Of a DNA stretch of 64,000 nucleotides, positions 1 to 64,000 are shown piece by piece. This DNA is from an uncultured Eubacteriales bacterium (GTDB lineage Bacteria; Bacillota; Clostridia; Oscillospirales; CAG-382). The notes under the pieces are model-generated. The model was given only the letters and a program-made list of their open reading frames with translations, was not told where the DNA came from and searched no databases. Position 1 is the stretch's first letter, and each line of letters starts with the position of its first letter. A program made the position numbers and the translations under genes. The stretch is from positions 1,447 through 65,446 of the forward strand of contig CAKSCV010000007.1 in NCBI GenBank assembly GCA_934444645.1. The letters are read 5' to 3'.

Positions 1-284
1 GAATCAACGCACTGCAGCCGCAGCTTCGCACCGCAACAATTAAAACCTCTTATAAAGGAAGCTTCGAGGTTTTGCAAACCTCGAAACAGCATACACAAAC
101 AACAAACTCATGCAATCCAATTAAATCCTTCCGCCGCCCCCAGCGGCATCTTTTCGGCGGTCTCCGACGCACAAAAACTTGCCACCGGCAACTTTTTGCA
201 CGTCCGAGCAGCATTCCCGGCGGCTATGCCGCCTTTTTTGCTGTCAAGCAGCAAAAAAAGAGCCGCCGCGGCTGCGGCAGCTCT
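1..284. repeat. Truncated copy C of the non-coding foldback mosaic repeat family (right-hand end only, cut by the window edge)
   Basis: nt 1-128 align with 25100-25226 and with the reverse complement of 18056-18180. They contain a 79-80 bp unit, the hairpin TTCGAGGTT-N5-AACCTCGAA at 63-85, and the terminal module ending CAATCCAATTAAATCC. nt 129-284 is a run of short GC-rich stem-loops like 25227-25421. Confidence 0.8.
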
Positions 285-308
285 TGAACAGATGCTTCAA
301 TTTTCAGA

Positions 309-1778
309 TTAAAGTCCGCCGTAATCGGCATTGAACTCTTCCACCGCTTTTCTTGCGGAGGATTCGCGTGCCGCATAGAACGACGAGAAATCGCGCGTGG
401 TGGTTTTGGAAAGGTCGCGGCCGACCGACTGCAAAGGACCGCCGGCAACGTAGCCGATATCATAAATGATGCTGTCCTTGATGAGATCCATCATTTCTTC
501 GGATTCTTCATCGCGCGCATACTTGGATTTGAGCGACTTTTCGTAGAATGCCGGGATAACGTCTCTGTGACCGTAGGCGGCGAGCGCTTCGGTGATGGCA
601 CCGGTGCGGTTGACATCCGAAACGCTTATCGGAATGACAATGAGCGGAGCCGCGCCGTTGATGGCGGTGGAGTAGTCGTCGTTTTCGTCAAACTTCGGAT
701 ACGGAATGATACCGAAATCGTCGTCCATGTTGCGAAGTCCCTGTGCCGAGCCGAGACCGCCGGAGGTCATCATCGCACGTCCCGATTCAAAAATGCCCGG
801 GCCGGTGTAATTGATATTGCCTTCGGTGAACTGCAAGAAGCAGGCTTCGTTGTTCATCAAGCTGAAGAACTCGTCGAAGATCTCCACCGTTTTGTTGGAA
901 TATAACGTTAACTCCAACGCGCCTTCGTCGTTTTTGTCGTAAATCTTTTGACCGCCGGCATACAGCACATTGATCGGTGCTGCCCATTCGCCGGTGGTAA
1001 AGCCGAACTGATCGTCTTCAGGCTTCATTACGCCGTCACCGTTGAGGTCGGCACTGCCCTTTTTGGCGTAGTAAGCGAATTCATCGAATGTCCAATCGCC
1101 GTCTTTTACCGTTTCGTAGGGATAATCAAAGCCCTTTTCGTCAAAGATACGTTTGTTGAACAGCAAACACATGGCACTCGACAGACCGGACAGCGAAATG
1201 TCGCCGTCGAGAACGTACAGCTTTCCGTTGACGGTGCAGTTGTCGTTGATGTTCTTCGACCACCACGGCATATCCATATGAATGGTGGAAATGTCATGAA
1301 TGTTGTAACCGGCGCCCTGCACGGCATAGGCAAAGGCAGCACGGGAGTGTGCAAAAATAACGTCGTAAGCGTCGTCGCCGGCGAGGATCGAGTTTAATGC
1401 GTCGGTGTCGTAGTTGGAGTGAGAGGATTCGGAAGCGGAAATGGTGATGCCGTACTTTTCTTCGACGTTCTTGTTGCGGCGGTAGATAGCGTCGTCGACG
1501 ATATCCTCTTGGCCTTCCTCGAAATACTGGGAGTTCAAGTTTCCTTTGCGCACGAGAATGCGGTAATTGTAGCCGTCGTAGGTTTCTTTGGACAGCACCG
1601 CGTCATAATCGATATTTTCGGAATCGGAAGATGTACCGGTGTCGCCGGTACCAGTCTGCTCGGTGGGAGCTTTGGGTGTGTCGGAGCCGGAACCGGAAGG
1701 CGTTTCTTTTTTGTCGCACGCGGCGAAAGAAAGAACCAAACCGGCCACGAGCAATGCGGTAAGTACTTTTTTGAGCAT
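309..1778 (-). CDS. ABC transporter extracellular solute-binding lipoprotein (carbohydrate-type)
   Basis: 489-aa ORF with lipoprotein signal MLKKVLTALLVAGLVLSFAAC and an AAGGAGG RBS. Size and composition are typical of sugar SBPs. Confidence 0.75.
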   Translation of the reverse strand: MLKKVLTALLVAGLVLSFAACDKKETPSGSGSDTPKAPTEQTGTGDTGTSSDSENIDYDAVLSKETYDGYNYRILVRKGNLNSQYFEEGQEDIVDDAIYRRNKNVEEKYGITISASESSHSNYDTDALNSILAGDDAYDVIFAHSRAAFAYAVQGAGYNIHDISTIHMDMPWWSKNINDNCTVNGKLYVLDGDISLSGLSSAMCLLFNKRIFDEKGFDYPYETVKDGDWTFDEFAYYAKKGSADLNGDGVMKPEDDQFGFTTGEWAAPINVLYAGGQKIYDKNDEGALELTLYSNKTVEIFDEFFSLMNNEACFLQFTEGNINYTGPGIFESGRAMMTSGGLGSAQGLRNMDDDFGIIPYPKFDENDDYSTAINGAAPLIVIPISVSDVNRTGAITEALAAYGHRDVIPAFYEKSLKSKYARDEESEEMMDLIKDSIIYDIGYVAGGPLQSVGRDLSKTTTRDFSSFYAARESSARKAVEEFNADYGGL

Positions 1779-1932
1779 AATGTGCCTCCTTTTTCAGATA
1801 GCACTATTTTACCATAAAAACGGCTTTCTGTAAAGGTGCATTTTCCACAAAATCGACAGGCCGTTTTACAGCAAAATGCCAAATTGCAAAGACGAACCGC
1901 GAAAACTATGCATTTTTGGCAGATGTTTCCGG

Positions 1933-3594
1933 CTATCGGCAGAGAAGGTATCCTTCGACGGAAAGATTCCGCAGCTTATTGGAAGAACCGTCATAATCAA
2001 AGTTGATGCGAAACGGCACAAAATCGATGTTTTCGGCGATCGGATACGGCGGCAGAGTAAGATCGTCGTAATATCTTTCGCCGTAGGTGTCAAATAACGT
2101 CCCGGAATACGTGTTAAACGCTTGATAGGGAATGCTGTATTCCGTTCCGTCGGAAGCGGTGAAGCGGAGATTCTTGCCCGAGTTGTCTTCGATCCGCAGG
2201 TATATGTGCTTGATAAAGGCATACTCCGCAATGTCCATGCCGTCGTCCAGCATTACACCTTTATAATTACACCAAACGAAGTCGTATTGCGCATCCGGCC
2301 GGTCGAATCCGAAATTGGCTTTCACACCGACACTTGTCAGATAAGAAGGAAGATTATCGGAATAACTGTTCAGATAATCATACGCTTCGGTGATTTTCTG
2401 TTTGGCTTGTTCGGGTAAATCGTCCTTTTGGACGATTTTTCCGTTTTCGAACATACCGTTTTCGCGCAGAACCTGCTTGAGTGCCGCGCTTTGCTGCCAT
2501 AACGGCAGATTCACGACGTTGAGCGGCGTTACCGTAAGAACGATTACCAAAACGGCGGAAAAACCGAGTGCGTGCGAAATGCCGATTTTCCGCACGAACG
2601 AGCCGACCGCTATGGCCAGCGTGATGGCCATGAAAAGAAGCAGCACCATACGCGACAGCGTCAAACCGTAGTAATAGATGCGCACACCGACGGCGATACC
2701 CTGCATAAGCAGTACCGGAAGCATCAATAGTCCGCCGAAGCGGCGGAAAAACCGCGCAAGCGGCTGTGAAGGCGCAAACACGCTGACGGCAAACAGGTTA
2801 AATAGGTACAGCATATCGGCCATGACGGTATAGGAATTGACGCCGCCGTCCGGCAGATGGAGCGAACAGGCGATTTTGATGAGATACAGATACAAAATGC
2901 CGAGTAACAGCAGAAAAATCGGCAATTCCGCATAGGCAAACACGACTTTGTAGGCTTTGCTCGGTGTGCGTTCTTCGGAAGCCGGTTCGCCAAAAACCGG
3001 AATGCCGGATAAGAAGACAAACACGCTTAAATCAAACGCAATGACAAGCAGCGCAAGCGGTATGTTTGAGCCGTAATAGCTGCCGAGCACCAATTCGCAG
3101 AAAGCGGTATAACAGCCGGATGAGCCGAGCCATACGACAAGACCCGTGCCGCAAGCCGTGAAAGCCGCGTGCACCAAAGCGGCTGCCGCGCGCAGGTTTT
3201 CATCGTCTTTTATGAGTAACCGCACGGCGAAAAGCACAGCTGCAGCGGCAAGTCCGCACATGCCGACGGTCACATAGACCTGAATTTTGGCGATAAATAA
3301 CAACCCGAACGACACTGCGATCAAAAGGCTGGTTGCGATATAGGCGGCAAGATATCGTGCGCGGCTGCCATCCGAGATGGCGCTCTTTTCGTGCCACAGC
3401 TCACACGCAAGAAACAAAAATGCGCCGAGGCCTGCCGAAAACAGACTGTATTTCGTAACATTATTTGTTTCTCCGAAAATCATAATAAAGCTGATGACGG
3501 ACGTGAGAAGCACGCACGCGCTTGTACAGGGAAACCGGCGCACGGAATAAGCGGAATTTTTGAAGAAAGCGACTAATTTTTCTCTTGTTTTCAT
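1933..3594 (-). CDS. Polytopic membrane protein, DUF4153-like
   Basis: Long ORF with many hydrophobic helices followed by a soluble C-terminal domain. I prefer the start at MKTREKLV (AAAGGG RBS 9 nt upstream) over the ORF-track start at 3633. Confidence 0.6.
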   Translation of the reverse strand: MKTREKLVAFFKNSAYSVRRFPCTSACVLLTSVISFIMIFGETNNVTKYSLFSAGLGAFLFLACELWHEKSAISDGSRARYLAAYIATSLLIAVSFGLLFIAKIQVYVTVGMCGLAAAAVLFAVRLLIKDDENLRAAAALVHAAFTACGTGLVVWLGSSGCYTAFCELVLGSYYGSNIPLALLVIAFDLSVFVFLSGIPVFGEPASEERTPSKAYKVVFAYAELPIFLLLLGILYLYLIKIACSLHLPDGGVNSYTVMADMLYLFNLFAVSVFAPSQPLARFFRRFGGLLMLPVLLMQGIAVGVRIYYYGLTLSRMVLLLFMAITLAIAVGSFVRKIGISHALGFSAVLVIVLTVTPLNVVNLPLWQQSAALKQVLRENGMFENGKIVQKDDLPEQAKQKITEAYDYLNSYSDNLPSYLTSVGVKANFGFDRPDAQYDFVWCNYKGVMLDDGMDIAEYAFIKHIYLRIEDNSGKNLRFTASDGTEYSIPYQAFNTYSGTLFDTYGERYYDDLTLPPYPIAENIDFVPFRINFDYDGSSNKLRNLSVEGYLLCR

Positions 3595-3822
3595 GGTACA
3601 AACCCTTTCATGAAAATTTGAAACGGATTTCATATTTTCATTATAAAGGAAAATGACAGCCGGGTCAACCGTATTTTGCCGAATTAAGAAAATGTTAAAA
3701 GCTTTTTCTGTATTTTGACAGGTATTTGTGCGTTGCTGCCGTTCACACTAAAAACGGCGTTTCAAAGAACGCAGCCGCACGGAAGCTTCTTTGAAATGCA
3801 TGAAAAGAAAGGAAATCCATGC

Positions 3823-4161
3823 ATGAAAAAGATAAAAATGACAGTTATAATTCTCTTGTGTTTTGCGGCAGCTTTGCTTCTTGCCTCCTGCGGCGGAAAC
3901 AAAAATCCGACCACCGGCACAAACGATAATACCATCGGCACGGGCGCGCGCGGCATGACCGGCAGCACCGGCTCCGGCACAAGCACGGCCGGCAACGGCA
4001 CTGCTACCGATTACGGCAGCGGCACGGGCGGCGCGGTCGGCGGTGCCGTCGATGAAGCCGCACGCGGCGTGGCGGATGCGGCGCGGGATGCGGCGGATGC
4101 AGTCGGCGATGCGATGGATGACACGGCTCGTCCCGGTGCCGGAAACACAACGGGCAAGTAA
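3823..4161 (+). CDS. Small secreted lipoprotein, Gly/Thr/Ala-rich low-complexity
   Basis: MKKIKMTVIILLCFAAALLLASCGG lipobox, with the ATG at 3823 inside the 3715 ORF. Followed by an intrinsic terminator. Confidence 0.6.
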   Translation: MKKIKMTVIILLCFAAALLLASCGGNKNPTTGTNDNTIGTGARGMTGSTGSGTSTAGNGTATDYGSGTGGAVGGAVDEAARGVADAARDAADAVGDAMDDTARPGAGNTTGK

Positions 4162-4195
4162 GCGTTTCGTTTATGTAAGCTTGTGTGAAAAGAAA

Positions 4196-4236
4196 CCCGA
4201 CAGGCGCTTGCGGAGTGCCTGTCGGGCATTTTTTTC
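4196..4236 (+). terminator. Rho-independent terminator
   Basis: CCCGACAGGC / GCCTGTCGGG 10-bp stem followed by a T7 run. Confidence 0.75.
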
Positions 4237-4255
4237 GGCAATCCTTAAGAAACAC

Positions 4256-4284
4256 TTGACAAACTACCGTTCGGAAGCTACAAT
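4256..4284 (+). promoter_or_regulatory. Sigma-70-type promoter for the TetR/GNAT pair
   Basis: TTGACA, 17 nt spacer, TACAAT, located 35 nt upstream of the 4319 ATG. Confidence 0.55.
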
Positions 4285-4318
4285 GCTTTTGATATCACAA
4301 GTGCAGGGAGATTGCCGC

Positions 4319-4939
4319 ATGGAAAAAAACAATACGAAGCAAGCCATTTTGGATACGGCATTGGAGCTGTTTTCGGTGCAGGGTTTTGAAGCAGCGTCCG
4401 TTTCCCAGATTGCCGATGCCGTCGGCATTCGCAAGGCCTCTGTATACAGTCACTTCGGCAGCAAGCAGGAACTGTTGGAGGCATTGCAGGAACAGGTTTT
4501 GGAGAACTATCAAAAGCATTCTGTTTTTGCAAAGGCAGCCTGGGACGACCCTGCCTATACAAGGGATAAACAGGCGATGACGCCGGATGCCGTCATACAG
4601 ATGCTTCAGAACCATGTGTATTATATTCTCCATGATCCGCAGATCTGCCGTGCGCGTAAAATGCTGACCATCGAGCAGTTTCGGAATCCGCAGTTAGCTG
4701 CACTGCAAACCAAGCAGAACTACACGGACGTCATGCACTATTGTACCGGACTGATACGGTTTCTTATGGAGCAGGGAATGTTAATGCGCGGCGATGCCGA
4801 AATCATGGCAGCACAGTTTTGCCTGCCGATTTCTGCCTGGATCGGGCTCTGCGACCGGGCTCCGGAGCGTGAGGCTGAGGTGATGACGCTTATGGAGCGG
4901 CATATCCGGCAGTTTTTCCGCATATATCAAGGACACTGA
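4319..4939 (+). CDS. TetR/AcrR family transcriptional regulator
   Basis: N-terminal HTH ILDTALELFSVQGFEAASVSQIADAVGIRKASVYSHFGSKQELL. Start trimmed to MEKNNTKQ. Confidence 0.85.
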   Translation: MEKNNTKQAILDTALELFSVQGFEAASVSQIADAVGIRKASVYSHFGSKQELLEALQEQVLENYQKHSVFAKAAWDDPAYTRDKQAMTPDAVIQMLQNHVYYILHDPQICRARKMLTIEQFRNPQLAALQTKQNYTDVMHYCTGLIRFLMEQGMLMRGDAEIMAAQFCLPISAWIGLCDRAPEREAEVMTLMERHIRQFFRIYQGH

Positions 4940-5028
4940 CGCGTCCTGCGAGCAAGCCTGGCGCGCGTTTGCTTTTCACAGGGCGGTCCGGAAGGCACAG
5001 ATCAAAAAACAAAGAAGAGGAAAGCCGT

Positions 5029-5802
5029 ATGAATTATCTTCGTATTACCAAAGAGAATATTGACAAGGAACATATTTGCTGCGCGATGAGCGGTAAGCAG
5101 AGTCTTACGAAAAAGGAATGGCTAAAAAAGCGCTTTGACGAGGGACTGGTTTTTTACCGCAGCCAAGAACGCGGCAAATGCTTTATCGAATATATCCCGG
5201 CAGAAAATGCATGGATTCCCTTAAAGGCAGACGGTTGGCTGTACATCAACTGCTTATGGGTCTCCGGCTCCATGAAGGGGCACGGGTATTCGAACGATTT
5301 GCTAAAGGAATGTATCCGCGATGCCAAAGCACAAGGCAAGAAAGGCGTTTGCATTCTGTGTGCCGAGGGACGAAAACGGGAATTTCTTGCCGATCCGAAG
5401 TTTTTGGCTTATAAAGGCTTCCGGACAGCGGATGTTTCCGACTGCGGCATCAACCTGATGTACCTGCCCCTTATACCGGAGGCAGCACCGCCGAAATTTA
5501 AGGAATGCGCCGTACATCCGGCGGTCAGGCAGAGCGGCTTTGTTCTTTATTATACAGACCAATGTCCGTTTACGTACTATTGGGTGCCGAGGGTGGAAGA
5601 GACCGCCAAAAAGCACGGCATTTCGCTCAAGGTCATTCACATTACCGACAAAGAAGCCGCACAGAATGTGCCTGCGCCGGTCACGACCTATGCGTTGTTC
5701 CGGGACGGCCGGTTCTTGACGCAGAGCATTCAGTCGGATAAAAAGTTTCTGACCCTGGCAGGGATCACGGACCGGACGGATACAGCCGGAGAAAACGCAT
5801 AG
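5029..5802 (+). CDS. GNAT N-acetyltransferase with C-terminal YoaP-like domain
   Basis: MNYLRITKENIDKEHICCAM... GNAT core (WVSGSMKGHGYSNDLL) plus the YoaP-like tail YYTDQCPFTYYWVPRVEETAKKHG. Confidence 0.7.
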   Translation: MNYLRITKENIDKEHICCAMSGKQSLTKKEWLKKRFDEGLVFYRSQERGKCFIEYIPAENAWIPLKADGWLYINCLWVSGSMKGHGYSNDLLKECIRDAKAQGKKGVCILCAEGRKREFLADPKFLAYKGFRTADVSDCGINLMYLPLIPEAAPPKFKECAVHPAVRQSGFVLYYTDQCPFTYYWVPRVEETAKKHGISLKVIHITDKEAAQNVPAPVTTYALFRDGRFLTQSIQSDKKFLTLAGITDRTDTAGENA

Positions 5803-5930
5803 CATATTAGAAAGCAATCTGTTTTCGGCAAATCCTGCGTGACGATTCAAGCTGTACGTTCGCGGAAACCGGCGATAGCAGAGATTCCAAAAAATTTACA
5901 AATAAACGGAGAGTTTTTTTGTGCAGCGGC

Positions 5931-5959
5931 TTGAGAAAAAAAGCGTTCTGTGCTATAAT
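5931..5959 (+). promoter_or_regulatory. Sigma-70-type promoter upstream of ychF (extended -10)
   Basis: TTGAGA, 17 nt spacer, TGcTATAAT. Leaves a leader of about 190 nt before the 6155 ATG. Confidence 0.55.
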
Positions 5960-6154
5960 TTATCCGTGTTCGTGCGTCCTTTGCGATTGACAGCACGAAT
6001 CCTTGAAAGCGGGATACAGCCCGAAGGTGCTGCAAAAGGCTGTCGGGTTATGCCGGCGGCGGAGCGGAAATGGTGTAAAAATGGTGTAACAGCCGCGATA
6101 CCGAACGCTGAAGCTCCTTATAAATCAAGGAAAATCGAAGGAGAATGAGTCTAT

Positions 6155-7249
6155 ATGAAATTAGGTATCGTCGGTCTTCCGAATGTCGGAAAGAGCACGT
6201 TATTCAATGCAATCACCAATGCCGGTGCGGAATCAGCCAACTATCCGTTCTGTACCATTGACCCGAACGTCGGCATCGCACCCGTTCCGGACAAGCGTCT
6301 TGACGTGCTTGCCGAAATGTACCATCCGAAAAAATACACACCGGCCGTCATCGAATTTGTCGATATCGCCGGTCTTGTCAAGGGCGCGTCCAAGGGCGAG
6401 GGACTCGGCAACAAGTTTCTGTCCCATATCCGTGAGGTGGATGCGGTCGTACACGTGGTTCGCTGCTTTGATGACGATGATATCATCCATGTCAACGGCG
6501 TTGTCAATCCGGCAGACGACGTGGCTACCATCAATTTGGAGCTGATCTATTCGGATATCGAAATCGTGGAACGCCGCATCGAACGTGCCAAAAAAATCTT
6601 AAAGGGCGATAAATCCGTGCAAAAGGAGATCGACCTTTTGGAAAAGGTGCTTGCGGTTCTCAACGACGGCAAAAAGGCAAACACCCTCGATTATACGCCC
6701 GAGGAACGCGAAATCCTGCGCGATGTGCCGCTTCTTTCCGCAAAGCCGGTCATTTACGTTGCCAATGTCAACGAAGATTCGGTCGGCAGCGACCTTTCCG
6801 GCAACCAATATTATATGGCGCTCAAAGCCATTGCCGATGAGGAAAAATCGGGCATTATCCATATCTGTGCCGGTTTGGAGGCTGAGATCAGCGAGTTAGA
6901 GGGCGAAGAAAAAAAAGCGTTTTTGGCTGAGCTCGGTATTGAGCAGAGCGGTCTTGACAATCTTGTTTCGGCGTGCTATGACCTTCTCGGCCTTATCAGC
7001 TTCTTGACGGCAGGTCCCGAAGAAGTGCGCGCTTGGACCATCACGCGCGGCACCAAAGCACCGCAGGCGGCAGGAAAAATCCACACCGATTTCGAACGCG
7101 GCTTTATCCGTGCCGAGGTCATTTCGTTTGACGATCTGGTTGCATGCGGCTCGACGGCGGTTGCCAAAGAAAAAGGCCTTATGCGTTCCGAAGGCAAGGA
7201 ATATGTCATGCAGGACGGCGACGTGGTTCTGTTCCGCTTTAATGTTTGA
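6155..7249 (+). CDS. ychF: Redox-regulated ribosome-binding ATPase YchF
   Basis: [22 protein letters not shown]-loop, 364 aa, C-terminal TGS/YchF tail [13 protein letters not shown]. Confidence 0.95.
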
Positions 7250-7400
7250 GAAACACGGTATTGCTGTTTTACACAAAAAAACGGCGTGTCAACTGTGCAA
7301 CAGTAACAATCTTTGAAATTGCTGTTGAAATTGCGCGGTAAGTGTGCTATACTTATCCATACGATATTATGCGAGAATTTGCTCAAAGGAGAAAACCCTT

Positions 7401-8375
7401 ATGAAAAAGCTTACATTCGGCATTCTTTGCCTTGGTGTGTGCGTGTGCTTAGCGCTGTCCTCCTGCTCAAAGCCCGAGGAAGAAAACACCGATAACCCGA
7501 CCGGCGGCGAACAAAATTCCGATCTTGCCGGAATCGTTTTGCCGAAGGATGAGGACGAAGAAGTCGTTGTATACGAATACGATTGGTCCTCGGACGGTGC
7601 AACGCTCATCGCCTATAACGGCGATTTTGAAGAGGTTAACCTCGAGGAAACGGTCATCCGCATGAAGAAGGAAAAGCAAAAGAAGACCGTTACCGAAGAA
7701 GTGACCGATAAAGACGGCAATGTGACGACCGTCGAAAAGGAAGTCGAAGAAACCGTCGAGGTTCCGGTGGAATATACGCTCATCGGCATTGATGCCGGCG
7801 TCTTTATGAACAATGAGACCGTCAAAAAAATCACCATTCCGAATACGGTGACCACCATCGGCGAAGCGTGCTTCCAAGGCTGCACGGCTCTTGAAGAAGT
7901 GAAGCTGCCGGAGGGACTTACCGAGATCGGCCCGCGTACATTCTATGGCTGCGACGCATTAGTCAGCTTAAACATTCCGGATACGGTGACCACCATCGGT
8001 CAGTTTGCTTTCGGCGAATATTTCAAGCAGACGGAATGGTATAAGAACCTCCAGGGCACGTCGGTCATCGTCGGCGACGGCATTCTGCTCAAATACAACG
8101 GCGGCGCAAACGTTTCTTACGGTGATGAAGTCAAGAAGATTGCCTACTACGCCTTTACCGATTCTGCGGCACAGACCGTCCGTCTTTCGGACGCGACCGA
8201 GGAAATCGATGCGCTTGCATTCTATCGCTCGGGCGCAACGGTGGAGGTTCCCGAAGGCTCGGCACTCTACAATACGCTCCGCTTGAACAACATCAAAGTT
8301 TCTACTTATGGCGGCGGCGCGGCTCATACGGAAGCAACCGATACGGGCGCGGAAGACGTCGCAGCGGAGAAATAA
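7401..8375 (+). CDS. Leucine-rich-repeat (BspA-like) surface lipoprotein
   Basis: Lipobox LALSSCSK and an acidic linker. Repeated IPNTVTTIGEACFQGC / IPDTVTTIGQFAF LRR_5-type units. Confidence 0.75.
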   Translation: MKKLTFGILCLGVCVCLALSSCSKPEEENTDNPTGGEQNSDLAGIVLPKDEDEEVVVYEYDWSSDGATLIAYNGDFEEVNLEETVIRMKKEKQKKTVTEEVTDKDGNVTTVEKEVEETVEVPVEYTLIGIDAGVFMNNETVKKITIPNTVTTIGEACFQGCTALEEVKLPEGLTEIGPRTFYGCDALVSLNIPDTVTTIGQFAFGEYFKQTEWYKNLQGTSVIVGDGILLKYNGGANVSYGDEVKKIAYYAFTDSAAQTVRLSDATEEIDALAFYRSGATVEVPEGSALYNTLRLNNIKVSTYGGGAAHTEATDTGAEDVAAEK

Positions 8376-8411
8376 AGACCGGACACAAAAGCGGGTATAT
8401 AGAAAAGCCAA

Positions 8412-8447
8412 AAGGCAACGCGGAAAAAGCGTTGCCTTATCTTTTTT
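8412..8447 (+). terminator. Rho-independent terminator
   Basis: AAGGCAACGC / GCGTTGCCTT stem followed by ATCTTTTTTG. Confidence 0.75.
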
Positions 8448-8491
8448 GTGCATAAAACCGTCGCAGGATGAACTCATCCTGCGGCGGTTAT

Positions 8492-8929
8492 TTACACCTC
8501 ATTGTTATAATACTTCCGAATCAGCTCGGCAATGCTTTCCGCAACCTTTTTATACCGGAAATCCTCATGCTCCCACAGATAAATGCCGTCCTTCACCGAA
8601 CCATCGTCGGCGAAAAGATACCCGTAATAATCGCCGCAGCCGTTGGCGGCAAAGAGTAAAAGGTGCTTTAGCGGCTCCCAAAGTGCTTTTTCGTCGTCAT
8701 CGGCGTTTTCGAAGCATTGTCGGTTCAGACGCGCGTTTTCCGCAATTTCATCGGCTGACAGCAGAAGCCATCGGTCGCCGTTGGTTTCGCGAAGCAGCGT
8801 TTTCAATTCCTCCGGAAACGGCAGGCCGACGGCTTTTTCGGTTTCCCGTATGGTTTCCTCCGAACACGGCTCCTGCAGCACGGCATAGGTATATTCCTTC
8901 AAATACGGCGTTAACAGCTCCCGGTACAT
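8492..8929 (-). CDS. SMI1/KNR4 (SUKH-1) family protein
   Basis: 145 aa with motif GLPFPEELKTLLRETNGDRWLL and a WEHEDF tail. The AGGAGG RBS overlaps the 3' end of the upstream ABC gene, leaving an 8-nt gap. Confidence 0.75.
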   Translation of the reverse strand: MYRELLTPYLKEYTYAVLQEPCSEETIRETEKAVGLPFPEELKTLLRETNGDRWLLLSADEIAENARLNRQCFENADDDEKALWEPLKHLLLFAANGCGDYYGYLFADDGSVKDGIYLWEHEDFRYKKVAESIAELIRKYYNNEV

Positions 8930-8937
8930 GGTTCCTC

Positions 8938-10884
8938 CTATACGGCCTGTAAGGTTCTCAACTTGTAAAATTCGCCTTTCTTTTCCATCAGCTCGTCAAA
9001 TGTGCCCATTTCGACGCATTTTCCCTCTTTGATGACGGCGATCTTGTCGGCATTTTTTATCGTAGACAGCCGGTGCGCCACGATAAAGGTGGTGTGTCCG
9101 GCACTGAGGTTGTTGATGGCGTCCTGGATCTGGCGTTCCGAAACGCTGTCAAGTGCGCTGGTGGCTTCGTCGAGAATGATGACCTCGGGATTGCGGATGA
9201 TGGCGCGTGCAATTGAAAGCCGCTGGCGTTGGCCGCCCGAAAGGTTGGCTCCGTGTTCCTCAAGCGGCGTGTCCACGCCCTGCGGCAGGGAATGGATGAA
9301 CTCGGTAAGGCGTGCCGCTTCCAATGCCGCATACAGCTTTTCATCGGTAATGTTTTTTAAGCCATACGTGATGTTTTCCCGGATCGTGCCGGTAAATAAC
9401 ACGCTGTTCTGCGGCACGATGGAGATATGCCGGCGGTAGGCGTGCAGATCGATATCCGTGATATCGTGCCCATCCACCGTAAGCGTGCCGGATTTCGGCA
9501 GATTAAAGCCGATGATGAGATTGAGCAGCGTTGTTTTTCCCGAACCGGATTCGCCGACAAAGGCAACTGTTTCACCGGCGTTGACCTTGAGGTTCATACC
9601 GCGTAGCAGCGGTTGGTCGTCCTCATACGAGAAGTATACGTCCTTGAATTCGTAATCGCCCTTTAAGTCGGTCAGCTTGATTTTGCCGTTGTTGTCCTCG
9701 ATATCCATGGAGGAAAGGATCTCGCCGACCGAGGAAATCGATTCGAAGCCCTTGGTCAAAATCGGCAGCAGCCCGATGATGGACGAGACCTGCCCGGTAA
9801 GCATGGTGAAATATTGTTGATATAATGAAATATCGCCGACTAAGATCTTGCCGTTATACACCATGAACGCCGAGAATAACAGGCACAAAAACTGGAATAA
9901 CTGGAACATGACCCAGGAGATCGAGCCGAACAACGCCGTCACCATATCGAGCTTGAAGCCGGTGTTGGCAAGCGTGTTGAGAATGGAGGTCATTTTGTTG
10001 ACCTCTTTGTTTTCCAATGCATGGGCACGCGTGATGGGCGTCATTTCGACCATGTCCATTAGGTTTGCCGAGGTGTTTTCCATGTTTTTGCGGAACGAGC
10101 GGTTGGAGGAACCGATGGGTCTGCGGAACGCCCGGACGGTTGCCACGGCGCAGGGAATGCACAAAAGGAAGAATGCAAACACCGTGAGGTTGGAGGCAAG
10201 CACCACACAAAGCGCGGTGATCATGTTGATGATAATGCCGGGAATGGTGGTAAACAGGTGGGTAGACAGTTCATGAATGGTTTCCACGTCGCGCATGAGC
10301 TTGGATTGGATGCGGCCGGACTGCATTTCCTTGTGGAAGGTGATAGACAGCTGTTGGAGCTTACGCACCATGGCACCGCGAAGGCCGGCTTCCACCTTGC
10401 GCGAAACAATGCTGTGATATTTGATATGCAGCATGTGCGTCGGAATATTGAGGAAAAACAGCGTCGTCATGACGATGATGTACACGATGAGCCGGTGCGA
10501 AAAATCCGGCGTTGGGTGCGTAACAAGGTTGATGATCTTTGCCGTGACAATCGGCAGCGCGATGACCGGCAGGGTCTTGATGAAGTAGAAAAACAACGAA
10601 ATGAGAATTTCCGGCGTGTACTTTTTGTACATCTTAAAAAGGATCTTAAACGGTTTGTCACCCGACCGGATATAGGTGTCAATAAGCTCCTTTTCGAGAG
10701 CTTTGACTTCTTTGTCGGTAAAGACCTCGTCTTTTCCTTGGCTTTTGCGTGCGTTTTCCTTGGCTTCGGCCGGAGCCGGTGCGCCTTTGAAGCTTTTTTC
10801 GCTGCTGTCCCGCTGTTTTTTCATGGCGAGTTCCTCCGTGGAGCGTGTTTTTTGTGACACGGTCTTCCCGTTTTTGTTCGCCAT
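8938..10884 (-). CDS. ABC exporter, fused permease/ATPase (MsbA/type-1 exporter-like)
   Basis: Six-TM domain followed by Walker A GESGSGKTTL, signature LSGGQRQRLSIARA and Walker B VIILDEATSALD. Start trimmed to MANKNGKT, which avoids overlap with the 11006 gene. Confidence 0.85.
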   Translation of the reverse strand: MANKNGKTVSQKTRSTEELAMKKQRDSSEKSFKGAPAPAEAKENARKSQGKDEVFTDKEVKALEKELIDTYIRSGDKPFKILFKMYKKYTPEILISLFFYFIKTLPVIALPIVTAKIINLVTHPTPDFSHRLIVYIIVMTTLFFLNIPTHMLHIKYHSIVSRKVEAGLRGAMVRKLQQLSITFHKEMQSGRIQSKLMRDVETIHELSTHLFTTIPGIIINMITALCVVLASNLTVFAFFLLCIPCAVATVRAFRRPIGSSNRSFRKNMENTSANLMDMVEMTPITRAHALENKEVNKMTSILNTLANTGFKLDMVTALFGSISWVMFQLFQFLCLLFSAFMVYNGKILVGDISLYQQYFTMLTGQVSSIIGLLPILTKGFESISSVGEILSSMDIEDNNGKIKLTDLKGDYEFKDVYFSYEDDQPLLRGMNLKVNAGETVAFVGESGSGKTTLLNLIIGFNLPKSGTLTVDGHDITDIDLHAYRRHISIVPQNSVLFTGTIRENITYGLKNITDEKLYAALEAARLTEFIHSLPQGVDTPLEEHGANLSGGQRQRLSIARAIIRNPEVIILDEATSALDSVSERQIQDAINNLSAGHTTFIVAHRLSTIKNADKIAVIKEGKCVEMGTFDELMEKKGEFYKLRTLQAV

Positions 10885-11005
10885 TACCTTACCAAAATAA
10901 AACGTATTTGTCAAGGGGTAAATGCAAATTAAAAAAAGTTTTTTCGACACAAAAAATTCCTGCCGCATTTTGCATGTCACGGCAGGAAAAACAGAACCCG
11001 AAACG

Positions 11006-11656
11006 TTATTGCAGGGTCTTTTGATTAACGGCTGAAACCGGTGCTTTTTCGGGAATCGCGCTGTCATCCGAATTCGGGCGAAGCTCCTTTCCGACGCGCC
11101 GTATGCACTTGGCGGCGGCTTTGGCAAGCGCGTTCACGCCAGCCTTGCTCGGATGAATGTAATCGCCGCTGATAAAGCCCTCTTTGTTGGCGTTTATGAC
11201 GGCATATAAATCGTCTATAACAATATCTTCGCCGGAAAACGCTTCCAAAACGGCTTGGTTATAGGCTTTGATGATCTCGTTTTGTTGGGAGGCAAAGCGC
11301 GGATTGCTTTCGAAACGCTTGTTTTCGTCGGTCGGCGTGGTGGTAGCGAAAATGATTTTTGCGCCGGTAGCCTGCAAGGTCTTCAAAATGCGCTTCATGT
11401 AGAACACATAATGGTCAAGCGGCGTGAAGCTTTCGTTTTCGCCGAATAAGATGCCGGTGTCCCACAGACCGGCGTTGAAATGGATGATATCGGGCTTTGG
11501 AAAATCGTCAAACCAAAACCGAAGGCTGTTTGCCGCATAGGCGGCAAACCGGCAGTTTTCCGCCGGCGAATAGACCTGATAGGCGTCGCCCAACTCTTTT
11601 TTTAAGGCTTCCTCGTAGAACAGACGAATCGAATCGCCGATAAGAAGTACTTTCAT
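11006..11656 (-). CDS. SGNH/GDSL-type hydrolase
   Basis: MKVLLIGDSIR block I; C-terminal DYIHPS block V. Confidence 0.75.
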   Translation of the reverse strand: MKVLLIGDSIRLFYEEALKKELGDAYQVYSPAENCRFAAYAANSLRFWFDDFPKPDIIHFNAGLWDTGILFGENESFTPLDHYVFYMKRILKTLQATGAKIIFATTTPTDENKRFESNPRFASQQNEIIKAYNQAVLEAFSGEDIVIDDLYAVINANKEGFISGDYIHPSKAGVNALAKAAAKCIRRVGKELRPNSDDSAIPEKAPVSAVNQKTLQ

Positions 11657-11671
11657 AAACTATCCTCTTTT

Positions 11672-13303
11672 CTATATATTTCCGCTCTTGTCCACCGACA
11701 ATACCTTGCAGTACAAGCCTTCCTTTTCGGCTTCAAGCGGCAGACGGCAGGCGACGGTGGAGGCGATCTGATTTTCGCGCGACGGAACAAAATCCGCCTT
11801 TTTGTCTGCAAATATGCGGTAATAGCAGTGATTCGGGTCGGATACCGGTTCCCAGGTGAGCGTATGCGCCGAAACGGCTAGTCCGGCGGCACTTACCGTG
11901 TGCGTCTTTTCGAGATAATCGGTGGTGAAAAAGGTCACGCTTTCGGGTTTTAATTCATAAACGGCCGCGTTCGACTCTACAACTGCGGCAAAATCCGGCA
12001 GATCACAGAAGCGGTTGAACGGCACGTTTTTGGGGTCATATTCATACACGCGTATCGGCTTTGCGCCAAAAAGTGTGCTTTCCAATCTTACGGTGACCGG
12101 CTCCTTCCGGCGGTTGACAATGCCGACCGAAAGGGAACCGTCGCGGTTCAAGAGACCGCAGGTGCGAAGAAGCGCGTCGCATGACGTGACGTCAAGCACA
12201 TACGAATTCCGCTTGAAGAGCTTTATCATGGGTGCAACGCCGTAGTAATGGGCGCGTGCGCCGTAGTCCTTGGCGAAATCGTCCCATTTGGTGAAGCCGA
12301 ATTTGTTGTATTTGGTGTCGGTCGTACAGCTGAAAAAGCGTTCGGCTTCCGACCATTTCTCGGCATAGCTGCCGTGCTTGTTCGAATAGGCACAGGAAAA
12401 CGGGGCAGGGTGGTCGCAAAAAGACCAATAGCACAGTGCGAAAATGCCGGCATTGATGGCGGCAAACGCCATTTCGCAGAGCATTAACGCAGAAAAAGCG
12501 CATTCCTCCGGATTCTCAAAATATCGGTTGGTATCGATGACCGCACCTTCGTTAAAGCTTAGCTGACCGGCGTTTTTCTGAATGCCGACCTCGCCTAAAA
12601 TGACGCGTTTGCCGAAATTCCGGATGGCTTTGCCGACTATTTTTTCGCACTGCTCCTTAAAAAAACCGTAAAACGACAGGTCGCGGATATCGTGCGCGCG
12701 CTCATAGATGTGAACGCAATAATCCTCCGAAATATCCGCCATGTTTTCGATGGCCCAATCGACGGTTGACCAGTTTTCGTATTCCGACGCGTCGGTGGCA
12801 AGAAGTCCGATCGGAAGACCGCGCCTTTGGAAGGCGTCGTATAAATAGGTGTGGTATTTTTTGAAGGTCTCAAGGTCGTCCATCAGCACGCCCCACATGA
12901 CGCGCGACATTTCGTTGGAAAAACAGTAGTAGCGCAGGTGCCGGACATCTTTTTCAAAATAGAGATAGGCTAACCGGTCGGCAACGTCTTCAGCATAGTT
13001 TCTCATTTCGTCATCCGAAAAATGCAGCTTCCCGGCGGCGGGCGTGAGATACAGGGGCGTATCCGTCCACTTCTGCATTTGCGTATAATATTCGGCAAAT
13101 TCGTCCATGGCTTCTTTCGTCCAATCCGAAAAGCCACCAAAGGTACGCATAAAGCCGGGCGATATCTCACGGTAATTTTTGCAGATGATTTGGTTGAAAT
13201 GCTCTTTGTCCATGACGTGATACATGGTTGCGTCGTTGTTATGAAAGCCAAGTCCGCCGAAAAAGGCGGCATAGGGATTACGGCTTATGCGGATATCGGT
13301 CAT
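11672..13303 (-). CDS. Putative glycoside hydrolase (clan GH-A-like TIM barrel plus C-terminal beta-sandwich)
   Basis: 543 aa with an FSNEMS (Asn-Glu acid/base-like) motif and an ILGEVG (nucleophile-like) motif. Strong AAGGAG RBS. The family was not identified by eye. Confidence 0.5.
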   Translation of the reverse strand: MTDIRISRNPYAAFFGGLGFHNNDATMYHVMDKEHFNQIICKNYREISPGFMRTFGGFSDWTKEAMDEFAEYYTQMQKWTDTPLYLTPAAGKLHFSDDEMRNYAEDVADRLAYLYFEKDVRHLRYYCFSNEMSRVMWGVLMDDLETFKKYHTYLYDAFQRRGLPIGLLATDASEYENWSTVDWAIENMADISEDYCVHIYERAHDIRDLSFYGFFKEQCEKIVGKAIRNFGKRVILGEVGIQKNAGQLSFNEGAVIDTNRYFENPEECAFSALMLCEMAFAAINAGIFALCYWSFCDHPAPFSCAYSNKHGSYAEKWSEAERFFSCTTDTKYNKFGFTKWDDFAKDYGARAHYYGVAPMIKLFKRNSYVLDVTSCDALLRTCGLLNRDGSLSVGIVNRRKEPVTVRLESTLFGAKPIRVYEYDPKNVPFNRFCDLPDFAAVVESNAAVYELKPESVTFFTTDYLEKTHTVSAAGLAVSAHTLTWEPVSDPNHCYYRIFADKKADFVPSRENQIASTVACRLPLEAEKEGLYCKVLSVDKSGNI

Positions 13304-13406
13304 GCGGCAAGCTCCTTCAAGTGTGATTTTTATTTCATTATATCACACAAAGTCTCTGCATAAAAGGCATTATTTGTGCTAAAAATTGCACGATTCCGGT
13401 TTTATC

Positions 13407-13435
13407 TTGACATTTGCTCTCGCTTCGTCTATACT
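13407..13435 (+). promoter_or_regulatory. Sigma-70-type promoter for the AraC-family gene
   Basis: TTGACA, 17 nt spacer, TATACT. Confidence 0.55.
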
Positions 13436-13453
13436 CATAGCGGAGGGAAGAAA

Positions 13454-14263
13454 ATGGAGTTTTGCATTTTGGAGTGCCGCCGGTTTGTTGCGCCGGATCC
13501 GGGCGGTGCGGTCAAGCGCATTGTGCGCAACCATGAGTTTGATTTTTACAAAGACGGTGCGCGCACGGTGACCTTTGACGGCCGTGTGTATCCGGTTTCG
13601 GCAGGCAGTCTGTGCGTAAGGCGGCCGGGGCAGGTCTGTTCGGGCGTCGGCGATTACGACTGCTACCAGCTGACCGTGGATTTTTCCGGAAAAACGCCGC
13701 CGGAAAACTATCTCCGGCAAAAGTCGCTCGAAATCGAGGTTTGCAGAGAAAACCCGCTTGTTGACGGGTTGCCGGAGGTCTTTACGCCGCTGCACCGCAA
13801 GGAGATATCGGATCTGTTTGAAGCACTGTGTAAAGAGCCGGAGCGAGCTTCAGCGTCGGCGAAGCTTTTGGCAAGCGAACTGCTTTTTTTGATGAACGCT
13901 GACTGCTGCCATGAAAAGTATGTTCGGACACAGCCGGCCGATCCGGACGTTTTGCGTGCCGCCGCCTATATGCGGCAAAACCTAAAGGAGGCCATCACGC
14001 TTGATACGCTTTCGGCTTTGGTGCATTCCGAATCGTCCTATTTTGCGAAGCGTTTTAAGAAGGTTTACGCTAAAAGTCCGATTGAATATCTGATTGAAGA
14101 ACGGCTTGCGCAGGCGGCACTGTTGCTTGTCAACACCGGACTTACGGTGGAACAGATAGCCGCCGAATGCGGTTATCGTTCGACCTCGTTTTTTATCCGA
14201 CAGTTCAAGAGTCACTATGCCGTGCCGCCCGGAAAATACCGGAACGAACGGAGATTACGATAA
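13454..14263 (+). CDS. AraC family transcriptional regulator
   Basis: C-terminal double HTH: SYFAKRFKKVYAKSPIEYLIEERLAQAALLL ... GYRSTSFFIRQFKSHYAVPPGKYR. Divergent from the GH/SGNH genes. Confidence 0.85.
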   Translation: MEFCILECRRFVAPDPGGAVKRIVRNHEFDFYKDGARTVTFDGRVYPVSAGSLCVRRPGQVCSGVGDYDCYQLTVDFSGKTPPENYLRQKSLEIEVCRENPLVDGLPEVFTPLHRKEISDLFEALCKEPERASASAKLLASELLFLMNADCCHEKYVRTQPADPDVLRAAAYMRQNLKEAITLDTLSALVHSESSYFAKRFKKVYAKSPIEYLIEERLAQAALLLVNTGLTVEQIAAECGYRSTSFFIRQFKSHYAVPPGKYRNERRLR

Positions 14264-14265
14264 AG

Positions 14266-14300
14266 AAACGCCCGAAGCGATTGAAAAACTTCGGGCGTTT
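14266..14300. terminator. Bidirectional intrinsic terminator between convergent genes
   Basis: AAACGCCCGAAG / CTTCGGGCGTTT 12-bp stem flanked by A and T runs. Confidence 0.7.
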
Positions 14301-14302
14301 TG

Positions 14303-14845
14303 CTATGCGTTTGTTTCGGAAATCTGCGGTGTCGGCTCGGAAAAACCGGCCGTGGAAGCGTTTTCAAATGTCACCTTTTCGCGCAGGGCAAACAGGATGA
14401 TCGGCCGGGCAAGGCCAAGCGTTAAGGCACTTGCAATGGTGAAAACATCGCTGTATTTTTTTGACGCGCTTTTATAAACGACCGCCGCCATGAGAAGGTC
14501 AAATACAAAGCCTGCGACAAGACTTGCCACGAAGAGTGCGAAGCGAATATACGTGAGATACCGGTTTTCAAAGCGGCAGAACAGGCAGGCAAAGGCGAGG
14601 AAGTTGCATACCGCCGAAAGAATGCCGAGCGTGTTCTTTCCCGTGACTTTGCCGAACAGAACCTTATGGAAGAACGGGATCCAGGCCGTAAAGGCGTGGC
14701 GAAGCCCCTTCTTTTTTGCCATGCCGAAAAACGCAAGACTGTCAAAAATATAGGTGAGCACCATGCAGATGAAAATGCCGATAAGGATCGCCAAGAAGGT
14801 TAAATAGAAAACGCCTAAGACAAGAGCAATGCTGAAGCCTGCCAT
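14303..14845 (-). CDS. Integral membrane protein, unknown function
   Basis: 180 aa with 4-5 hydrophobic helices and a GGGAGG RBS. Confidence 0.6.
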   Translation of the reverse strand: MAGFSIALVLGVFYLTFLAILIGIFICMVLTYIFDSLAFFGMAKKKGLRHAFTAWIPFFHKVLFGKVTGKNTLGILSAVCNFLAFACLFCRFENRYLTYIRFALFVASLVAGFVFDLLMAAVVYKSASKKYSDVFTIASALTLGLARPIILFALREKVTFENASTAGFSEPTPQISETNA

Positions 14846-14872
14846 CGTATGTTCCTCCCTTTCGGTGGTTAT

Positions 14873-15985
14873 TTATTTCAAAAAGTTGCCTTTGGCTTTC
14901 AGGTATGCATTGATGAACTCATCGATATTGCCGTCCATGACCGACGAAATGTTTCCGTCTTCATAGCCGGTGCGTGCATCCTTGACAAGTGTGTACGGCA
15001 TGAACACGTAAGAGCGGATCTGCGAACCCCATTCAATGTTGAGCTTTTCGCCCTTGATATCGTCGATCTTGTCGAGCTTTTCGCGCTCTTTGATCTCAAG
15101 TAACTTTGCCTTGAGCATTTTCATGCAGGTTTCTTTGTTTTGCAGCTGACTGCGCTCGGTCTGACAGCCCACAACAATGCCGGTCGGCTTGTGAATGATA
15201 CGCACGGCTGAATCGGTCTTGTTGATGTGCTGACCGCCGGCACCGCTGGCACGGTGCGTTTCGATTTCAAGATCCTCGTCGCGGATCTCAATGCCGCTGT
15301 CGTCCTCCAATTCCGGCATGACCTCGACCGAAGCAAACGACGTGTGCCGTCTGCCCGAGGCATCAAAGGGCGACACGCGCACCAAACGGTGTACGCCGCC
15401 TTCGCTTTTGAGATATCCGTAGGCATAGTTGCCCGAAATGAGGATGGTCGCGCTCTTTAGCCCTGCTTCGTCGCCATCGAGGTAGTCAAGCAGCTTCACC
15501 TTAAAGCCGTGCTTTTCGGCATAGCGGCAATACATACGGTAGAGCATTTCCGCCCAGTCTTGCGCTTCCGTGCCGCCTGCGCCCGGATGGATCGAAAGAA
15601 TGCAGTTGTTTTTATCGAATTCGCCCGAAAGAAGAGTTTCGATGCGTTGGCGGTCATAGCTCTTTTGAAGTGCGGAAAGCTCGGATAAAATCTCCTCGGT
15701 AAAGCTTTCATCGTCCTCCGAAATGGCCATATCCACGAGATCGCCGAGGGCGCTCACGCCGTCGGCAAGCTCCTTGTAATCGCTGATTTTGGCTTTGGCG
15801 CCATTCAAGTCAGCCATTACGGTCTGAGCGTCCTCGCGGCCCCAGAATTCCGGTTCGCAGGTGACTTTTTCAAGCTCGTCGGCTTTGGCGCAAAGCTTGT
15901 CGTAGTCAAGCGCGTCGCGCAGCTCCTTCACGTCGGCGGCAAGCGTTCCTAAGGTTTGTTTGGCTTCTTCAAGTTGTACAATCAT
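14873..15985 (-). CDS. prfB: Peptide chain release factor 2, encoded without the programmed +1 frameshift
   Basis: SPF motif (VRVSPFDASGRRHTSF), GGQ motif (ASGAGGQHINKTDSAV) and an AGGAGA RBS. A single uninterrupted 370-aa frame. Confidence 0.95.
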   Translation of the reverse strand: MIVQLEEAKQTLGTLAADVKELRDALDYDKLCAKADELEKVTCEPEFWGREDAQTVMADLNGAKAKISDYKELADGVSALGDLVDMAISEDDESFTEEILSELSALQKSYDRQRIETLLSGEFDKNNCILSIHPGAGGTEAQDWAEMLYRMYCRYAEKHGFKVKLLDYLDGDEAGLKSATILISGNYAYGYLKSEGGVHRLVRVSPFDASGRRHTSFASVEVMPELEDDSGIEIRDEDLEIETHRASGAGGQHINKTDSAVRIIHKPTGIVVGCQTERSQLQNKETCMKMLKAKLLEIKEREKLDKIDDIKGEKLNIEWGSQIRSYVFMPYTLVKDARTGYEDGNISSVMDGNIDEFINAYLKAKGNFLK

Positions 15986-16021
15986 GAATGTATCTCCTAT
16001 TATAACAATTTCAAAACTGCT

Positions 16022-16447
16022 TTATGGTTTGGTGGATTCTTTTTGGCGTAAGGCATTCCATGCAGCTTTGGTGCAGAACACCGCGCCGATAAGCTCACAG
16101 AGAAAGAACAGCGGCACGCTGATAAAAAACGCATAAACACCGGTTTTTCCGGGCAGAATGCGCAGATGAAACAGACTCCATTCGGTGATTCCGCAGGCAA
16201 GCGCAAGGAAAAGAAACGTGCCTCCGGCTTTTCCGCAAAGCTTTCCGAAAAAGCCGATGCCGAGTGCGGCTGCGCACAAAAGCACGGAAACCGTGAGCCA
16301 CGCGCCGCTTTTTTTCACAAAAAAGCCGAGAACGCCGCCGAGACGGCCGCGGTTCCACGCATCAAGCAAAAAAACGGCTCGCAGCAAAAGATCGGCACAC
16401 AACACGCCCGATAAGAACGTGAAAATAAGCGTTTGTTTCTGCTTCAT
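16022..16447 (-). CDS. Small integral membrane protein, unknown function
   Basis: 141 aa with four hydrophobic helices. The start lies 3 nt after the mnmE stop, suggesting translational coupling. Confidence 0.55.
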   Translation of the reverse strand: MKQKQTLIFTFLSGVLCADLLLRAVFLLDAWNRGRLGGVLGFFVKKSGAWLTVSVLLCAAALGIGFFGKLCGKAGGTFLFLALACGITEWSLFHLRILPGKTGVYAFFISVPLFFLCELIGAVFCTKAAWNALRQKESTKP

Positions 16448-16450
16448 AGG

Positions 16451-17842
16451 CTATTTTCCCACGCAGAAATGCGAAAATATGGTGCTTACCACCTGCTCGG
16501 ACACCTGTCGGCCGTCAGCTTCGTTCAATGCACCGAGTGCTTCTTCCAGGTCAAGACCTGCCATGTCGCGCGTCAGTGCCCACAGGGCGTTCTTGGCGTT
16601 TTCCAGGCACGAGACCGCTTTTTGCACGGCGGCATACTGGCGGGCGTTGGTCAAAACCAAGCCGTGCTCCAACGCGTCGCTTGCGAGAGGGAACAGCGTA
16701 TGCAGGTGATTTTCCAATTCGTTTAAGCCGCCGTTTTGGGCGGAAATGGGCAGAATATGTGTAATCCCGGCGTCCTTTAAGGCGGTTTCCCACCGGTTTA
16801 TCTGTTCGCCCGAGGCGATATCGGTTTTGTTGATCAGGGCGATAACCGTCTTTTTTTCGGCCAACGCCGCAATCTGCGCGATAAAGGCGTTTTCTTCGGC
16901 GGTGATATCATCGCGTGAGCCGTCAAACACGGCAAAAATAAGCTCGCCTTCTTCGAGAGCTTGCTCCGACCGCTCCACGCCGATTTTTTCGACGGTGTCG
17001 GCGGTTTCGCGAATGCCTGCCGTGTCGGCAAGCCTTAGCTTGATGCCGGCGCATACGACATTTTCGGTGATGACATCGCGCGTGGTTCCGGCAATGTCGG
17101 TCACGATGGCGCGGTCATTTCCGGCAAGCAGATTGAAAAACGTGGATTTTCCGGTGTTGGGCGCACCGGTGATGACGGTATAAATGCCCTGCGTGACCGC
17201 GCGTCCGGCAGCATATGTGGCACAGAGCGCACGCAGTTCTTCCGAAAGCTGTTCGATCTGCTCTGCCATTTCGTCGTCTGTCACATCGCTCATGTCCTCG
17301 TCGGGATAGTCGATAAAGGCATAGACTGCGGCAAGAAGAGCGGTGATCTTATCCGCGGCAGCGCGGATCTTTTTTCCGAGTCCGCCTTCAAGCTGGGCGG
17401 AAAACAAGCGTAATTCATCAGCACTTTCAGCGTCGAGCAGATCACCGACCGCCTCGGCTTGGGTGAGGTCAAGCTTTCCGTTTATAAAGGCGCGCTTGGT
17501 AAATTCGCCGGGAAGTGCAGGCTTAGCGCCGGCGGCAAACAGTGCACCGAGAATGAGACTTGTGCCGACCGGACTGCCGTGACAGCTGATCTCGACGGTG
17601 TTTTCGCCGGTATAGGAATGCGGCGCACGGAACACGGTGGCAAGACCGGTGTCGATTTTCCTGCCGTCGGCGGCAAAGGCCGTGCCGAATACGGCAGATC
17701 GCGCCGGACAGTCTTGAAGTGCTTTGCCGTTTTTCGGACGAAAGACGGCGGAAGCGATTGTTACGGCATCATCGCCGGAAAGGCGGATAACGGCGACGCC
17801 GGCTTTGCCGGCACCGCTGGAAAGAGCCGCACAGGTGTGCAT
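16451..17842 (-). CDS. mnmE: tRNA uridine-5-carboxymethylaminomethyl modification GTPase MnmE
   Basis: G domain GAPNTGKSTFFN, DTAGIR, NKTD; C-terminal FCVGK. Start trimmed to MHTCAALSSG with a GAGGTAA RBS. The longer ORF-track N-terminus reads into the repeat element. Confidence 0.9.
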   Translation of the reverse strand: MHTCAALSSGAGKAGVAVIRLSGDDAVTIASAVFRPKNGKALQDCPARSAVFGTAFAADGRKIDTGLATVFRAPHSYTGENTVEISCHGSPVGTSLILGALFAAGAKPALPGEFTKRAFINGKLDLTQAEAVGDLLDAESADELRLFSAQLEGGLGKKIRAAADKITALLAAVYAFIDYPDEDMSDVTDDEMAEQIEQLSEELRALCATYAAGRAVTQGIYTVITGAPNTGKSTFFNLLAGNDRAIVTDIAGTTRDVITENVVCAGIKLRLADTAGIRETADTVEKIGVERSEQALEEGELIFAVFDGSRDDITAEENAFIAQIAALAEKKTVIALINKTDIASGEQINRWETALKDAGITHILPISAQNGGLNELENHLHTLFPLASDALEHGLVLTNARQYAAVQKAVSCLENAKNALWALTRDMAGLDLEEALGALNEADGRQVSEQVVSTIFSHFCVGK

Positions 17843-18098
17843 AACGGTTACCTCGTGAGATATTTTTGATAGGGTGCTTTTCGGTTTGCGAAAAGCACCG
17901 AAAGGCGGCGAAAAAGCACACGGAGTGTGCCGTCCCGGCAGGGACAAACTTTCCGAAAGGAAAGTTTCAAAGGCGGCATGGCCGCCGGAAGATGGCGCGA
18001 AGCGCAAAGATTTGTTGCGATAGCAACAAGGGATATGCCGTCTGCGGCGGCGAAAGGATTCAATTGGATTGCATGAGTTTGTTGTCTGTGTGTGCTGT

Positions 18099-18200
18099 TT
18101 CGAGGTTTGCAGAACCTCGAAGCTTTCTTAAAAAGGTTTTAATTGTTGCGGTGCGAAGCTGCAGCTGCGGTGGGCTGATTCGAGGTTTGCAGAACCTCGG
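18099..18200. repeat. Copy A left-arm hairpin units (two hairpins, 80-bp spacing)
   Basis: TTCGAGGTT-TGCAG-AACCTCGAA at 18099-18121, and again starting at 18179. Confidence 0.8.
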
Positions 18201-18294
18201 AGCTTCCCGGAAAGGGAACGGGTTTATTCTTTTCGCGTGTACGAAAAGAACCAAAAGTACACCAGAGGTTTGCGAACCTCTGGACTCCGGGGAC

Positions 18295-18408
18295 GATTCA
18301 AATCGCCGGTCGATACGTAATTTCCGCTAAAATAACCAGCCATCATCAGGTAACCGGTTTTGCGAAAAGCTGCAACTTCGCCGGGTATCGCCGGCAATGA
18401 TTTGAATC
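18295..18408. repeat. Long hairpin module H (copy A, left arm)
   Basis: GATTCAAATCGCCGGTCGATAC (18295-18316) pairs with GTATCGCCGGCAATGATTTGAATC (18385-18408). The stem is about 21 bp with small bulges and the loop about 68 nt. Confidence 0.75.
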
Positions 18409-18473
18409 GGTGCGACGTTCCGGCTTTACAGCACAAAATTAGAGCGAACAGCAAAAGAACAGCTGTATTCTTT

Positions 18474-18723
18474 GCAAACAGTAGGTTAAGGGTGGTGCGA
18501 ATGGGAGATGGAGGGTGGAAAAGAGTTGCTTTGGGTGGCAATTAAGGAAAGGTTTGTGCAAAAGAAAAGCTTTTGGTTTGTGAAAATGGGAATTTTTTGC
18601 AGACAGTAGGTTAAGGGTGGTTGGAATGGGCAGCGGAGGGTGGAAAAGGGGTGTTTTGGATGGTAATAAAGAAAAGTTTGTGCGAATAAACGGCTTTTTG
18701 TACGTGAAAAAGGCGGCTTTTGA
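18474..18723. repeat. Tandem duplication of about 125 bp inside the centre of copy A
   Basis: CAGTAGGTTAAGGGTGG...GGAGGGTGGAAAAG occurs at 18479 and again at 18604. Copy B has a single copy, at 24377. Confidence 0.7.
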
Positions 18724-19038
18724 GGACAGTAAAAAGTTGTTCGAATGAGCGGTGTTTTGGTTGCGAAAAAGAGCGGCTTTTGAGAGCAAAGCGTAAAGCT
18801 TTCTGTAAATGGAAACCTTTTGTTTTGCGGAAAAGGGCTGTTTTTTTCAGCTCATACAAAGCTACCCGATAAAGAAAAAACTCATTTTAGCACTGCAAAA
18901 TTCCAACTTCCCACCGCACCAAAGCTAACGAGCAGTCACAAATTTTATCCGCGACAGCCTACTATGAGCTTGCAGTACACCATCTCTTTTTCGAAAAATA
19001 ACGGTCTTGCGTTTGCACTACGGTAACCCTTTCGCACC

Positions 19039-19151
19039 GATTCAAATCATTGCCGGCGATACCCGGAAAACTTACGGTTTTCGCAAAACCGGTTACCTGA
19101 TGAATGCCGGTCACTTTAACTACAATCATGTATCGACCGGCGATTTGAATC
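19039..19151. repeat. Long hairpin module H (copy A, right arm, inverted)
   Basis: GATTCAAATCATTGCCGGCGATAC (19039-19062) pairs with GTATCGACCGGCGATTTGAATC (19130-19151). Reverse complement of the left-arm H. Confidence 0.75.
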
Positions 19152-19235
19152 GAGGTCGCAGGACGGAGTCCCGCGTGCTTTTTGGTTACTTTTTGCACGA
19201 TGCAAAAAGTGACAACTCGTATTTTCTCGCAGGAA

Positions 19236-19463
19236 GCTTCGAGGTTCTGCAAACCTCGATTCAGCTCACCGCAATGGCAGCTTCGCACCGCAACAATTAA
19301 AACCTTTTTAAGGGAGCTCCGAGGTTTTGTAAACCTCAAATCAGCCCACCGCAGTGATATCTTCGCACCACAACAATTAAAAACTTTGTAAGAGAGCTTC
19401 GAGGTTCTGCAAACCTCGAATCAGCACACCGCAGCCGCAGCTTCGTACAAACCAATTAAAACC
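19236..19463. repeat. Three tandem 80-bp hairpin units (copy A right arm)
   Basis: Units start at 19236, 19316 and 19396. Each begins GCTYCGAGGTTYTGYAAACCTCRA and ends CAACAATTAAAACC. Confidence 0.85.
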
Positions 19464-19510
19464 TCTCCGGAACTTTTCCATCCTTATTTGTAAGGCACAA
19501 AAAGCAGGAC

Positions 19511-19533
19511 AAAAAAGCCCTCCCTGCCGGGAG
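19511..19533 (-). terminator. Possible intrinsic terminator after the ParE-like gene
   Basis: On the minus strand: CTCCC-GGCA-GGGAG followed by GGCTTTTTT. The stem is short and is nested in a larger GCAGGAC/GTCCTGC pairing. Confidence 0.4.
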
Positions 19534-19556
19534 TTCGCCGTCCTGCGGCGGCATTT

Positions 19557-21692
19557 TCAGACATCGGCAAGATCAATATATTCCGCACCGTGCGCCGCAA
19601 TGTAAGCTTTTCGGGCAATAATGTCGTCGCCAAGCAGCGTGTTGAACATGATATACGTTGCCTTTTCGTCCTCCGGCCCGATGCGGATCAAACGGCGCGA
19701 AGCCGGATTCATGGTCGTTTGGTTCATCATGTCCGGTTCGTTTTCACCAAGACCCTTGGAACGCATGATCTTGTACGGCGCGTCGCCAAGCTTTTTTAAG
19801 ATGTCGAGTTTTTCTTTTTCGTTGTAGGCAAACTGCGTGCCGAGCTTTTTCGATTCGATTTCATATAACGGCGATTCCGCTATATACACGCGTCCCTCGC
19901 GGATAAGCGTCGGCAGCAGCCGGTAAAACATGGTCAAAATCAGCGTGCGGATCTGATAGCCGTCCTCGTCGGCATCGGTACAGATGATGATCTTGCTCCA
20001 TTTGAGCGAACCGATGTCAAACTGCGACAGATTCTTGTCCTTGCCTTTCGAGGTGCCAAGCTCCACGCCGCAGCCGATGACCTTCAGAAGATCCACAATG
20101 ATATCGCTCTTGAAAATTTTGTCATAGCTGCTCTTTAGGCAGTTGAGCGTCTTGCCGCGCACCGGCATGACCGCCTGATAATCCGGATTGCGCGCAAGCT
20201 TGACTGAACCGAGTGCGCTGTCGCCCTCCACAATGTACAATTCGCGTTTGGCGGCATCCTTTGAGCGGCAGTTCACGAATTTTTCCACACGGTTGGCAAT
20301 ATCAATGTTCTTTTCGAGCTTCTTTTTGATGTTGACACGGGCGCTTTCGGCGTTTTCGCGGCTTCGCTTGTTGATAAGCACCTGGGCGGCGGCTTTTTCG
20401 GCTTGCTTGGGATTTTCTGCGAAGAAAACCTCAAGCGAGTGTAAGAAAAAGTCGGTCATAGCCTCCGCGATAAACGTGTTGGTGATAGCTTTTTTGGTCT
20501 GATTTTCGTAGCTGGTGCGCGTGGAGTGGGAATTGACGATGAAAACAAGGCAGTCCTCGATATCGCCATAGGTGACCTTACTCTCGTTTTTGGCATATTT
20601 GTTGTTGTTTCGCAAATAGATATCAAACGCCTTGACAAAGGCCGAACGTGTCGCTTTATCCGGTGAGCCGCCATGCTCAAGAAAGCTGGAATTGTGGTAA
20701 TATTCCACACGGCTTAGTATGTTGGAAAAACAGAAAACCATTTCGATTTTCAACTTATATTCGTTCATGTCTCCGCGGTCTTTGCCGCGGCATTCGGTCT
20801 TGAAATAGGCCGGAACGGTGAGTGCATACGTGCGTGCGGCGTTTTCCTCGGCTTGGTCGTCGGTCGAAGCTTCGTCGGCTTCATCCGCTTCGTCGGCTTC
20901 GTCGTTTTCGTCGGTTTCTGCCGCTTGTTCCTCTGCTTCTTCGGCTTCTTCGGACGGATTATAGCCGCCGTCGGCACTGATGATCTCATTCATGTAATCG
21001 ACGATGCCGCGTTTGTATAAATATTCGCGCTTTTCGTGTGTGCCGTCCTCGTTTTCGAAATCCAGCGTGATGGTCACGCCTTCATTGACCACCGCCTGCT
21101 TTTTGACGGTTTCATCAAAAAAGACAAACGGGACGTTGATATCGGTAAAGACCGCAAGATCCGGCTTCCATTCGACCACTGTGCCCGTGCGGCGGCGTAC
21201 CGGCTCTTCGACAATGAGGTCGGTGGCCGGATAACCCTTTTCAAAACGGATGGAGGACTTGTTTTCCTTTGTATAGCTGGTGACCGTCATGTATTCCGAA
21301 GCAAACTGTGTGGCGCACGCACCAAGCCCGTTCGTGCCGAGGGAATATTCGTAGGCTTCGCCGTCGTCGTTGTCGTATTTGCCGCCGGCATATAATTCAC
21401 AGTATACCAAATCCCAGTTGTATCGTCCCTCGCGCTCATTCCAGCCGAGCGGAACGCCGCGTCCGAAGTCCTCGACCTTGATCGAATGATCCTTGCGGAC
21501 CTCGACATTGATGCGGCTGCCGTAGCCTTCGCGCGCTTCGTCGAGGGCGTTGGCGAGAATTTCGAGAAACGTGTGGCCGCAGCCGTCAAGACCGTCCGAA
21601 CCGAAAATAACGGCCGGACGCAGACGAACCCTGTCTGGGCCTTTTAGGGAGGTAATGCTGTCATTTCCGTAATTTTTTTGTTCTTTTGCCAT
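19557..21692 (-). CDS. Type IIA DNA topoisomerase subunit B (ParE/GyrB-like) with an acidic low-complexity insert
   Basis: GHKL ATPase N-terminus (FLEILANALDEAREGYG, EDFGRGVP, GTNGLGA). Toprim ELYIVEGDSALGS and TDADEDGYQIRTL. Acidic stretch EEAEEAEEQAAETDENDEADEADEADEASTDDQAEE at about aa 247-285. Confidence 0.8.
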   Translation of the reverse strand: MAKEQKNYGNDSITSLKGPDRVRLRPAVIFGSDGLDGCGHTFLEILANALDEAREGYGSRINVEVRKDHSIKVEDFGRGVPLGWNEREGRYNWDLVYCELYAGGKYDNDDGEAYEYSLGTNGLGACATQFASEYMTVTSYTKENKSSIRFEKGYPATDLIVEEPVRRRTGTVVEWKPDLAVFTDINVPFVFFDETVKKQAVVNEGVTITLDFENEDGTHEKREYLYKRGIVDYMNEIISADGGYNPSEEAEEAEEQAAETDENDEADEADEADEASTDDQAEENAARTYALTVPAYFKTECRGKDRGDMNEYKLKIEMVFCFSNILSRVEYYHNSSFLEHGGSPDKATRSAFVKAFDIYLRNNNKYAKNESKVTYGDIEDCLVFIVNSHSTRTSYENQTKKAITNTFIAEAMTDFFLHSLEVFFAENPKQAEKAAAQVLINKRSRENAESARVNIKKKLEKNIDIANRVEKFVNCRSKDAAKRELYIVEGDSALGSVKLARNPDYQAVMPVRGKTLNCLKSSYDKIFKSDIIVDLLKVIGCGVELGTSKGKDKNLSQFDIGSLKWSKIIICTDADEDGYQIRTLILTMFYRLLPTLIREGRVYIAESPLYEIESKKLGTQFAYNEKEKLDILKKLGDAPYKIMRSKGLGENEPDMMNQTTMNPASRRLIRIGPEDEKATYIMFNTLLGDDIIARKAYIAAHGAEYIDLADV

Positions 21693-21715
21693 GTATCTTA
21701 CTCCTTAGCGGACTG

Positions 21716-22183
21716 TTATGCGTTATGCGTTGAAAACGAAGCCTTCGGTGCGTTCGTCAGCTTTTTGACCGTTTCGGAAAGAACCGTGAAAGCCTCTTTC
21801 GGGTCATCGATGGCAAGCACGGCGTTTTCCATCGGACAGATTCCGTCGCCCGAACGGTTGATAATGATCGGAACCGCCTTTCGGAACAAAACGTTTACGC
21901 CGTGTGTGCGGAAAACGGCAAGAGCCGGTTTGTCGATGGTTTCCGCATAAACGTTTTTGGCGCCCTGCAAAACCATGAGAAGAGCCGCCGCTTTGCCGAC
22001 GATCCGGTCGGCGACAAAGCCCTCGGCCAACACCGTTTGCTCGTTTACAAGCGTAAGCAGCCGGCGGATGCCTCTGAATTCGGAGGTCAGAACGGTGTTT
22101 TCGGTTACATATACAAAGCTTGCGTCGGTATTTTTCAAAATCGATAAAGCTTTATCACGGCAACTATTGTTCATTGTATCCAA
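21716..22183 (-). CDS. DUF1893 domain-containing protein
   Basis: 155 aa with motifs ADRIVGKAAALL and GDGICPME, typical of the TM1506-like family. Confidence 0.6.
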   Translation of the reverse strand: MDTMNNSCRDKALSILKNTDASFVYVTENTVLTSEFRGIRRLLTLVNEQTVLAEGFVADRIVGKAAALLMVLQGAKNVYAETIDKPALAVFRTHGVNVLFRKAVPIIINRSGDGICPMENAVLAIDDPKEAFTVLSETVKKLTNAPKASFSTHNA

Positions 22184-22251
22184 CCTTATCTATGAAATAC
22201 AGTATATTTTACCATAGAACCGAGATTTTGTCAAATCTTTCTTTATGAGTA

Positions 22252-22280
22252 TTGCAATATGAAGATAAATCCGTTATAAT
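22252..22280 (+). promoter_or_regulatory. Sigma-70-type promoter for the MATE gene
   Basis: TTGCAA, 17 nt spacer, TATAAT. Confidence 0.55.
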
Positions 22281-22342
22281 ATAATGGTTGCAGAAGATGA
22301 AGAAATGAAAAAGAACGTCAGAAAAGAAAGGAATGGATCTGT

Positions 22343-23722
22343 TTGACACAACCGAGAACCGAAAACAAAATGGGCGTTATGCCCGTTAACCGCCTGCTTG
22401 TTTCCATGGCAGCACCGATGATGATTTCCATGCTTGTACAGGCTTTATACAACGTAGTGGACACCATGTTCGTGTCCCGGCTCGGCAAAGATGCGCTCAC
22501 CGCTTTGTCGCTTGCTTTTTCGGTACAGAACCTCATGATTGCCGTCGCCGTCGGTACGGGCGTCGGTATTAACGCACTGCTTTCGCGCAGCCTTGGCGAA
22601 AAAGAATTTGAAAGAGCCGGAAAAACGGCTGAAAACGGCCTGTTTTTGGCAGGTATCAACTATATACTGTTTCTCATAGTCGGCATTTTCTTCTCCCGCT
22701 CGTATTTTTCGTTGTTCGGCGCGTCGGAGACGGTGACGGAATATGGCGCACAGTATCTTTCGATTTGCTGCATTTTGTCGTTCGGCGTGTTCGGTCAGAT
22801 TACATTTGAACGGATTTTGCAGTCGGTCGGCAAGACCATGTTAACCATGGTCACGCAGCTAATCGGTGCGGTCCTCAATATCATTCTCGACCCGATCATG
22901 ATTTACGGCTTACTTGGTTTTCCGAAAATGGGCGTTGCCGGTGCGGCACTTGCAACGGTCATCGGTCAGATCATCGCGTTTATCGCCGGAATTATCCTCA
23001 ATCACAAGTTCAACCACGAGGTGCGCTTAAATATGCGTTCGTTCCGCCCGGATGGCGCGATCATCAAAAACATTTATGCAGTCGGCATTCCGTCGATCAT
23101 CATGGGCTCGATCGGTTCGGTCATGACGGTGGGCATCAATCAGATCGTGCGTCTTTGCGGCGCGGTGGCAGATACGGCACAGGCAGTGTTCGGCGTGTAT
23201 TTCAAGCTGCAGAGCTTTGTGTTCATGCCGGTATTTGGACTAAATAACGGCATGGTACCGATTATTGCCTATAATTTCGGCGCAAAAAAGCGTGACCGGC
23301 TGACCAAAACCATCCAGCTCAGCGTTGTGTATGCCTGTATTTTGATGTTTATCGGCTTTTTGCTGTTCCAATTTATGCCGGAAACGCTGTTACGTATTTT
23401 CGATACCGGAAACGATGATATGGTCGGCATTATCGAGGTCGGTGTGCCGGCGCTGCGCCGCATCAGCTACAGCTTTGTGCTTGCCGGGTTCTGTATTGTG
23501 ATTTTATCGGTCTTCCAGGCACTCGGACACGGGTTTCTCAGTCTTGGCGTTTCGGCCATGCGTCAGCTTGGCGTTCTGCTGCCGGTCGCATTTATTCTTG
23601 CGGCTACGACGCATTCGGTGGAAACGGTGTGGCTTGCGTTCCCGATTGCGGAAATTGCGTCGGTGACGCTGTCGGCGTTATGTCTTGTGCATGTATACAA
23701 AAAAGATATCAGGAATTTGTGA
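22343..23722 (+). CDS. MATE family efflux transporter
   Basis: 12-TM protein with N-terminal PVNRLLVSMAAPMMISMLVQALYNVVDTMFV. The ORF-track start is TTG; an alternative ATG lies at 22370. Confidence 0.85.
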   Translation: MTQPRTENKMGVMPVNRLLVSMAAPMMISMLVQALYNVVDTMFVSRLGKDALTALSLAFSVQNLMIAVAVGTGVGINALLSRSLGEKEFERAGKTAENGLFLAGINYILFLIVGIFFSRSYFSLFGASETVTEYGAQYLSICCILSFGVFGQITFERILQSVGKTMLTMVTQLIGAVLNIILDPIMIYGLLGFPKMGVAGAALATVIGQIIAFIAGIILNHKFNHEVRLNMRSFRPDGAIIKNIYAVGIPSIIMGSIGSVMTVGINQIVRLCGAVADTAQAVFGVYFKLQSFVFMPVFGLNNGMVPIIAYNFGAKKRDRLTKTIQLSVVYACILMFIGFLLFQFMPETLLRIFDTGNDDMVGIIEVGVPALRRISYSFVLAGFCIVILSVFQALGHGFLSLGVSAMRQLGVLLPVAFILAATTHSVETVWLAFPIAEIASVTLSALCLVHVYKKDIRNL

Positions 23723-24192
23723 GAAATGCCGGCAAAAGCTTTGCTTTTGCCGGCATTTCTGCTTGCGGAGCAAGCATATTCACGCGAAGCGTGTTATATG
23801 CCCCGGCAGGGGCAAGACTTCCCGTGCAAACGGGAAGTTCCGGAGGCGGCTTTGCCGCCGGAAGAAGCCGCGAAGCGGCAACAGAAAAATGCCGCCGAAA
23901 GGCGGCGAAGAAGCACACGGAGTGTGCCGCCCCGGCAGGGACTCTGCCGTAAGGGGGCAAAAGGATTTAATTGGGTTAGTGCGAATTTGTTGTCTGTGTG
24001 CGCTGATTCAAGGTTTGCGTAACCTCGAGGCTTTCGAAAGGTTTTAATTGTTGCGGTGCAAAGCTGCGGCTGCGGCGCGCTGATTCGAGGTTTGCAGAAC
24101 CTCGGAGCTCCTTGCAAAGGGATACGGGTTGTTACTTTTTGCATCGTGCAAAAAGTAACCAAAAAGCACGCGGGACTCCGTCCTGCGACCTC

Positions 24193-24306
24193 GATTCAAA
24201 TCGCCGGTCGATACGTGATTGCTGCGAAAATGATCGGCGTTCATCAGGTAACCGGTTTTGCGAAAAGCTGCAACTTTGCCGGGTATCGCCGGCAATGATT
24301 TGAATC
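24193..24306. repeat. Long hairpin module H (copy B, left arm)
   Basis: GATTCAAATCGCCGGTCGATAC (24193-24214) pairs with GTATCGCCGGCAATGATTTGAATC (24283-24306). Confidence 0.75.
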
Positions 24307-25000
24307 GGTGCGACGCTCCGGCTTTACAGCACAAAATTAGAGCGGAGATCAAAAGAATAGCTGTATTCTTTGCAGACAGTAGGTTAAGGGTGGTTGGAAT
24401 GGGAAGCGGAGGGTGGAAAAGGGGTGTTTTGGATAGAAACATGGAAAGGTTTGTGCGAATAAAAGGCTTTTTGCACGTAAAAAGGCGGCTTTTGAGAACA
24501 GTAAAAAGTCGTTCGAACGAGCGGTGTTTTGGTTGCGAAAACGAGAGGTTTTTGAGGGCGGTTTGTAAGCTTTCTGTAAATGGAAAGATTTTGGTATGCG
24601 AAAAAGGCAGATTTTCAGCTCATGCAAAGCAACCCGATAAAGAAAAAACTTTTTTTCAGCGCACAACGACACCAATTTCCCACTGCAACAAAACTAACGT
24701 GCAACTGCAAATTTCATCCGCGACAACCTACTGTGAGCTTGCAGTACACCTTTTCTTTTTCGGAAAACAACGGTCTTGCGTCTGCACTACGGTAACCCTT
24801 TCGCACCGATTCAAAGCCTTTTCGCTGCCGTTTTGCAGACAAAACCGGTTTCGGCACGAGCCGTCGGGAATTTTTGCAAAATCACTTCCGGCAGAGCTTT
24901 GAATCGTCCCCGGAGTCCAGAGGTTCGCAAACCTCTGGCGTGCTTTTTGATTCTTTTTGCACGACGCAAAAAGAATGTAAAAACGTCCCCTTTGCAGGGA

Positions 25001-25226
25001 GCATCGAGGTTTTCCAAACCTCGAATCAGCACACCGCAGTGACATCTTCGCACCGCAACAATTAAAACCTTTCAAGGAAGCTCCGAGGTTCGCAAACCTC
25101 GAATCAGCACACCGTAGCCGCAGCTTCGCACCGCAACAATTAAAACCTTTTTAAGGAAGCTTCGAGGTTCTGCAAACCTCGAATCAGCGCACAAAGATAA
25201 CAACCTCGCGCAATCCAATTAAATCC
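25001..25226. repeat. Three tandem 79-bp hairpin units (copy B right arm); the last is the terminal variant
   Basis: Units start at 25001, 25080 and 25159. The terminal unit ends GCGCAATCCAATTAAATCC. Confidence 0.85.
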
Positions 25227-25442
25227 TTTCGCCGCCCTTGGCGGCTTTTCTTTCCGACTTGCGGCGGTGTCCCTGCAGGGACGGCACACCCCGTGTGCAT
25301 TTCGCCGCTCCCAGCGGCAGTTTCCGGCATTTCCGGCCGGAAACTTTTTTCTGCTTTTTGATGACCCAAAAAGCAGCTTGCGCCGACAAAAAAGAAACGG
25401 CTTTTTTGTCGGCTTATTTTTGTGCAATTTACAAATAAACTC

Positions 25443-25471
25443 TTGCAATTTGTTATGAGTTTTGCTATAAT
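25443..25471 (+). promoter_or_regulatory. Sigma-70-type promoter for pyrH-frr-uppS-cdsA
   Basis: TTGCAA, 17 nt spacer, TATAAT, about 20 bp outside the repeat element. Confidence 0.55.
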
Positions 25472-25555
25472 AGCTTAAACTATGGATATGAATGCCTTTT
25501 CTTGCTGCAAAACCGTAATCTTTTGCTATCATATCCCGAAAGGACTGGAACTCCA

Positions 25556-26260
25556 ATGCCTAAATACAAACGCGTCTTATTAAAATTGTCGGGCGAAGCA
25601 CTTAAAAATGCCTCCGACAAGGGAATCATCGATTTTGACTTTACCGCTAAGGTCGCCGAACAAATCAAACGCTGCACCGATGAGGGCGTTTCGTTCGGAC
25701 TTGTCATCGGCGGCGGCAACATCTGGCGCGGCGCCGGAAAAATGATCGACCGCACGCGTGCCGACCATATGGGAATGCTCGCTACCGTCATCAATTCGCT
25801 TGCCGTGCAGACGGTGCTTGAAGAACACGGTGTTCCGACGCGTGTCATGACGGCACTGCAAATGAATCAGATCGCCGAACCTTATATCCGCAACCGCGCC
25901 GTCTCCCATCTTGAAAAGGGCAGAGCCGTTATCATCGGCTGTGGCACGGGCAACCCCTATTTTTCCACCGACACGGCAGCGGTTTTAAGAGCGGCTGAAA
26001 TCGGCGCGGATGTTGTGCTGTTTGCCAAGAATATTGACGGTGTCTACACGGCAGACCCCAAAAAAGACCCGAATGCCAAGAAAATCGATGAAATGACGTA
26101 TGATGATATCATCCACCATGACCTCGGCGTTATCGACAGCACCGCGTCTTCGTTCGGCCGCGACAACAAGCTTCCCATCATCATCTTCGGTCTGAACGAC
26201 CCGGAAAACATTTATAAAGCCGTCTGTGGCGAAAAAATCGGTACGATCGTCCGCAACTGA
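25556..26260 (+). CDS. pyrH: UMP kinase
   Basis: [16 protein letters not shown]..., [21 protein letters not shown]. Confidence 0.95.
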
Positions 26261-26292
26261 ATTATGATTTTATTTGGAAAGGAAATACTATT

Positions 26293-26847
26293 ATGAAACT
26301 CGAACTGAAAGAATTTGAAGAAAAGATGAAAAAGTCTGTCGCCGGACTTGAAAGCGAATATGCCACCATCAGTGCCGGCCGCGCCAGCGCGTCGGTTCTC
26401 GATCGCGTGCAGGTCGAATACTTCGGCAGCAATATGCCGATCAATCAGGTCGCCGAAATCAAAATGCCCGACCCGCGCACACTTGTTATCTCGCCGTGGG
26501 ACGCTTCCTGCTTAAAGAACATCGAAAAAGCCATCCTTGCTTCCGACCTCGGTATCAATCCGCAGAACGACGGTAAGGTCATCCGTCTTGCTTTCCCGCA
26601 GCCGACCGAGGAACGCCGCAAGGAGCTTGCCAAAAAAGCGGAAAAATTTGCCGAAGAGTGCAAGGTTGCCGTGAGAAATGTCCGCCGCGATGCCAATGAA
26701 AAGGCTAAGGAAATGAAAAAGAACGGCGCCATGACCGAGGATGAGCAAAAGGCTTCCGAAAAGCAGGTGCAGGAACTGACCGACAAATATGTGGCCAATA
26801 TCGATAAGGTTGCCGAAACCAAAAAGAAAGAGATCATGACGGTCTGA
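26293..26847 (+). CDS. frr: Ribosome recycling factor
   Basis: 184 aa with LDRVQVEYFGSNMPINQVA and PQPTEERRKELAK. Confidence 0.95.
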   Translation: MKLELKEFEEKMKKSVAGLESEYATISAGRASASVLDRVQVEYFGSNMPINQVAEIKMPDPRTLVISPWDASCLKNIEKAILASDLGINPQNDGKVIRLAFPQPTEERRKELAKKAEKFAEECKVAVRNVRRDANEKAKEMKKNGAMTEDEQKASEKQVQELTDKYVANIDKVAETKKKEIMTV

Positions 26848-27605
26848 TGTTCTCGTTTTTCAAGAAAAAAGAACCCGAAATTCCCGAACGCGTGCCGAAG
26901 CACGTGGCGTTTGTGCTCGACGGCAACGGCCGTTGGGCTGCAAAGCGCGCTCTTCCGCGCACGGCAGGTCACAAAGCCGGTGCAACAAAGTTTGAAGAGA
27001 TTACCGAGGTCTGTCACCAAGCCGGTGTGGAGACAATCACGGCGTATGCCTTTTCGACCGAGAACTGGAAGCGTTCGAAAGAGGAAATCGACGGCATTAT
27101 TGCGCTTCTTGACACGTATCTTGACGATTTGATCGAGATCAAGTATAAGAAGAATATCCGGCTTCGCGTGCTTGGCGATAACACAGCGTTTCCGGATTAT
27201 ATTCAGGAAAAGATTCGGATCGCGGAGGAAAAGACCGCGCCGAATAAATATAATTTGAATCTCTGCTTAAACTACGGCGGACGTGCAGAGCTGTGCCATG
27301 CATTCAACCGCTTGATTGAACGCGGCTTTACGCAGGTGACGGAGGAGGACATCGCGTCGGAGCTTTACACCGCGCCGACGGGCGACCCAGACATCATTAT
27401 CCGCACGGGCGGCGACACACGGCTTTCGAACTTTTTGCTGTGGCAGGCGTCGTATGCGGAGCTGTATTTCACGCCGACGTTATGGCCGGATTTCTCGAAA
27501 GAGGAATTGTATGAGATTTTCCGCAGATTTTCAAAGACCAGCCGCCGCTATGGCGGCTATGGCGCACAGGCTGCGCCGCGCGAAAATTTGGCGGAGAAGA
27601 AATAA
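26847..27605 (+). CDS. uppS: Isoprenyl transferase (undecaprenyl diphosphate synthase)
   Basis: HVAFVLDGNGRWA, TAYAFSTENWKR, RTGGDTRLSNFLLWQ. The ATG overlaps the frr stop (TGATG). Confidence 0.95.
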   Translation: MFSFFKKKEPEIPERVPKHVAFVLDGNGRWAAKRALPRTAGHKAGATKFEEITEVCHQAGVETITAYAFSTENWKRSKEEIDGIIALLDTYLDDLIEIKYKKNIRLRVLGDNTAFPDYIQEKIRIAEEKTAPNKYNLNLCLNYGGRAELCHAFNRLIERGFTQVTEEDIASELYTAPTGDPDIIIRTGGDTRLSNFLLWQASYAELYFTPTLWPDFSKEELYEIFRRFSKTSRRYGGYGAQAAPRENLAEKK

Positions 27606-27693
27606 AGTGCGCGGCTGCTTGGCGCGGCGTACCTGTTTTGCAAATTCCGGTATCACGTATCCGTAAGCGGTACGACAACAAGGATGTGACGAA

Positions 27694-28557
27694 TTGAAAC
27701 AGCGGATTATTACAGGAGCGATTTTTGCGGCACTTGTTATGGTGGTGCTGTTCTTCTCGCACACATGGGTGTATCCGGCGGTGATTTTGCTTTTGAGCAT
27801 TATCGGCGCGTCGGAAATGCTTCGGTGCGTCGGTGTTTGGAAAGAGCTGACATTAAGTGTGCCGAGTATGCTGTATGCGGTGCTTTGCCCGATTCTTGCC
27901 ATGGAATACCGGTACGGCGTTCTCATGGCTGCCACGATGGGCTACCTGTTTATCATGCTGTTTATGCTTGTGTTTGCGCATGAAAAGGTCAATACCGAAC
28001 GCACCTGCACGGCGTACACCATGATCGTGTATATCACGATCTGCTTTGTGTGCCTCATCCGGCTTCGCTATGTGACCACCGAGACCGGCATGGATACCGG
28101 CCGCATGGTGGGGCAGTACATCTATTTGCTGGTCTTTATTGCCGCGTGGATCACCGATACGTTCGCCTATTTTACCGGCGTGTTTTTCGGCAGGCATAAG
28201 CTTTGCCCGAAGATCAGCCCCAAAAAGACGGTTGAAGGCTCGCTCGGCGGCATCGCCTTTTGTGTGCTTGCGTTTTTGATTTACGGGTTTGCCGTTTCGC
28301 GGATGTTTCCGCTTGAGCCGAATTATCTCGGCCTTGCGGCGGTCGGTGTTGTCATGTCGATCCTGTCGCAGGTGGGCGATCTTTTGGCGTCGGTCATCAA
28401 GCGCACATACGGTGTGAAGGATTACGGCAAGCTGTTCCCGGGACACGGCGGCGTGCTTGACCGGTTTGACAGTGTGCTGTTATTAGCGCCGTTTCTGTTG
28501 GCACTGGTGGAGGATGCGCAGTTTTTGCAGCTGATTTTCCGGGTTGCCGCACAATAA
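27694..28557 (+). CDS. cdsA: Phosphatidate cytidylyltransferase
   Basis: Polytopic membrane protein with C-terminal signature SVIKRTYGVKDYGKLFPGHGGVLDRFDS. TTG start. Confidence 0.9.
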   Translation: MKQRIITGAIFAALVMVVLFFSHTWVYPAVILLLSIIGASEMLRCVGVWKELTLSVPSMLYAVLCPILAMEYRYGVLMAATMGYLFIMLFMLVFAHEKVNTERTCTAYTMIVYITICFVCLIRLRYVTTETGMDTGRMVGQYIYLLVFIAAWITDTFAYFTGVFFGRHKLCPKISPKKTVEGSLGGIAFCVLAFLIYGFAVSRMFPLEPNYLGLAAVGVVMSILSQVGDLLASVIKRTYGVKDYGKLFPGHGGVLDRFDSVLLLAPFLLALVEDAQFLQLIFRVAAQ

Positions 28558-28641
28558 ATATGTTTCGATTCTGTTCGAGCCTGCCCTTTCCCGGCAGGCT
28601 CGACGCAAAGTGCGATAAAATATGTATGTAAGGAAAGAATT

Positions 28642-29415
28642 ATGATAAAGCTTGTGGTATGCGATATCGACGGAACGCTTCTCGAAAAGGGAGCGTCGGT
28701 GCTGTCTGAGGAAACGGCTGACGCGCTTGGTGCGCTTGTTTCTGCCGGGAAACAGGTGGCTCTTGCTTCGGGCCGCTCGTATTACAGTATGCGGCGCGTG
28801 ACCGAACACCTGCCGTTTGCCGATGCGTTATATTATATCTGCGACGACGGCGCGATTTGCGTTTATGGCGGAAAAACGCTGTATCACAAGCCGTTATCCA
28901 TCGAAAACCTGCTGAAATTCGACCGCAATCCGGCCTATTCCGGCTGTCCGGTGTTATATTTTTCGGACACGTTTTCCTATGTGACTGGTGCGACGCCGGA
29001 ATTTTTGGAATTGATCAAAGAAAACGGTGTGGATGAGGCGCATCCGATCTCCGGCATTTACGAAATCAAGGAGCCGGTCTACAAGATCGGCGTTTACGGC
29101 GGTTTTAACCGCCCCGAACCGCTCCTGCCGCAGCCGTTTGACCTGCGTATCTGCTATCATGCGGACGGGTGGCTCGAATATGCGTCGCGCTTTGCCGACA
29201 AAGGGCTTGCCGTGTCCGATCTGCAAATGCGGTTGTATTTGTCCAAATTCGATACAGCCGCGCTCGGCGACGGCGAAAACGATCTCAGCATGTTTGCCAA
29301 GGCGAAAGTCACGTTTGCCAGACGCGGCGGGCATGAAGGCTTGGAAGCGGCGGCGACTGATACGTTTGCGCCGGGCGAAGCGGCGGACGTGTTAAAAAGA
29401 TTGGCGGATAAATAG
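28642..29415 (+). CDS. HAD-IIB (Cof-type) phosphatase
   Basis: MIKLVVCDIDGTLL motif I and GDGENDLSMF motif IV. Confidence 0.8.
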   Translation: MIKLVVCDIDGTLLEKGASVLSEETADALGALVSAGKQVALASGRSYYSMRRVTEHLPFADALYYICDDGAICVYGGKTLYHKPLSIENLLKFDRNPAYSGCPVLYFSDTFSYVTGATPEFLELIKENGVDEAHPISGIYEIKEPVYKIGVYGGFNRPEPLLPQPFDLRICYHADGWLEYASRFADKGLAVSDLQMRLYLSKFDTAALGDGENDLSMFAKAKVTFARRGGHEGLEAAATDTFAPGEAADVLKRLADK

Positions 29416-29521
29416 AAAGGATGCTAAGGCTCAAAACTGCTTAGGTTAATATCCGTTGCTTGCGGCAACGAGCCTTTTTCCGTATACTAAGGGCAATAAC
29501 AAAGAAAAGAGGTTATTCCCG

Positions 29522-30034
29522 ATGTTAAGTGAAAACATACGAATTTTTCGAAAAGCCAAAGCCCTTTCCCAAGAAGAGCTTTCCGCAAAGCTACATGTGG
29601 TGCGGCAGACGGTTTCCAAATGGGAGACGGGCTTATCCGTGCCGGATGCCGAACTGCTTGTGGCTTTGTCGGAGGTATTGGAAACGCCGGTGGGCGTTCT
29701 GCTCGGCGAAACGGCGGCTCTGCCGCAAGTTGACGACATCAAGGCGATTGCCGAAAAGCTGGAAAGCATCAATTTACTGCTTGCAAGGCAGAAAGAAATG
29801 CGCCGAAAAACGCTTCATCTGTTTTTTGTGCTTTTCGGCGTCGGTACGGCGCTTCTTTTTGCTTTACTTGTCCTTTGGAAAAGCCCCTATTTGAATTGGG
29901 ATTATGCCGACCCGGAAACCGCTGTTTTTGGCGCGGCGTTCCATGCGGCGGAATATGTGTTTGTGCGTGTGCTGCCGTTTCTTTTGACAGGTGCGGCGGC
30001 AGGTGCATGGCTGACGCGAAAAAACAGACGGTAA
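29522..30034 (+). CDS. XRE-family helix-turn-helix protein with C-terminal transmembrane segments
   Basis: MLSENIRIFRKAKALSQEELSAKLHVVRQTVSKWETG HTH followed by two hydrophobic helices. Confidence 0.75.
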   Translation: MLSENIRIFRKAKALSQEELSAKLHVVRQTVSKWETGLSVPDAELLVALSEVLETPVGVLLGETAALPQVDDIKAIAEKLESINLLLARQKEMRRKTLHLFFVLFGVGTALLFALLVLWKSPYLNWDYADPETAVFGAAFHAAEYVFVRVLPFLLTGAAAGAWLTRKNRR

Positions 30035-30091
30035 GTGCTTGCGCAGAGAATGGCCGCAAGCGGTTTTTGTGAGAAACAGGAGAAAAGCCCG

Positions 30092-30637
30092 ATGAAATAC
30101 AGCCAAAAAATTATCTTAAAAAACGGAAAAGAAGCACTGCTTCGGAACGGCACAGCGGCGGACGGGGCTGCGGCTCTCGAAAACTTCAACAGGACGCACG
30201 CAGAAACCGATTTTTTGCTTTCCTATCCGGGTGAAAAAGGTTTTACAACGGAGCAGGAAGCGACCTTTTTGGAGGAGAAGGAAAAAAGTGCAGGCGAAGT
30301 GGAAATCGTCGCTTTTGTGGATGGCAAAGTAGCCGGAACAGCCGGAATCGACGCGGTCGGCTGCCGGTACAAGGTGAAACACCGCGCCGAATTCGGCATC
30401 AGCATTGCCAAGGAATATTGGGGCTTAGGGCTTGGCAGAGCTTTGACGGAGGCTTGTATAAAATGCGCCAAAGAGGCAGGTTACACGCAGCTTGAACTTG
30501 ATGTTGTGGCGGAAAATAAAAGCGCGCTTGCCTTGTACCGTAAAGTCGGCTTTGTGGAATACGGGCGGAATCCGCGCGGCTTTTGCTCCCGGTTCAGCGG
30601 CTACCAAGAGCTTGTTTATATGCGGCTTGAGTTGTAA
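30092..30637 (+). CDS. GNAT family N-acetyltransferase
   Basis: Acetyl-CoA motif A WGLGLGRALTEACIKCAKEAGYTQLELDVVAENKSALALYRKVGF. Confidence 0.8.
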   Translation: MKYSQKIILKNGKEALLRNGTAADGAAALENFNRTHAETDFLLSYPGEKGFTTEQEATFLEEKEKSAGEVEIVAFVDGKVAGTAGIDAVGCRYKVKHRAEFGISIAKEYWGLGLGRALTEACIKCAKEAGYTQLELDVVAENKSALALYRKVGFVEYGRNPRGFCSRFSGYQELVYMRLEL

Positions 30638-30681
30638 TCGGGACATATTCCCGCAAAATTCGATTTCGAAAAGGAACGATC

Positions 30682-33267
30682 ATGAAAAAACTTTTAGTTG
30701 TTGACGGAAACAGTATCTTGAACCGCGCCTTTTACGGCGTGCGGCCGCTCACCACGCGCGACGGGCGAAACACAAACGCCATTTTCGGCTTTATCAACAT
30801 GCTGTATAAGCAGCTCACCGACCTTGCGCCGGATTATGCCGCCATTGCTTTTGATCTGAAAGCGCCGACCTTCCGGCACAAAGCGTGCGACTATTACAAG
30901 GCAACGCGCAAAGGGATGCCCGAAGAGCTTGCCGAGCAGTTGGAGCCTGCCAAAAACATCGCGCGCCTTATGGGCTTTCACGAGCTGTCGCTCGAGGGCT
31001 ATGAAGCCGACGATATTTTAGGCACGCTTTCCATGCTGTCGGATGAGCACACGCACGCGTATTTGATGACCGGCGACCGCGATTCTTATCAGCTTATCAC
31101 CGACACCACGTCGGTTTTATACGTTTCCACCAAGGAAACCGTAATCTACGGTAAAGAAAAGGTTGCCGAACTTTACGGCGGTCTTGCACCGCACGATTTG
31201 ATTGATGTGAAAGCCTTAATGGGCGACACATCTGACAACATTCCCGGCGTTCCCGGCATCGGCGAAAAGACGGCGGTGTCGCTCATTGCCCGTTTCGGCT
31301 CGCTCGACGGCGTTTATGCGGCATTAGATGAAGGAAATCCCGAAATCAAGGGTGCAGTCAAAACCAAGCTTGAAAACGGAAAGGATTCAGCATATGAAAG
31401 CCGTTTTTTGGCGGAGATATGCAAGACCGTTCCGCTTGGCCTTACGCTTTCCGATCTTGTATACAAGGGCATGGACGCGGCAGGACTTTTGCCGGTTTGC
31501 CGCGATCTGGAATTAAACAGCATTATAAACCGCCTAAAGCTCGAAGAGCTTGCCGGAAAGGCGCAAAAGGCCGCAGACAATCTCTCCTTGTTCGACACAC
31601 CGGTTGAGAGCCTTGCGGCAACGGCTGCCGAAGCACTTCCGGAGTCGGACGAGCCGCTTTTCGTGTATTGGGACAAGGACGCACAAAAGCTGTTTTTCGG
31701 AACGGCGGCAAGCGATGAGGTATTTGTGCTTCGCGGCACGCCCGACAAGGCGGTGCTTGCGGAGCTTTTGGAAAACCCGTCGCGCCGCGTGGTGCTTCAC
31801 AATCTCAAGGACTGGTGTCTTGCCGCTTCCGCGTGGGATGTAGAGGTGAAAAACTGCGTGTTCGACGTGCTTCTTGCGTCGTATGTGGCGGATCCGTCGA
31901 GCGTCATCGGGGCGGATACGCTTGCCGCGTATGCCGGTGTTTTGGGCGTTGATCCGAACGATCCGGAGCAGAAAGCCGTGCTTTCGGTCATGGGACTTCG
32001 CAAGGCGTATGCCGACTTACTGCCGGTGATTGAAAGAAACGGCCAAACGGCGTTGTTATATGACATTGAGATGCCGTTATCGCACGTGCTTGCGCAAATG
32101 GAGCATGTTGGCTTCAAGCTTGACCGCGAGGGACTTGCCGCGTTTTCCGCGTCGCTTGACGCGCGGCTTGATGCCCGAAAAGAGAGCATTTACAGCTATG
32201 CCGGCGGCGAATTCAACATCAATTCCACCAAGCAGCTTGCGGTCGTGCTTTTCGAAACGCTTGGTCTTCCGGCAGGACGCAAGACCAAGAGCGGCTATTC
32301 GACCGACGCCGAAACGCTCGAACATTTACGTCCGTATCATCCGATCATCGATGAAATTCTCGAATACCGCCAAGTCGCTAAATTAAAGAGCACCTACACC
32401 GACGCGCTTCTCGACGTTGCCGACGAAAACGGCCGCATCCATACCAATTTCAAGCAAGCCTTTACGCTCACCGGCCGTCTTTCGAGTGCCGAGCCGAATT
32501 TGCAGAACATTCCCATCCGCACGGAGGAAGGACGCGAACTGCGCCGCTTCTTTGTGCCGCAAAGCGACGATTACGTTCTCATTGACGCCGACTATTCCCA
32601 GATCGAACTGCGGCTTATGGCGGCTATGAGCGGCGACGAAAACATGATCGAGACCTACCGAGAGGGCAAGGACATTCACACGTCCACCGCCTCCCAAGTG
32701 TTCGGCGTTCCGGAGGACGAAGTGACCTCCGACCTGCGCAAAAAGGCGAAGGCGGTCAATTTCGGCATTATTTACGGCATTTCCGATTTCTCTCTTGCAG
32801 GTGATATCCACGTTTCGCGCAAGGAGGCCGGCGATTATATCCGGTCGTATTTTGCAAGATACCCGAAAATCAAGGAATATCTCGATAATGCCGTTGCTTC
32901 GGCACGCGAGAAGGGCTATTCCGAAACGTTATATGCACGCCGCCGGTATATTCCGGAGCTGACGGCAAAAAACAAAAATATGCAGAACTTCGGCGAACGC
33001 GTTGCCATGAATGCACCGATCCAAGGCACGGCAGCCGATATCATCAAAATCGCCATGATCCATGTGGCAAAACGGTTACAGGAGGAAAGCCCGGCGGCAC
33101 GGCTTGTGTTGCAGGTGCATGACGAGCTGATTGTGGAAGCGCCGAAAACCGAACGCGAGAAGGTCGAACGTCTGCTTGTCGAAGAAATGGAACACGCCGC
33201 AAGCCTTGCCGTGCCGCTTGAAGTGTCGGCAGGCTTCGGTTCGACGTGGTACGACGCGCATTCTTGA
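30682..33267 (+). CDS. polA: DNA polymerase I
   Basis: 861 aa. 5' nuclease N-terminus (LLVVDGNSILNRAFY, GDTSDNIPGVPGIGEKTA). Pol motifs DYSQIELR, RKKAKAVNFGIIYG, QVHDELIVE. Confidence 0.95.
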   Translation: MKKLLVVDGNSILNRAFYGVRPLTTRDGRNTNAIFGFINMLYKQLTDLAPDYAAIAFDLKAPTFRHKACDYYKATRKGMPEELAEQLEPAKNIARLMGFHELSLEGYEADDILGTLSMLSDEHTHAYLMTGDRDSYQLITDTTSVLYVSTKETVIYGKEKVAELYGGLAPHDLIDVKALMGDTSDNIPGVPGIGEKTAVSLIARFGSLDGVYAALDEGNPEIKGAVKTKLENGKDSAYESRFLAEICKTVPLGLTLSDLVYKGMDAAGLLPVCRDLELNSIINRLKLEELAGKAQKAADNLSLFDTPVESLAATAAEALPESDEPLFVYWDKDAQKLFFGTAASDEVFVLRGTPDKAVLAELLENPSRRVVLHNLKDWCLAASAWDVEVKNCVFDVLLASYVADPSSVIGADTLAAYAGVLGVDPNDPEQKAVLSVMGLRKAYADLLPVIERNGQTALLYDIEMPLSHVLAQMEHVGFKLDREGLAAFSASLDARLDARKESIYSYAGGEFNINSTKQLAVVLFETLGLPAGRKTKSGYSTDAETLEHLRPYHPIIDEILEYRQVAKLKSTYTDALLDVADENGRIHTNFKQAFTLTGRLSSAEPNLQNIPIRTEEGRELRRFFVPQSDDYVLIDADYSQIELRLMAAMSGDENMIETYREGKDIHTSTASQVFGVPEDEVTSDLRKKAKAVNFGIIYGISDFSLAGDIHVSRKEAGDYIRSYFARYPKIKEYLDNAVASAREKGYSETLYARRRYIPELTAKNKNMQNFGERVAMNAPIQGTAADIIKIAMIHVAKRLQEESPAARLVLQVHDELIVEAPKTEREKVERLLVEEMEHAASLAVPLEVSAGFGSTWYDAHS

Positions 33268-33287
33268 GTGCCGGAAAGGAAACCATC

Positions 33288-34427
33288 ATGAAATTAACGT
33301 TACTCGGCTCGACCGGTTCGATCGGCACACAGGCCATCGATGTGGCACTGCATTTGGGACTTACGGTGGAGGCGCTGTCGGCGCATTCCAATGTGAAACT
33401 GTTAGAGGAGCAGCTGCGCAAAACGGGTGCACGCGTTTGCGGTGTGGCGGATGAGAAAGCTGCCAAGGATTTGAAAGACCGCACGCGCGATCTTTCGGTC
33501 GGGATACTTGTCGGAGAAACGGCGGCGGCAGAGCTTGCCGCGCGTCCCGGCTCGGATACGCTTCTCAACGCCATTATCGGCTTTTCCGGCATGCTGCCGA
33601 CGCTTGAAGCCATTGAAAGCGGCAAGAACATTGCCATTGCCAACAAGGAAACGCTTGTGGCGGCAGGTGAGCTTGTCATGCCGCTTGCACGTGAAAAAGG
33701 CGTACATATCCTGCCGGTGGACAGCGAACACTGCGCCATTCATGAAGCCCTGCACGGCAACGACAAAAAGACGGTGAACCGCCTTATCATCACCGGCTCG
33801 GGCGGCCCGTTTTTCGGCTATACGCGTGAAAAACTGGAGGCCGTGACACCCGAACAGGCACTGAAGCACCCGAACTGGAGCATGGGCAAGGGCATTACGG
33901 TTTACAGCTCAACACTGGTCAACAAGGGACTCGAAATGATCGAAGCCATCCGCCTGTTTGATATGCCCGAGGACAAGGTGGATATTCTCATCAACCGTCA
34001 GAGCATTATTCATTCGCTTGTCGAATTCATCGATCATTCCATGCTTGCCCAGCTTGCCGTGCCGGATATGCGGCTATGTATTCAGTATGCGCTGACTTAT
34101 CCCGAAAAGCTGCCGGGACTTACACCGCCGCTCGACCTTGCCAAGGTCGGAACGCTGACGTTTGCGAATGTGGACAACGAGACCTTCCCGTCGGTGGACA
34201 TGGCACGGCGTGCCGTGCGGCGCGGCGGTATCAGCCCATGCGTTTACAATGCGGCCAACGAGACTTGTGTTGACCTGTTTTTGGCACGAAAGATAAAGTA
34301 TACCGACATTTTCACGCTGATTGATGCGGCGTGTGAGCATTTCGGTGCCGGCGACGGCGTTCTTACACCGGAAAAGATTGTAAGTGCTGACCGGGACGCA
34401 CGGGAATTTGTCAAAGCACAGATATGA
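33288..34427 (+). CDS. dxr: 1-deoxy-D-xylulose 5-phosphate reductoisomerase
   Basis: MKLTLLGSTGSIGTQ, ANKETLV, LPVDSEH, HPNWSMG. Confidence 0.95.
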   Translation: MKLTLLGSTGSIGTQAIDVALHLGLTVEALSAHSNVKLLEEQLRKTGARVCGVADEKAAKDLKDRTRDLSVGILVGETAAAELAARPGSDTLLNAIIGFSGMLPTLEAIESGKNIAIANKETLVAAGELVMPLAREKGVHILPVDSEHCAIHEALHGNDKKTVNRLIITGSGGPFFGYTREKLEAVTPEQALKHPNWSMGKGITVYSSTLVNKGLEMIEAIRLFDMPEDKVDILINRQSIIHSLVEFIDHSMLAQLAVPDMRLCIQYALTYPEKLPGLTPPLDLAKVGTLTFANVDNETFPSVDMARRAVRRGGISPCVYNAANETCVDLFLARKIKYTDIFTLIDAACEHFGAGDGVLTPEKIVSADRDAREFVKAQI

Positions 34428-34430
34428 TAT

Positions 34431-34464
34431 AAAAATCCGTCTGTATGAAAGCAGACGGATTTTT
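34431..34464. terminator. Bidirectional intrinsic terminator (dxr / DUF975 convergent pair)
   Basis: AAAATCCGTCTG / CAGACGGATTTT 12-bp stem. Confidence 0.75.
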
Positions 34465-34493
34465 GTGCCTGTCAAGCAGGAGAATTTGAAGTG

Positions 34494-35321
34494 TTATTGC
34501 ATGTCGGACGGGTTTGAGCCGGTATCGGCGGCGGAATCGGGATTGATCGGTTCGGCAGCCGCCGGTTCGATAGCGATCGGTTGAGCTTCGGTCGGTGTTT
34601 CTGCGGCGGCTTCGGGTTTATCGGTTCGAAGCGCGTCGTAAAGTGCCGCGCCGGTTAACATAGTATAAGGGGCAACCCAGAATAGCCCGAGAAGTCCGAT
34701 CGTAAAGATGTTTAGGAGATTCCACAGAATGAAGCTGAGATCAAGCACGAAAGCCTCCCACTTGTTGCCGTCCATCATGGCTTTGCTTGCCGCAAAGGCT
34801 TCGTCCTTGCTCATTTCGGGATGATCTGCCAAAAGATATGGGATCATGCGGTATTCATAGCTTTTGACAATGCCGGGAATAATGAGGAGAAGCGACCAAA
34901 GAAACGTGCAGAAATCCATTAAAAACATCACATACACGTTTCTCTTGTAGCTTTTCTCAAAGCCTTTTCCGAGGTTGGAAAGATTTCCGCTGTTGTTCAA
35001 AGCGTCCGAAGCGTATTTATAAATGCCGAGCGTCAAAGGATTGATAAGCAACAGCTTGATACAGATGCTGACGGCAAAAAGGATGAAAGCGAACAGGCCG
35101 AAGAATGCCCAAACCGTGCCGGGAACCTCTGCAAGGGAGTAAACAATCGCCCGCGTTTGTTCCGGCGTTTGCATGGACACGGGAAGCTGTATCCGGATGT
35201 TGACGCCTCCGCTTCCGCCTCCGGCAAGCAGGGAAAAAAGAAACGCGGCCAAAACGGTTTTCCAATAGCTGCGTTTAACGGCGATTTTGGCTTTTTGTTT
35301 CAGGCCTTTTCTTGTCCACAT
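34494..35321 (-). CDS. DUF975 family membrane protein
   Basis: N-terminus WTRKGLKQKAKIAVKRSYWKTVLAAFL is typical of DUF975. Several TM helices and a Pro/Ala/Glu-rich tail. Confidence 0.65.
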   Translation of the reverse strand: MWTRKGLKQKAKIAVKRSYWKTVLAAFLFSLLAGGGSGGVNIRIQLPVSMQTPEQTRAIVYSLAEVPGTVWAFFGLFAFILFAVSICIKLLLINPLTLGIYKYASDALNNSGNLSNLGKGFEKSYKRNVYVMFLMDFCTFLWSLLLIIPGIVKSYEYRMIPYLLADHPEMSKDEAFAASKAMMDGNKWEAFVLDLSFILWNLLNIFTIGLLGLFWVAPYTMLTGAALYDALRTDKPEAAAETPTEAQPIAIEPAAAEPINPDSAADTGSNPSDMQ

Positions 35322-35442
35322 AAAAAATTACCTCCGAAAACATTTATACTTTAATATAACATAAAAAATAAGGGAAATTGACATATAATCAAATATAATT
35401 TGTAAATTATCGTCGCGTTTGTCCGGCTGCTTTTGAAAGCCC

Positions 35443-35471
35443 TTGACAGAATGCACGCTTTTTTCTATAAT
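35443..35471 (+). promoter_or_regulatory. Sigma-70-type promoter for pgeF
   Basis: TTGACA, 17 nt spacer, TATAAT (perfect consensus). Confidence 0.6.
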
Positions 35472-35492
35472 AAGCTAAAGGAGAGATTTGCC

Positions 35493-36371
35493 ATGTTCCA
35501 AAGACACGAATGCAAGGGAATTTGCTATTTTACCAGCCCGCTTCTTTCGGAGGCCGGCTTTCGGCATATGTTCTGCACGCGCATGGGCGGCGTGAGTTCG
35601 GGCGATTTTGCGTCGCTCAACGTCAGCACGGCGCGCAAGGACCGGAGCGGATTTACCGATTCAGCGCGGAATGTCGAGGAAAACTATCGGCGGATCGCAG
35701 ATGTTTTGGGGCTGGCGCCGGAAAAAGCGTGTGCGGCCAAGCAGGTGCATTCCGACATTGTGTATACCGTGCAGCGCACGGATGGCGGCAAAGGCGTTTT
35801 GGAAGCTTTTCCGGTGCTTGACGGCTGCGACGGCGTGCTTTTGGAGCCCGACTGCGAAGAGATCGACGCGGTGTGCGTCAAAACGGCTGACTGTGTGCCG
35901 ATCTTGCTTGCCAACCGTGCGACCGGCGCAGTTTGTGCGGTTCATGCCGGTTGGCGCGGCAGTGCGGCGGATATTGTGACAAAGGCGGCAAAGACGCTTG
36001 CTCACGGCTGTATGGAACATATTTTAGCGGCGATCGGACCTTGTATCGGCAGGTGTCACTATGAGGTCGGCGAGGAGGTATATGCGGCGTTTGCGCGTCT
36101 GCTTCGCTCGAAAGATGCAGTGAGCGACATTGACCGCTATGTGCCGGTTTTTCCCTCCTGCTCGATGGGCGGAAAGCGTCATGCCGATCTTGCCGGGATC
36201 AATCGCGCACTTTTGGAATACAGCGGCGTTCCTGCGGGCAATATAGAGGTGAGCGGCTTCTGCACCTGCTGCAAAACGGATGAAACGACCGGCGAAAAGC
36301 TGTTCTTTTCGCATCGTGCAAGCGGCGGCTTTTCGGGAACCTTTGCCAGCGTGATTTGTGCGCGCAAATAA
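35493..36371 (+). CDS. pgeF: Peptidoglycan editing factor PgeF / YfiH-family (DUF152, laccase-domain) protein
   Basis: QVHSD, TADCVPIL, AVHAGWRG, CTCC...FFSHR motifs. Confidence 0.8.
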   Translation: MFQRHECKGICYFTSPLLSEAGFRHMFCTRMGGVSSGDFASLNVSTARKDRSGFTDSARNVEENYRRIADVLGLAPEKACAAKQVHSDIVYTVQRTDGGKGVLEAFPVLDGCDGVLLEPDCEEIDAVCVKTADCVPILLANRATGAVCAVHAGWRGSAADIVTKAAKTLAHGCMEHILAAIGPCIGRCHYEVGEEVYAAFARLLRSKDAVSDIDRYVPVFPSCSMGGKRHADLAGINRALLEYSGVPAGNIEVSGFCTCCKTDETTGEKLFFSHRASGGFSGTFASVICARK

Positions 36372-36482
36372 AGCGGCTGCCGCAAAGGTGAGCCGAATCG
36401 GGCAAAAAACGCGGCGAAACGCAAAAAAGTTCCTTTGTCGAAAAAAACAGGTGGAATTTTTCGAAAAAAGTGAAAAAAGTCC

Positions 36483-36511
36483 TTGACAAATTGCGTTCTC
36501 TATGGTATACT
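36483..36511 (+). promoter_or_regulatory. Promoter of the tRNA cluster with an A-rich UP-like region
   Basis: TTGACA, 17 nt spacer, TGgTATACT. Preceded by AAAAAAGTGAAAAAAGT. Confidence 0.6.
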
Positions 36512-36579
36512 ACTCAAGCAGTGTTGCAAAGGGAGTGTTCCCGAAGCAAAGGTGACAGCCAAAACGGTACGCACAACAC

Positions 36580-36655
36580 AGGGGAATAGCTCAGCTGGTA
36601 GAGCAGCGGTCTCCAAAACCGCGTGCCGAGGGTTCGAATCCTTCTTCCCCTGCCA
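36580..36655 (+). tRNA. tRNA-Trp (anticodon CCA)
   Basis: Acceptor AGGGGAA/TTCCCCT, anticodon loop CTCCAAA, T arm GGTTCGAATCC, encoded CCA. Confidence 0.9.
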
Positions 36656-36693
36656 GTTTTCCGGAAATGCTCGGAAAGCTTATCAAATCATCC

Positions 36694-36769
36694 GCGGATT
36701 TAGCTCATTTGGTAGAGCGCGACCTTGCCAAGGTCGAGGTGGCGGGTTCGAGCCCCGTAATCCGCTCCA
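36694..36769 (+). tRNA. tRNA-Gly (anticodon GCC)
   Basis: Cloverleaf folded by hand. Anticodon loop TTGCCAA, T arm GGTTCGAGCCC, encoded CCA. Confidence 0.9.
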
Positions 36770-36867
36770 GCGGCAATGTGCCGCAGCAAAACACAAAAAT
36801 GTGTGCGTGAAAAATTCACGGTGCGCAAACAGATTTGACCGTATTGTCCCAAGCGCGTTTTATTCCC

Positions 36868-36943
36868 GGAGGGTTAGCTCAGCTGGGAGAGCATCTGCCT
36901 TACAAGCAGAGGGTCACAGGTTCGAGCCCTGTACCCTCCACCA
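36868..36943 (+). tRNA. tRNA-Val (anticodon TAC)
   Basis: Acceptor GGAGGGT/ACCCTCC, anticodon loop CTTACAA, encoded CCA. Confidence 0.9.
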
Positions 36944-36947
36944 TTAC

Positions 36948-37024
36948 GGTCCGGTAGTTCAGTTGGTTAGAACGCCAGCCTGTCACGCTGGAGGTCGTGG
37001 GTTCGAGCCCCATCCGGATCGCCA
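36948..37024 (+). tRNA. tRNA-Asp (anticodon GTC)
   Basis: GGTCCGGTAGTTCAGTTGGTTAGAAC..., anticodon loop CTGTCAC, encoded CCA. Lies 4 nt after tRNA-Val. Confidence 0.9.
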
Positions 37025-37058
37025 CTTTATTTGAACAGCGGCATGTGTTTCTGTTTAC

Positions 37059-37134
37059 GCCTCTGTAGCTCAGTTGGTAGAGCAGGGGACTGAAAATCCC
37101 CGTGTCGTTGGTTCAATTCCGACCGGAGGCACCA
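37059..37134 (+). tRNA. tRNA-Phe (anticodon GAA)
   Basis: Anticodon loop CTGAAAA, T arm GGTTCAATTCC, encoded CCA. Confidence 0.9.
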
Positions 37135-37163
37135 GCCGGTATCGAAATAAGGTGCGGCTACCT

Positions 37164-37239
37164 GCGGATTTAGCTCATTTGGTAGAGCGCGACCTTGCCA
37201 AGGTCGAGGTGGCGGGTTCGAGCCCCGTAATCCGCTCCA
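37164..37239 (+). tRNA. tRNA-Gly (anticodon GCC), second identical copy
   Basis: Identical to 36694-36769. Confidence 0.9.
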
Positions 37240-37321
37240 ATGGCGAAAGCCATAGCAATACGTGCTGCATACCGAGCAGCAAACAAAAAGAACAGCGTTT
37301 CCCGAGACGCAGACGTGAGAT

Positions 37322-37396
<75 letters not shown>

Positions 37397-37411
37397 TTCT
37401 TTTTTATGTAT

Positions 37412-37487
37412 GCCTCTGTAGCTCAGTTGGTAGAGCAGGGGACTGAAAATCCCCGTGTCGTTGGTTCAATTCCGACCGGAGGCACCA
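37412..37487 (+). tRNA. tRNA-Phe (anticodon GAA), second identical copy
   Basis: Identical to 37059-37134. Confidence 0.9.
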
Positions 37488-37530
37488 CCCGTTTGGGTTG
37501 TGTTATCATGCATCCGAAACGGACAAGTAC

Positions 37531-37607
37531 GGTCCGGTAGTTCAGTTGGTTAGAACGCCAGCCTGTCACGCTGGAGGTCGTGGGTTCGAGCCCCATCCGG
37601 ATCGCCA
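37531..37607 (+). tRNA. tRNA-Asp (anticodon GTC), second identical copy
   Basis: Identical to 36948-37024. Confidence 0.9.
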
Positions 37608-37638
37608 GCCTTCGGGCAAAACAAAATATTCTGCCTAT

Positions 37639-37714
<76 letters not shown>

Positions 37715-37715
37715 C

Positions 37716-37756
37716 AAAGCCCTGAAACAAGATTCGTTTCAGGGCTTTGTTTTTTG
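37716..37756 (+). terminator. Rho-independent terminator of the tRNA cluster
   Basis: AAAGCCCTGAAAC / GTTTCAGGGCTTT 13-bp stem followed by GTTTTTTG. Confidence 0.8.
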
Positions 37757-37826
37757 TGTTTTTTATCAGAAAATGTGTTTGGGACAGAAAAAGGCCTGCG
37801 AATGTTCGCAAGCCTTTTTGTTTCGT

Positions 37827-39185
37827 CTAACCGAGCAGTCCGAACAGATTCCATAAGCTTTTGCTTTTGGCGCTTTGGGATACCCGATCGGTTTCGGCAA
37901 GATAACGCTGCATATTGCAGAGGATTTCGGCGGTTTCGGCGCGTGTCACCGTTTGTGCGGGCATTAACTCTCCAAAGCCGGTACCGTTGAAAATGCCGCA
38001 GCCGGTTACTTTGGAAAGCGACCGGTCGGCCCACGTCGGAACAGCGCTGCAATCGACAAACGTTGTCATGGCACTTGCGTCTTCGGACGTTTCGGGAAGC
38101 GAAAGAATGCGGTCAATCATAACAGCGGCTTCGGAGCGCGTGATCGGCGAAGCACTGGCAAAGCACGTGCGGCCGGTCTCGTCGGTATAGCCGGAGACAA
38201 TGCCGTGCTCTTTGGCATACGCAGCATAGCTTTTGATATTGACAGGGATGGCAGCATCGTCGGCAAAGGCAGTTTGTGCCGTAAATTCGATGTTTGATTC
38301 TTTTCCGGCGGCAATCAGTGCCATGGCAAGAAAATCGCCGCGGCTGACCGGTTCATTCGGCAAAAACAGCGTTTTTCCGGTTTCCGTGTCGGTAACGCCG
38401 CTCATAAGCCCTTGCGCGGAAATGTTCAAAGCGGAATTATGCGCCCAATGCTCGGTCATATCGGCATAATCGATATCGCTTGCCGCTTTGGTGACCGTGA
38501 CGGTGACCTTGGCCGGCACACTCTTGTTGCCATAGCAGTCGGTGGCGGTATAGGAAAACGAATCCGTGCCGGTATAGCCTTTTTGCGGCGTATAGGAAAA
38601 ATAGCCATCGGAATTTTTGGCAATCTTTACGGTACCGTGCGCCGGGTATGAGAGAATTTCAAATTGCATGGCGTCGTTTTCGGGATCGGCGGCTTTGAGA
38701 AATTTGAAGGCGGAAACATCCTTGCCGGTGGTCAGGCTTTGCGCACCGACCGCCGGTGCCAGATTCACCTCATTCAGGAGATTCACGGCGCAGGTGACTT
38801 CAACGGCACTTTGCTTGGCAGTGGCGTTGGAAAAGGTGAATGCGGCAAAACGGACGGTGTCGTCGGTCGGCATAAAGGATATTTTATCGTAATCGGCGCG
38901 TGCGATTAACTGATTTTCACTGATCGGTGCGCTGCCGACAAGCAGGGTACCTTCCGCAAGGGTCGGCAGGGAATCCATGCGGATAAATTCGCTTTTTGAA
39001 CAAAGCACTTGGTCGAAATCCGCGCTTTCAAAACGAACCGGTGTGCCGATCACGCCGCACTTCTGTAAGCGGATCTGCTTTTCGAGGCTTGTCATGGCAG
39101 GGCTTAACAATACGGCACCGACGGCAAGGCTAAGCGACAACAGGCACACGGCAAGGGCTGCAAGCTTTTTTGAACGGGTTGACAT
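37827..39185 (-). CDS. Cell-wall-anchored surface protein with an Ig/cadherin-like domain and three C-terminal SLH domains
   Basis: Signal anchor MSTRSKKLAALAVCLLSLSLAVGAVLL. An Ig/cadherin-like domain (HGTVKIAKNSDGYFSYTPQKGYTGTDSFSYTATDCYGNKS). Three SLH-like repeats (e.g. FLPNEPVSRGDFLAMALIA, ASPITRSEAAVMIDRIL, TVTRAETAEILCNM). Confidence 0.75.
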   Translation of the reverse strand: MSTRSKKLAALAVCLLSLSLAVGAVLLSPAMTSLEKQIRLQKCGVIGTPVRFESADFDQVLCSKSEFIRMDSLPTLAEGTLLVGSAPISENQLIARADYDKISFMPTDDTVRFAAFTFSNATAKQSAVEVTCAVNLLNEVNLAPAVGAQSLTTGKDVSAFKFLKAADPENDAMQFEILSYPAHGTVKIAKNSDGYFSYTPQKGYTGTDSFSYTATDCYGNKSVPAKVTVTVTKAASDIDYADMTEHWAHNSALNISAQGLMSGVTDTETGKTLFLPNEPVSRGDFLAMALIAAGKESNIEFTAQTAFADDAAIPVNIKSYAAYAKEHGIVSGYTDETGRTCFASASPITRSEAAVMIDRILSLPETSEDASAMTTFVDCSAVPTWADRSLSKVTGCGIFNGTGFGELMPAQTVTRAETAEILCNMQRYLAETDRVSQSAKSKSLWNLFGLLG

Positions 39186-39299
39186 AAGGGAATCCTTCCT
39201 TTCTTCGCTCGTTTGCGTTCGCACATAGTATTTTCCGCTCAAGTTAAGATTATACAAAAGAATCACGGCAAACATTTTTATAGAGCTTAAAACAGAAAG

Positions 39300-39340
39300 C
39301 CAAAAAGCGCACAGGATTTTTATAAATCCTGTGCGCTTCC
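39300..39340 (-). terminator. Intrinsic terminator after the TRAP permease gene
   Basis: AAGCGCACAGGAT / ATCCTGTGCGCTT stem, with a T-run on the minus strand. Confidence 0.7.
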
Positions 39341-39360
39341 TTTATAAGTTGGTGGTTGTG

Positions 39361-41514
39361 TTACGCGTTCAGCTTTTTCTTATCGGCGCGCGTGCTGACA
39401 ATCTGAAGAATTGTCACCGCCGCGACAAGCACGATGCCGATACTATCGGAAATCACGCCGGGGTAAATCATGAGCAGACCGCCGATAATGAGCGGAATGG
39501 TCTCATAAATGCGCAGCTTGCGGAACATATAGCGTTCCAAACCGGCGGACAGCGCGAAAATACCGACGCAAGAGGTGATGATAATGACGATGATTTCAGG
39601 TGCAGAGGCATCGATAAACAGCATTTTCGGGTTGAAGGCGAAGATGTACGGAATGATGAATGCGGTAATGGCAAGCCGTGTGGCGGTAACGCCTGTTTTG
39701 AATGGATTGGAATGCGCGATGGCACTGCCGGCATAAGCGGCAAGTGCGACCGGCGGCGTGATATCCGCAACGATGCCGAAATAGAACACAAACATATGCG
39801 CCGCAAGCGTCGGAAGACCCATTTGGATCATGATCGGTGCGGTGATGGTCGCCATGATGAGGTAGTTCGCCGTGGTCGGCACGCCCATGCCGAGCACGAT
39901 GCACGCGACCATGGTTAAGAACAGGGCAAGAAACAGATTATTTTTGGCAATCGGAACGATGACGCCGATGAGCGTCGAACCGAGACTGGTTAACGTTACG
40001 ATACCTGCCACGATTCCGGCAAGGCCGCAGGCCAGCGACACGCCCATGGTATTGCGGACACCGGATTCGATGGCTTCCAACGAAAGCACGCCGGATTCGC
40101 GCGTCTGTTTGCCGCAGAAGGAAACGACGATATAGATAAGACCTGCCAAAATGGCGGCGTTTTCCATTTTAATGTTCAGGACGAACATAAAGACGATAAA
40201 AGCGATGATCGGCAAGACAAGTAAAACGGTATCGATAATATCCGATTTGGTGTCTTCGCCGTGACTCAGCTTTTTCACCATTTTCACAACGTCCGTCACG
40301 AGCATGAGAGCCATGGTCGTGAGGATGGCCATGCAAGCGGATTGTGCCGGTGTGCGGTTAAAGGACATCAGAACGACAAGCACGACAATCGGCAGGAACA
40401 GATAGCCCTTGCGGAAGAACAGCTTGAAAAAGTTCGGAATGCTCTCTTTGGGCAAGCCCTTGAGGCCGAGCTTTTTGGCTTCAAAATGGATCATCATGAA
40501 AATACCGGCAAAGTAGAGGATAGCCGGCAGAATGGCAGCGACGGCGATGGTGACATACGGGATGCCGGTGATTTCGCTCATAAGGAACGCCGCAGCACCC
40601 ATGATCGGCGGCATGATCTGACCGCCCGTGGAAGCGGCGGCTTCAACGGCGGCGGCAAACTCCGGCTTATAGCCGATGCTCTTCATGACCGGGATGGTGA
40701 CGCTGCCGCTGCCGACGGTGTTGGCAACCGAGCTTCCCGAATACATTCCTTCGAGAGCCGACGAGATGACCGCCACCTTGGCAGGACCGCCCGTGGCATA
40801 ACCTGCCACGGAGTTTGCAAGGTCGACGAAAAAGCCGCCGATACCGGTTTTTTCAAGGAAGGAACCCAAAATGATGAAGAACACGATGAAGGTCGAGCAG
40901 ACGTTGAGCGGCGTGCCCAAAATGCCGCCGGTCGTGTAAAACAGGTTGTACAGAACGGATTGCAGGGATTTTCCGTAGATAAAGGCATAGGCGATGAAAC
41001 CGCCGGCAACAAAGAGGATCGGAATACCGACGGCTCTGCGGCACAGCTCGAACAAGCACAGAATGCCGATGACGGCCATGACCTTATCGAGGGTGTTTAG
41101 TGCGACGGCACGATATGTAATCTCTTTGAAGTTGATGGCGTAATAAAAATACGGCGTTGTGCCGACGACGGCAAAGAGAAAATCATACCACGGGATAAAA
41201 TTGATTTTTTTGGTTTGTTTTTTGTATAACGGATAAATCAAAAAGCCCAAGAAGATGATAATGCCTAAGAATATGGACATACGCACCTGTTCGGGAAAGG
41301 TGAAGAAGCGCGTGAAAAAGATAAAGCCGGCGAAGGCGAGAAAGGCGATTTTGATGAGCAGACCGAAAATGCCGGTGAATTGACGCGTGTTGGATTCACG
41401 GTCAAATTCCGCCATCAGCTCGTCGGCACTTTTGGTATTGGCTTCGCCGTCGGCGATGTGTGCGCTCATTTGAGCGTCGGCGACGGGCGAAGATTTTTCT
41501 TTTTTCTGGGACAA
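39361..41514 (-). CDS. TAXI-type TRAP transporter fused permease (DctQ-DctM fusion)
   Basis: Roughly 717-aa polytopic protein downstream of the TAXI SBP and DUF1850 genes. I prefer the TTG start at 41514, 7 nt after AAAGGAGGA. The ORF-track start at 41547 is also TTG. Confidence 0.85.
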   Translation of the reverse strand: MSQKKEKSSPVADAQMSAHIADGEANTKSADELMAEFDRESNTRQFTGIFGLLIKIAFLAFAGFIFFTRFFTFPEQVRMSIFLGIIIFLGFLIYPLYKKQTKKINFIPWYDFLFAVVGTTPYFYYAINFKEITYRAVALNTLDKVMAVIGILCLFELCRRAVGIPILFVAGGFIAYAFIYGKSLQSVLYNLFYTTGGILGTPLNVCSTFIVFFIILGSFLEKTGIGGFFVDLANSVAGYATGGPAKVAVISSALEGMYSGSSVANTVGSGSVTIPVMKSIGYKPEFAAAVEAAASTGGQIMPPIMGAAAFLMSEITGIPYVTIAVAAILPAILYFAGIFMMIHFEAKKLGLKGLPKESIPNFFKLFFRKGYLFLPIVVLVVLMSFNRTPAQSACMAILTTMALMLVTDVVKMVKKLSHGEDTKSDIIDTVLLVLPIIAFIVFMFVLNIKMENAAILAGLIYIVVSFCGKQTRESGVLSLEAIESGVRNTMGVSLACGLAGIVAGIVTLTSLGSTLIGVIVPIAKNNLFLALFLTMVACIVLGMGVPTTANYLIMATITAPIMIQMGLPTLAAHMFVFYFGIVADITPPVALAAYAGSAIAHSNPFKTGVTATRLAITAFIIPYIFAFNPKMLFIDASAPEIIVIIITSCVGIFALSAGLERYMFRKLRIYETIPLIIGGLLMIYPGVISDSIGIVLVAAVTILQIVSTRADKKKLNA

Positions 41515-41552
41515 GGGAGTTCCTCCTTTGGTTGTGATACGGGACAAACGGC

Positions 41553-42038
41553 TTAAGCGAGGCGAAAGCCGATGTGTGCGTTCCTGCCGCAGAGAGCGGT
41601 GAGGCTTATGGTTTTGCCGTGAACGGCAAGCACATGATCATATACGGTTCCCACGATGTATTTCACTTGCGGAAAAACCGTGTCGAAACCGGATACGACC
41701 ATGTTTCCGTCACTGTCATAGGTGAGCGTTTCGCCGGGTGACAGTGTGCTTTCGACGCCGGCGCCGAAAGCCGCATAAATCGTGCGGTCGGCATAAATTT
41801 TGCCGTTTTTGACGACAAAGACGTCGGTGACGGGGCTTTGGTTGACCGAATGGACAAAGGTGACCGCAAACTCGGTGCCTTCCGGCGCGGAAAAGCTGCG
41901 ATAGACTTTGCCGGTCTCGGTGTTGTACAGCTCCAAACGGCGCGGACGCAGAACGAAAATGAAAAGAAGCGCGGTGCATAACAGAGCCACAGCCGTAACC
42001 GCTTTGGCAGCTACGGCTGTGACGGTGGTCTTTTTCAT
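41553..42038 (-). CDS. DUF1850 domain-containing protein (TAXI-TRAP associated)
   Basis: N-terminal TM helix followed by a beta-rich domain (FAVTFVHSVNQSPVTDVFVV). Sits between the TAXI SBP and the permease, as is typical of this family. Confidence 0.7.
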   Translation of the reverse strand: MKKTTVTAVAAKAVTAVALLCTALLFIFVLRPRRLELYNTETGKVYRSFSAPEGTEFAVTFVHSVNQSPVTDVFVVKNGKIYADRTIYAAFGAGVESTLSPGETLTYDSDGNMVVSGFDTVFPQVKYIVGTVYDHVLAVHGKTISLTALCGRNAHIGFRLA

Positions 42039-42051
42039 AGAAAAAACGTGT

Positions 42052-43044
42052 TTACTTGATGACGCCGACTTCTTTGAAGTACTTTTCAGCACCCGGATGA
42101 AGCGGAATCTCTGCCGGGATACCGACGACGGCGGTATCGACATTCAATTCGGCACCCTTGGTATGAGCGGCGGCGATGGCATCCTTGTTTTCAAAGATGG
42201 CCTTGGTGATCTGGTAAACGGTTTCTTCCGAAACGTCGTTGTCAATGATGTAGGTGGCCATGACGGCGACGGTGTTCACATCCTCGGTCATGCCGTTATA
42301 GGTGGAAGCCGGAATGGCCTGACGGGTGTAGAAGCCGTACTGCTTGGAAAGCTCGGCGAACTTATCGTCGTCAACCGGAACGACCGTGATCTCGTGGCTC
42401 ATGGCGAGGTCTGTGATAGCGGTGGTCGGGATACCGGCAACGCAGAAGAAGGCGTCGATCTTTTCGTCCTTCAGAGCGTCTGCCGACGGACCGAAGCCGA
42501 GGTTCTGCTTGTTGATGTCTTTATCGATATCGATGCCGTAAGCGGCAAGAATCTGCTTGGCGTTGAATTCCACGCCGCTGCCTGCGTCGCCGACGGAGAC
42601 GCGCTTGCCGGCAAGGTCAGCAACCGACTGGACGCCGCTTTCCTTGGAAGCGATGATTTGGCAAAGCTCCGGATAAAGCGTTGCAACAGCCGAGAAATCC
42701 TTGGTTTGTGCGCCATTAAACAGGTCGGTGCCGGTGTAGGCGTAGTACATAACGTCGTTCTGAACGACAGCCATGTCGGCTTCGCCGGTCTGAATCAGCT
42801 GAATGTTGGCTTTGGAAGCACCGGTGGACTGAACGTCAAACTTGATGCCGGTCTTTTCCTGCAGAATGCTGCCCATGGCCATGCCGTACCCGTAGTAGGT
42901 ACCGGTGTTGCCGCCGGTGGCGAGAACGATTTTGGATGCGAGCGCATCGCCATCCTTGTTTTCCTGTTCTTTTTTGCCGCAGGAGCCGAGAAGCATACTT
43001 CCGGCAGTGAGAACGGCAAGAGCGAGTGCAAGACTCTTTTTCAT
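42052..43044 (-). CDS. TAXI family TRAP transporter solute-binding lipoprotein
   Basis: Lipobox LLGSCGK; motifs LATGGNTGTYYGYG and VQNDVMYYAY are typical of TAXI receptors. Confidence 0.85.
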   Translation of the reverse strand: MKKSLALALAVLTAGSMLLGSCGKKEQENKDGDALASKIVLATGGNTGTYYGYGMAMGSILQEKTGIKFDVQSTGASKANIQLIQTGEADMAVVQNDVMYYAYTGTDLFNGAQTKDFSAVATLYPELCQIIASKESGVQSVADLAGKRVSVGDAGSGVEFNAKQILAAYGIDIDKDINKQNLGFGPSADALKDEKIDAFFCVAGIPTTAITDLAMSHEITVVPVDDDKFAELSKQYGFYTRQAIPASTYNGMTEDVNTVAVMATYIIDNDVSEETVYQITKAIFENKDAIAAAHTKGAELNVDTAVVGIPAEIPLHPGAEKYFKEVGVIK

Positions 43045-43104
43045 ATTGATTTCCTCCGAAAATGTGTTTTTTTGAATTTTCCAAAAATGACTAATTCACA
43101 CATT

Positions 43105-43133
43105 ATTATAATAGGAAGAAAACCGTCTGTCAA
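43105..43133 (-). promoter_or_regulatory. Consensus sigma-70 promoter of the TAXI-TRAP operon
   Basis: Minus strand reads TTGACA, 17 nt spacer, TATAAT. Confidence 0.6.
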
Positions 43134-43151
43134 GAGTTCTGCAAAAAAAGC

Positions 43152-43184
43152 TGTGAAAACAGCCGATAATCGTTTGTTTTCACA
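43152..43184. promoter_or_regulatory. Candidate operator: perfect 10-bp inverted repeat TGTGAAAACA-N13-TGTTTTCACA
   Basis: Lies just upstream of the TAXI -35 in the divergent intergenic region. A third half-site, TGTGAAAAA, is at 43203-43211. Confidence 0.4.
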
Positions 43185-43361
43185 AAAAGCGGCGATAATT
43201 TTTGTGAAAAATGTGGAAATTACAGGGCGAATTTTACGGGTGATTTTTGAAAATATGCAGGAATGCAAAATGAATTGTGCAGAAAAGCGGAAACTGCGGT
43301 TGACGGATATTCTCATTTGACCGCAAAAAGTGACGCTTTCTATCCTTTTTGATGAGAGTGC

Positions 43362-43390
43362 TTGCAAAAAAGCGGGAAATATGCTACAAT
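43362..43390 (+). promoter_or_regulatory. Sigma-70-type promoter (extended -10) for the 43432 gene
   Basis: TTGCAA, 17 nt spacer, TGcTACAAT. Confidence 0.55.
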
Positions 43391-43431
43391 AAGAAAAAAT
43401 AGCCCGTGTGGGTGTGAAATGAGGCAGAACG

Positions 43432-44937
43432 ATGAATCTTGTTACCATCATGAATTTTGTCCGCGGTGTGGAGCCGCGCAACCCGAACTTGGATCTGTTG
43501 GAACCGGTGGTCAATCAGATCGCCTTAAATAAAGCCTATGGTTTTGACAACACATTTCTATTGCAGTATGATGCACTCATCGACCCGAAATTCCAAGAGT
43601 TGTTTTCGGCAGAGCGCGACCAACACATGGAACTCGGCATTTGGTTCGAGGTGGTGCAGCCGCTTGTCGAAAAGGTCGGCATCCAATGGCGCGGCAGACC
43701 CGGCTATGCGTGGGATTGGTATGTGAATCCGGGTTTCCTTCCGGCGTATACGCATGACGAAAAAATCGCGATGATCGATGAATTCATGGAGACATTCCGC
43801 GCGATCTTCGGTGCATATCCGCAGTCGGTCGGCTCGTGGCTGCTCGATATCGATTCGGTTCGCTACATGACGGAAAAATATGCTATCCGCTATTTCGGCA
43901 TCTGCCGCGAGCAGTTGGCGGTGGACGCTTACACGCTCTGGGGCGGTCCGTATAACCAACCGTATTACCCGTCGGTACACAATATCCTTTGCCCGGCGCA
44001 GAACGCTGAAAATCAGGTAAACGCACCGGTGTTCCGGCTTCTCGGCATTGAGCCGATCCGCGGCTACAATGAAAAACGGTATGCCAAGGATCCTGAATGC
44101 TATGGCTGTGCGACCATGGAGCCGTTCTGGAAATACGGCCAAAACAAGGACTATATGGAATGGTTCTTCAAGACCTATTTCGACAACGAAAACTTAGGGC
44201 TTGCCTATACGCAGATCGGTCAAGAGAACAGCTTCGGCTGGAAGGGCATGAAGGATGGTCTTACGCTGCAGCTGGCACTTGTCAAACGCTATGCCGACCA
44301 AGGCAAAATCCGGGTCGTCAAGACAAGCGAAGCCGGCAGGCTGTTTGCCGAGGCAAATACGCTTACGCCGCCGGCGGCACTTTGTGCCGACACCGATCCG
44401 GTCGGTCAAAACGGCTACAAATCGTTCTGGTACACCTCGAAAAATTACCGCGCCAACGTCTTTTTTGAAGGCGAAACGCTGTATTTCCGGGATATTCAGA
44501 AGTTTGACGAACGCTATACCGAACGCTATCTCGATGAGCCGTGCTTAAAATGGGATGCGGTGTACGACAACCTGCCGGTCGCGGATGAACGCGGTTGGAG
44601 CTTTGAAAAGGATTCGCACGATGCCGGTTTGGATTTTGACGGAGCGTTTGTGTTTGAGGGCGTCGAACGGGACGGCAGCGCACTTGCGGTTACGGCACGT
44701 GCCGCAGACGGTAAAAAAATCACGATTCGTTTGTCCGAATCCGAAATCACCGTTTCGGGCGGCGCGGTATTGCGGTGGCGTTTCGGCAAGTTTGCGGATT
44801 TTGCGGCAGACAAGGATGGCGTAAGCTTTACGCATAACGGCTTTTCCTATCGTGTCGGCGTGAAAGGCGTTCTTACGGCCGAGCAAAAGGATCTGATACT
44901 AACCGGTGAAGATATCACGCTTGCAATGGCGGAATAA
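43432..44937 (+). CDS. Hypothetical protein, possibly a carbohydrate-processing enzyme
   Basis: 501-aa ORF with normal soluble-protein composition and its own promoter and terminator. No signal peptide. The family was not identified by eye. Confidence 0.55.
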   Translation: MNLVTIMNFVRGVEPRNPNLDLLEPVVNQIALNKAYGFDNTFLLQYDALIDPKFQELFSAERDQHMELGIWFEVVQPLVEKVGIQWRGRPGYAWDWYVNPGFLPAYTHDEKIAMIDEFMETFRAIFGAYPQSVGSWLLDIDSVRYMTEKYAIRYFGICREQLAVDAYTLWGGPYNQPYYPSVHNILCPAQNAENQVNAPVFRLLGIEPIRGYNEKRYAKDPECYGCATMEPFWKYGQNKDYMEWFFKTYFDNENLGLAYTQIGQENSFGWKGMKDGLTLQLALVKRYADQGKIRVVKTSEAGRLFAEANTLTPPAALCADTDPVGQNGYKSFWYTSKNYRANVFFEGETLYFRDIQKFDERYTERYLDEPCLKWDAVYDNLPVADERGWSFEKDSHDAGLDFDGAFVFEGVERDGSALAVTARAADGKKITIRLSESEITVSGGAVLRWRFGKFADFAADKDGVSFTHNGFSYRVGVKGVLTAEQKDLILTGEDITLAMAE

Positions 44938-44948
44938 AGAAAATTTCA

Positions 44949-44987
44949 AAAAAGCGGCGGCTGTGATTTGGTCACAGCCGCCTTTTT
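44949..44987. terminator. Bidirectional intrinsic terminator (43432 gene / addB convergent pair)
   Basis: AAAAAGCGGCGGCTGTGA / TCACAGCCGCCTTTTT long stem flanked by A and T runs. Confidence 0.8.
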
Positions 44988-45027
44988 AACAGTTCGGACG
45001 TCCGAACAAACAACTCTTCCGGCGCAC

Positions 45028-48000
45028 TCAAACCGCTTTCGGACAGATCTCCTTGTAATCGCAATAATCGCACGGGTTGTGTGCTTTTGCACCTTCGGGA
45101 AGGGCACGCTTGTCGCCGCGGAGAATGCCGCAAGCCATATCGGCGGCAAAGGCGGAGGCTTCGCCAAGCAGTGCGAAGAATTCGTCCTCGGGCAGGGTGC
45201 CGGCTGCGTTTTCCGCAAGCACGCCGGTTTTGAGCTTGACCGGGATATACGTACCGCTTCCGGTAGAATCCATGGCAAACAGGATGTCGGCGTCGGCGAC
45301 AAGCAGTCCTGACACATCGGCTTTATAATCCAGGCTTTCGTCATCGCCGCTGTCGGACAGCACTTTGTCACCAACAGGTATCTTCGGATCAGCCACATGG
45401 CTGTACAGCACACCGGCAGGATAGACCTTGCCGTAGCGGGTTTCGCCGTTTTGCAAAAGCGTGTACAGATACAAGAGCATTTGCAGATTGAAGCCGCGGT
45501 GAATATCGGACAGATCGAATTTTGTGCTGCCGGTCTTGTAATCGACAATGCGCAAATAGGTCTTTCCGGAGTGTGCGTCACGGTACAAGTCCACGCGGTC
45601 GATCTTTCCGACGATCTTCAGCGTTTTGCCGCCCGTAAGCGGAAGTTCGACCGGCTTTACCGCGCCGTCCGGCCCGATGGACAGCTCAAAATCAACCGGT
45701 TCAAACCGGCTGACGGTCAGTTCCTCGCATAACAGCTTGCATAACGGCACCAATACGCGCTCCGTTTTGGCAAACAGATACGCAAACCGGCCGCTTAACG
45801 CACTGCCGGCATTGGGCATCATGCGCTCGAGAAGCTCTTCGAGCTTTGCGTGGATGGCAGATTTTAATGCGGCTTCGTCAAACGGATTCCCGGCCTTGTG
45901 CCGTGCGGCAATCTCGGGCACAAGCTCCTCCAAAACGGCATGAATGATGTTTCCGCGTTCGGCGTTTCCGACACGTCCTTCCGGTGCGGCTGCAAGCCGC
46001 AGCGTGTAGGTGCAGAAGTACGAGAAAGGACACCGGCGGAAGCGTTCAAGCTTGGAATAGCTGCCGGTCATGGTGTCGCCGTACAGCTCTGTTAACATAT
46101 CGTCGGAAAGCGGCCGCCGGGCATCATCGCTTTTTTCGATGGCGGCGAGCCGTGTCATATAGGCAGGCTTGTCCGCAAAATAGGCGCGCACGGTGGCTTT
46201 TTCGACACCGTCCGGCAGGGTCAAAAACTGCTCAAACAGCGACTCATCGCTGACAGCACCTGCCAATGCCGCAGCTGTATCTGCTTTCGGATATACATCG
46301 GCGGTAATGCCTAACATTTTTTCGAGAAGTGCGACCAAAACAGACGGATACAGCTCCTTCTTTTCGAGCGAACCGGTGCGGTATAAAACAAAAGCCCCAT
46401 CCTTTGCCGAGCAGAGAGCTGTATAAGCGAGAAACAGCTCGTCAAAGGCTTTGTCGTCGGCAGTTTCGGCAAGCTCCACACCGAGCGAGCGGAGCTTTTT
46501 CCGCTCTGTGTCGCGGAAAACATCGGAGGACTCGGGCTTTGCCGGAAAAATGCCGTCGTTGACGCCGAGTAAAATCACATAGCGGATGCCGTCGGTGCGC
46601 ATGAGTGTGACCGGCGAAAAACGCACTTGGTCGAGCAGCTCCGGAATTTTTCCGATCGACATGTTTTTGATGACGGCGCGCAGCAGCTCATAAAACCGGT
46701 GCGGTGTGACAGTCTGTTCCGCAAGCGTGAGCGCGACGGTGTCGAGTGCGCGGCATAACAGGTCTAGATATTCGCCGTCGGCGCGGTCGTCAAAGCGGTC
46801 TTTCCCGGAAAGCCGGGCGATGTTGACGGTCAGCTCATATACGGCGTGTGCCATGTCAGAGGCGGTTTTGGCTGCATCGAGAGAGGCTGAAAAGGTGTCT
46901 AAGCAGGACAGCAGAGCGTCATGTGCGTCGGAGAAGAGCGCGAGAAGCGCGGTGTCGGCGGCATCGGCACGCATTCCGGCCGGGTTCATGTGCCACTCTT
47001 CGTGAAAATACGCTTTGCCGTGGATGTTCCAGGTATGCAGGTACAGGTCGAGCTTGTCGGCAACCTCATCGCTTAAGCCCGAAAGGCCCGATTTGATGTA
47101 GGCTGAGACTGCTTCAAGACTCCATGAAAAGTATATGTCAAACGCGGAAAATACCAATGCGGCCGTCGGTGTGGTGGAAAGATCGACAGCCTTGTCAAAT
47201 GCATACGGAATACCGGCGCTTTCAAAGGCCGTGTCCAAAATGCCGTCATAGTCGGCTTGATTCCGTGCGCAGAGGACAATTTCGCGCGGCAAAACGCCGC
47301 TTGTCAACAGGTCGCTGACCGTTTGAACGGCAAAGGCTGCCTCGGCGTAGATGTCCTCGCAGGCGGTGAGCGTCACGCCGGAAAGAGGTACTTCCGGACG
47401 CGGCACGGCTAACGCGTCTAACGAAAAGTGCGCGGCGATATGCGCAAGAGCCGAATGCGGCGCATGCTTTCTGTTTTCGGTAAGAAAGATATCTTTCACC
47501 GGCACGCCGCTTTCCGCAGCCAGTCTTCGGCAGGCAAGAGCCGCATTTTTGGCACGCAGAAAGCATTTGTTGGCGGTTTTTTCGTTTTCGCATAAAAAGG
47601 TGATGCAGGTCTCTTCGGCGCTCGGGAGAATTTTTCCGATAATGGCAAGTTCTTGGGCGGTAAAGCCGTAAAACGCATCCAAAAAGACGTGTTTTCCCTC
47701 AAAGAACCGAAAACCGCATAATGTTTCGTACAGCTTATCGAGGAGATCGCCCGGAAAATCGAGCGTTCCGGAAAGATAGGCATCGTATGCACGGTAGGCG
47801 AGTGCCACGTCGTGCAGCTTGTCCGAAAGAGCCGCAGAGCCGTTCCCGGCAAGCGTTTTGCAAAGCGTCTCCAAATCGTCGGGACGTATGCGCGAACGGT
47901 GCATTTCCGTCACGGTGGCAAGCATCTTTGCAGCAAAATCTGTGTCGTCGGCAAGCGGCGCATATTCACTTAGCAGATCTGCCGACTGGGAAAGCACGTG

Positions 48001-48279
48001 TGACATGGCAAGTGCGCACGCGGCTTTGTCGGGAACCGCTCCGACAAGACCGCCGCTTTCGCGGAAAACGCGGTTGCACAAACGCTTGAAGTTGATGACC
48101 TCGATATACATATTGGCAGGATTCCCGAGCCGGTCGATGAGCAGCCGTTCCGCCGAAACCGCGCTTTGCTCCGGCACGATCAAAAAAGCCTGCTTTTTCT
48201 GCCTGATACAGTCCTCTAAGCGTGCAAGCAGTGCTTCGGTTTTGCCGGTTCCGTGAAGTCCGAAAATGCGTGTGAGCAT
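45028..48279 (-). CDS. addB: Helicase-exonuclease AddAB subunit AddB (PD-(D/E)XK nuclease with Fe-S Cys cluster)
   Basis: N-terminal P-loop GLHGTGKTE. C-terminal nuclease LRIVDYKTG. Cys cluster RCPFSYFC ... CDYCDYKEIC. Start trimmed to MLTRIFG. Confidence 0.8.
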   Translation of the reverse strand: MLTRIFGLHGTGKTEALLARLEDCIRQKKQAFLIVPEQSAVSAERLLIDRLGNPANMYIEVINFKRLCNRVFRESGGLVGAVPDKAACALAMSHVLSQSADLLSEYAPLADDTDFAAKMLATVTEMHRSRIRPDDLETLCKTLAGNGSAALSDKLHDVALAYRAYDAYLSGTLDFPGDLLDKLYETLCGFRFFEGKHVFLDAFYGFTAQELAIIGKILPSAEETCITFLCENEKTANKCFLRAKNAALACRRLAAESGVPVKDIFLTENRKHAPHSALAHIAAHFSLDALAVPRPEVPLSGVTLTACEDIYAEAAFAVQTVSDLLTSGVLPREIVLCARNQADYDGILDTAFESAGIPYAFDKAVDLSTTPTAALVFSAFDIYFSWSLEAVSAYIKSGLSGLSDEVADKLDLYLHTWNIHGKAYFHEEWHMNPAGMRADAADTALLALFSDAHDALLSCLDTFSASLDAAKTASDMAHAVYELTVNIARLSGKDRFDDRADGEYLDLLCRALDTVALTLAEQTVTPHRFYELLRAVIKNMSIGKIPELLDQVRFSPVTLMRTDGIRYVILLGVNDGIFPAKPESSDVFRDTERKKLRSLGVELAETADDKAFDELFLAYTALCSAKDGAFVLYRTGSLEKKELYPSVLVALLEKMLGITADVYPKADTAAALAGAVSDESLFEQFLTLPDGVEKATVRAYFADKPAYMTRLAAIEKSDDARRPLSDDMLTELYGDTMTGSYSKLERFRRCPFSYFCTYTLRLAAAPEGRVGNAERGNIIHAVLEELVPEIAARHKAGNPFDEAALKSAIHAKLEELLERMMPNAGSALSGRFAYLFAKTERVLVPLCKLLCEELTVSRFEPVDFELSIGPDGAVKPVELPLTGGKTLKIVGKIDRVDLYRDAHSGKTYLRIVDYKTGSTKFDLSDIHRGFNLQMLLYLYTLLQNGETRYGKVYPAGVLYSHVADPKIPVGDKVLSDSGDDESLDYKADVSGLLVADADILFAMDSTGSGTYIPVKLKTGVLAENAAGTLPEDEFFALLGEASAFAADMACGILRGDKRALPEGAKAHNPCDYCDYKEICPKAV

Positions 48280-48283
48280 GATA

Positions 48284-49138
48284 TTAACCCTGACGCCGCA
48301 TTGCCAAAACTTCGCGAAGTCTTGCCAATTTGCAGGCGCGCATATAGGCAAGCGTGAAAAACATCTGCGGCGAAAGTCCGGCATACAGATCGTTTTCGTG
48401 ACGGTTCGGCTTGCCATGGTGTGCATTTAATTCGAAGGTGAGCGGCCCTGCATACGCATGTTCGTCAAGGCGCGCGACAAAGTTCTCCCAATCGCCGATC
48501 CCGTCAAACGGCAGCAAATGCAGATCGTCGATCCAAGTGGTCTTTCCGGAAAAATCGCGGATGCCGAGGTTGTCGTTGATGTGCGTGGCGATCAAGCGGT
48601 CACCGTACAGCGAGAGCAGATCCTTGCTGTGGTTATAGCACATTTCGTGGCCGGTGTCGAGGCAAAAGCCGACGTTGTCTAAGTCGGCAAGCGATTCCAT
48701 AAGCGCCGCCAGATATTCTTCTCCCTCGGTGTTTTCGAGTGCCACCTTAACGCCGAGCTTCCCGGCTTCTTCGGAGACCTTCCGGAAGCTTTCAAGCCCA
48801 TATGCGTTCGGCGTGTGGTCCTCAAAGCCGATAAAGGCGTGCATGACCACAATCGGCACGTCGTGCGCGGCGGCGTCGCGGATGCATTCGAGCAGCTCGT
48901 TTGCTGCACCTTGATACTCCGGCGTCCACATTTCGGCGGCGCGTGTAAACGGTGCGTGAACCGATTGATAGTGCATCCCAAGCTTGTCGGCAAGCGTGCG
49001 CGGCTCGTCTAAACAGCCGGATTTATTCCAATTCGTAAAAAAGCCGTCAAAGCCGGCGGCCTTGGCAATTTGCAGCTCTTCGGCAAAGGGAATGTCGAAA
49101 ATTCCGCCGAGCGCGATGCAGAAATGGTTGTTCCACAT
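48284..49138 (-). CDS. Xylose isomerase-like TIM-barrel protein (sugar phosphate isomerase/epimerase or AP endonuclease 2 superfamily)
   Basis: Metal-ligand-like motifs ALENTEGEE, CLDTGHE, THINDN. Stop lies 4 nt before the addB start. Confidence 0.7.
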   Translation of the reverse strand: MWNNHFCIALGGIFDIPFAEELQIAKAAGFDGFFTNWNKSGCLDEPRTLADKLGMHYQSVHAPFTRAAEMWTPEYQGAANELLECIRDAAAHDVPIVVMHAFIGFEDHTPNAYGLESFRKVSEEAGKLGVKVALENTEGEEYLAALMESLADLDNVGFCLDTGHEMCYNHSKDLLSLYGDRLIATHINDNLGIRDFSGKTTWIDDLHLLPFDGIGDWENFVARLDEHAYAGPLTFELNAHHGKPNRHENDLYAGLSPQMFFTLAYMRACKLARLREVLAMRRQG

Positions 49139-49162
49139 AAAAACTCTTCCTTATTATTATGG

Positions 49163-49495
49163 TTAACGATAAAAGGCGTAGTTGCCGATGAGCGGCAGCG
49201 GCTCGGTTTTGTCGTTTGCGGCGTTCACAATGCCGATGATCATGAGTACAAACACAAAAAGGCCGCTGACAACCGAGAACAGATAGGGCACTATCGCACC
49301 GGCATACGGAATCCAGCCGAGGGTGAAATTTAATACGCGCGTGAAAATCGAGCAGGCTGCGGAAACAATGGTGAGCAGCATTCCCTGACCGCAATGAAAA
49401 CGCACGGTGGGATTATCTTTTTCCGGGATGAACAGGCTGATGAGAAATAGAAGCGGAATGTAGGACAGAATGTGATATAGTTTATTCTTTTGCAT
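49163..49495 (-). CDS. DUF4870-like small membrane protein
   Basis: 110 aa with LSYIPLLFLISLF...RFHCGQGMLL, typical of this family. Confidence 0.6.
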   Translation of the reverse strand: MQKNKLYHILSYIPLLFLISLFIPEKDNPTVRFHCGQGMLLTIVSAACSIFTRVLNFTLGWIPYAGAIVPYLFSVVSGLFVFVLMIIGIVNAANDKTEPLPLIGNYAFYR

Positions 49496-49636
49496 AAGTG
49501 CCTCCTGGTTCGACGGATTTGTTTTTCTACCTTATATATTATAGCAACCGGAGGGATATCTGTCAATACGAATTTGTGCGTTTGCCGGTTTTGTACGGCG
49601 GATTTGCGGTGAAAAGGTATACGTGAGCATTTTTAA

Positions 49637-49670
49637 GAAAATGTACGTTCCCTTTTACCTTTTGTGTTGA
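49637..49670. repeat. Left inverted repeat bounding the low-GC cassette
   Basis: The reverse complement TCAACACAAAAGGTAAAAGGGAACGTACATTTTC matches 50863-50898. The first 17 nt are identical and the remainder is degenerate. Confidence 0.6.
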
Positions 49671-49780
49671 TATAAGCCTATCCGTCGAACCCTTCGTCGA
49701 TTCGACGGAACTCTAAGTATTGGAAAAGGAGCAAGGTGTATTTCAACCTTGCTCCTATCGGTCAGTATGTGCTATTTAGT

Positions 49781-50521
49781 TCAAGAATTAGAATTATTTA
49801 TGACATCACCAGGTCCCGCGTTGTCAGGCAGGTCATTTGAAGGTGTACTTGGCGTTACTATCTTGTCATAGATTGCTTTGGTCTGCTCGGCTAAATCACA
49901 ATACATTGTGTAGCTATGTGCAGACACTCCTGTATGCCACAAATGAAAGTTTTCCTTGAAAATGGTCTGGAGTTTTTCTTCTGTATAATCCTTTTTCAAA
50001 TCGTCATTTATAACCAAACCATTTTGGATGAACAAATCAAGTAATTCTTTTGCAGGCATTTCGGATAATTCTTCGTAAGTATATGCACCGAATGCTTTAT
50101 TAGGAGTAGCTTCCTTATTGTTGGAGTTCGTCTGTTCCAATATCTCAAAATAGCATTGAGGGGCATCCTCGGCTTTCATATAGTAAGTAACCCCATCAAC
50201 TTTTGTCGTTGTCAGACCATTTTTTACAACAGTTCCGTCTGCATACTCGATTTCCACAGAAATGCTATTGCTGCCAGGAGCCAAAACTTTGTCATCGGCT
50301 TTTTCGTCAATCGTAAATGAGCCAAGCCAACTTGTAATCTCTGCCATGTATTTGCTCGGCACTTCAAATCCTTTTCCATCGCTGGGAAGGGTGTGGAAAG
50401 TGATACGAACAATATTTTCTGTTTCAAAAACAGGTTTTGCCTTGTCAACTTTGTTTGTAGAACAGCCAACCAGGCCCAACACACAGACCAATGCCAACAA
50501 TAATGCTATATATTTTTTCAT
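49781..50521 (-). CDS. Lipoprotein of unknown function in a low-GC islet
   Basis: MKKYIALLLALVCVLGLVGCSTNK lipobox and a GGAGGTAA RBS. Codon usage is visibly AT-richer than in neighbouring genes. Confidence 0.75.
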   Translation of the reverse strand: MKKYIALLLALVCVLGLVGCSTNKVDKAKPVFETENIVRITFHTLPSDGKGFEVPSKYMAEITSWLGSFTIDEKADDKVLAPGSNSISVEIEYADGTVVKNGLTTTKVDGVTYYMKAEDAPQCYFEILEQTNSNNKEATPNKAFGAYTYEELSEMPAKELLDLFIQNGLVINDDLKKDYTEEKLQTIFKENFHLWHTGVSAHSYTMYCDLAEQTKAIYDKIVTPSTPSNDLPDNAGPGDVINNSNS

Positions 50522-50594
50522 ACGGATTACCTCCTTCGTTGTTATATGCCTTTGTATACATAGACGTAAAAAATCTCAAAAAGTTCCATGTTTT

Positions 50595-50705
50595 CTATAC
50601 TATACAATACTTGTCTTTTACTATGTTTTGTGGCGTGATAACTTCCGAGTTGGAATATTTTGAAATGCCTGTTATGGCTTGTAGCTTGTCGAAAATATCT
50701 TCCAT
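50595..50705 (-). CDS. Candidate 36-aa small ORF upstream of the lipoprotein gene
   Basis: ATG at 50705, 8 nt after AGGAGGG. Translation MEDIFDKLQAITGISKYSNSEVITPQNIVKDKYCIV with a TAG stop. Below the ORF-track cutoff and has no homology support. Confidence 0.3.
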   Translation of the reverse strand: MEDIFDKLQAITGISKYSNSEVITPQNIVKDKYCIV

Positions 50706-50777
50706 AGGAACACCCTCCTAAAAATCAATTTTCTTTTGAATACTGATTGGCTCAAAACCCAGACAACTTCAAAAGAA

Positions 50778-50808
50778 AAGAGGATACCCTAAAAATTAGG
50801 GTATCCTC
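50778..50808 (-). terminator. Perfect 14-bp stem-loop, terminator-like on the minus strand
   Basis: AGAGGATACCCTAA-AAA-TTAGGGTATCCTCT, followed on the minus strand by TTTCTTTTG. Confidence 0.55.
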
Positions 50809-50862
50809 TCGAAAATTAGGTATCTTGGCACGCTTTTGGTGAAATCGACGGAGTTTTTACCA

Positions 50863-50898
50863 TCAACACAAAAGGTAAAGGGGACAATGTACAAAATC
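50863..50898. repeat. Right inverted repeat bounding the low-GC cassette
   Basis: TCAACACAAAAGGTAAAGGGGACAATGTACAAAATC, the partner of 49637-49670. Confidence 0.6.
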
Positions 50899-50900
50899 TA

Positions 50901-50929
50901 TTGCCAAATCGGTATTTCTGTGATATAAT
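50901..50929 (+). promoter_or_regulatory. S10 operon promoter P1 (extended -10)
   Basis: TTGCCA, 17 nt spacer, TGaTATAAT. Confidence 0.55.
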
Positions 50930-50999
50930 AGAAATTTTATGCATTTTGCGGCGCAGAGCGGAGTTCACACAAAAGTTACAACTAAATACGCCAAACCTA

Positions 51000-51028
51000 T
51001 TGCAAAACCCGTCCTTGTATGATACAAT
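51000..51028 (+). promoter_or_regulatory. S10 operon promoter P2 (extended -10)
   Basis: TTGCAA, 17 nt spacer, TGaTACAAT. Confidence 0.55.
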
Positions 51029-51034
51029 ATACAA

Positions 51035-51505
51035 GCTTGATGTGCGATGAAACGGGAGGTTGCGGTGTTTACACCGGGAATTTCCGTGGAGTATGTCCGA
51101 TAAACGGGCGACAGCGAATACTGAACCGAAGCGCATGGTTGCGATCTCAGGGCGTTCCTTCAAGCAGGTGCGTTTCTGCTATCGCCGTGGCAAGAGAAAT
51201 TTTGCCGAAAGCAGTGCCGGCGCTAAGGCGTATCTTTCTTAAAACATCGGTCGCGGAACCGTCGGTGAATTTCACCGAAAGGCCGTGCAATATGTGCCGT
51301 GTGGCTCTTTATGGGCTTGCGGCGTAAGAATGGTAAGCTGCCCGAATTCCCCTCGGTTTGAGGTCGAATCGGGTTTTTCATTCGGGAAGCATTAGAAACA
51401 CCCGGACGCGTGTTCGTATTTCACTGTGCCGCATTTAAAACGGTTCCTGCGTTAAATCAAGCGTAAACGTGCGCAGGACGAAAAATTTTAAAGGAGGCAG
51501 AAAAA
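51035..51505 (+). promoter_or_regulatory. Long structured 5' leader, or an independent ncRNA, upstream of rpsJ, with a terminator/attenuator-like hairpin at 51341-51379
   Basis: No credible ORF or RBS. Many local hairpins. CCCGAATT...GAATCGGG plus T5 at 51341-51379, with an alternative perfect pairing of CCCGAAT (51341-47) to ATTCGGG (51380-86). Confidence 0.4.
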
Positions 51506-51817
51506 ATGGCAGCAAAGGAAAAAATCAGAATCAGATTGAAGTCGTACGATCACACTCTTATCGATCAGGCGGCAGAAAAGATCGTTGAAGCAGCTAAGCG
51601 CAACGGCGCAAAGGTTTCCGGTCCGATTCCGCTCCCGACCGACAAGGAGATCGTCACCATTCTCCGCGCCGTCCACAAGTACAAGGACAGCCGCGAACAG
51701 TTCGAATTCCGCACCCATAAGAGACTGATCGACATCTTAAAGCCGTCGCAGAAAGCGATCGAAGCTCTTGTTGATCTGGAACTTCCCGCCGGAGTCGAAT
51801 CCGAAATCGTATTATAA
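51506..51817 (+). CDS. rpsJ: 30S ribosomal protein S10
   Basis: [23 protein letters not shown]...; conserved operon position. Confidence 0.97.
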
Positions 51818-51936
51818 TTCACATCTATACCGTGTGAATATAAGACCGTCAAGGTCATGTTGACCGTCCGACTCTCTGCGAAAGCAGAGCAAACGGAAAT
51901 TCAAACGGCCAACCAATAACCTAAGGAGGAATAAAT

Positions 51937-52566
51937 ATGAAAAAAGGTATAATCGGCAAAAAGCTCGGTATGACGCAGATTTTCGATGAAAACGGAAATG
52001 TGATTCCGGTAACCGTCATCGAAGCAGGTCCCTGCACGGTTGTTCAGAAGAAAACGGTCGAAAACGACGGTTACAGTGCTGTACAGCTCGGTTTCTCCGA
52101 CATCGCCGAGAGAAAACTGAACAAGCCCGCTAAGGGTCACTTCGCTAAAGCCGGCGTTACGCTCAAGAAACACCTCAAGGAATTCCGTCTTGACGATGCC
52201 GAGACCATGAATGTCGGCGACGAGATCAAGGCAGATGCCTTTGCGGCAGGCGAAAACGTGGACATCACCGGCATCACCAAGGGTCACGGCTACAGCGGCG
52301 TTATCAAACGCTGGAACTGCCACAGACTCAGAATGACGCACGGTACCGGTCCTGTACACCGTCAGCCCGGTTCCATGGGTGCTAACTCCACACCGTCCCG
52401 CATCTTCAAAAACAAGAAGATGGCCGGTCAGTACGGTCACGAGCAGGTCACCATGCTGAACCTGAACGTAGTAAAAATCGACGTTGAGAAAAACCTTATC
52501 GCGGTTAAGGGCGCGGTTCCCGGTCCTAAGGGCGGTATTGTGTTTATTCGCTCAACCGTTAAGTAA
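51937..52566 (+). CDS. rplC: 50S ribosomal protein L3
   Basis: [33 protein letters not shown]... Confidence 0.97.
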
Positions 52567-52583
52567 GCGAAGGAGGAATACAA

Positions 52584-53207
52584 ATGCCGAATGTTGCATT
52601 ATTCGATATGGCAGGCAACAAGAAGGGCGAATTTGAACTCGCCGCCGAAGTTTTCGGCTGTGAAGTCAATCAACCCGTCCTCCACAGCGTTGTCAGAGCC
52701 TATCTTTTGAATCAGAGACAGGGCACTCAGTCCACCAAGACCCGTGCTGAGGTTTCCGGCGGCGGCATCAAGCCGTGGCGTCAGAAGGGCACCGGCCGCG
52801 CAAGACAGGGCTCCACCCGTTCGCCGCAGTGGACACACGGCGGTATCGCACTCGGTCCGAAGCCCCGCGCATGGAAAGTAAGCATCAACAAAAAGGTAAA
52901 GAGACTCGCTATGAAGTCGGCTCTCAGCTCCAAGGTCGTTGACAATGAAATGGTCGTTATTGAGAATCTCGCTATGGATTCCTACAAGACCAAGACCATC
53001 GTTAACCTCTTGAAGGCTGTCGGCGCCGAAAAGAAAGCTCTCATCGTTACCGCCGAAAACGACAAGGTCGTTGCCAAGAGCGCCGCTAACATTCCCGGCG
53101 TCAAGACCGCAACGCCCGGCACGCTCAATGTCTATGACATTCTCAACTGCGATATGTTCGTGGTTGCAGGCGATGCCGTCAAAGTAATCGAGGAGGTATA
53201 CGCATAA
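52584..53207 (+). CDS. rplD: 50S ribosomal protein L4
   Basis: [21 protein letters not shown] motif. Confidence 0.97.
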
Positions 53208-53500
53208 TGAAAACGGCACATGACGTTATTATCCGTCCGATTATCACCGAAGCAAGCATGTCAAGACTCGCTGACAAGAAGTATACCTTTGAAGTAGCTT
53301 CCGATGCCAACAAGATCGAAATCAAGAAGGCCGTCGAGGAAATTTTCAAAGTGGATGTCGATAAGGTCAATACCATCAGCGTCAAGAGCAAAAACAAGCG
53401 CGTTGGTTACCACCTCGGCAAAACTTCCGAATGGAAAAAGGCGATCGTTACCTTAAAGCCCGAATCAAAGACCATCGAGTTCTTCGACAGCATGATGTAA
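53207..53500 (+). CDS. rplW: 50S ribosomal protein L23
   Basis: 97 aa with IIRPIITEASM... and KKAVEEIFKVDV. Confidence 0.95.
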   Translation: MKTAHDVIIRPIITEASMSRLADKKYTFEVASDANKIEIKKAVEEIFKVDVDKVNTISVKSKNKRVGYHLGKTSEWKKAIVTLKPESKTIEFFDSMM

Positions 53501-53581
53501 TTTGTGATCGAAGACAAAATTCGTTAAGAAAACTGCGATGCGGTCTGGCGTAGGTCAGCTGCGTCGGGAAATGGAGTAATT

Positions 53582-54415
53582 ATGGCAGTAAAAACTTTCA
53601 AACCTACTACTCCGGCGAGAAGACAGATGACGGTTCCGGGTTTTGACGAAATCACCAAGAAAACACCCGAAAAGAGCCTTATTACCGTCTTAAAGAAACA
53701 TGCCGGACGTAATAATACAGGTAAGATCACTGTCCGTCACCATGGCGGCGGCAACAGAATCAAGTACAGAGTTATGGACTTCCGCAAGAAGATTGAGGAT
53801 GTTCCGGCAACCGTACTTGCTATCGAATACGATCCCAACAGAACCGCTTACATCGCTCTCATGCAGTATGAGACCGGTGAAAAGACCTACAGCATCGCGC
53901 CTGTGGGACTCAAAGTCGGCGACGTTGTCATCAACAGCGCAAAGGCTGATATCAAGCCCGGCAACGTGCTTCCGATCAGCGAAATCCCCGTCGGTACCTT
54001 TATCCACAACATTGAGCTTTATCCGGGCAAGGGCGGTCAGCTCGTCCGCAGCGCCGGTACCGCTGCTCAGCTTATGGCTAAGGAAAACGGCGTTTCTCAG
54101 GTCAGACTTCCCTCCGGTGAAGTCCGCATCATCCGTCTTGACTGCAAGGCTACCATCGGTCAGGTCGGCAATCTCGAACACGAAAACATCAACCTCGGCA
54201 AGGCCGGTAAGACCAGACATCTCGGTATCCGCCCGACCGTCAGAGGTTCTGTTATGAACCCGTGCGACCATCCTCACGGCGGTGGTGAAGGTAAAGCGCC
54301 GGTCGGCCGTCCTTCTCCTGTTACTCCTTGGGGTAAGCCTACGATGGGTTACAAGACCCGCGACAAGAAGGCGCGCACCAACAAGTTCATCGTTAAGAGA
54401 AGAAACGACAAGTAA
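53582..54415 (+). CDS. rplB: 50S ribosomal protein L2
   Basis: [17 protein letters not shown]... and [15 protein letters not shown]. Confidence 0.97.
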
Positions 54416-54436
54416 ACCGTAAAGGAGGCATAAAAG

Positions 54437-54718
54437 TTGAGTAGAAGCATTAAAAAAGGACCTTTCGTCGAAGCAAAGCTTTTCGCAAGAATCACTGAAA
54501 TGAACGAAAAGGGCGAGAAGAGAGTGTTAAAAACCTGGTCGAGAGCTTCCACGATTTTCCCGCAGTTTGTGGGTCATACCATTGCCGTTCATGACGGCAG
54601 AAAACACGTGCCGGTATACGTTACGGAAGACATGGTCGGACACAAGCTCGGCGAGTTCGCTCCCACCAGAACGTTTAAGGGCCACTCCGGTTCCAAAACG
54701 ACCAACACCAACAAGTAA
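54437..54718 (+). CDS. rpsS: 30S ribosomal protein S19
   Basis: [10 protein letters not shown]... and [20 protein letters not shown] start. Confidence 0.95.
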
Positions 54719-54783
54719 TCTTTGCATATACACAAATTCCGCCGTTTTTACGGCAGAGACTTGTGAAAGGAGGCAAACATTTC

Positions 54784-55119
54784 ATGGAAGCTAAAGCGTA
54801 TTTATACGATTTGAGAATATCTCCGCGCAAGGTTTCGATCGTTCTGGATCTCATCCGCAACAAGGACGTAGCAACCGCCGCCGGTATTCTTGCCAATACA
54901 AGAAAAGCCGCAAGCGAGCCTGTCGCAAAGCTCTTGAAATCCGCCGTAGCTAACGCTGAAAACAACCACAGCATGGATACTTCCAAGCTCGTCGTTTCCC
55001 AGTGCTTCGTTACGCCCGGAAGAATCGCCAAGAGAATCCAGGCGCGTGACAAAGGCCGAGCTTACCGTATCTTGAAGAGAAGCTCGCATATTACGATCGC
55101 GGTAAAAGAAAAAGAATAA
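54784..55119 (+). CDS. rplV: 50S ribosomal protein L22
   Basis: MEAKAYLYDLRISPRKV... Start trimmed; AAGGAGG RBS upstream. Confidence 0.95.
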   Translation: MEAKAYLYDLRISPRKVSIVLDLIRNKDVATAAGILANTRKAASEPVAKLLKSAVANAENNHSMDTSKLVVSQCFVTPGRIAKRIQARDKGRAYRILKRSSHITIAVKEKE

Positions 55120-55206
55120 TTTCTTCCGCAACACTTCAAATTCCTAAAACCTCACAGAGCCACGGCTCTATGAGTGAAATTCATTGAAGGAGGCTTATTA
55201 CGAAGT

Positions 55207-55899
55207 ATGGGTCAAAAAGTTAATCCTCACGGCTTACGTGTAGGTGTCATAAAAGACTGGGATTCCAGATGGTTCGCTAAAGACGAAGTATTCGGTGATA
55301 CGCTCGTTGCGGACTACAAGCTCAGAACATGGCTGAAAAAGAAACTTCAGGGCGCCGGCGTTCCGACCATCGAAATCGAACGCGACGGCAAAAGAGTAAA
55401 GGTATTCATTCACTGCGCAAAGCCCGGTATGATCATCGGCAAGCAGGGCGCAGAAATTGATAAGTTAAAGGGCGAAATCGAGGCATTCACCGGTATGCCG
55501 TCGCTCGTCAATGTCGTCGAGGTTAAGCAGCCCGATCTCAACGCTCAGCTCGTTGCAGAATCCGTTGCCGCTCAGCTCGAAAGACGTATCGCATTCCGCC
55601 GCGCTATGAAAATGGCCATCCAGAGAACCATGAAGCTCGGTGCCAAGGGTATCAAGATTCAGCTCTCCGGCCGTTTGAACGGCGCCGAAATTGCAAGAAC
55701 CGAACAGTATCATGAAGGTACTATTCCGCTTCAGACCCTCCGCGCCGACATCGATTACGGCTTCTGGGAAGCCGATACCACCTACGGCAAGATCGGCGTC
55801 AAGGTTTGGATCTATAAGGGCGAAATCCTTGCTAACGCTGCAAAGACCGCAAGAAGAAAGCCCAACGCGCCTTCTAAGGCAGAAGGAGGAGCAAGATAA
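55207..55899 (+). CDS. rpsC: 30S ribosomal protein S3
   Basis: [24 protein letters not shown]... Start trimmed. Confidence 0.97.
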
Positions 55900-55901
55900 C
55901 C

Positions 55902-56324
55902 ATGTTAATGCCGAAGAGAGTTAAGTACAGAAGAGTTCAGAGAGGCCGCATGAAGGGCGTTGCCACCAGAGGCAACACCGTTTCGAACGGTTCCTACGGC
56001 CTTCAGGCCCTCGAACCCGCTTGGATCACAAGCAACCAGATCGAAGCCGCCCGTATCGCTATGACGCGTTACATTAAGCGTGGCGGTCAGGTTTGGATCA
56101 AGATATTCCCCGATAAGCCTGTTACCGAAAAGCCGGCTGAAACCCGTATGGGTTCCGGTAAAGGTTCTCCCGAGTATTGGGTAGCTGTGGTAAAACCCGG
56201 CCGCATTCTGTTCGAAATGGACGGTGTTGCCGAGGATCAGGCACGCGAAGCAATGCGTCTTGCTGCTCACAAGCTTCCGCTTAAGTGTAAGTTTGTGAAA
56301 AAAGAAGATGAAATGGAGGCGTAA
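55902..56324 (+). CDS. rplP: 50S ribosomal protein L16
   Basis: [19 protein letters not shown]... Confidence 0.97.
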
Positions 56325-56329
56325 GCGAT

Positions 56330-56518
56330 ATGAAAATCACGGAAATCAGAGAAAAAACCTCCGAACAGCTTACCGAGCTTTTGAAGGAGCAGAAGGCAGA
56401 GCTCTTTAATCTGCGTTTTCAGCACGCAATCCATCAGCTCGACAATCCTCAGAAGATCGTCGAAACCAAAAAGACCATCGCCAAAATCTTGACGGTGCTG
56501 ACCGAAAAACAGGCATAA
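56330..56518 (+). CDS. rpmC: 50S ribosomal protein L29
   Basis: 62 aa with EIREKTSEQLTELLKEQKAELFNLRFQ. Confidence 0.95.
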   Translation: MKITEIREKTSEQLTELLKEQKAELFNLRFQHAIHQLDNPQKIVETKKTIAKILTVLTEKQA

Positions 56519-56539
56519 GCGGAAAGGAGTAACTAGTAA

Positions 56540-56794
56540 ATGGAAAGAAATCTCAGAAAAACCAGAGTAGGTATCGTTTCCAGCGATAAAATGGATAAAA
56601 CCATTGTCGTTTCCATCAAGGACAGCGTTAAACATCCGCTTTACAAAAAGGTCATCAAGAGAACCGTGAAGTTCAAGGCGCACGACGAAAACAACGAGTG
56701 CGGCATCGGCGACAAGGTGGAAATTATGGAAACAAGACCGCTTTCCCGCGATAAGAGATGGCGTCTTGTAAGAATTATCGAAAAGGCAAAATAA
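56540..56794 (+). CDS. rpsQ: 30S ribosomal protein S17
   Basis: [19 protein letters not shown]... and [11 protein letters not shown]. Confidence 0.95.
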
Positions 56795-56833
56795 AGTGTT
56801 GTATCGCAGATACAGACAAGGAGGTCACATAGC

Positions 56834-57202
56834 ATGATTCAACAGCAATCGTTCATGAAGGTTGCCGATAACACCGGCGCCAAGGAACTTATGTGCATCC
56901 GTGTTCTCGGTGGAACGGGCCGCAGATACGCCCGTATCGGCGACGTTGTGGTTTGCTCTGTTAAAAAGGCAACACCCGGCGGCGTTGTCAAAAAAGGCGA
57001 TGTTGTAAAGGCAGTGGTGGTACGCACCGTAAAGAGCCTTCGCAGAGCCGATGGCAGCTATATCCGCTTTGATGAGAACGCGGCAGTTATTATAAACGCG
57101 GACAAGAACCCGAAAGGTACCCGTATTTTCGGGCCGGTAGCAAGAGAGCTTCGTGAAAAAGAATACCTGAAGATTCTCTCCCTTGCGCCCGAAGTACTTT
57201 AA
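56834..57202 (+). CDS. rplN: 50S ribosomal protein L14
   Basis: [27 protein letters not shown]... Confidence 0.97.
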
Positions 57203-57217
57203 GGGAGGATTTGAACT

Positions 57218-57544
57218 ATGGCAGAAATGAAAAAGCTCGCTGTTCGCAAGGGCGATACGGTCATCGTAGGCTCCGGCGACGACAAGGGCAAAAAAGGCAA
57301 GGTGCTTGAAGTTTCCCCGAAGGAAGGCAAAGTCATCGTTGAGGGCGTAAACATTGTCAGCAAGCACGTCCGTCCCAGAAAGCAGGGAGAAGAAGGCGGT
57401 ATCGTCAAGGTCGAAGGCGCGTTCTACGCTTCCAAGGTCAATCTCTACTGCGACAAGTGCGGCAAGGGCGTAAGAGCCGGCCACAAGATCCTCGAGGACG
57501 GCAAAAAGGTTAGAGTTTGCGCTAAATGCGGCGAAATTCTTTAA
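57218..57544 (+). CDS. rplX: 50S ribosomal protein L24
   Basis: KOW motif VRKGDTVIVGSGDDKGKKGKV. Confidence 0.95.
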   Translation: MAEMKKLAVRKGDTVIVGSGDDKGKKGKVLEVSPKEGKVIVEGVNIVSKHVRPRKQGEEGGIVKVEGAFYASKVNLYCDKCGKGVRAGHKILEDGKKVRVCAKCGEIL

Positions 57545-57562
57545 TGACGGGAGGAGATAACG

Positions 57563-58102
57563 ATGTCAAGACTCAGTGATTTCTATAAGAACGAAGTAGC
57601 TCCTGCTCTCATGAAGAAATTCGAATATAAAAGCCCGATGCAGATCCCGAAGATCGACAAGATCATCTTAAACATCGGCGCAGGAGATGCCAAGGATAAC
57701 GCTAAGGTTATCGATAACATTATGGCTGATCTCGAAACCATCACCGGTCAGAAGGCTGTTCCTACTTTCGCAAGAAAGTCGGTTGCAAACTTCAAGATCC
57801 GTGAAGGCATGAAGATCGGCGCAAAGGTCACGCTCAGAGGCGAAAAGATGTACGAGTTTATGGATCGCTTCTTTAATCTCGCTCTTCCGCGCGTGCGCGA
57901 CTTTAAGGGTATCAATCCCAACGCCTTTGACGGCAGAGGCAACTATTCCCTCGGTATCAAGGAACAGTTAATCTTCCCGGAAATCGAGTACGATAAAATC
58001 GAAAAGATCCGCGGTATGGATATTGTATTCGTCACCACAGCAACGAACGACGAGCATGCAAGAGAGTTACTCGCTCTCATGGGCGCTCCGTTCGCAAAGT
58101 AA
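57563..58102 (+). CDS. rplE: 50S ribosomal protein L5
   Basis: [34 protein letters not shown]... Confidence 0.97.
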
Positions 58103-58120
58103 GAGGGGTAGGTAAAAAAA

Positions 58121-58306
58121 ATGGCAAAGAAGGCTATGATCTTAAAGCAGCAGAGAGCCCAGAAGTTCTCTACTCGTGAATATAACAGATGTAAAATTTG
58201 CGGCCGTCCCCATGCTTATCTTCGCAAATACGGCATCTGCCGTATCTGTTTCAGAGAGCTTGCTTATAAGGGTCAGATTCCCGGCGTGAAAAAAGCAAGC
58301 TGGTAA
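58121..58306 (+). CDS. rpsN: 30S ribosomal protein S14, type Z (zinc-binding)
   Basis: 61 aa with [23 protein letters not shown] (CxxC...CxxC). Confidence 0.95.
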
Positions 58307-58347
58307 TTCTTGAAAGATGCTTATTATTAAGTAAGGAGGTCACAATT

Positions 58348-58746
58348 ATGCAGATTACAGATGTAATTGCGGATATGCTTACCCGTATTCGCAATGCCAA
58401 TTCGTCCAAGCACGAAACGGTTGACATCCCCGCTTCCGGCGTTAAGAAGGCGATCGCTGAAATCTTACGCGAGGAAGGCTATATAAACGGTTATCAGATC
58501 ATCGAAGACGGAAAACAGGGCGTTATCCGCGTCACTCTTAAGTACGGCGCAAACAAGTCCAAGGTTATTCAGGGTCTTCGCAGAGTTTCCAAACCCGGTC
58601 TTCGCATCTACACCAGCTGCGAGGATATGCCTACGGTTATGAAAGGTCTCGGCATCGCGATCATTTCAACTTCCAAGGGCATTATGACGGATAAAAAGGC
58701 AAAGGCAAACAACGTCGGCGGCGAAGTTCTCGCTTATGTTTGGTAA
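58348..58746 (+). CDS. rpsH: 30S ribosomal protein S8
   Basis: [19 protein letters not shown]... Confidence 0.97.
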
Positions 58747-58820
58747 TTGCCCGAAAAACGCATGGTTCCTGTAGGCGAACGCTTTTACAGGATAGAATGC
58801 ATTACGGAAGGAGAAACATC

Positions 58821-59360
58821 ATGTCTAGAATAGGTAGAATGCCTGTTACTGTTCCTGCCGGTGTTGACGTTAAGATCGACGCAGAAAACTGCGTTACCGT
58901 AAAGGGTGCCAAGGGTACTCTCACGCAGAAGTTCAATCCGAATATGAAAATTACGGTTGAAAACGGTGTGCTTACGGTTGAGCGTCCCGACGATGAAAAA
59001 CAGAACAGAGCACTTCACGGTCTTACCCGTTCGATCATCGCCAATATGGTCGAAGGTGTGACCAACGGTTACAGCAAAAAGCTCGAAATCAACGGCGTCG
59101 GTTACCGTGCCGCAAAACAGGGCAAACAGCTCGTTCTCAATATCGGTTATTCTCACACGGTTGTCGTCGATGAAATCGATGGCATCACCTTCGAGGTTCC
59201 CGATACCAACACCGTTATCGTAAACGGTCCCGATAAGCAGAAGGTCGGCCAGATCGCTTCCGAGATCCGCGGCAAACGTCCGCCGGAACCCTACCTCGGC
59301 AAGGGTATTAAGTACGCCGATGAGCATATCCGCCGCAAGGCCGGTAAAGCCGGTAAGTAA
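58821..59360 (+). CDS. rplF: 50S ribosomal protein L6
   Basis: MSRIGRMPVTVPAGVDVKID... Start trimmed. Confidence 0.97.
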   Translation: MSRIGRMPVTVPAGVDVKIDAENCVTVKGAKGTLTQKFNPNMKITVENGVLTVERPDDEKQNRALHGLTRSIIANMVEGVTNGYSKKLEINGVGYRAAKQGKQLVLNIGYSHTVVVDEIDGITFEVPDTNTVIVNGPDKQKVGQIASEIRGKRPPEPYLGKGIKYADEHIRRKAGKAGK

Positions 59361-59380
59361 TCAGAAGGGAGTGCAGTTAA

Positions 59381-59740
59381 ATGGTATCAAGAAAAGACAG
59401 CAATTTGCAGCGTAAAAAGAGACACGCCAGAGTTCGTGCCAAGATTAGCGGTACTGCTTCCCGTCCCCGTCTTTGTGTCTACCGTTCGCTCGCCAACATC
59501 TACGCTCAGGTGATTGACGACACCACCGGAAACACCCTCGTCAGCGCGTCCAGCGTTGAAAAGGATTTCGGCGTTTACGGCGGCAATAAGGACGCGGCTA
59601 AAAAGGTCGGCGAGCTTGTCGCAAAGCGCGCAGCCGAAAAGGGTATCACCGATGTTGTTTTCGACAGAGGCGGTTATATCTACCACGGACGCGTAAAGGA
59701 ACTCGCAGAAGCCGCAAGAGAAGCCGGCTTGAAGTTCTAA
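59381..59740 (+). CDS. rplR: 50S ribosomal protein L18
   Basis: [20 protein letters not shown]... and [13 protein letters not shown]. Confidence 0.97.
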
Positions 59741-59755
59741 AATAGGAGGGATAAT

Positions 59756-60259
59756 ATGGCATTCAAAATGGATCCTGCAACACTTGACCTCCAGGAAACC
59801 GTAATCGAAACACGACGCGTATCCAAGACAGTCAAGGGCGGACGCATCATGCGCTTCGCCGCAGTAGTTGTAGTAGGCGACCGCAACGGTCACGTTGGCT
59901 ATGGCATCGGCAAATCCGCCGAAGTGCCGGAAGCTATCAGAAAAGCAATCGAAGACGCTAAGAAAAATATGATTGAGGTTGCAGTCAAGAACACCAGCAT
60001 TCCTCATGATATCGTCGGCGAATTCGGCGCGGCAAGAGTTCTTCTTAAGCCGGCTGCCGAAGGTACCGGTATCATCGCAGGCGGTACGGTTCGTGCCGTT
60101 GTGGATATGGCGGGTATCAAGGATATTCGCGCAAAGTGCCTCAGCAGCAACAATAAGATCAATGTCGTTAAAGCAACCTTCGAAGGCTTGCGCAATCTCA
60201 GAACGGCTGAAGCTGTTGCTAAGATGAGAGGCAAGACCGTCGAAGAAATCGTAGGCTAA
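59756..60259 (+). CDS. rpsE: 30S ribosomal protein S5
   Basis: [23 protein letters not shown]... Confidence 0.97.
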
Positions 60260-60272
60260 GGAGGAAACAGTG

Positions 60273-60452
60273 ATGGCTAAGATTACAGTAACACTTACCA
60301 AAAGCTTGATCGGTCGCAAAAAGAACCAGATCGCCACTGCAAACTCCCTGGGTTTACGCAAGATCGGTGACGTATCGGTTCAGGAAAACAATGAGGCTAC
60401 CAAAGGCAAAATCAACCTCATTTGTCACCTTGTCACAGTGAAGGAGGGCTAA
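60273..60452 (+). CDS. rpmD: 50S ribosomal protein L30
   Basis: [36 protein letters not shown] at 60270 is an alternative start. Confidence 0.93.
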
Positions 60453-60454
60453 TC

Positions 60455-60901
60455 ATGAAGCTTCATGAACTTTCACCCGCTCCCGGCTCGACCAAATCCG
60501 CTTGGAGAAAAGGCCGCGGCGTCGGTTCCGGTAACGGTAAGACGGCAGGCCGCGGTCATAAAGGTCAGAACGCCAGAACAGGCGGCGGCGTAAGACCGGG
60601 CTTTGAAGGCGGTCAGATTCCGCTTTACAGAAGACTTCCGAAGAGAGGCTTTACCAACAGCCTTTTCAAGAAGGAATACGCAATTATCAACCTTGAAACC
60701 TTAGATAAGCTCTTTAACGACGGCGACGCCGTTTCCATGGAAACGCTTCTTGAAAAAGGCGTTATCCGCAAGGAGTTAAACGGTTTGAAAGTCCTCGGAA
60801 GAGGCGAAATTACCAAAAAGCTGACCGTTAAAGCTGCCATCTTCTCGGTATCCGCAAAGGAGAAGATCGAAGCCGCAGGCGGAAAGGCTGAGGTGATTTA
60901 A
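60455..60901 (+). CDS. rplO: 50S ribosomal protein L15
   Basis: [38 protein letters not shown]... Start trimmed. Confidence 0.97.
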
Positions 60902-60902
60902 A

Positions 60903-62168
60903 GTGCTGCAGACATTCAAAAACGCTTGGAAGATTCCGGAACTCCGCAAGAAAATGCTCTTTACGCTGTTCATTCTTGTTCTGTTCCGCATCGGCTCTGT
61001 CATTCCGGTTCCGTTTGTTTATGCAAACCTTGTACAGGATGCGGTAAACGGCGGTGGCTTGCAGGGATTGTTCCAGTACTTCAACATCATCTCCGGCGAA
61101 GCGTTTTCTAAGGCAACTTTATTCGCACTCTCCATCTCGCCGTATATCACGGCTTCCATCGTTATCCAGCTTTTGACCATCGCTATCCCGCCGCTCGAAA
61201 GAATGGCTAAGGAAGGCGAAGAAGGCCGTAAAAAGCTCACCCAGATCACGCGCTATACGACAGTCGGTCTTGCTCTCTTAACCAGTATCGGTTATTGCGC
61301 ATTCCTGTATGCCTCGCATTGGGTTATCCCGGGCTACGATCACCTGTTCCATAAGCTCGTTATCATTTCCTGCTATTGCGCCGGCGCTTCCATCATCATG
61401 TGGCTCGCCGAAAAGATCAATGACCACGGAATCGGCAATGGTATTTCCATTATCCTTTTTGTCAATATCGCCGCTTCCTTCCCGTCCATGTTCTCGACCG
61501 CTTTGACAAACGGCTATCTCATCTTTGCTCTGTTTGTTGTTATCACGCTTGTAATGGTTGTCTTTGTCGTTCACGTGACCAATGCGGAACGCAGACTTCC
61601 GGTGCAGTACGCTAAGCGTCAGGTCGGCAGAAAGATGTACGGCGGCCAGAGCACATTCCTGCCGATTAAGCTGAATATGTCCGGCGTTATGCCGATCATC
61701 TTCGCCAGCTCGATCGCAGCTATCCCGATGACCATTGCTTCCATCATCCCGAATTCGGGCTTTGCACGCTTCGTCAGCTCGTATTTCTCGATGTCAAGTG
61801 TTCCGTATATGATCATCTATTTCGTTCTTATCATCGCGTTTTCTTACTTCTACCTTGCAATTTCCTTCAATCCGGTGGAAGTTTCCAACAACCTGAAAAA
61901 GAACGGCGGCTTTATCATGGGTATCCGCCCGGGTAAGCCCACGACCGATTATATTACCAAGATTCTCGGCAGAGTCACCCTCATCGGTGCCATCTTCTTA
62001 GGCATCGTTGCTTGCTTGCCGATGCTTCTTTCGATGTTCAACCAGAAAATGAGCGGTCTCGCCTTCGGCGGCTCCTCGCTCTTAATCTTGGTCAGCGTTG
62101 TTATTGAAACGACACGCGAAATTGAAGCACAAATGACCATGCGTCATTACAAAGGCTTTCTTGAATAA
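60903..62168 (+). CDS. secY: Preprotein translocase subunit SecY
   Basis: 421-aa, 10-TM protein in the conserved position after rplO. GTG start. Confidence 0.95.
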   Translation: MLQTFKNAWKIPELRKKMLFTLFILVLFRIGSVIPVPFVYANLVQDAVNGGGLQGLFQYFNIISGEAFSKATLFALSISPYITASIVIQLLTIAIPPLERMAKEGEEGRKKLTQITRYTTVGLALLTSIGYCAFLYASHWVIPGYDHLFHKLVIISCYCAGASIIMWLAEKINDHGIGNGISIILFVNIAASFPSMFSTALTNGYLIFALFVVITLVMVVFVVHVTNAERRLPVQYAKRQVGRKMYGGQSTFLPIKLNMSGVMPIIFASSIAAIPMTIASIIPNSGFARFVSSYFSMSSVPYMIIYFVLIIAFSYFYLAISFNPVEVSNNLKKNGGFIMGIRPGKPTTDYITKILGRVTLIGAIFLGIVACLPMLLSMFNQKMSGLAFGGSSLLILVSVVIETTREIEAQMTMRHYKGFLE

Positions 62169-62218
62169 TCCGTAAGGATTGTTTGAGAGTTCCATTGACA
62201 CACAGGTTAGGAGATATT

Positions 62219-62857
62219 ATGAATATAATATTTTTCGGTGCTCCGGGTGCCGGCAAAGGCACACAGGCTGAAATCGTCAGCAAAAAACTCGATATTCCCA
62301 CGATTTCTACGGGTAATATCATCCGTGAAGCGATCAAAAACGGGACCGAAATGGGTCTTTCGGCTAAGAGCTATATCGACGCCGGAAAGCTCGTTCCCGA
62401 TGAGGTCGTGATCGGAATCATCAAAGACAGACTCGATAAGGACGACTGCAAAAACGGATTTATCCTCGACGGTTTTCCGCGCACCATTCCGCAGGCGAAA
62501 GCTCTCGACGAAATGGGCGTGAAGATCGATGTCGTTCTCAATATCGAAGTGTCCGATGAAGATATCGTCAACCGCATGAGCGGCAGAAGAACCTGCCCGA
62601 AGTGCGGCAGTACGTATCATATCGAATTCAATCCAACCAAAGCAGAGGGTGTATGCGATAACTGCGGCACGGAGCTTACTGTGCGCAAGGACGATCATCC
62701 CGATGTTGTCAAAAGCAGACTTGATGTCTACCACAGCGAAACAGAGCCTTTGAAAGCTTTTTATGAAGAAAAAGGCATTCTTCGCACCGTGGTCGGTCAA
62801 AAAGAGCTCAAGGATACCACCGCGCTTACCGCAAAAGCACTCGGTATCGAAGATTAG
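62219..62857 (+). CDS. adk: Adenylate kinase (zinc-lid type)
   Basis: MNIIFFGAPGAGKGTQ P-loop and lid CPKCGSTYH...CDNCG. Start trimmed. Confidence 0.97.
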   Translation: MNIIFFGAPGAGKGTQAEIVSKKLDIPTISTGNIIREAIKNGTEMGLSAKSYIDAGKLVPDEVVIGIIKDRLDKDDCKNGFILDGFPRTIPQAKALDEMGVKIDVVLNIEVSDEDIVNRMSGRRTCPKCGSTYHIEFNPTKAEGVCDNCGTELTVRKDDHPDVVKSRLDVYHSETEPLKAFYEEKGILRTVVGQKELKDTTALTAKALGIED

Positions 62858-62887
62858 TCGAAAGACTGCATTAAGGACTGGTTTTGC

Positions 62888-63634
62888 ATGATTAAGATCA
62901 AAAACAACCAAGAAATCGCGCTGATGCGCGAAGCAGGCAAAATCACGGCAGGCGCGTTAGCACTTGCGGCGACTTTGGTAAAGCCGGGCGTTTCTCTGAT
63001 TCATATCGATTCCGAGATTCACCGCTTTATCACGTCGCATTGCGCTATACCTTCGTTCCTGCATTACAACGGTTTTCCTGCCAGTGCCTGCATCAGCGTC
63101 AACGATGAAGTGATTCACGGAATTCCCGGCAAACGGCTGCTCACCGAAGGCGATATCGTCAAGGTGGATGTCGGTGCCTGTTACAAGGGCTACCACGGAG
63201 ACGCGGCCCGCACGCTTTTCTGCGGCGAGGTTTCCGAGGACGCCAAGCGTTTGGAACGAATCACACGTGAGAGCTTTTTTGAGGGCATCAAGTATGCCGA
63301 TCCGTCGCACCGTTTGGGCGATATTTCCCACGCCATCCAAGAGCACGTCGAAAGCGCAGGCTTTTCGGTGGTCAAGGATTTTGTCGGTCACGGTGTCGGT
63401 GCCCATCTGCATGAAGATCCCGAAATTCCCAATTACGGCAAAGCCGGCCGCGGCACACGCCTGTACGAGGGTATGACGCTCGCCATTGAACCGATGGTCA
63501 ATTTCGGTACAGCCGAGGTTTCGGTGCTCGACAACGACTGGACGGTCGTAACGGATGACGGAGCTCTTTCCGCCCATTACGAAAACTCCATTCTGATCAC
63601 CGAAAACGGTCCCGAAATTCTCACGAAACTATGA
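62888..63634 (+). CDS. map: Type I methionine aminopeptidase
   Basis: Metal-ligand context VDVGACYKGYHGDAART, GHGVG, EPM, HYENS. Confidence 0.95.
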   Translation: MIKIKNNQEIALMREAGKITAGALALAATLVKPGVSLIHIDSEIHRFITSHCAIPSFLHYNGFPASACISVNDEVIHGIPGKRLLTEGDIVKVDVGACYKGYHGDAARTLFCGEVSEDAKRLERITRESFFEGIKYADPSHRLGDISHAIQEHVESAGFSVVKDFVGHGVGAHLHEDPEIPNYGKAGRGTRLYEGMTLAIEPMVNFGTAEVSVLDNDWTVVTDDGALSAHYENSILITENGPEILTKL

Positions 63635-63939
63635 GCTTTGATCGGAAACGAAAACTGAAGATCCGTAACAGCTTCTGTGAAAGTCACGGAACCGGGTGCC
63701 TTGTGCGTTCCCGCTCCGGACGGACGCGCGGCAAAGTTTTTGCCGTCGTTGCCACAGAAACGGATGCGAAGGGAAGCCTGTATGCCCTCGTAAGCGATGG
63801 CAAAACACGGCCGCTTTCCCATCCGAAGCGCAAAAGTGCCGCACATCTCGAAAAGCTTCTTCCGGCCCTCGGACGCTCGCCGTTCGGAACGGATGAAGAA
63901 ATACGATGCGCGATCGAGGCTCTTACGGATATCAAGTAA
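63631..63939 (+). CDS. KOW domain-containing RNA-binding protein (small conserved gene between map and infA)
   Basis: The ATG overlaps the map stop (ATGA). GKVFAVVATETDAKGSLYALVSDGKTRPLSHPKRK is KOW-like. The position is typical for Clostridia. Confidence 0.6.
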   Translation: MSFDRKRKLKIRNSFCESHGTGCLVRSRSGRTRGKVFAVVATETDAKGSLYALVSDGKTRPLSHPKRKSAAHLEKLLPALGRSPFGTDEEIRCAIEALTDIK

Positions 63940-63955
63940 TTTTGGAGGGATTGAA

Positions 63956-64000
63956 ATGTCCAAAGACGACGTTATTGAATTTGAGGGCGTGGTTACGGAG
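63956..64000 (+). CDS. infA: Translation initiation factor IF-1 (5' end only, truncated by the window)
   Basis: MSKDDVIEFEGVVTE after a GGAGGG RBS. Confidence 0.85.
   Translation, partial: MSKDDVIEFEGVVTE

Follow-up and report, generated by a model that had tools for sequence, protein, structure and literature searches.

A family of kilobase-size, non-coding fold-back repeats with a conserved core in uncultured gut Clostridia

In the 64,000-nucleotide stretch of DNA analyzed here (the window), mnmE (16451 to 17842, minus strand) and a GyrB/ParE-like gene (19557 to 21692, minus strand) are separated by a 1,714-bp gap that is filled by a repeat element, designated copy A. The initial annotation had seen no credible gene in these approximately 1.7 kb and had described the DNA as a palindromic mosaic of modules. 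Both observations were borne out, as no ORF in the gap is common to the copies of the element, and the inverted arms and the order of the modules were recovered in copy A as well as in the second copy described below. The extent originally given to the element, 17873 to 19463, had to be refined at its limits: the inserted segment runs from ∼17900 to 19554, and the hairpin GGGTGCTTTTCGGTTTGCGAAAAGCACC beside the mnmE start (17873 to 17899) was already there. This hairpin predates the insertion of copy A and marks its boundary, being present in weaker form at the empty site of a relative (L061) and conserved in the orthologous copy L039.

The two halves of copy A are complementary over the segments 18090 to 18216 and 19303 to 19429 (127 nt, 86% complementary), 18253 to 18368 and 19078 to 19193 (116 nt, 74%), and 18366 to 18415 and 19032 to 19081 (50 nt, 88%), the last pair including the 17-mer GATTTGAATCGGTGCGA, correctly quoted in the initial annotation as an exact complement. 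The left outer zone (17900 to 18052) consists of a string of small GC hairpins, e.g., GCACACGGAGTGTGC, GTCCCGGCAGGGAC, GGCGGCATGGCCGCC, and GGCGCGAAGCGC, and is missing from empty sites. It is followed by the left arm (18053 to 18211, plus strand), with two tandem 79- to 80-bp units of the form AAAGGWTTTAATT..GTGCGAAG..GCTGATTCGAGGTTTGCAGAACCTCG (the tandem pair was located at 18090 to 18216 in the repeat search), then by three short hairpins (18204 to 18218, 18227 to 18250, and 18262 to 18283; CCAGAGGTTTGCGAACCTCTGG) and a 116-nt long hairpin (18294 to 18409) with the closing stem CGATTCAAATC/GATTTGAATCG. The core (18401 to 19046, 646 nt, the plus strand being the G-rich one) begins with the IN box TTTGAATCGGTGCGA (18401 to 18415), carries ACAGTAGGTTA at 18478 and again at 18603, and comprises a tandem duplication of 125 bp (∼18467 to 18591 and 18592 to 18716), a variable run of degenerate repeats, and then a C-rich part holding AGCTAACGAGCAG, GAGCTTGCAG, TTTTCGAAA, and GTCTTGCGT, before ending in the IN′ box TCGCACCGATTCAAA (19032 to 19046). 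On the other side, the 115-nt right long hairpin (19038 to 19152) is the inverted counterpart of 18294 to 18409, and the right arm (19173 to 19470, minus strand), inverted with respect to the left one, contains a hairpin at ∼19176 to 19215 and three 80-bp units at 19231 to 19470. The right outer zone (19471 to 19554), also missing from empty sites, contains several hairpins, among them a terminator-like site serving the GyrB-like gene, with minus-strand sites at 19533 to 19520 and 19521 to 19506.

The second full copy and the truncated third copy reported in the initial annotation were both confirmed by sequence comparison. Copy B (23728 to 25420) is 78 to 82% identical to copy A across ∼1.4 kb. 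Its left outer zone (23728 to 23959) comprises the terminator of the MATE gene plus nine more small hairpins, and its left arm (23960 to 24307, plus strand) consists of two units (23960 to 24116), a hairpin (24133 to 24158), and a long hairpin (24192 to 24307). The 517-nt core (24299 to 24815, plus strand) has its boxes in the order and orientation of copy A; the right arm (24807 to 25230, minus strand) carries a second type of long hairpin (24807 to 24906), two shorter ones (24917 to 24938 and 24951 to 24975), and three units (24988 to 25230), and the right outer zone (25231 to 25420) contains three outward-facing terminator-like hairpins, the pyrH promoter coming next at 25443 to 25471. Copy C (1 to 300; 76 to 88% identity to copy A) is partial, lying at the window edge, and comprises the final one or two units of a right arm (1 to 130) and an outer hairpin zone (131 to 300) that ends at the stop codon of a minus-strand gene (309 to 1778).

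A 20-mer from the 80-bp units occurs 7 times in the window versus 0.00 expected, which excludes chance as the source of the repeats. Short-read contigs mostly break inside the elements, as would be the case if these were chimeric or collapsed repeats within a metagenome-assembled genome (MAG). However, assemblies from different cohorts span or enter them at 100% identity, one from a Hadza metagenome (L001) reproducing the whole of copy A and another (L067) 1,096 bp of copy B, in the same orientation over the part covered. Moreover, each copy has a sequence of its own (75 to 90% identity between copies) and its own unique flanks. We therefore regard an assembly artifact, a concern raised from the outset, as practically negligible.

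All the copies are intergenic and most of them are found at gene 3′ ends. Their distribution within the window is uneven, the first 25 kb containing three and the following 39 kb being devoid of them; nhmmer profiles of both core ends matched only copies A and B in the window, and no solo hairpin modules were found there outside the copies. Copy A is antisense to its neighboring genes and copy B is in the sense orientation.

Across the family, the copies (∼1.1 to 1.7 kb; elements measured, 1,031 to 1,700 bp) follow a common plan: an outer GC-hairpin zone, one to four tandem 79- to 80-bp units, short hairpins, a long hairpin of ∼100 to 116 nt, an oriented core of 334 to 650 nt, and then the same modules again in inverted orientation. 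With a complementarity of 72 to 93%, the arms make up extragenic inverted doublets that could fold as a single larger hairpin. A near-invariant inverted box, TTTGAAYCGGTGCGA(AAG), borders the core. Each 80-bp unit carries a GTGCGAAG box plus a GAGGTT-N5-AACCTC palindrome, both almost invariant and without covariation in an alignment of 74 distinct units. Arrays of these units flank the core in the lineage of the window and are missing from divergent lineages.

The asymmetric center of ∼530 bp that the initial annotation placed between the arms is indeed asymmetric and oriented, but it is not a spacer: in copy A it corresponds to 18401 to 19046, where conservation is higher than anywhere else in the element. 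Across 26 cores averaging 79% identity (maximum, 95%), there is little or no variation in IN, IN′, and six further blocks, and the core boxes persist in divergent lineages. The arms are the variable part. Folding follows the opposite pattern, with DNA-fold z scores of −5.6 for the arms, −10.4 for the outer zone (copy B left outer zone, −83.6 kcal/mol), and 0.0 for the core (0.01 for the copy B interior versus shuffled sequences). The core is thus oriented, unstructured, and sequence conserved.

No frame-conserved ORF was found in the 26 cores, in which the longest stretches without a stop codon occupy different strands, frames, and positions and indels are not multiples of three. As previously noticed from the sequence, predicted ORFs lose their frame between copies, the 214-amino-acid ORF of copy B being kept in none of the others, and the "protein" clusters common to the loci are only spurious ORFs within the repeat. 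The family is therefore non-coding, and a coding gene or autonomous IS was rejected since no in-frame ORF is kept over the 26 cores.

An oriented conserved core bracketed by outward-facing terminator-like hairpins, with a strong strand asymmetry (GC skew from +0.8 to −0.45) and several GGA words in its G-rich part, could be the transcript of a multicopy long non-coding RNA gene, with the hairpin batteries serving to terminate and protect it, or, in one version, a protein sponge acting via the GGA-rich stretch. The initial annotation recognized no structured-RNA family in this architecture, and Rfam concurred, with no match inside the elements at gathering score nor at an E value of ≤10 beyond noise. 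Consensus folds of the core reached only 0 to −3.9 kcal/mol, with zero compensatory pairs on either strand (RNAalifold and pair counts, 29 cores), so the comparison across copies brought up no conserved secondary structure, and the core folds like its shuffled versions. The arm hairpins show no G-T over A-C strand bias (23 versus 18 and 18 versus 18), with no preference for G-U over A-C. A consensus scan detected no sigma-70-type promoter inside copy A or B, and inspection by eye for sigma-54 or sporulation-type motifs gave nothing convincing. In addition, the gain and loss of repeats make the core vary in length (334 to 650 nt), and mirror-image flanks, unneeded by a one-way transcript, are present in every lineage. 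An RNA gene was rejected on the Rfam searches, the consensus-fold and pair counts on both strands, and the G-T versus A-C mismatch count, and we consider this reading improbable.

The location of the copies, all intergenic and mostly at gene 3′ ends, also brings to mind passive insulator or terminator clusters, i.e., hairpin arrays grown in place by palindrome amplification and kept to stop read-through or stabilize mRNA 3′ ends. Copy B is enriched in terminator-like sites (13 found versus 4.5 expected), but copy A is not (6 versus 4.4). The outer zones of orthologous copies differ as if hairpins had been gained or lost in place, and the "empty" site of L061 has a hairpin of the family type. 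However, neither the unstructured 330- to 650-bp core with its invariant boxes nor the fixed module order is explained in this way, 1.7 kb far exceeds what termination needs, and these hairpin types are missing from the other intergenic regions of the window. A terminator cluster appears more improbable still than an RNA gene.

A total of 26 distinct cores were recovered from 36 human-gut metagenome loci. At least 15 of the distinct cores came from the metagenome that yielded the MAG UMGS882, the repeat pattern matched 10 contigs of this one GTDB species, and divergent family members were found in three further lineages. One candidate member, a JGI contig (L037), was rejected as a chance pattern match.

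The elements are polymorphic for insertion at collinear sites. Site A is filled in the window and in UMGS882, while relatives L061 and L064 have only 58 to 60 bp where copy A lies; their MnmE proteins are 82% and 77% identical to that of the window, and the gene order MATE/DUF1893/GyrB-like/mnmE is kept. Conversely, the uppS-cdsA spacer holds a 945-bp member in L074 versus 88 bp in the window, although this member is very divergent and was recognized by eye, the core-end nhmmer profiles having found nothing in L074 to L076. No target-site duplication was visible at the one filled/empty pair compared, where divergence between the genomes (∼83 to 86% identical) could hide a short one. A hairpin of the family type is found even at the "empty" site of L061, so that L061 may just as well have undergone a deletion as the window lineage an insertion.

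Once in place, the copies persist vertically. UMGS882 has copies at sites A and C as well (site C in L011), with flanks ∼85 to 93% identical to those of the window; L061 and L064 have one at the site downstream of MATE, and different samples of one species yield copies that are 100% identical. They are remodeled at the same time: unit number varies between strains (L003 is without one unit of the left arm of copy A, and L019 and L041 differ), copies have exchanged long-hairpin types, the nearest relative of a core is not its ortholog, and the outer-zone composition is different in the orthologous copy L039. No two copies are near identical (maximum, 95%; mean, 79%), and there is thus no sign of recent activity. 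Core orientation showed no significant relation to flank GC skew (9 co-oriented and 4 opposite). The idea that the core had inverted, with L023 as a copy B ortholog with a flipped core, was withdrawn because the MATE gene of L023 is a paralogue without nucleotide similarity.

Conservation of this kind would also be compatible with a cis-acting chromosomal site kept for the host, in which a cluster of protein-binding sequences and cruciform-prone arms would take part in nucleoid organization, supercoiling, segregation, or recombination control. Escherichia coli BIMEs, for example, bind gyrase and IHF. What the core conserves across paralogues and lineages is sequence boxes and not helices, with a peak in the center instead of the ends, and the near invariance of the unit palindrome and GTGCGAAG box without covariation is the appearance expected of a protein site. 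Orthologous sites keep their copies, which are identical within a species. Against this, divergent lineages do without the 80-bp units, and lineages differ in the sites occupied; the density of copies along the window is uneven, as noted above, orientation is tied neither significantly to flank GC skew nor to the direction of neighboring genes, and no binding protein is known. Overall we consider a host cis-site unlikely, though less so than an RNA gene.

No transposase, recombinase, RAYT, or Cas protein was identified, in line with the initial annotation, among the larger ORFs of the window that were scanned, several of which had no match at all, the scan leaving out some ORFs mostly from the ribosomal-protein region. 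Among the neighbors examined, no HUH/RAYT, transposase, or recombinase gene adjoined any copy, and no gene recurred next to the copies as a candidate enzyme. None of ∼40 loci had a gene between the arms. Two truncated copies, L031 and L025, adjoin unrelated genes. Phage and plasmid records gave no blastn match, and viral contigs gave no pattern match.

Together, the data make it about an even call that this is a family of large, protein-less, fold-back interspersed DNA elements, non-autonomous, rarely mobilized in trans, and then remodeled, in a clade of uncultured human-gut Clostridia. Each element would be a piece of selfish or semidomesticated DNA of which a copy may, on rare occasions, be brought to a new intergenic position through an enzyme whose gene lies elsewhere in the genome. 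We infer that such an enzyme would recognize the conserved boxes, its most plausible substrate being folded single-stranded DNA or a cruciform. The inserted copy would then be inherited vertically and remodeled in place, with replication slippage probably altering the unit number and the core repeats, small hairpins accreting or vanishing, and recombination or gene conversion with other copies presumably contributing as well.

Some of the observations do not sit easily with mobility. No mobility gene lies among the scanned ORFs of the window or beside the copies, the one junction pair compared shows no target-site duplication, and there are no near-identical copies. For a transposon, conservation is inverted, the center being kept and the termini being the most variable part and without sharp ends. 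The long-term conservation of the core could equally mean host function.

More tentatively, the core and its invariant inverted boxes may be the working part of an undescribed system. This could be a new mode of moving DNA, in which an enzyme encoded by the host or the element would act on internal sites of a kilobase-long fold-back substrate, or a domesticated cis-element selected across genera of gut Clostridia. If so, the family would represent a class of bacterial genome component without described counterpart, beyond an oversized REP or MITE.

Bacterial non-coding interspersed repeats usually measure between tens and a few hundred bases, while the family here is of kilobase size, mirror symmetric, and conserved in the middle. 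In the first 25 kb of the window the repeats account for 3.6 kb, and a related genome has at least 15 copies, which is a sizeable share of a small genome. Nearly all short-read assemblies of these gut species are broken by the elements, which limits MAG quality for the whole clade. The invariant boxes would point to a DNA-recognizing protein; empty and filled sites provide dated gain events, and the juxtaposition of structured arms and unstructured core provides a clear entry point for experiments on the propagation and tolerance of selfish or structural DNA in bacteria.

The literature search found no description of such an element, and the family matches no described repeat, transposon, or RNA family among those compared. 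REPs are imperfect palindromes of 20 to 40 bp, one end of which bears an unpaired tag, GTAG or CGTC (PMC3733652). Like REPs, BIMEs, and REPINs, the elements are extragenic mosaics of hairpin modules arranged in inverted doublets capable of folding as one larger hairpin, without coding capacity or obvious target duplication, presumably mobilized in trans and long resident at their sites. However, they are 10 to 15 times larger than REPINs and have a 330- to 650-bp unstructured conserved core, and their modules are heterogeneous (hairpins of 14 to 116 nt plus the 80-bp units). The view that they are not REPs or BIMEs was upheld by the hairpin feet: within 6 nt of the foot, 0 of 118 perfect-stem hairpins from eight elements had GTAG/CTAC and 3 had CGTC/GACG. 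REPs are paired with a cognate RAYT gene (IS200-like Y1) that they flank, and no such gene was seen among the scanned ORFs of the window or the neighbors of the copies.

With MITEs (Correia/NEMIS, RUP, ERIC, and bcr1) the elements share non-autonomy, intergenic location, inverted ends, insertion polymorphism between lineages, and tens of copies per genome, including presence/absence at collinear sites (site A and the uppS-cdsA spacer). MITEs, however, are typically shorter than ∼600 bp, with the short, sharp terminal inverted repeats of a parent IS and a target duplication; the elements here measure 1,031 to 1,700 bp, their ends are fuzzy and least conserved, similarity fading into the variable outer hairpin zones, and the phage, plasmid, and viral collections contained no parent element.

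The several-hundred-nucleotide OLE, GOLLD, ROOL, and HEARO RNAs resemble the core in being non-coding, with conserved blocks, and in their Firmicutes/gut hosts. The family differs from them in being multicopy and mirror symmetric, with no promoter found, no Rfam match, and no core covariation or excess folding. It also differs from CRISPR arrays, in which unique spacers alternate with identical short repeats next to a leader and cas genes: here the whole 80-bp unit is conserved, including the stretch between hairpins, with only one to four units per arm and no Cas protein among the window proteins scanned.

Pneumococcal BOX elements (boxA-boxBn-boxC) are modular, with a variable number of tandem subunits and strong predicted hairpins, intergenic, and devoid of ORFs, all of which applies to the present family. 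BOX elements are much shorter, and the mirror symmetry around a conserved core sets the family apart from them; there is no evident sequence similarity, the comparison being made from the description of BOX only. The ends of Mu and Tn7 carry several transposase-binding sites. In a similar manner, the boxes here are repeated (GTGCGAAG plus the palindrome in each 80-bp unit) and oppositely oriented on the two arms; unlike in Mu and Tn7, no transposase, 5′-TG…CA-3′ termini, or target duplication was identified, and the units are missing in divergent lineages. The closest architectural analogue is Foldback/Galileo, in which very long inverted arms of tandem subrepeats surround a unique middle, an organization also found here. 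Autonomous Galileo copies are described as encoding a P-superfamily transposase (PMC4168063). Foldback/Galileo elements are eukaryotic and generate target duplications; in the gut Clostridia family no coding copy was found, and it is the middle, not the ends, that is conserved.

The window has a G+C content of 51% and contains an S10-Clostridia leader (Rfam search), its host being a Clostridia genome, and "uncultured Clostridiales bacterium UMGS882" is the nearest genome record. Protein-family matches identify two reverse-strand genes, for MnmE (16451-17842) and for a GyrB/ParE-like protein (19557-21692). The initial annotation had seen no credible gene between them, and the intervening 1714 bp indeed carries no conserved ORF. 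The inverted arms, 80-bp tandem units, 116-nt hairpins, and exact 17-mer that it described were all found where it had placed them. Its second copy, copy B (23728-25420), is flanked by pyrH and a MATE gene and has inverted arms of its own and 78 to 82% identity to copy A; its truncated third, copy C (1-300), represents the end of another element. One 20-mer of the unit sequence has 7 occurrences in the window, versus 0.00 expected. The elements are not assembly artefacts, as independent contigs reproduce copies A and B at 100% identity: a Hadza-cohort contig (L001) spans copy A end to end, and a contig from a different cohort (L067) covers 1096 bp of copy B. Other short-read contigs mostly terminate within the repeat.

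As to the window's other genes, DUF1893 and mnmE remain the neighbors of the GyrB/ParE-like gene in relatives. Its 711-aa product, possibly a divergent paralogue of the type IIA topoisomerase B subunit, is matched by GyrB/ParE models over residues about 307 to 705 alone, at scores well under the family cut-offs, and its first ~300 residues fit no ATPase domain. ORFs of 543 aa (11672-13303, reverse strand), 470 aa (41908-43320, forward), and 501 aa (43432-44937, forward) had no Pfam or NCBIfam match, and a ten-tRNA-gene cluster (36580-37714) has Gly-GCC, Asp-GTC, and Phe-GAA in duplicate.

Alignment of eight copies, together with motif mapping on about 40 loci, revealed a single common plan. 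From the outside inward, small GC-rich hairpins, the set of which varies between copies, make up an outer zone; next come one to four tandem units of 79 to 80 bp (consensus AAAGGWTTTAATT..GTGCGAAG..GCTGATTCGAGGTTTGCAAAACCTCGAAGCTCCC, 74 distinct units aligned), two or three short hairpins, a long hairpin, and the core, after which the modules recur in mirror order. The long hairpin is imperfect (100 to 116 nt) and of several unrelated sequence types, in all of which the closing stem CGRTTCAAA/TTTGAAYCG is constant. The core (334 to 650 nt) is oriented. Its 5' part comprises TTTGAATCGGTGCGA, 62 nt, ACAGTAGGTTA, and a G-rich stretch; its middle, a variable number of degenerate 60- to 125-nt repeats; and its 3' part, a C-rich stretch with AACTAACGTGCAG, then GAGCTTGCAG, TTTTCGAAA, GTCTTGCGT, and CCTTTCGCACCGATTCAAA. 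Judging by their sequences, the inner core ends are old, diverged inverted copies of one another: a profile of the 5' end matches the reverse complement of the 3' end (E = 1e-4), and an inverted-repeat search of copy B also pairs them. AGCGG and GAAGCGG, which serve as Chi sequences in B. subtilis and S. aureus, are present in the core's G-rich part (18490-18520, 18615-18645, and 24390-24420), an occurrence that may well be coincidence; an AddB gene lies at 45028-48426.

Folded as single-stranded DNA, a left arm gave z = -5.6 and an outer zone z = -10.4, against z = 0.01 for the inner part of the core of copy B. Across 29 cores, the end segments of 140 nt and 205 nt had consensus folds of 0 to -3.9 kcal/mol on both strands, with no two-sided (compensatory) pair changes on either. 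The core ends nevertheless contain invariant or near-invariant blocks, although copies elsewhere differ at one-fifth of positions, and the unit hairpin stem and GTGCGAAG box are near-invariant, without covariation, over 74 units. This pattern fits recognition of defined sequences lying within DNA that would be able to extrude hairpins. An RNA gene is a less likely explanation: the Rfam search returned nothing in the elements at gathering score and noise only at E ≤ 10, and a sigma-70 promoter scan found none inside copy A or B, its sole good promoter being that of pyrH, just outside copy B. Arm-hairpin mismatches of the G-T and A-C kinds numbered 23 versus 18 in left arms and 18 versus 18 in right arms; with no preference on either strand, there is no sign of either being read as RNA. 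A cluster of terminators is also less likely. Stop-free stretches vary in strand, frame, and position among cores, bearing out the earlier observation that no ORF keeps its frame across copies.

Two relatives, L061 and L064, provide empty sites. Both lack the element at the site of copy A (site A) yet retain the order MATE/DUF1893/GyrB-like/mnmE (MnmE identity to the window's, 82% and 77%, respectively), with 58 bp and 60 bp from the GyrB-like stop to the mnmE start versus a 1.65-kb element in the window. L061 already has a weaker form of the hairpin beside mnmE (17873-17899), so the insertion would comprise ~17900-19554, both outer zones included. No target duplication was seen in this single filled/empty pair, whose divergence is too high to exclude a short one. 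Insertion and deletion both fit the difference from L061, which we read as a gain. In the window, about 57 bp (17843-17899) are left upstream of the mnmE start, including the hairpin retained there and TATCAA, a weak -10-like word; the corresponding spacer in L061 is 4406-4463. The uppS-cdsA spacer, 88 bp in the window (27606-27693), holds a 945-bp family member in another relative, L074, also read as a gain.

Sites A and C are filled in UMGS882 too, with flanks about 85 to 93% identical to the window (84% at mnmE third codon positions), and the site downstream of MATE is filled in L061 and L064 also. Orthologs at site A differ in build: the core measures 646 nt in copy A, which carries two units on the left, and 334 nt in its UMGS882 counterpart, which carries one unit and different outer hairpins. 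For most cores, the closest relative is not the ortholog, and unit number differs between strains within the species, including a pair of loci with flanks 98.4% identical (L019 and L041). Overall, the data show a non-coding DNA repeat that arrived at new intergenic sites as the clade diversified, its copies then being inherited vertically and reshaped through slippage and recombination.

A search of 185,579 GTDB representatives with the unit 20-mer found ten contigs, all of one species (UMGS882); three further matches, in unrelated phyla, were due to chance. The two-box core pattern matched 37 metagenome stretches, one of them (L037) unrelated to the family, and the source was human gut in every case where the contig name stated it. 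From these loci and the window we extracted 26 distinct cores (mean pairwise identity 79%, range 68 to 95%), at least 15 of which trace to the metagenome that yielded UMGS882; the related DNA covered amounts to only about 0.5 Mb. On some contigs there are two or three elements, spaced 3 to 11 kb apart. A full UMGS882 copy (L023, 3111-4379) lies immediately downstream of a MATE paralogue; it is not a core-flipped ortholog of copy B, as the MATE genes lack nucleotide similarity. A half element (L025, 1885-2349) lies between a long ORF, putatively pyruvate phosphate dikinase, and a putative AraC-like ORF. In a truncated copy (L031, 1-2361), the core ends after about 110 nt and putative phage-like ORFs follow.

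Four members are divergent: L042 and L035, both of one other sample, L064, and L074 (MnmE identity to the window's, 68%). That of L074 (7318-8262, GCA_964646725.1), very divergent and left-truncated between uppS and cdsA, was missed by nhmmer profiles and recognized by eye from conserved boxes and right-arm modules. All four keep the long hairpins and the short CTTTTYG...CRAAAAG hairpins, and the core boxes to varying extent (only some in L074); all lack the 80-bp units and the potential pairing partner of ACAGTAGGTTA, a box therefore conserved as sequence, not helix.

A trans-acting enzyme would move the element by recognizing the conserved boxes, probably in the folded form of the element's DNA. 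This reading is suggested by the symmetry, the strand-neutral hairpins, and the commonly occurring GAA triloops with a C-G closing pair; the DNA mini-hairpin GCGAAGC is notable for its stability. As initially annotated, no mobility enzyme gene was found among the window ORFs scanned, nor was one beside any copy. The main rival explanation is a cis-acting DNA site that serves the host, and, as well as the negative enzyme search, three features argue against a classical transposon: the element's ends are its least conserved part, target duplication was not seen, and recent near-identical copies are absent among those recovered.

REP/BIME/REPIN sequences are the nearest functional analogy to the repeat as we read it, and the eukaryotic Foldback/Galileo type is the nearest architectural one; bacterial MITEs and BOX elements have only single traits in common with it. 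The initial annotation saw no fit to REP/BIME, and we likewise did not find the REP-defining features on testing (PMC3733652). Given this and the merely partial likenesses elsewhere, the element is best placed as a bacterial non-coding interspersed repeat outside any named family.

Follow-up and report, generated by a model that had tools for sequence, protein, structure and literature searches.

The window analysed here, one stretch of DNA 64,000 nt long, contains two copies, A and B, of a long composite of hairpins whose arm modules X and Y sit on opposite sides in the two copies while the centre keeps its direction. Is the centre a segment that flips? The original prediction suggested as much, with gene conversion between the arms as a fallback, and read copy B as the reverse complement of A with the centre turned around.

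Layout of the copies in the window

Motif positions and blastn mapping of the modules confirm everything that had been stated on the placement of X and Y in the sequence. The X motif (CCAGAGGTTTGCGAACCTCTGG plus ACTCCGGGGACGATTCAAA) is located at 18262-18302 and the Y motif (GCGGGACTCCGTCCTGCGACCTCGATTCAAATCG) at 24170-24203. The order of modules is X-H1-core-H1'-Y' in copy A and Y-H1-core-H2-X' in copy B, with the core of each on the plus strand. The inner element measures 1408 nt in A (18056-19463) and 1264 nt in B (23963-25226). Copy A is composed as follows.

17937 to 19524, no strand: composite A as a whole, the stretch absent in the "scar" alleles of the conspecific strains L019 and L027
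17937 to 18055, plus strand: outer-left tract, small GC hairpins in series with loops of 3-4 nt
18056 to 18207, plus strand: left terminal repeat, with the terminus GGATTCAATTGG at 18056-18067 and two tandem 80-nt U units
18208 to 18294, plus strand: arm module X, left arm (blastn mapping)
18295 to 18408, plus strand: H1 domain of the alpha subtype, a self-folding hairpin of 114 nt
18409 to 19038, plus strand: asymmetric core, non-coding, a decayed palindrome (CAGTAGG..CCTACT) with the edges GGTGCGA and TCGCACC
within the core: C1 at 18409-18478, the 125-nt unit at 18479-18603 and 18604-18713, C3 at 18727-18960 and C4 at 18961-19038
19039 to 19151, minus strand: second H1 domain, inverted, of the alpha subtype, which is elsewhere a left-arm type
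19152 to 19235 (blastn 19152-19222), minus strand: arm module Y, inverted, right arm, 97% identical to Y of B
19232 to 19463, minus strand: right terminal repeat, three inverted U units, with the terminus CCAATTAAAACC at 19452-19463
19464 to 19524, no strand: outer-right tract, small hairpins and T-runs

The hairpins of the outer-left tract (CTTTCC-GAAA-GGAAAG, GGCGGC-ATG-GCCGCC, GCGC-GAAG-CGC and TTGTTGC-GATA-GCAACAA) are kept in L026 beside a single U and are missing from L019, L021 and L027. The outer-right tract likely includes the terminator of the upstream minus-strand topoisomerase gene. Two U hairpins (TTCGAGGTT-TGCAG-AACCTCGAA) occupy 18099-18121 and 18179-18201 in the left terminal repeat; those of the right terminal repeat are exact or near-exact at 19238-19260 and 19398-19420, with a diverged one near 19318. 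Module X combines hairpins a (CCCGGAAAGGG) and b (TTCTTTTCG..CGAAAAGAA) with hairpin c (CCAGAGGTT-TGCG-AACCTCTGG), which is U-like, and with ACTCCGGGGAC, and module Y holds hairpin b' (ACTTTTTGCA..TGCAAAAAGT), the hairpin GCGGGAC-TCC-GTCCTGC and then GACCTC. The left H1 domain folds at -40 kcal/mol (z -4.35) and is closed by GATTCAAATC-GCCGG-T-CGATAC / GTATCG-CCGGC-AAT-GATTTGAATC, a stem that is invariant across 26 copies; the closest relative of the right H1 is the left H1 of L066 (92%). Exact inverted repeats of 35 nt (18381-18415 / 19032-19066) flank the core of A, and others of 23 nt (18294-18316 / 19130-19152) flank its H-core-H block.

Copy B, and a third copy that brings the family to three copies in the window, have the following parts.

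23816 to 23962, plus strand: outer-left tract of B, small hairpins
23963 to 24112, plus strand: left terminal repeat of B, with the terminus GGATTTAATTGG at 23963-23974 and two U units
24113 to 24192, plus strand: arm module Y, left arm of B (blastn mapping)
24193 to 24306, plus strand: H1 domain (alpha) of B (blastn mapping)
24307 to 24807, plus strand: core of B, with the 125-nt unit once and the same direction as the core of A
24808 to 24905, plus strand: H2 domain of B, a self-folding hairpin differing from H1 (-33.5 kcal/mol, z -3.3)
24906 to 25000 (blastn 24906-24993), minus strand: arm module X, inverted, right arm of B, 85% identical to X of A
25000 to 25226, minus strand: right terminal repeat of B, three inverted U units, with the terminus CCAATTAAATCC at 25215-25226
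1 to 128, minus strand: right end of the third copy, cut by the window start, containing U units, one hairpin (63-85) and, at 117-128, the terminus CCAATTAAATCC

The H2 domain is closed by GATTCAAAGC / GCTTTGAATC and contains the invariant AAAACCGGTTTCG. The X of B belongs to the b2 subtype, with a hairpin b that resembles that of Y, and the inverted repeat around B's core is only 15 nt long. A 30-nt motif (GCACACGGAGTGTGCCG.CCCGGCAGGGAC) is shared by the right flank of B (25269-25298) and the left edge of A (17916-17945), with an inverted copy in the outer-left tract of B. In A (18056-18067 / 19452-19463), in B (23963-23974 / 25215-25226) and at the preserved end of the third copy (117-128), the termini GGATTTAATTGG...CCAATTAAATCC form terminal inverted repeats at the ends of arms that remain inverted-repeat over some 150-230 nt.

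The direct comparison of A and B confirms that the central segments share one direction: 18592-19046 of A matches 24365-24815 of B on the plus strand (86%), and CAGTAGGTTAAGGGTGG occurs on the plus strand only (18479, 18604 and 24377). The swap extends beyond X and Y to the whole outer arms, the left arm of A (18046-18215) matching the right arm of B (25236-25068) at 91% and the right arm of A (19032-19349) matching the left arm of B (24313-23998) at 87%, both on the minus strand. The 23-mer of the U hairpin has eight matches against an expectation of zero, far above chance. Nevertheless, to describe B as the reverse complement of A with a flipped centre is too simple: the right inner arm of B is H2 where A has H1, the 125-nt unit is present once in B and twice in A, and overall identity is only 82-91%.

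A lineage-restricted family of mosaic palindromes

A and B belong to a family of long nested-palindrome ("foldback") repeats that are non-coding and lineage-restricted. Of 185,579 species-representative genomes, only two contain the exact 21-mer of the U hairpin, namely UMGS882 (26 stretches) and a "Catabacter sp." MAG (one contig), in a scan that was clean with the 21-mer and swamped by chance matches with a 17-mer. In UMGS882, a related MAG, modules of the family lie on at least 35 contigs, for the most part at the ends: these elements break short-read assemblies. Modules are also present in a related species (L164). Queries with four further proteins of the window led to its own lineage only or gave nothing of use.

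Elements of the family are hairpin-built, 1.26-1.6 kb long and non-coding, with an asymmetric core of 500-630 nt between two arms. From the outside in, each arm consists of private small hairpins, one to three tandem 80-nt U units with the GAGGTT hairpin, X or Y, and H1 or H2. An invariant GATTCAAA/TTTGAATC stem closes the H1/H2 domains (98-114 nt). One 8-10 nt motif recurs at every module border, and four GATTCAAA(T/G)C sites in alternating orientation fall exactly on these borders. The GAGGTT-loop-AACCTC hairpin is repeated five to seven times per element. U hairpins and their T-runs face inward and the X/Y hairpins and T-runs face outward, an arrangement for which insulation or termination of transcription by the elements is our most economical guess.

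X and Y were proposed to be allelic variants of one module, and this was borne out: they are alternative forms of a single arm module, Y being without the left half of the GAGGTT hairpin of X. Tabulated over the family, their placement follows no single fixed arrangement. All four states are found among 22 distinct complete copies (XX in 4, XY in 3, YX in 12 and YY in 3), these and the following counts being of distinct sequences, some of which are orthologous copies from different samples. Left arms comprise X-H1 (9), Y-H1 (9), X-H2 (2) and Y-H2 (13), and right arms H1-X (20), H1-Y (10), H2-X (8) and H2-Y (2). X/Y and H1/H2 take either arm largely independently, and A (XY) and B (YX) are two of the resulting states. 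H1-alpha is mainly a left-arm and H1-beta mainly a right-arm subtype, some copies carry H2'-core-H1' instead of H1-core-H2, and the H-core-H block ranges from 533 to 861 nt across copies. Polarity toward the core is fixed: at all 83 distinct H-core junctions H1 has its 3' end and H2 its 5' end toward the core, and in none is an H domain flipped alone.

A constant inner block within freely varying X and Y flanks could reflect nested insertion, with H-core-H a separate non-autonomous mobile unit, bounded by 10-bp terminal inverted repeats (GATTCAAATC...GATTTGAATC), that inserted either way into the tip of a U + X/Y palindrome, the relation of X/Y to the core being set at that moment. The motif repeated at every module border is in line with such an origin, as are outer-only forms (U-hairpin b-U' at L109 7580-7830, and a solo U with the termini GGATTTAATTGG...AAATCC in L026) and the L029/L136 case, where a left arm directly adjoins the truncated core of a different element. 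Yet about 60 element regions yielded no H-core-H without X/Y arms, the flanks are palindromic and the borders show no clear target-site duplication, and H1 and H2 themselves assort between sides. Moreover, a complete tip hairpin is kept per arm, which deletion explains more simply, and near-identical copies at different loci, the sign of recent movement, were not found. We thus regard nested insertion as an unlikely origin, if one deserving mention.

When the sequence is folded as a single strand, the arms pair over hundreds of bases in a foldback shape, and the modules fold on their own well beyond shuffled controls. Within copies diverged by 10-25%, the X core, the GATTCAAA stems, GGGTATCGCCGG and AAAACCGGTTTCG are strictly invariant, which argues for a sequence-specific function or partner that a mosaic origin leaves unexplained. 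A functional structured nucleic acid would account for this, whether a large non-coding RNA or protein-bound DNA hairpins or cruciforms, the variants being those tolerated under selection; it would also be compatible with the explanation that we favour below. Hairpin b shows compensatory variants (CTTTTCG/CGAAAAG versus CTTTTTGC/GCAAAAAG), and in the sister species the rate of change in the element does not exceed that in the genes beside it (0.5-1.1% for the element gap at locus A versus 0.4-2.9% for the flanking genes in pairwise comparisons of four strains). Covariation is scarce, however: in an alignment of 26 H1 copies nearly all of the 24 consensus pairs are invariant and a single one (pair 11-105, G-U to U-G) is changed on both sides, and compensatory changes also arise, in the absence of selection, through template switching (PMC8794818). 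Owing to the symmetry of the arms the two strands fold in the same way, and X/Y and H modules lie on both, so that no single transcript reads all of them in sense. The two arms of one element often differ in subtype, implying that long-range pairing is not maintained, and strains without the element exist at either locus. Considering also the searches of the core described next, a functional structured nucleic acid is improbable as the primary account.

Cores contain no conserved ORF: open frames vary in strand, frame and length among copies, and this inconsistency led us to drop the centre as a gene. A sigma-70 scan, which leaves other promoter types outside its reach, found no sigma-70-like promoter in the cores, and Rfam gave no match at the gathering score and only noise at E<=10, far below family thresholds. 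The start of the core (GGTGCGA) raised a group II intron, which was dropped as Rfam returned no intron match. A CRISPR array, an integron attC array and an iteron replication origin were likewise dropped, the "spacers" between U hairpins being conserved and no associated gene present. PLSDB plasmids, INPHARED phages and IMG/VR gave no match. Neither was an autonomous partner recovered: none of 36 UMGS882 loci has genes inside a U+...U- pair, and in the sequence covered (the 64-kb window and loci of 8-20 kb) no scanned ORF has a Y1/HUH transposase domain such as that of a RAYT (REP-associated tyrosine transposase, TnpA_REP).

Strain variation and the orientation of the centre

Conspecific strains with 98-99% gene identity carry locus A as a full, partial or scar allele and locus B as full or empty; the elements thereby make the distance between essential genes vary by more than 1 kb from strain to strain. 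In L019 and L027 the scar alleles run ..GCCGTCCC|TGCCGGGAG.. in place of the window's 1588 nt, and the gap at the locus is 127 nt instead of 1714 nt. Between these states lie an allele with the outer tract and a solo U (L026) and another in which a 36-nt insertion completes a 48-nt palindrome (L021), so that the series runs from the full element to a single-hairpin scar. Since locus A is occupied in the sister species too, its empty alleles are most simply losses. At the junctions of the full and scar alleles the 4-nt TCCC is present on either side (17933-17936 and 19521-19524), as a target-site duplication would be, but the flanks themselves prolong the palindrome, and deletion between hairpin stems would leave the same pattern. 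Full alleles of locus A in the window's species differ by 15-22% versus 1-2% for the flanking genes, a disparity that appears to require allele replacement.

Orientation varies on this evolutionary scale. At locus B of the conspecific L022, the whole inner element is mirror-imaged relative to the window's copy, and elements of the family lie in either orientation relative to neighbouring genes. The same strain offers an apparent case of simple in-situ inversion at locus A, where X and Y are swapped in comparison with the window; it was rejected, the core having kept its direction and being only 78-85% identical, and the right H domain being a different one. Recent inversion or gene conversion between copies was rejected as well. 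Among 69 pairs of copies that share stretches of at least 80 nt at ≥96% identity, none does so in mixed orientation, and long high-identity tracts between loci are few: pairs at least 93% identical over at least 400 nt all share flanks, and different loci have almost no common stretch of at least 110 nt at ≥95%. The idea that the two arms within an element evolve in concert was also rejected, the arms being often of different subtypes and no more alike than arms of different copies.

Could the region nonetheless be active inverton- or shufflon-like DNA, its core or H-core-H block being turned over in living populations by site-specific or RecA-dependent inversion at the H arms or at the GATTCAAA sites? 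The 35-nt and 23-nt repeats of A are adequate substrates, the alternating sites lie exactly on the module borders, and the mirror image in L022 together with the H2'-core-H1' copies shows that flips happened at some time. Ongoing activity would be expected to leave more than one arrangement in a population, but the window's arrangement was found in all nine metagenome samples of its own lineage (assemblies representing the majority form only), and five strains of the sister species share a single arrangement at locus A. No H domain was flipped alone despite its putative flanking sites, no high-identity pair was of mixed orientation, and the core of B offers merely its 15-nt repeat. Furthermore, inversion cannot make XX or YY, so that the existence of both states renders inversion alone insufficient. 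A nearby invertase gene, which it had been proposed to look for, was not found: for the 64-kb window, the Pfam tables of the syntenic contigs (corresponding to about 9-36 kb) and Pfam scans of 20 further ORFs, together covering all but a few small ORFs, contain no recombinase or transposase domain. Finally, the core provides no sigma-70-like promoter or ORF on which a switch could act, and the elements face adjacent genes either way round. Taken together, we consider active inversion very unlikely, the least probable of the accounts weighed here.

The original prediction was therefore right on the geometry, with nested segments reoriented over evolutionary time, and its invertible centre is unsupported; we found no sign of the centre as a working switch. 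Its fallback, exchange or gene conversion between arms, fits the data better than an invertible centre does, save that recent gene conversion is unsupported. In effect, the region is probably a copy of a lineage-specific, many-copy family of nested-palindrome mosaic repeats, foldback-like or giant-BIME-like, and the swap between A and B is most likely the fossil of old recombination between arms and between copies of this modular family. The mosaic would have been built on an evolutionary timescale by recombination or by replication template switching. Two inverted hairpin copies are inverted repeats as wholes and direct repeats in their stems, so that exchange between arms could flip the intervening DNA, exchange between stems could delete everything inside and leave one hairpin, and exchange between copies could trade modules across their conserved junctions. 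When imperfect inverted repeats undergo template switching, the arms are known to become homogenised and the spacer inverted (PMC8604942, PMC8794818, PMC5453318). On a smaller scale, hairpin loops are inverted between strains (e.g., GCCGCC-AAGG-GCGGC versus GCCGCC-CTTG-GCGGC), and three otherwise identical assemblies of one lineage differ by one exact 80-nt U unit; both may be seen as small signs of the same process.

Relation to known repeats and implications

Several described systems resemble parts of this architecture. Like REP/BIME/REPIN sequences (PMC2817692, PMC3116915, PMC3733652), the elements are intergenic, non-coding, present in many copies and often near the 3' ends of genes, and they recall BIMEs in their alternating palindromic units, limited linker modules, mosaic combinations and variable unit number. 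In contrast, REPs measure 20-40 nt and BIMEs usually tens to a few hundred nt, whereas here the units are far larger and the composite reaches 1.26-1.6 kb, with a long unique core and hairpin domains of 100 nt; REPs and BIMEs belong to enterobacteria and pseudomonads rather than to a Gram-positive gut anaerobe, and their sequences are not similar to the present ones. In Drosophila and other eukaryotes, foldback (FB) elements (mentioned in PMC3169594) owe their mobility to a transposase that rare full-length copies supply. They also have long inverted arms of tandem sub-repeats whose number varies by arm and copy, a heterogeneous centre and mostly non-coding, self-folding sequence. FB elements are, however, eukaryotic and without homology to the present family, in which no transposase copy was seen and whose arms are interrupted by self-contained hairpin modules.

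The Correia elements of Neisseria are MITEs of about 100-160 bp with a TA target duplication. Terminal inverted repeats, two variants per end in free combination, presence or absence among strains and possible terminator-like hairpins all recur here, but in an element ten times longer, with no clear target duplication and no near-identical copies elsewhere. MITEs are generally reviewed in PMC2229807; with a usual size under about 600 bp, their range does not reach A or B. Invertons (10.1101/2023.03.11.532203) and shufflons share with the family the flanking inverted repeats, the alternating repeats on module borders and orientations that differ among copies or strains. They differ in that here no recombinase was found nearby, the segment itself has no sigma-70-like promoter or coding sequence, the nine assemblies are uniform, and the repeats are far longer and more diverged than invertase sites typically are. 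The shufflon of R64 is a multi-site inversion cluster, and the single-segment flips of shufflons have no counterpart among the H domains that lie between opposed GATTCAAA sites.

Template-switch mutation and palindrome deletion are processes and not a repeat family (PMC8604942, PMC8794818, PMC5453318, PMC7999016): template switching inverts spacers, makes arms complementary and creates or extends hairpins, and long palindromes readily lose DNA between short direct repeats, behaviour that agrees with the inverted loops, with the scar alleles and with the nested allele series at locus A. Described events mostly involve tens of bases, however, and alone they cannot explain a 1.3-kb unit at dozens of loci.

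In a bolder scenario, which we put forward tentatively and think doubtful, these repeats constitute an undescribed class of giant non-coding foldback elements at dozens of intergenic sites, maintained by, or serving, a dedicated partner for the GAGGTT-loop-AACCTC hairpin and the GATTCAAA/TTTGAATC stems. If so, the modules might be moved, flipped and reshuffled by an unlinked recombinase or an enzyme of the HUH type, which would make the family a non-coding shufflon, or the partner might be a structural protein using the elements as chromosomal landmarks; at the density of the window, three copies per 64 kb, the class would account for several percent of the genome in this uncultured lineage of gut Clostridia.

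Although a long palindrome is normally an unstable structure in a bacterium, the lineage keeps dozens of foldback structures of 1.3-1.6 kb between housekeeping genes, some of their blocks strictly conserved, which raises the questions of how they are tolerated and propagated and whether they serve as insulators, terminators or protein-binding platforms. Repeat-based scans may mistake such elements for invertible switches. The allele series at locus A, for its part, is a clean natural example of the decay of nested inverted repeats and a test bed for models of template switching and palindrome deletion.

Organization of the Copies in the Window

Two non-coding blocks of approximately 1.6 kb each sit between housekeeping genes in the window. 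They are members (A and B) of a foldback repeat family, and with the right end of another member, cut by the window start, they bring the number of copies to three per 64 kb. The layouts of A and B were obtained by blastn mapping of twelve reference modules (U, X, Y, H1, H2, and the asymmetric centre or core, C1-C4; a prime denotes inversion).

Family copies, their layouts and flanking genes (window positions)
1-128: right end of the third copy, with U units, a hairpin (63-85) and the terminus CCAATTAAATCC (117-128), just downstream of the solute-binding-protein gene
309-1778, minus strand: solute-binding-protein gene
16451-17842, minus strand: mnmE, whose start faces block A
17937-19524: block A, between the 3' end of the ParE/GyrB-like gene and the mnmE start; outer hairpins, U U, X, H1, C1 C2 C2 C3 C4, H1', Y', U' U' U', outer hairpins
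19557-21692, minus strand: ParE/GyrB-like gene, flanking block A
22343-23722: MATE transporter gene, flanking block B
about 23816-25229: block B, between the MATE transporter gene and pyrH; outer hairpins, U U, Y, H1, C1 C2 C3 C4, H2, X', U' U' U', outer hairpins
25556-26260: pyrH, flanking block B

Every module is a self-folding hairpin or hairpin set. U spans 80 nt and includes a 9-bp GAGGTT hairpin (8 matches vs. 0 expected). X comprises three hairpins, the third of which, CCAGAGGTT-TGCG-AACCTCTGG, is a variant of the U hairpin. Y has hairpins 1 and 2 in common with X, while hairpin 3 is reduced to its right half (TGCGACCTC), adjoining a Y-specific hairpin, GCGGGAC-TCC-GTCCTGC. H1 (114 nt) and H2 (98 nt) are distinct domains closed by the same invariant stem, GATTCAAA(T/G)C ... 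G(A/C)TTTGAATC, which thus places an 8-10 nt motif at every module border, four times per element and in alternating orientation. The core, bordered by GGTGCGA and TCGCACC, is a decayed palindrome (CAGTAGG ... CCTACT). Folded in single-stranded form, the inner element of A (1408 nt) is predicted to give a single long stem from which side hairpins branch. Inside copies that have diverged by 10-25%, some blocks are strictly invariant, among them the 33-nt X core, the GATTCAAA stems, GGGTATCGCCGG and AAAACCGGTTTCG; this is a hint of a function or partner specific to these sequences.

The element is non-coding, with open frames varying between copies in strand, frame and length, and the H-core-H block ranges from 533 to 861 nt. 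An Rfam search of the element returned no match, and a scan of the cores for sigma-70-like promoters found none. Hairpins followed by T-runs face inward in the case of U and outward in the case of X/Y; given this opposed arrangement, the element may plausibly act as a barrier to transcription in both directions. Between the element and the mnmE start (17843-17936) no promoter-like site was found. In alleles reduced to a scar, 127 nt separate the topoisomerase gene from mnmE, which lies downstream, and so the 1.6-kb hairpin-rich insert may affect mnmE expression.

A 30-nt double-hairpin motif, GCACACGGAGTGTGCCG(Y)CCCGGCAGGGAC, is found at the edges of A and B (17916-17945, 23913-23942 and 25269-25298, one inverted), and in empty alleles too; it could represent an independent REP-like repeat of small size or else belong to the element as its outermost layer. 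Elsewhere in the window, the ParE/GyrB-like subunit carries an acidic low-complexity insert (20837-20952; EEAEEAEEQAAETDENDEADEADEADEA...) coded by short DNA repeats with 9-nt periodicity, ten tRNA genes form an array, some duplicated in blocks (36580-37711), and an S10 ribosomal-protein leader (51038-51111) precedes a ribosomal protein operon.

Combinations of Arm Modules

The original prediction placed X on the left and inverted Y on the right of A, and the reverse in B, around centres running in the same direction. Module mapping bears out this placement and its coordinates, and sequence comparison the co-directional centres. The swap takes in the whole outer arms, beyond X and Y: once reverse-complemented, the right arm of B matches the left arm of A at 91%, and the left arm of B the right arm of A at 87%. 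However, that B equals the reverse complement of A with its centre flipped proves too simple. In B the right inner arm carries a hairpin domain of another kind, H2, and the 125-nt core unit is single, as against double in A; identity between A and B is only 82-91%.

With the core set to plus, 22 distinct complete copies show no fixed relation of X/Y to centre. Counted as distinct sequences, some of which are one locus in different strains, they comprise four XX, three XY, 12 YX and three YY copies (left-arm module, then right); A (XY) and B (YX) thus represent two of four states. Counted in the same way, left arms combine as X-H1 (9), Y-H1 (9), X-H2 (2) and Y-H2 (13), and right arms as H1-X (20), H1-Y (10), H2-X (8) and H2-Y (2). 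The presence of all four states indicates that X and Y behave as alternatives for one arm position on either side of the core. Since no inversion yields XX or YY, module exchange between arms or copies is required in any case.

The inner block, on the other hand, is polar: H1 faces the core with its 3' end and H2 with its 5' end at all 83 distinct H-core junctions. Of the two H1 subtypes, alpha sits in left arms and beta in right arms with few exceptions. Copy A, with alpha on both sides, is atypical, and its right arm (Y-H1alpha) resembles an inverted left arm. Exact inverted repeats border its core (35 nt) and its H-core-H block (23 nt), and rare inversion may occur. An origin of the H-core-H block by nested insertion is a rival reading of low probability. 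In one arrangement (L029 1380-1793, identical to L136) the left arm U-X-H1 of one element abuts the truncated core of another; this nested or broken structure could record insertion of element into element.

Overall, the reported X/Y swap is real, and we consider that in this family, which comprises giant mosaic foldback repeats specific to the lineage, it is probably one outcome of alternative arm modules combining freely on either side of a polar inner block, rather than the footprint of a present-day invertible centre.

Arrangements and Probable Losses among Strains

Independent assemblies of the window lineage were retrieved through exact-protein look-ups, giving nine informative samples. 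Every own-lineage contig reaching into A or B has the window's arrangement, with X-H1-C1 towards mnmE, Y'-H1'-C4 towards parE and Y-H1-C1 towards matE. The sole difference is that L115, L013 and L118 are short of precisely one 80-nt U unit in A's left arm (18075-18207), which reflects either genuine slippage in unit number or collapse of the tandem repeat in short-read assembly. Five strains of a sister species all have Y-H1beta-core-H1beta'-X' at locus A, the intergenic site of A; in four of them the element-containing gap differs by 0.5-1.1% pairwise, and the flanking mnmE and parE by 0.4-1.8% and 1.7-2.9%.

Among 62 element regions, none of the 69 pairs sharing at least 80 nt at 96% identity or more is of mixed orientation, both members of every long high-identity pair lie in the same flanks, and tracts of at least 110 nt at 95% identity or more are almost absent between different loci. 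No recombinase or transposase domain was found in the window ORFs scanned or tabulated. The single arrangement, the lack of mixed pairs and of a recombinase, together with the XX and YY copies, thus give the proposed invertible centre no support as a working switch in these assembly-based proxy data. There is no sign, either, of recent transposition or of recent long-tract conversion, and the mosaic looks old.

PyrH look-ups provided syntenic contigs of other strains, six conspecific with the window (98-99% identity over four genes) and four from the sister species (90-96%).

Alleles at locus A within the window's species
Full: three very different alleles, the window (X/Y), L022 (Y/X with H2) and L024 (Y/Y with H2)
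Partial: L026, outer hairpins and a single U
L021 (5330-5380): 36-nt insertion completing a 48-nt palindrome with one mismatch base, CCGGCAGGGACAAACTTTCC-GAAA-GGAAAGTTTGTCCCTGCCGG; only the right half of this palindrome is present in scar alleles, and 1.6 kb occupies the site in full alleles
Scar: L019 and L027, a single 12-nt hairpin, TCCC-TGCC-GGGA

The full alleles differ by 15-22% in the centre whereas flanking genes differ by 1-2%, and so they are not simple descendants of one another; we infer that recombination has replaced alleles. At locus B, some conspecific strains are full and four are empty, and in L022 the element, set in unchanged flanks, is an exact mirror image of that in the window. 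At locus B of one sister-species strain (L028 9300-9700), approximately 740 nt of other small hairpins, including the inverted pair CCTACTTTTTGT..ACAAAAAGTAGG, lack U, X, Y and H modules; further palindromic repeat families thus seem to exist in these genomes.

Given that the sister species and UMGS882, a related human-gut MAG, also carry an element at locus A, empty alleles are most simply losses. When a hairpin occurs in two inverted copies, its stems are direct repeats, and stem-stem exchange or slippage would remove the interior and leave one hairpin with its loop in either orientation. This model matches the solo U of L026, the mini-element U-hairpin b-U' of L109, the scar at A, where a 4-nt TCCC is common to both junctions, and the loop-inverted hairpin beside B (25230-25244), GCCGCC-CTTG-GCGGC in the window and GCCGCC-AAGG-GCGGC in L019 (region 9648-9662), the AAGG form occurring in strains without the element. 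Long palindromes are deletion hot spots (PMC7999016), and template switching between imperfect inverted repeats inverts spacers and homogenises arms (PMC8604942, PMC8794818, PMC5453318).

Relation to Known Repeats and Distribution

In architecture the element comes closest to eukaryotic foldback elements, in which tandem sub-repeats make up long arms around a variable centre; its closest analogues in bacteria are REP/BIME mosaics and MITEs whose ends exist in alternative variants. Unlike invertons and shufflons, the element has no recombinase among the ORFs scanned, no switchable content and no single-module flips, and proxy data reveal no heterogeneity; in contrast to classical MITEs, it is of the wrong size and has neither young copies nor a partner. 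With the tested defining features of invertons, shufflons and classical MITEs failing, we place the element among interspersed palindromic mosaic repeats and in no named family. Across the loci compared, no autonomous partner, clear target duplication or young copies that would indicate spread to new loci were found, and searches of plasmid, phage and viral-contig collections did not recover the element.

The exact 21-mer of the U hairpin occurs in just two of 185,579 species-representative genomes, namely UMGS882 (uncultured Clostridiales; 26 stretches) and a 'Catabacter sp.' MAG (at the end of one contig). With other scans added, family modules lie on at least 35 UMGS882 contigs, mostly within about 150 nt of a contig end, a placement typical of a dispersed repeat breaking short-read assemblies. 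At locus A, UMGS882 is syntenic with the window at 92.6% nucleotide identity. Modules are also present in a more distant relative, L164 (93% ParE protein identity), and a public metagenome scan added approximately 25 contigs, from human gut in every case.

Follow-up and report, generated by a model that had tools for sequence, protein, structure and literature searches.

The non-coding DNA between a MATE gene and pyrH in the 64-kb stretch analyzed here (the window) on balance appears to be one copy, hereafter copy B, of a previously undescribed family of repeat elements: gene-less, modular, mirror-symmetric and non-autonomous. Its distribution is restricted to one narrow lineage of uncultured Clostridia from the gut. 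Its members have a core of 1.0–1.45 kb and measure 1.2–1.7 kb with their hairpin strings. From the outside to the centre each half consists of a string of GC hairpins, one to three tandem units of 78–80 nt, two to three hairpin modules and a closed cassette of ∼100 nt; between the two facing halves lies a G-rich repeat region that is not palindromic. On our best reading the closest kind is that of BIME/REPIN and foldback elements, and the element seems to represent a novel type of non-autonomous mobile DNA.

Copy B (23761–25380) is ∼80% two-fold symmetric: a global alignment of the left half against the reverse-complemented right half gives 500 matches and 118 mismatches (553 and 135 for a second copy in the window, copy A). 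Its ends are 78–80-nt units, mutually inverted, and because a 21-mer from this unit occurs seven times against 0.01 expected, the symmetry is far beyond chance. The paired arms are 23951–24033 and 25157–25239 (83 nt, 75% identity ungapped, ∼84% with one gap), 24036–24121 and 24988–25073 (86 nt, 86%), and 24037–24095 and 25092–25150 (59 nt, 93%). The inner inverted pairs share an axis at ∼24555, and ∼250 nt at the centre (24385–24640) are not palindromic. The symmetry is imperfect since there are two tandem units on the left and three on the right. The preliminary description of copy B is confirmed with corrections: near two-fold symmetry holds, whereas the simple terminal inverted repeat of ∼50 bp turns out to be the outermost of two or three tandem 78–80-nt units, and GGATTTAATTGG, formerly placed at 23953, begins at 23963. 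Repeated DNA extends past the units into short GC hairpin strings on both sides. The terminus recurs, as had been noted, at 18053–18105 (copy A, left) and 79–131 (copy C).

As originally described, the element occupies the whole gap from the MATE stop (23722) and its terminator to the terminator and promoter-like site before pyrH. Both boundaries are host sequence outside the element. The left one is the MATE terminator (23722–23760, + strand), a perfect 18-bp stem kept in all relatives; in strain L034 it carries two changes, both giving G:T on the + strand. The right one comprises a host terminator (25382–25413) and the pyrH promoter-like site (25443–25471; together 25382–25471, + strand), and is conserved in L030, L034 and L039.

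Between these boundaries the left half opens with a hairpin string (23761–23959, + strand) of about nine short GC hairpins with A-rich linkers, whose + strand loops are GGA, GAA, GGCA, GCAA and GAAA; from 23816 on it is missing in L034. The left arm follows (23960–24115, + strand): a terminal unit, AAAGGATTTAATTGG... (23960–24036), and one internal unit, AAAGGTTTTAATTGTTGCGGTGC... (24037–24115), each with the hairpin TTCGAGGTT-loop-AACCTCGRA. Next come (24116–24192, + strand) a small CCC/GGG hairpin, an AT-rich 13-bp hairpin (24131–24159) and a variable hairpin module, which is of the ‘X’ type in copy B and CCAGAGGTTTGCGAACCTCTGG in other copies. The type-1 cassette (24193–24313, + strand), ∼100 nt long, is closed by the stem GATTCAAATC...GATTTGAATC, in which double (compensatory) changes in L030/L036 preserve pairing. 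The central non-palindromic region (24340–24640, + strand) is G-rich and almost free of C on the + strand, and is built of ∼124-nt repeats with a 41-nt sub-period: one in copy B, two in copy A, a shortened region in L007/L042, and from less than one to two across copies. It overlaps a conserved C-rich, G-poor segment, ‘S2’ (24612–24815, + strand), which we used for typing variants.

In the right half the type-2 cassette (24808–24906, + strand; GATTCAAAG...CTTTGAATC) mirrors the type-1 cassette in diverged form. RNAalifold applied to the two cassette types supported the outer stem alone, the inner variable parts giving no convincing covariation. Beyond the cassette (24917–25000, + strand) stand a CCAGAGGTTCGCAAACCTCTGG hairpin followed by a T-run, terminator-like and outward-facing, an AT-rich hairpin (24944–24982) and a CCC/GGG hairpin. 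The right arm (24992–25229, − strand) holds three inverted 78–80-nt units, the outermost ending ...CCAATTAAATCCTTT at 25229, and the right hairpin string (25230–25380, − strand), kept in L034, reads on the + strand as GC hairpins followed by T-runs, again terminator-like and facing outward. In all, copy B has 13 terminator-like sites against 4.1 expected, most of them outward-facing; such arrays of hairpins and T-runs would probably stop transcription leaving or crossing the element, as a side effect.

Copy A (17900–19556, + strand) has the same architecture: a hairpin string (17900–18052), a core (18053–19466) with two left units, three right units and two central repeats, and a short right flank. 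It lies between the parE stop codon (19557–19559) and the parE terminator hairpin (17873–17899). Copy A had been taken to lack the terminus on its right side; the terminus is present, as three units ending CCAATTAAAACCTCT at 19452–19466, the last of them of the internal-unit type. Copy C (1–290) shows a single end within the window, with units to 131 and a hairpin string to ∼290, and its orientation is not readable from this one end; the contig of a conspecific strain breaks at the same copy. Terminal units of the form AAAGGATTTAATTKG... are inverted at both ends in copy B and in L004, L006 and L007, and no terminal-type unit was found at the left end of L010. The termini stay alignable once more copies are added, and the order of the hairpin modules is shuffled between copies.

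The family is multi-copy: the window has three copies, and in UMGS882, a related metagenome-assembled genome (MAG), copies are found on at least 10 contigs. All of the latter are intergenic, at sites non-orthologous to those in the window, and for none do the flanks run co-linear with those of a window site; at L001 a flanking gene is homologous, but it is placed and oriented differently with respect to the element end. These comparisons show a family dispersed over different intergenic, terminator-proximal sites. Many contigs of the lineage terminate inside the element, and the repeats thereby break metagenome assemblies.

Comparison of orthologous sites reveals presence/absence polymorphism. 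The parE–mnmE gap measures 1.2–1.7 kb in the window, L040 and L042 (92–100% identity) and 56 bp in L030/L036 (86% identity in the flanking genes): filled in relatives at 92–98% and vacant in a sister species, the site is one at which the family has been gained. Closer relatives also differ. In L034, where the flanking genes are 98% identical, the core is missing at both sites, each of which is reduced to hairpin strings when the sequence is read, and the junction at site A is a perfect 20-bp palindrome; in L035, from a second sample, gene layout and gap sizes match those of L034. An assembly artefact at the hairpin-only sites is unlikely, since the two samples agree and the junction k-mers are absent from full copies. 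In L039, another strain at 98%, the inner 0.9 kb of copy B is inverted at 83% identity while arms and flanks stand at 96–97%. Copy A of L040 has one left unit rather than two and different flank hairpins. The element is very unstable between strains: core deletion, inversion or replacement of the inner segment, and changes in the number of units and hairpins are all seen.

Two simple accounts of the inverted segment were rejected. An invertase-driven flip does not agree with a segment that is merely 83% identical; an invertible promoter switch is set aside by the same figure against 96–97% in the arms, by the lack of a promoter-like site inside the element and by the finding of no recombinase among the window ORFs tested. 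Within the 98% group all inter-strain changes are deletions, inversion/replacement or changes in module copy number, and recombination, whether inside one copy or among several, accounts for much of this polymorphism better than transposition does. Most of the variation seen does not require transposition, which counts against a mobile reading.

The hairpin strings, each of 4–10 hairpins, adjoin the elements and are found nowhere else in the 64-kb window. They show a clear strand polarity. Flank loops on the inward-reading strand are of the type C-GNA-G/C-GNNA-G in 63 cases and TNC/TNNC in 3, mirror-image in the two halves, and the non-Watson-Crick pairs of the unit hairpin are 26 G:T on that strand against 2 A:C, although copies from related strains are non-independent and both ratios overstate the number of events. 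GCGNAGC/GCGNNAGC and C-G-closed d(GNA) loops form extraordinarily stable single-stranded DNA hairpins and occur at single-stranded DNA priming sites (PMC13037366; PMC3201870). Because the loops fall 63 to 3 on the inward strand, the polarity points to a single-stranded form; it could instead reflect RNA, GAAA and GCAA being good RNA tetraloops as well, or could have arisen secondarily, if the opposite strand is selected for T-runs following its hairpins.

The comparison of the filled copy A site with the empty L030/L036 site revealed no target-site duplication at the junctions (n = 1 clean filled/empty comparison), and the same comparison places the insertion at the foot of a hairpin. Given the lack of a duplication, the insertion at a hairpin foot and the strand polarity of the hairpins, we infer that an enzyme supplied in trans would act on a single strand in folded form and not on inverted repeats in the duplex. 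New copies would arise rarely, and in resident ones most reshaping may come from homologous recombination, either with another copy or between the two inverted arms of one copy. A more specific proposal, possible though not likely, is that these elements are a new prokaryotic foldback class moving as folded single-stranded DNA: the arrays of nuclease-resistant C-GNA-G mini-hairpins would serve as recognition or protection signals for the trans enzyme (HUH-type or other), and the hairpin-only sites of L034 would be excision footprints or landing pads.

It is conceivable, if unlikely, that the family is no mobile element and has no dedicated enzyme, being a recombination-prone palindromic repeat whose spread and shrinkage come solely from palindrome instability, template switching and recombination, homologous or ectopic. 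The changes within the 98% group are of just this kind, as is the shuffled module order; the perfect palindrome at L034 site A is expected from recombination of mirrored hairpins, and at the left junction of copy A the arm of the host terminator, AAAAGCACC, resembles the outer hairpin of the element, AAAATGCCGCC. Against this, the family occupies unrelated intergenic loci in two species without co-duplication of flanking DNA, the same 78–80-nt unit defines the ends in all copies, and a complete 1.66-kb unit sits between a stop codon and a terminator where the sister species has 56 bp.

Rather unlikely, in our estimation, is a structured non-coding RNA, in which the halves would be two convergent genes, each for an RNA of ∼700–800 nt transcribed inward, or the whole element, transcribed by read-through of the upstream gene, would serve as a 3′-UTR stabiliser. 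The inward strand of each half does fold much better than its complement (by 30–75 kcal/mol with RNA parameters, 13–22 kcal/mol with DNA parameters) and carries the wobble pairs and purine loops; double changes preserve the cassette stems; GAAA and GCAA are classic RNA tetraloops; and at copies A and B the upstream gene points into the element in the ‘sense’ direction. Good terminators, however, stand between MATE and copy B, the ‘sense’ strand of the right flank of copy B has no incoming gene, and there is no promoter-like site within the element or at its outer ends. Rfam 15 returned no family at the gathering score or even at E ≤ 1, beyond chance-level hits (16–19 bits, E 0.3–0.8) in the hairpin strings. 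Of the 63 G...A loops, 43 are GAA, GGA or GGCA, types that are stable as DNA and not as RNA (PMC13037366, PMC3201870). A single long RNA hairpin of left arm and right arm was also rejected, since the wobble test of arm–arm pairing (155 G:T against 152 A:C) favours neither strand. Moreover, the element is dispensable in conspecific strains.

The preliminary description likened copy B to a large foldback-type MITE, a comparison that stands for part of its features. With bacterial MITEs such as Correia, RUP and MITEAba12 the family shares inverted ends, a lack of coding capacity, multiple intergenic copies and presence/absence polymorphism among strains. The 214-aa ORF in copy B is rejected as a gene because it has no Pfam hit and its frame is not conserved in copy A; no conserved ORF was found in the element. 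The likeness fails on target-site duplication (none, n = 1) and on size, the family’s 1.0–1.7 kb being two to three times that of MITEs, which are usually shorter than ∼600 bp. Further differences from MITEs are that long structured units in tandem make up the ends and that two-fold symmetry extends over the whole element, not just its ends. The several subterminal repeats, unequal in number between left and right, recall Tn7- and Mu-type ends. Even so, it is very unlikely that the family consists of ordinary MITEs that descend from a DDE insertion sequence, with a partner outside the sampled DNA and a hidden target duplication: there is no duplication at the copy A junctions, what is conserved is the whole 78–80-nt unit with its strand-polar hairpin and not a set of short sites for protein binding, and hairpin strings of variable make-up, lying beyond the units, form part of the inserted DNA. 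As first remarked, no autonomous partner is visible in the DNA covered: no transposase or recombinase partner was found in ∼90 kb around the UMGS882 copies or among 20 window ORFs, and phage, plasmid and viral collections yielded no cognate insertion sequence. When the ORFs around 12 UMGS882/OIWM01 loci (8 kb to either side) were compared all against all in search of a transposase-like gene common to them, spurious in-element frames and ordinary paralogues were returned.

Very improbable is a satellite-like element carrying replication signals, by analogy with RSF1010 oriV and the phage G4 origin: although C-GNA-G/C-GNNA-G mini-hairpins, which would be single-stranded DNA priming signals, occur at the G4 origin and in ssiA (PMC13037366), the hairpins of the two halves lie on opposite strands, as do ssiA and ssiB of RSF1010 (PMC13037366), and the central 41/124-nt repeats might be read as iterons, there is no associated rep or primase gene, there are many chromosomal copies, the central repeats are dispensable (less than one to two), and plasmid, phage and viral collections gave no hits (no blastn match of copy B to phage and plasmid collections; none, or merely chance 17-mers, in pattern scans of viral contigs). 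The known signals, which act strand-specifically, are also single sites in plasmid or phage origins with dedicated primases, in contrast to a dispersed chromosomal repeat that has arrays of 5–10 hairpins at either end.

Returning to the favored reading of a non-autonomous mobile repeat, REP, BIME and REPIN elements, mobilised by the RAYT (TnpA-REP) transposase, offer the nearest comparison. Shared features are clustered, short, GC-rich extragenic palindromes with conserved linkers and mosaic module order, inverted pairs that form larger hairpins, a position after genes and close to terminators with possible terminator or insulator effects (PMC3116915, PMC8266576, PMC3733652), the lack of a target duplication (here n = 1) and a presumed recognition of the single strand. 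In contrast to these elements, the GTAG/CGTC tag at hairpin feet is no more than scattered here (16 of 151 hairpins, either strand), the feet being A-rich linkers; the hairpins are the outer fringe of a core of ∼1.0–1.45 kb in which 78–80-nt units, cassettes and central repeats are present as well; copies appear to number in the tens per genome and not in the hundreds; and the host belongs to the Clostridia, with no RAYT gene identified in the 64-kb window or the 8-kb loci.

The family also resembles eukaryotic foldback elements such as FB and Galileo of Drosophila. Very long inverted ends of variable-number tandem sub-repeats around a short non-repeated centre, and high rates of recombination, inversion and deletion, are common to both (PMC2775673); FB and Galileo, however, are eukaryotic, make target duplications and use P- or MULE-type transposases, and the likeness is one of form only. 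The lack of a duplication (n = 1) and the strand-polar hairpins would fit IS200/IS605-type single-strand elements and their derivatives, which have no inverted ends, carry subterminal hairpins on one active strand and insert 3′ of a fixed tetra- or pentanucleotide; in the present family, however, the ends are inverted, and the polarity is mirrored for that reason. Pneumococcal BOX elements, boxA-boxB(n)-boxC of 100–300 bp, are likewise modular and non-coding, with a variable number of internal modules and strong predicted folding, but they lack both two-fold symmetry and hairpin strings at their flanks.

Bacterial non-autonomous repeats such as REP, MITE and BOX are usually short, and for most the mover is unknown. 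The present family stands apart in being large, strictly modular and mirror-symmetric, in bearing fringe arrays of the most stable type of DNA mini-hairpin known with clear strand polarity, and in varying between 98%-identical strains, where it may be present, deleted in its core or swapped in its inner segment. If the single-strand mechanism is true, it would extend REP/RAYT-type spreading to Clostridia and to kilobase-sized elements, and would provide a natural case of mini-hairpin DNA in arrays. The terminator-like arrays are placed beside essential operons: pyrH-frr-uppS-cdsA, parE and mnmE.

Copy B (23761-25380) occupies the gap that separates pyrH, whose ATG lies at 25553, from a MATE-family gene at 22343-23722 (in relatives, Pfam MatE is found). 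No credible gene is present in this gap: Pfam returned nothing for the sole long frame (24258-24902, 214 aa, TTG start), which also lacks a counterpart among the ORFs of copy A (17900-19556). Nested inverted repeats are visible in the sequence of copy B and were also returned by a repeat finder: 23951-24033 pairs with 25157-25239 (83 nt, 75% without gaps), 24036-24121 with 24988-25073 (86 nt, 86%) and 24037-24095 with 25092-25150 (59 nt, 93%), and further inner pairs have a common axis near 24555. When the left half is aligned globally to the reverse-complemented right half, copy B shows 500 matches and 118 mismatches, and copy A 553 and 135. This hierarchy and the half-versus-half alignment bear out the two-fold symmetry reported for copy B in the preliminary description, whose coordinates were correct within 10 bases (GGATTTAATTGG starts at 23963).

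The ends are indeed inverted, but the supposed 50-bp terminal inverted repeat is not a simple repeat: it is the outermost of several tandem units of 78-80 nt, two on the left of copy B and three on the right. Terminal units start with AAAGGATTTAATTKG, internal units with AAAGGTTTTAATTGTTGCGGTGCGAAG, and the hairpin TTCGAGGTT-loop-AACCTCGRA is common to the two. Copy A, thought to lack its right terminus, has three units there, the last being of the internal type. Comparison of A, B and copies found elsewhere defines a modular plan that is constant across the copies compared. From each end to the centre, 4-10 short GC hairpins spaced by A-rich linkers form an outer string, and 1-3 units come next. 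Three hairpins follow, one of CCC/GGG type, one AT-rich (12-13 bp) and one a replaceable module, which is CCAGAGGTTTGCGAACCTCTGG or another hairpin in the same position. Innermost is a ~100-nt cassette closed by GATTCAAA...TTTGAATC, of which there are two sequence types, each able to occupy either side. The centre is non-palindromic: after a G-rich, almost C-free stretch built from 41/124-nt repeats comes a conserved C-rich segment (S2, 24612-24815). The strings of hairpins are part of the element: in the 64-kb window they are found beside its three copies (A, B and, at 1-290, C) and nowhere else, and they are included in the DNA absent, with the element, from the empty site of the relatives L030/L036.

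No Rfam family matches the element, and phage, plasmid and viral collections contain nothing similar. Among species representatives the unit 21-mer matches a single genome, the human-gut MAG 'uncultured Clostridiales bacterium UMGS882' (10 contigs); a metagenome scan returned mostly the source metagenome of this MAG, plus a few short contigs. Many matches sit at contig ends, and the repeat therefore breaks assemblies. The complete UMGS882 copies (L002, L004, L006, L007, L010) share 75-90% identity with A and B, and each lies between long ORFs. None of the UMGS882 copies has flanks co-linear with any window site, the exception in part being L001, where a flanking gene is homologous but placed and oriented differently with respect to the element end. 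In that contig two tandem solute-binding protein paralogues (L001:360-3530, 73% aa identity) adjoin the element end; they are homologous to the solute-binding protein beside copy C, and they are oriented toward that end the opposite way from their counterpart in the window.

Contigs of relatives were obtained via MATE protein homologues and graded by nucleotide identity to the window over parE to MATE: L027 (99.9%), L039/L040 (about 98%), L034 (about 98%; L035 has the same gene layout), L042 (92.4%), L030/L036 (86%), L033 and L045 (76%) and L037 (69%). The parE/mnmE gap (site A) and the MATE/pyrH gap (site B), whose comparison the preliminary description had proposed, do differ among them: site A is empty in L030/L036, and in L034 the cores are missing. 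Site A spans 1.7 kb in the window; L040 and L042, with site lengths of 1466 and 1223 bp, also hold full copies; in L030/L036 it measures 56 bp, with the parE terminator hairpin directly against the stop codon. With the site empty there and filled in closer relatives, the element at site A was acquired once the 86% lineage had branched off. The insert has the stop codon immediately on one side and the terminator hairpin's foot immediately on the other, and comparison with the one clean empty site revealed no repeated bases at the copy A junctions that would mark a target duplication. At site B a copy is present in L039 and, much diverged and rearranged, in L030/L036; the L042 contig stops about 450 bp past MATE, inside element-matching sequence. 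The L030/L036 copy (L030:5423-6690, L036:8423-9728) is without left units, and a right-arm fragment (AT-rich hairpin and partial unit) is duplicated against the pyrH promoter; in its cassette stems, paired bases have changed together (compensatory double changes), A-T becoming G-C and G-C becoming A-T. In L033 (5607-6611; MATE protein 84%) an IstB/DnaA-like ATPase gene (IS21 helper family) comes after MATE, in place of the element and pyrH.

Copies also differ among the closest strains. In L034 and L035, contigs from two different samples, site A measures 162 bp and site B 419 bp; in the L034 sequence only hairpin strings are left at both, the window-specific DNA being 17965-19519 and 23816-25230. 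Their tree position indicates that these short sites are probably secondary core losses. The site A junction (L034:4140-4190, also in L035) holds a perfect 20-bp palindrome, CCGGCAGGGACAAACTTTCC-GAAA-GGAAAGTTTGTCCCTGCCGG, which would be the expected product of recombination between mirrored hairpins; it may mark a past deletion or excision, or represent a landing pad. Copy B of the conspecific strain L039 matches the window at 96-97% in its arms and flanks, while the inner 0.9 kb (L039:5587-6504 versus 24170-24995) is inverted and only 83% identical; S2 there is 88% identical to UMGS882 copy L010 versus 81% to copy B of the window. A simple flip does not fit these values. They show replacement of the inner segment, via the arms, by another family member, and suggest cassette exchange between copies. 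Copy A of L040 has one left unit, not two, and different flank hairpins, with an inner segment 100% identical to that of the window. No partner enzyme was found in the DNA examined (window ORFs and the DNA around UMGS882 copies). A purely recombinational repeat, spreading without a dedicated enzyme, is an unlikely reading.

As one long hairpin the halves show no strand preference (arm mismatches: G:T 155 versus A:C 152, equal), and such a fold was rejected. Each half taken alone is polar. On the inward strand (read from the element end toward the centre), and in counts that include non-independent copies from related strains, 47 distinct unit hairpins contain 26 G:T versus 2 A:C non-Watson-Crick pairs, and 151 flank hairpins from 28 distinct flanks have GNA/GNNA loops 63 times and their complements three times. 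These loops, for which C-G is the usual closing pair, are mostly GAA, GGCA, GGA, GCAA and GAAA; about two thirds of all-purine triloops are GAA or GGA, and the loop bias therefore exceeds purine richness. Internal units carry GCGAAGC on the inward strand as well. Folding predictions favour the inward strand of each half over its complement, the margin being 30-75 kcal/mol under RNA parameters and 13-22 kcal/mol under DNA parameters. Loops of the GAA, GGA and GGCA types are not stable in RNA. On the outward-reading strand T-runs come after these same hairpins, which score as intrinsic terminators: 13 are predicted in the B region versus 4.1 expected, the majority outward-facing, and at site A after insertion an element-supplied hairpin and T-run follows parE. 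That the halves represent two convergent structured RNAs, or a 3'-UTR stabiliser, is rather doubtful. C-GNA-G and C-GNNA-G are documented 'mini-hairpin DNA' motifs, extraordinarily stable and nuclease-resistant as single-stranded DNA, and occur at the phage G4 and RSF1010 ssiA priming sites (PMC13037366, PMC3201870).

The element is a real feature, and what the data support is a family of non-coding, non-autonomous repeats which has spread into new intergenic sites. To this extent the proposal of a large foldback-type MITE was partly right; a classical MITE is not supported, given the lack of a duplication at the one clean comparison, the kilobase size, ends made of long structured units and no partner in the examined DNA. 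An ordinary MITE with its partner located elsewhere is improbable, and a replication-priming or origin-like signal is very improbable. The likeliest account, which we favour with some reserve, combines three processes. Rare insertion beside terminator hairpins would be carried out by a putative enzyme acting on folded single strands; frequent homologous recombination would delete, invert or replace the inner part and alter module numbers; and, as a probable side effect, transcription would be kept from leaving or crossing the element. REP/BIME/REPIN sequences are the closest known kind, but the REP tag GTAG/CGTC is absent and, unlike in those sequences, the hairpins only fringe a large core; eukaryotic foldback elements are close in form only. 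The element is best called a palindromic, non-autonomous repeat, of a variant not known before, its most unusual properties being the mirror-image mini-hairpin arrays and strain-level turnover.

Elsewhere in the window, 10 tRNA genes cluster at 36580-37714 (Trp, Gly, Val, Asp, Phe, Gly, Cys, Phe, Asp, Thr), with Gly-GCC, Asp-GTC and Phe-GAA in near-identical duplicate. Upstream of the ribosomal protein operon, at 51038-51111, Rfam RF03136 (S10-Clostridia ribosomal protein leader) matches with 45 bits, which supports descent of the window from a Clostridia genome. The stretch 49000-51000 is low in G+C (0.38-0.44 versus about 0.51 elsewhere) and contains a 246-aa ORF without Pfam match (49781-50521, minus strand) and a strong 14-bp terminator hairpin (50779-50809). 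Two further long ORFs, 11672-13303 (minus strand, 543 aa) and 43432-44937 (plus strand, 501 aa), match no Pfam family at E<=0.001. A 9/18-nt short tandem repeat (GCTTCGTCG) is found at 20869-20926 within the parE/gyrB-like gene.
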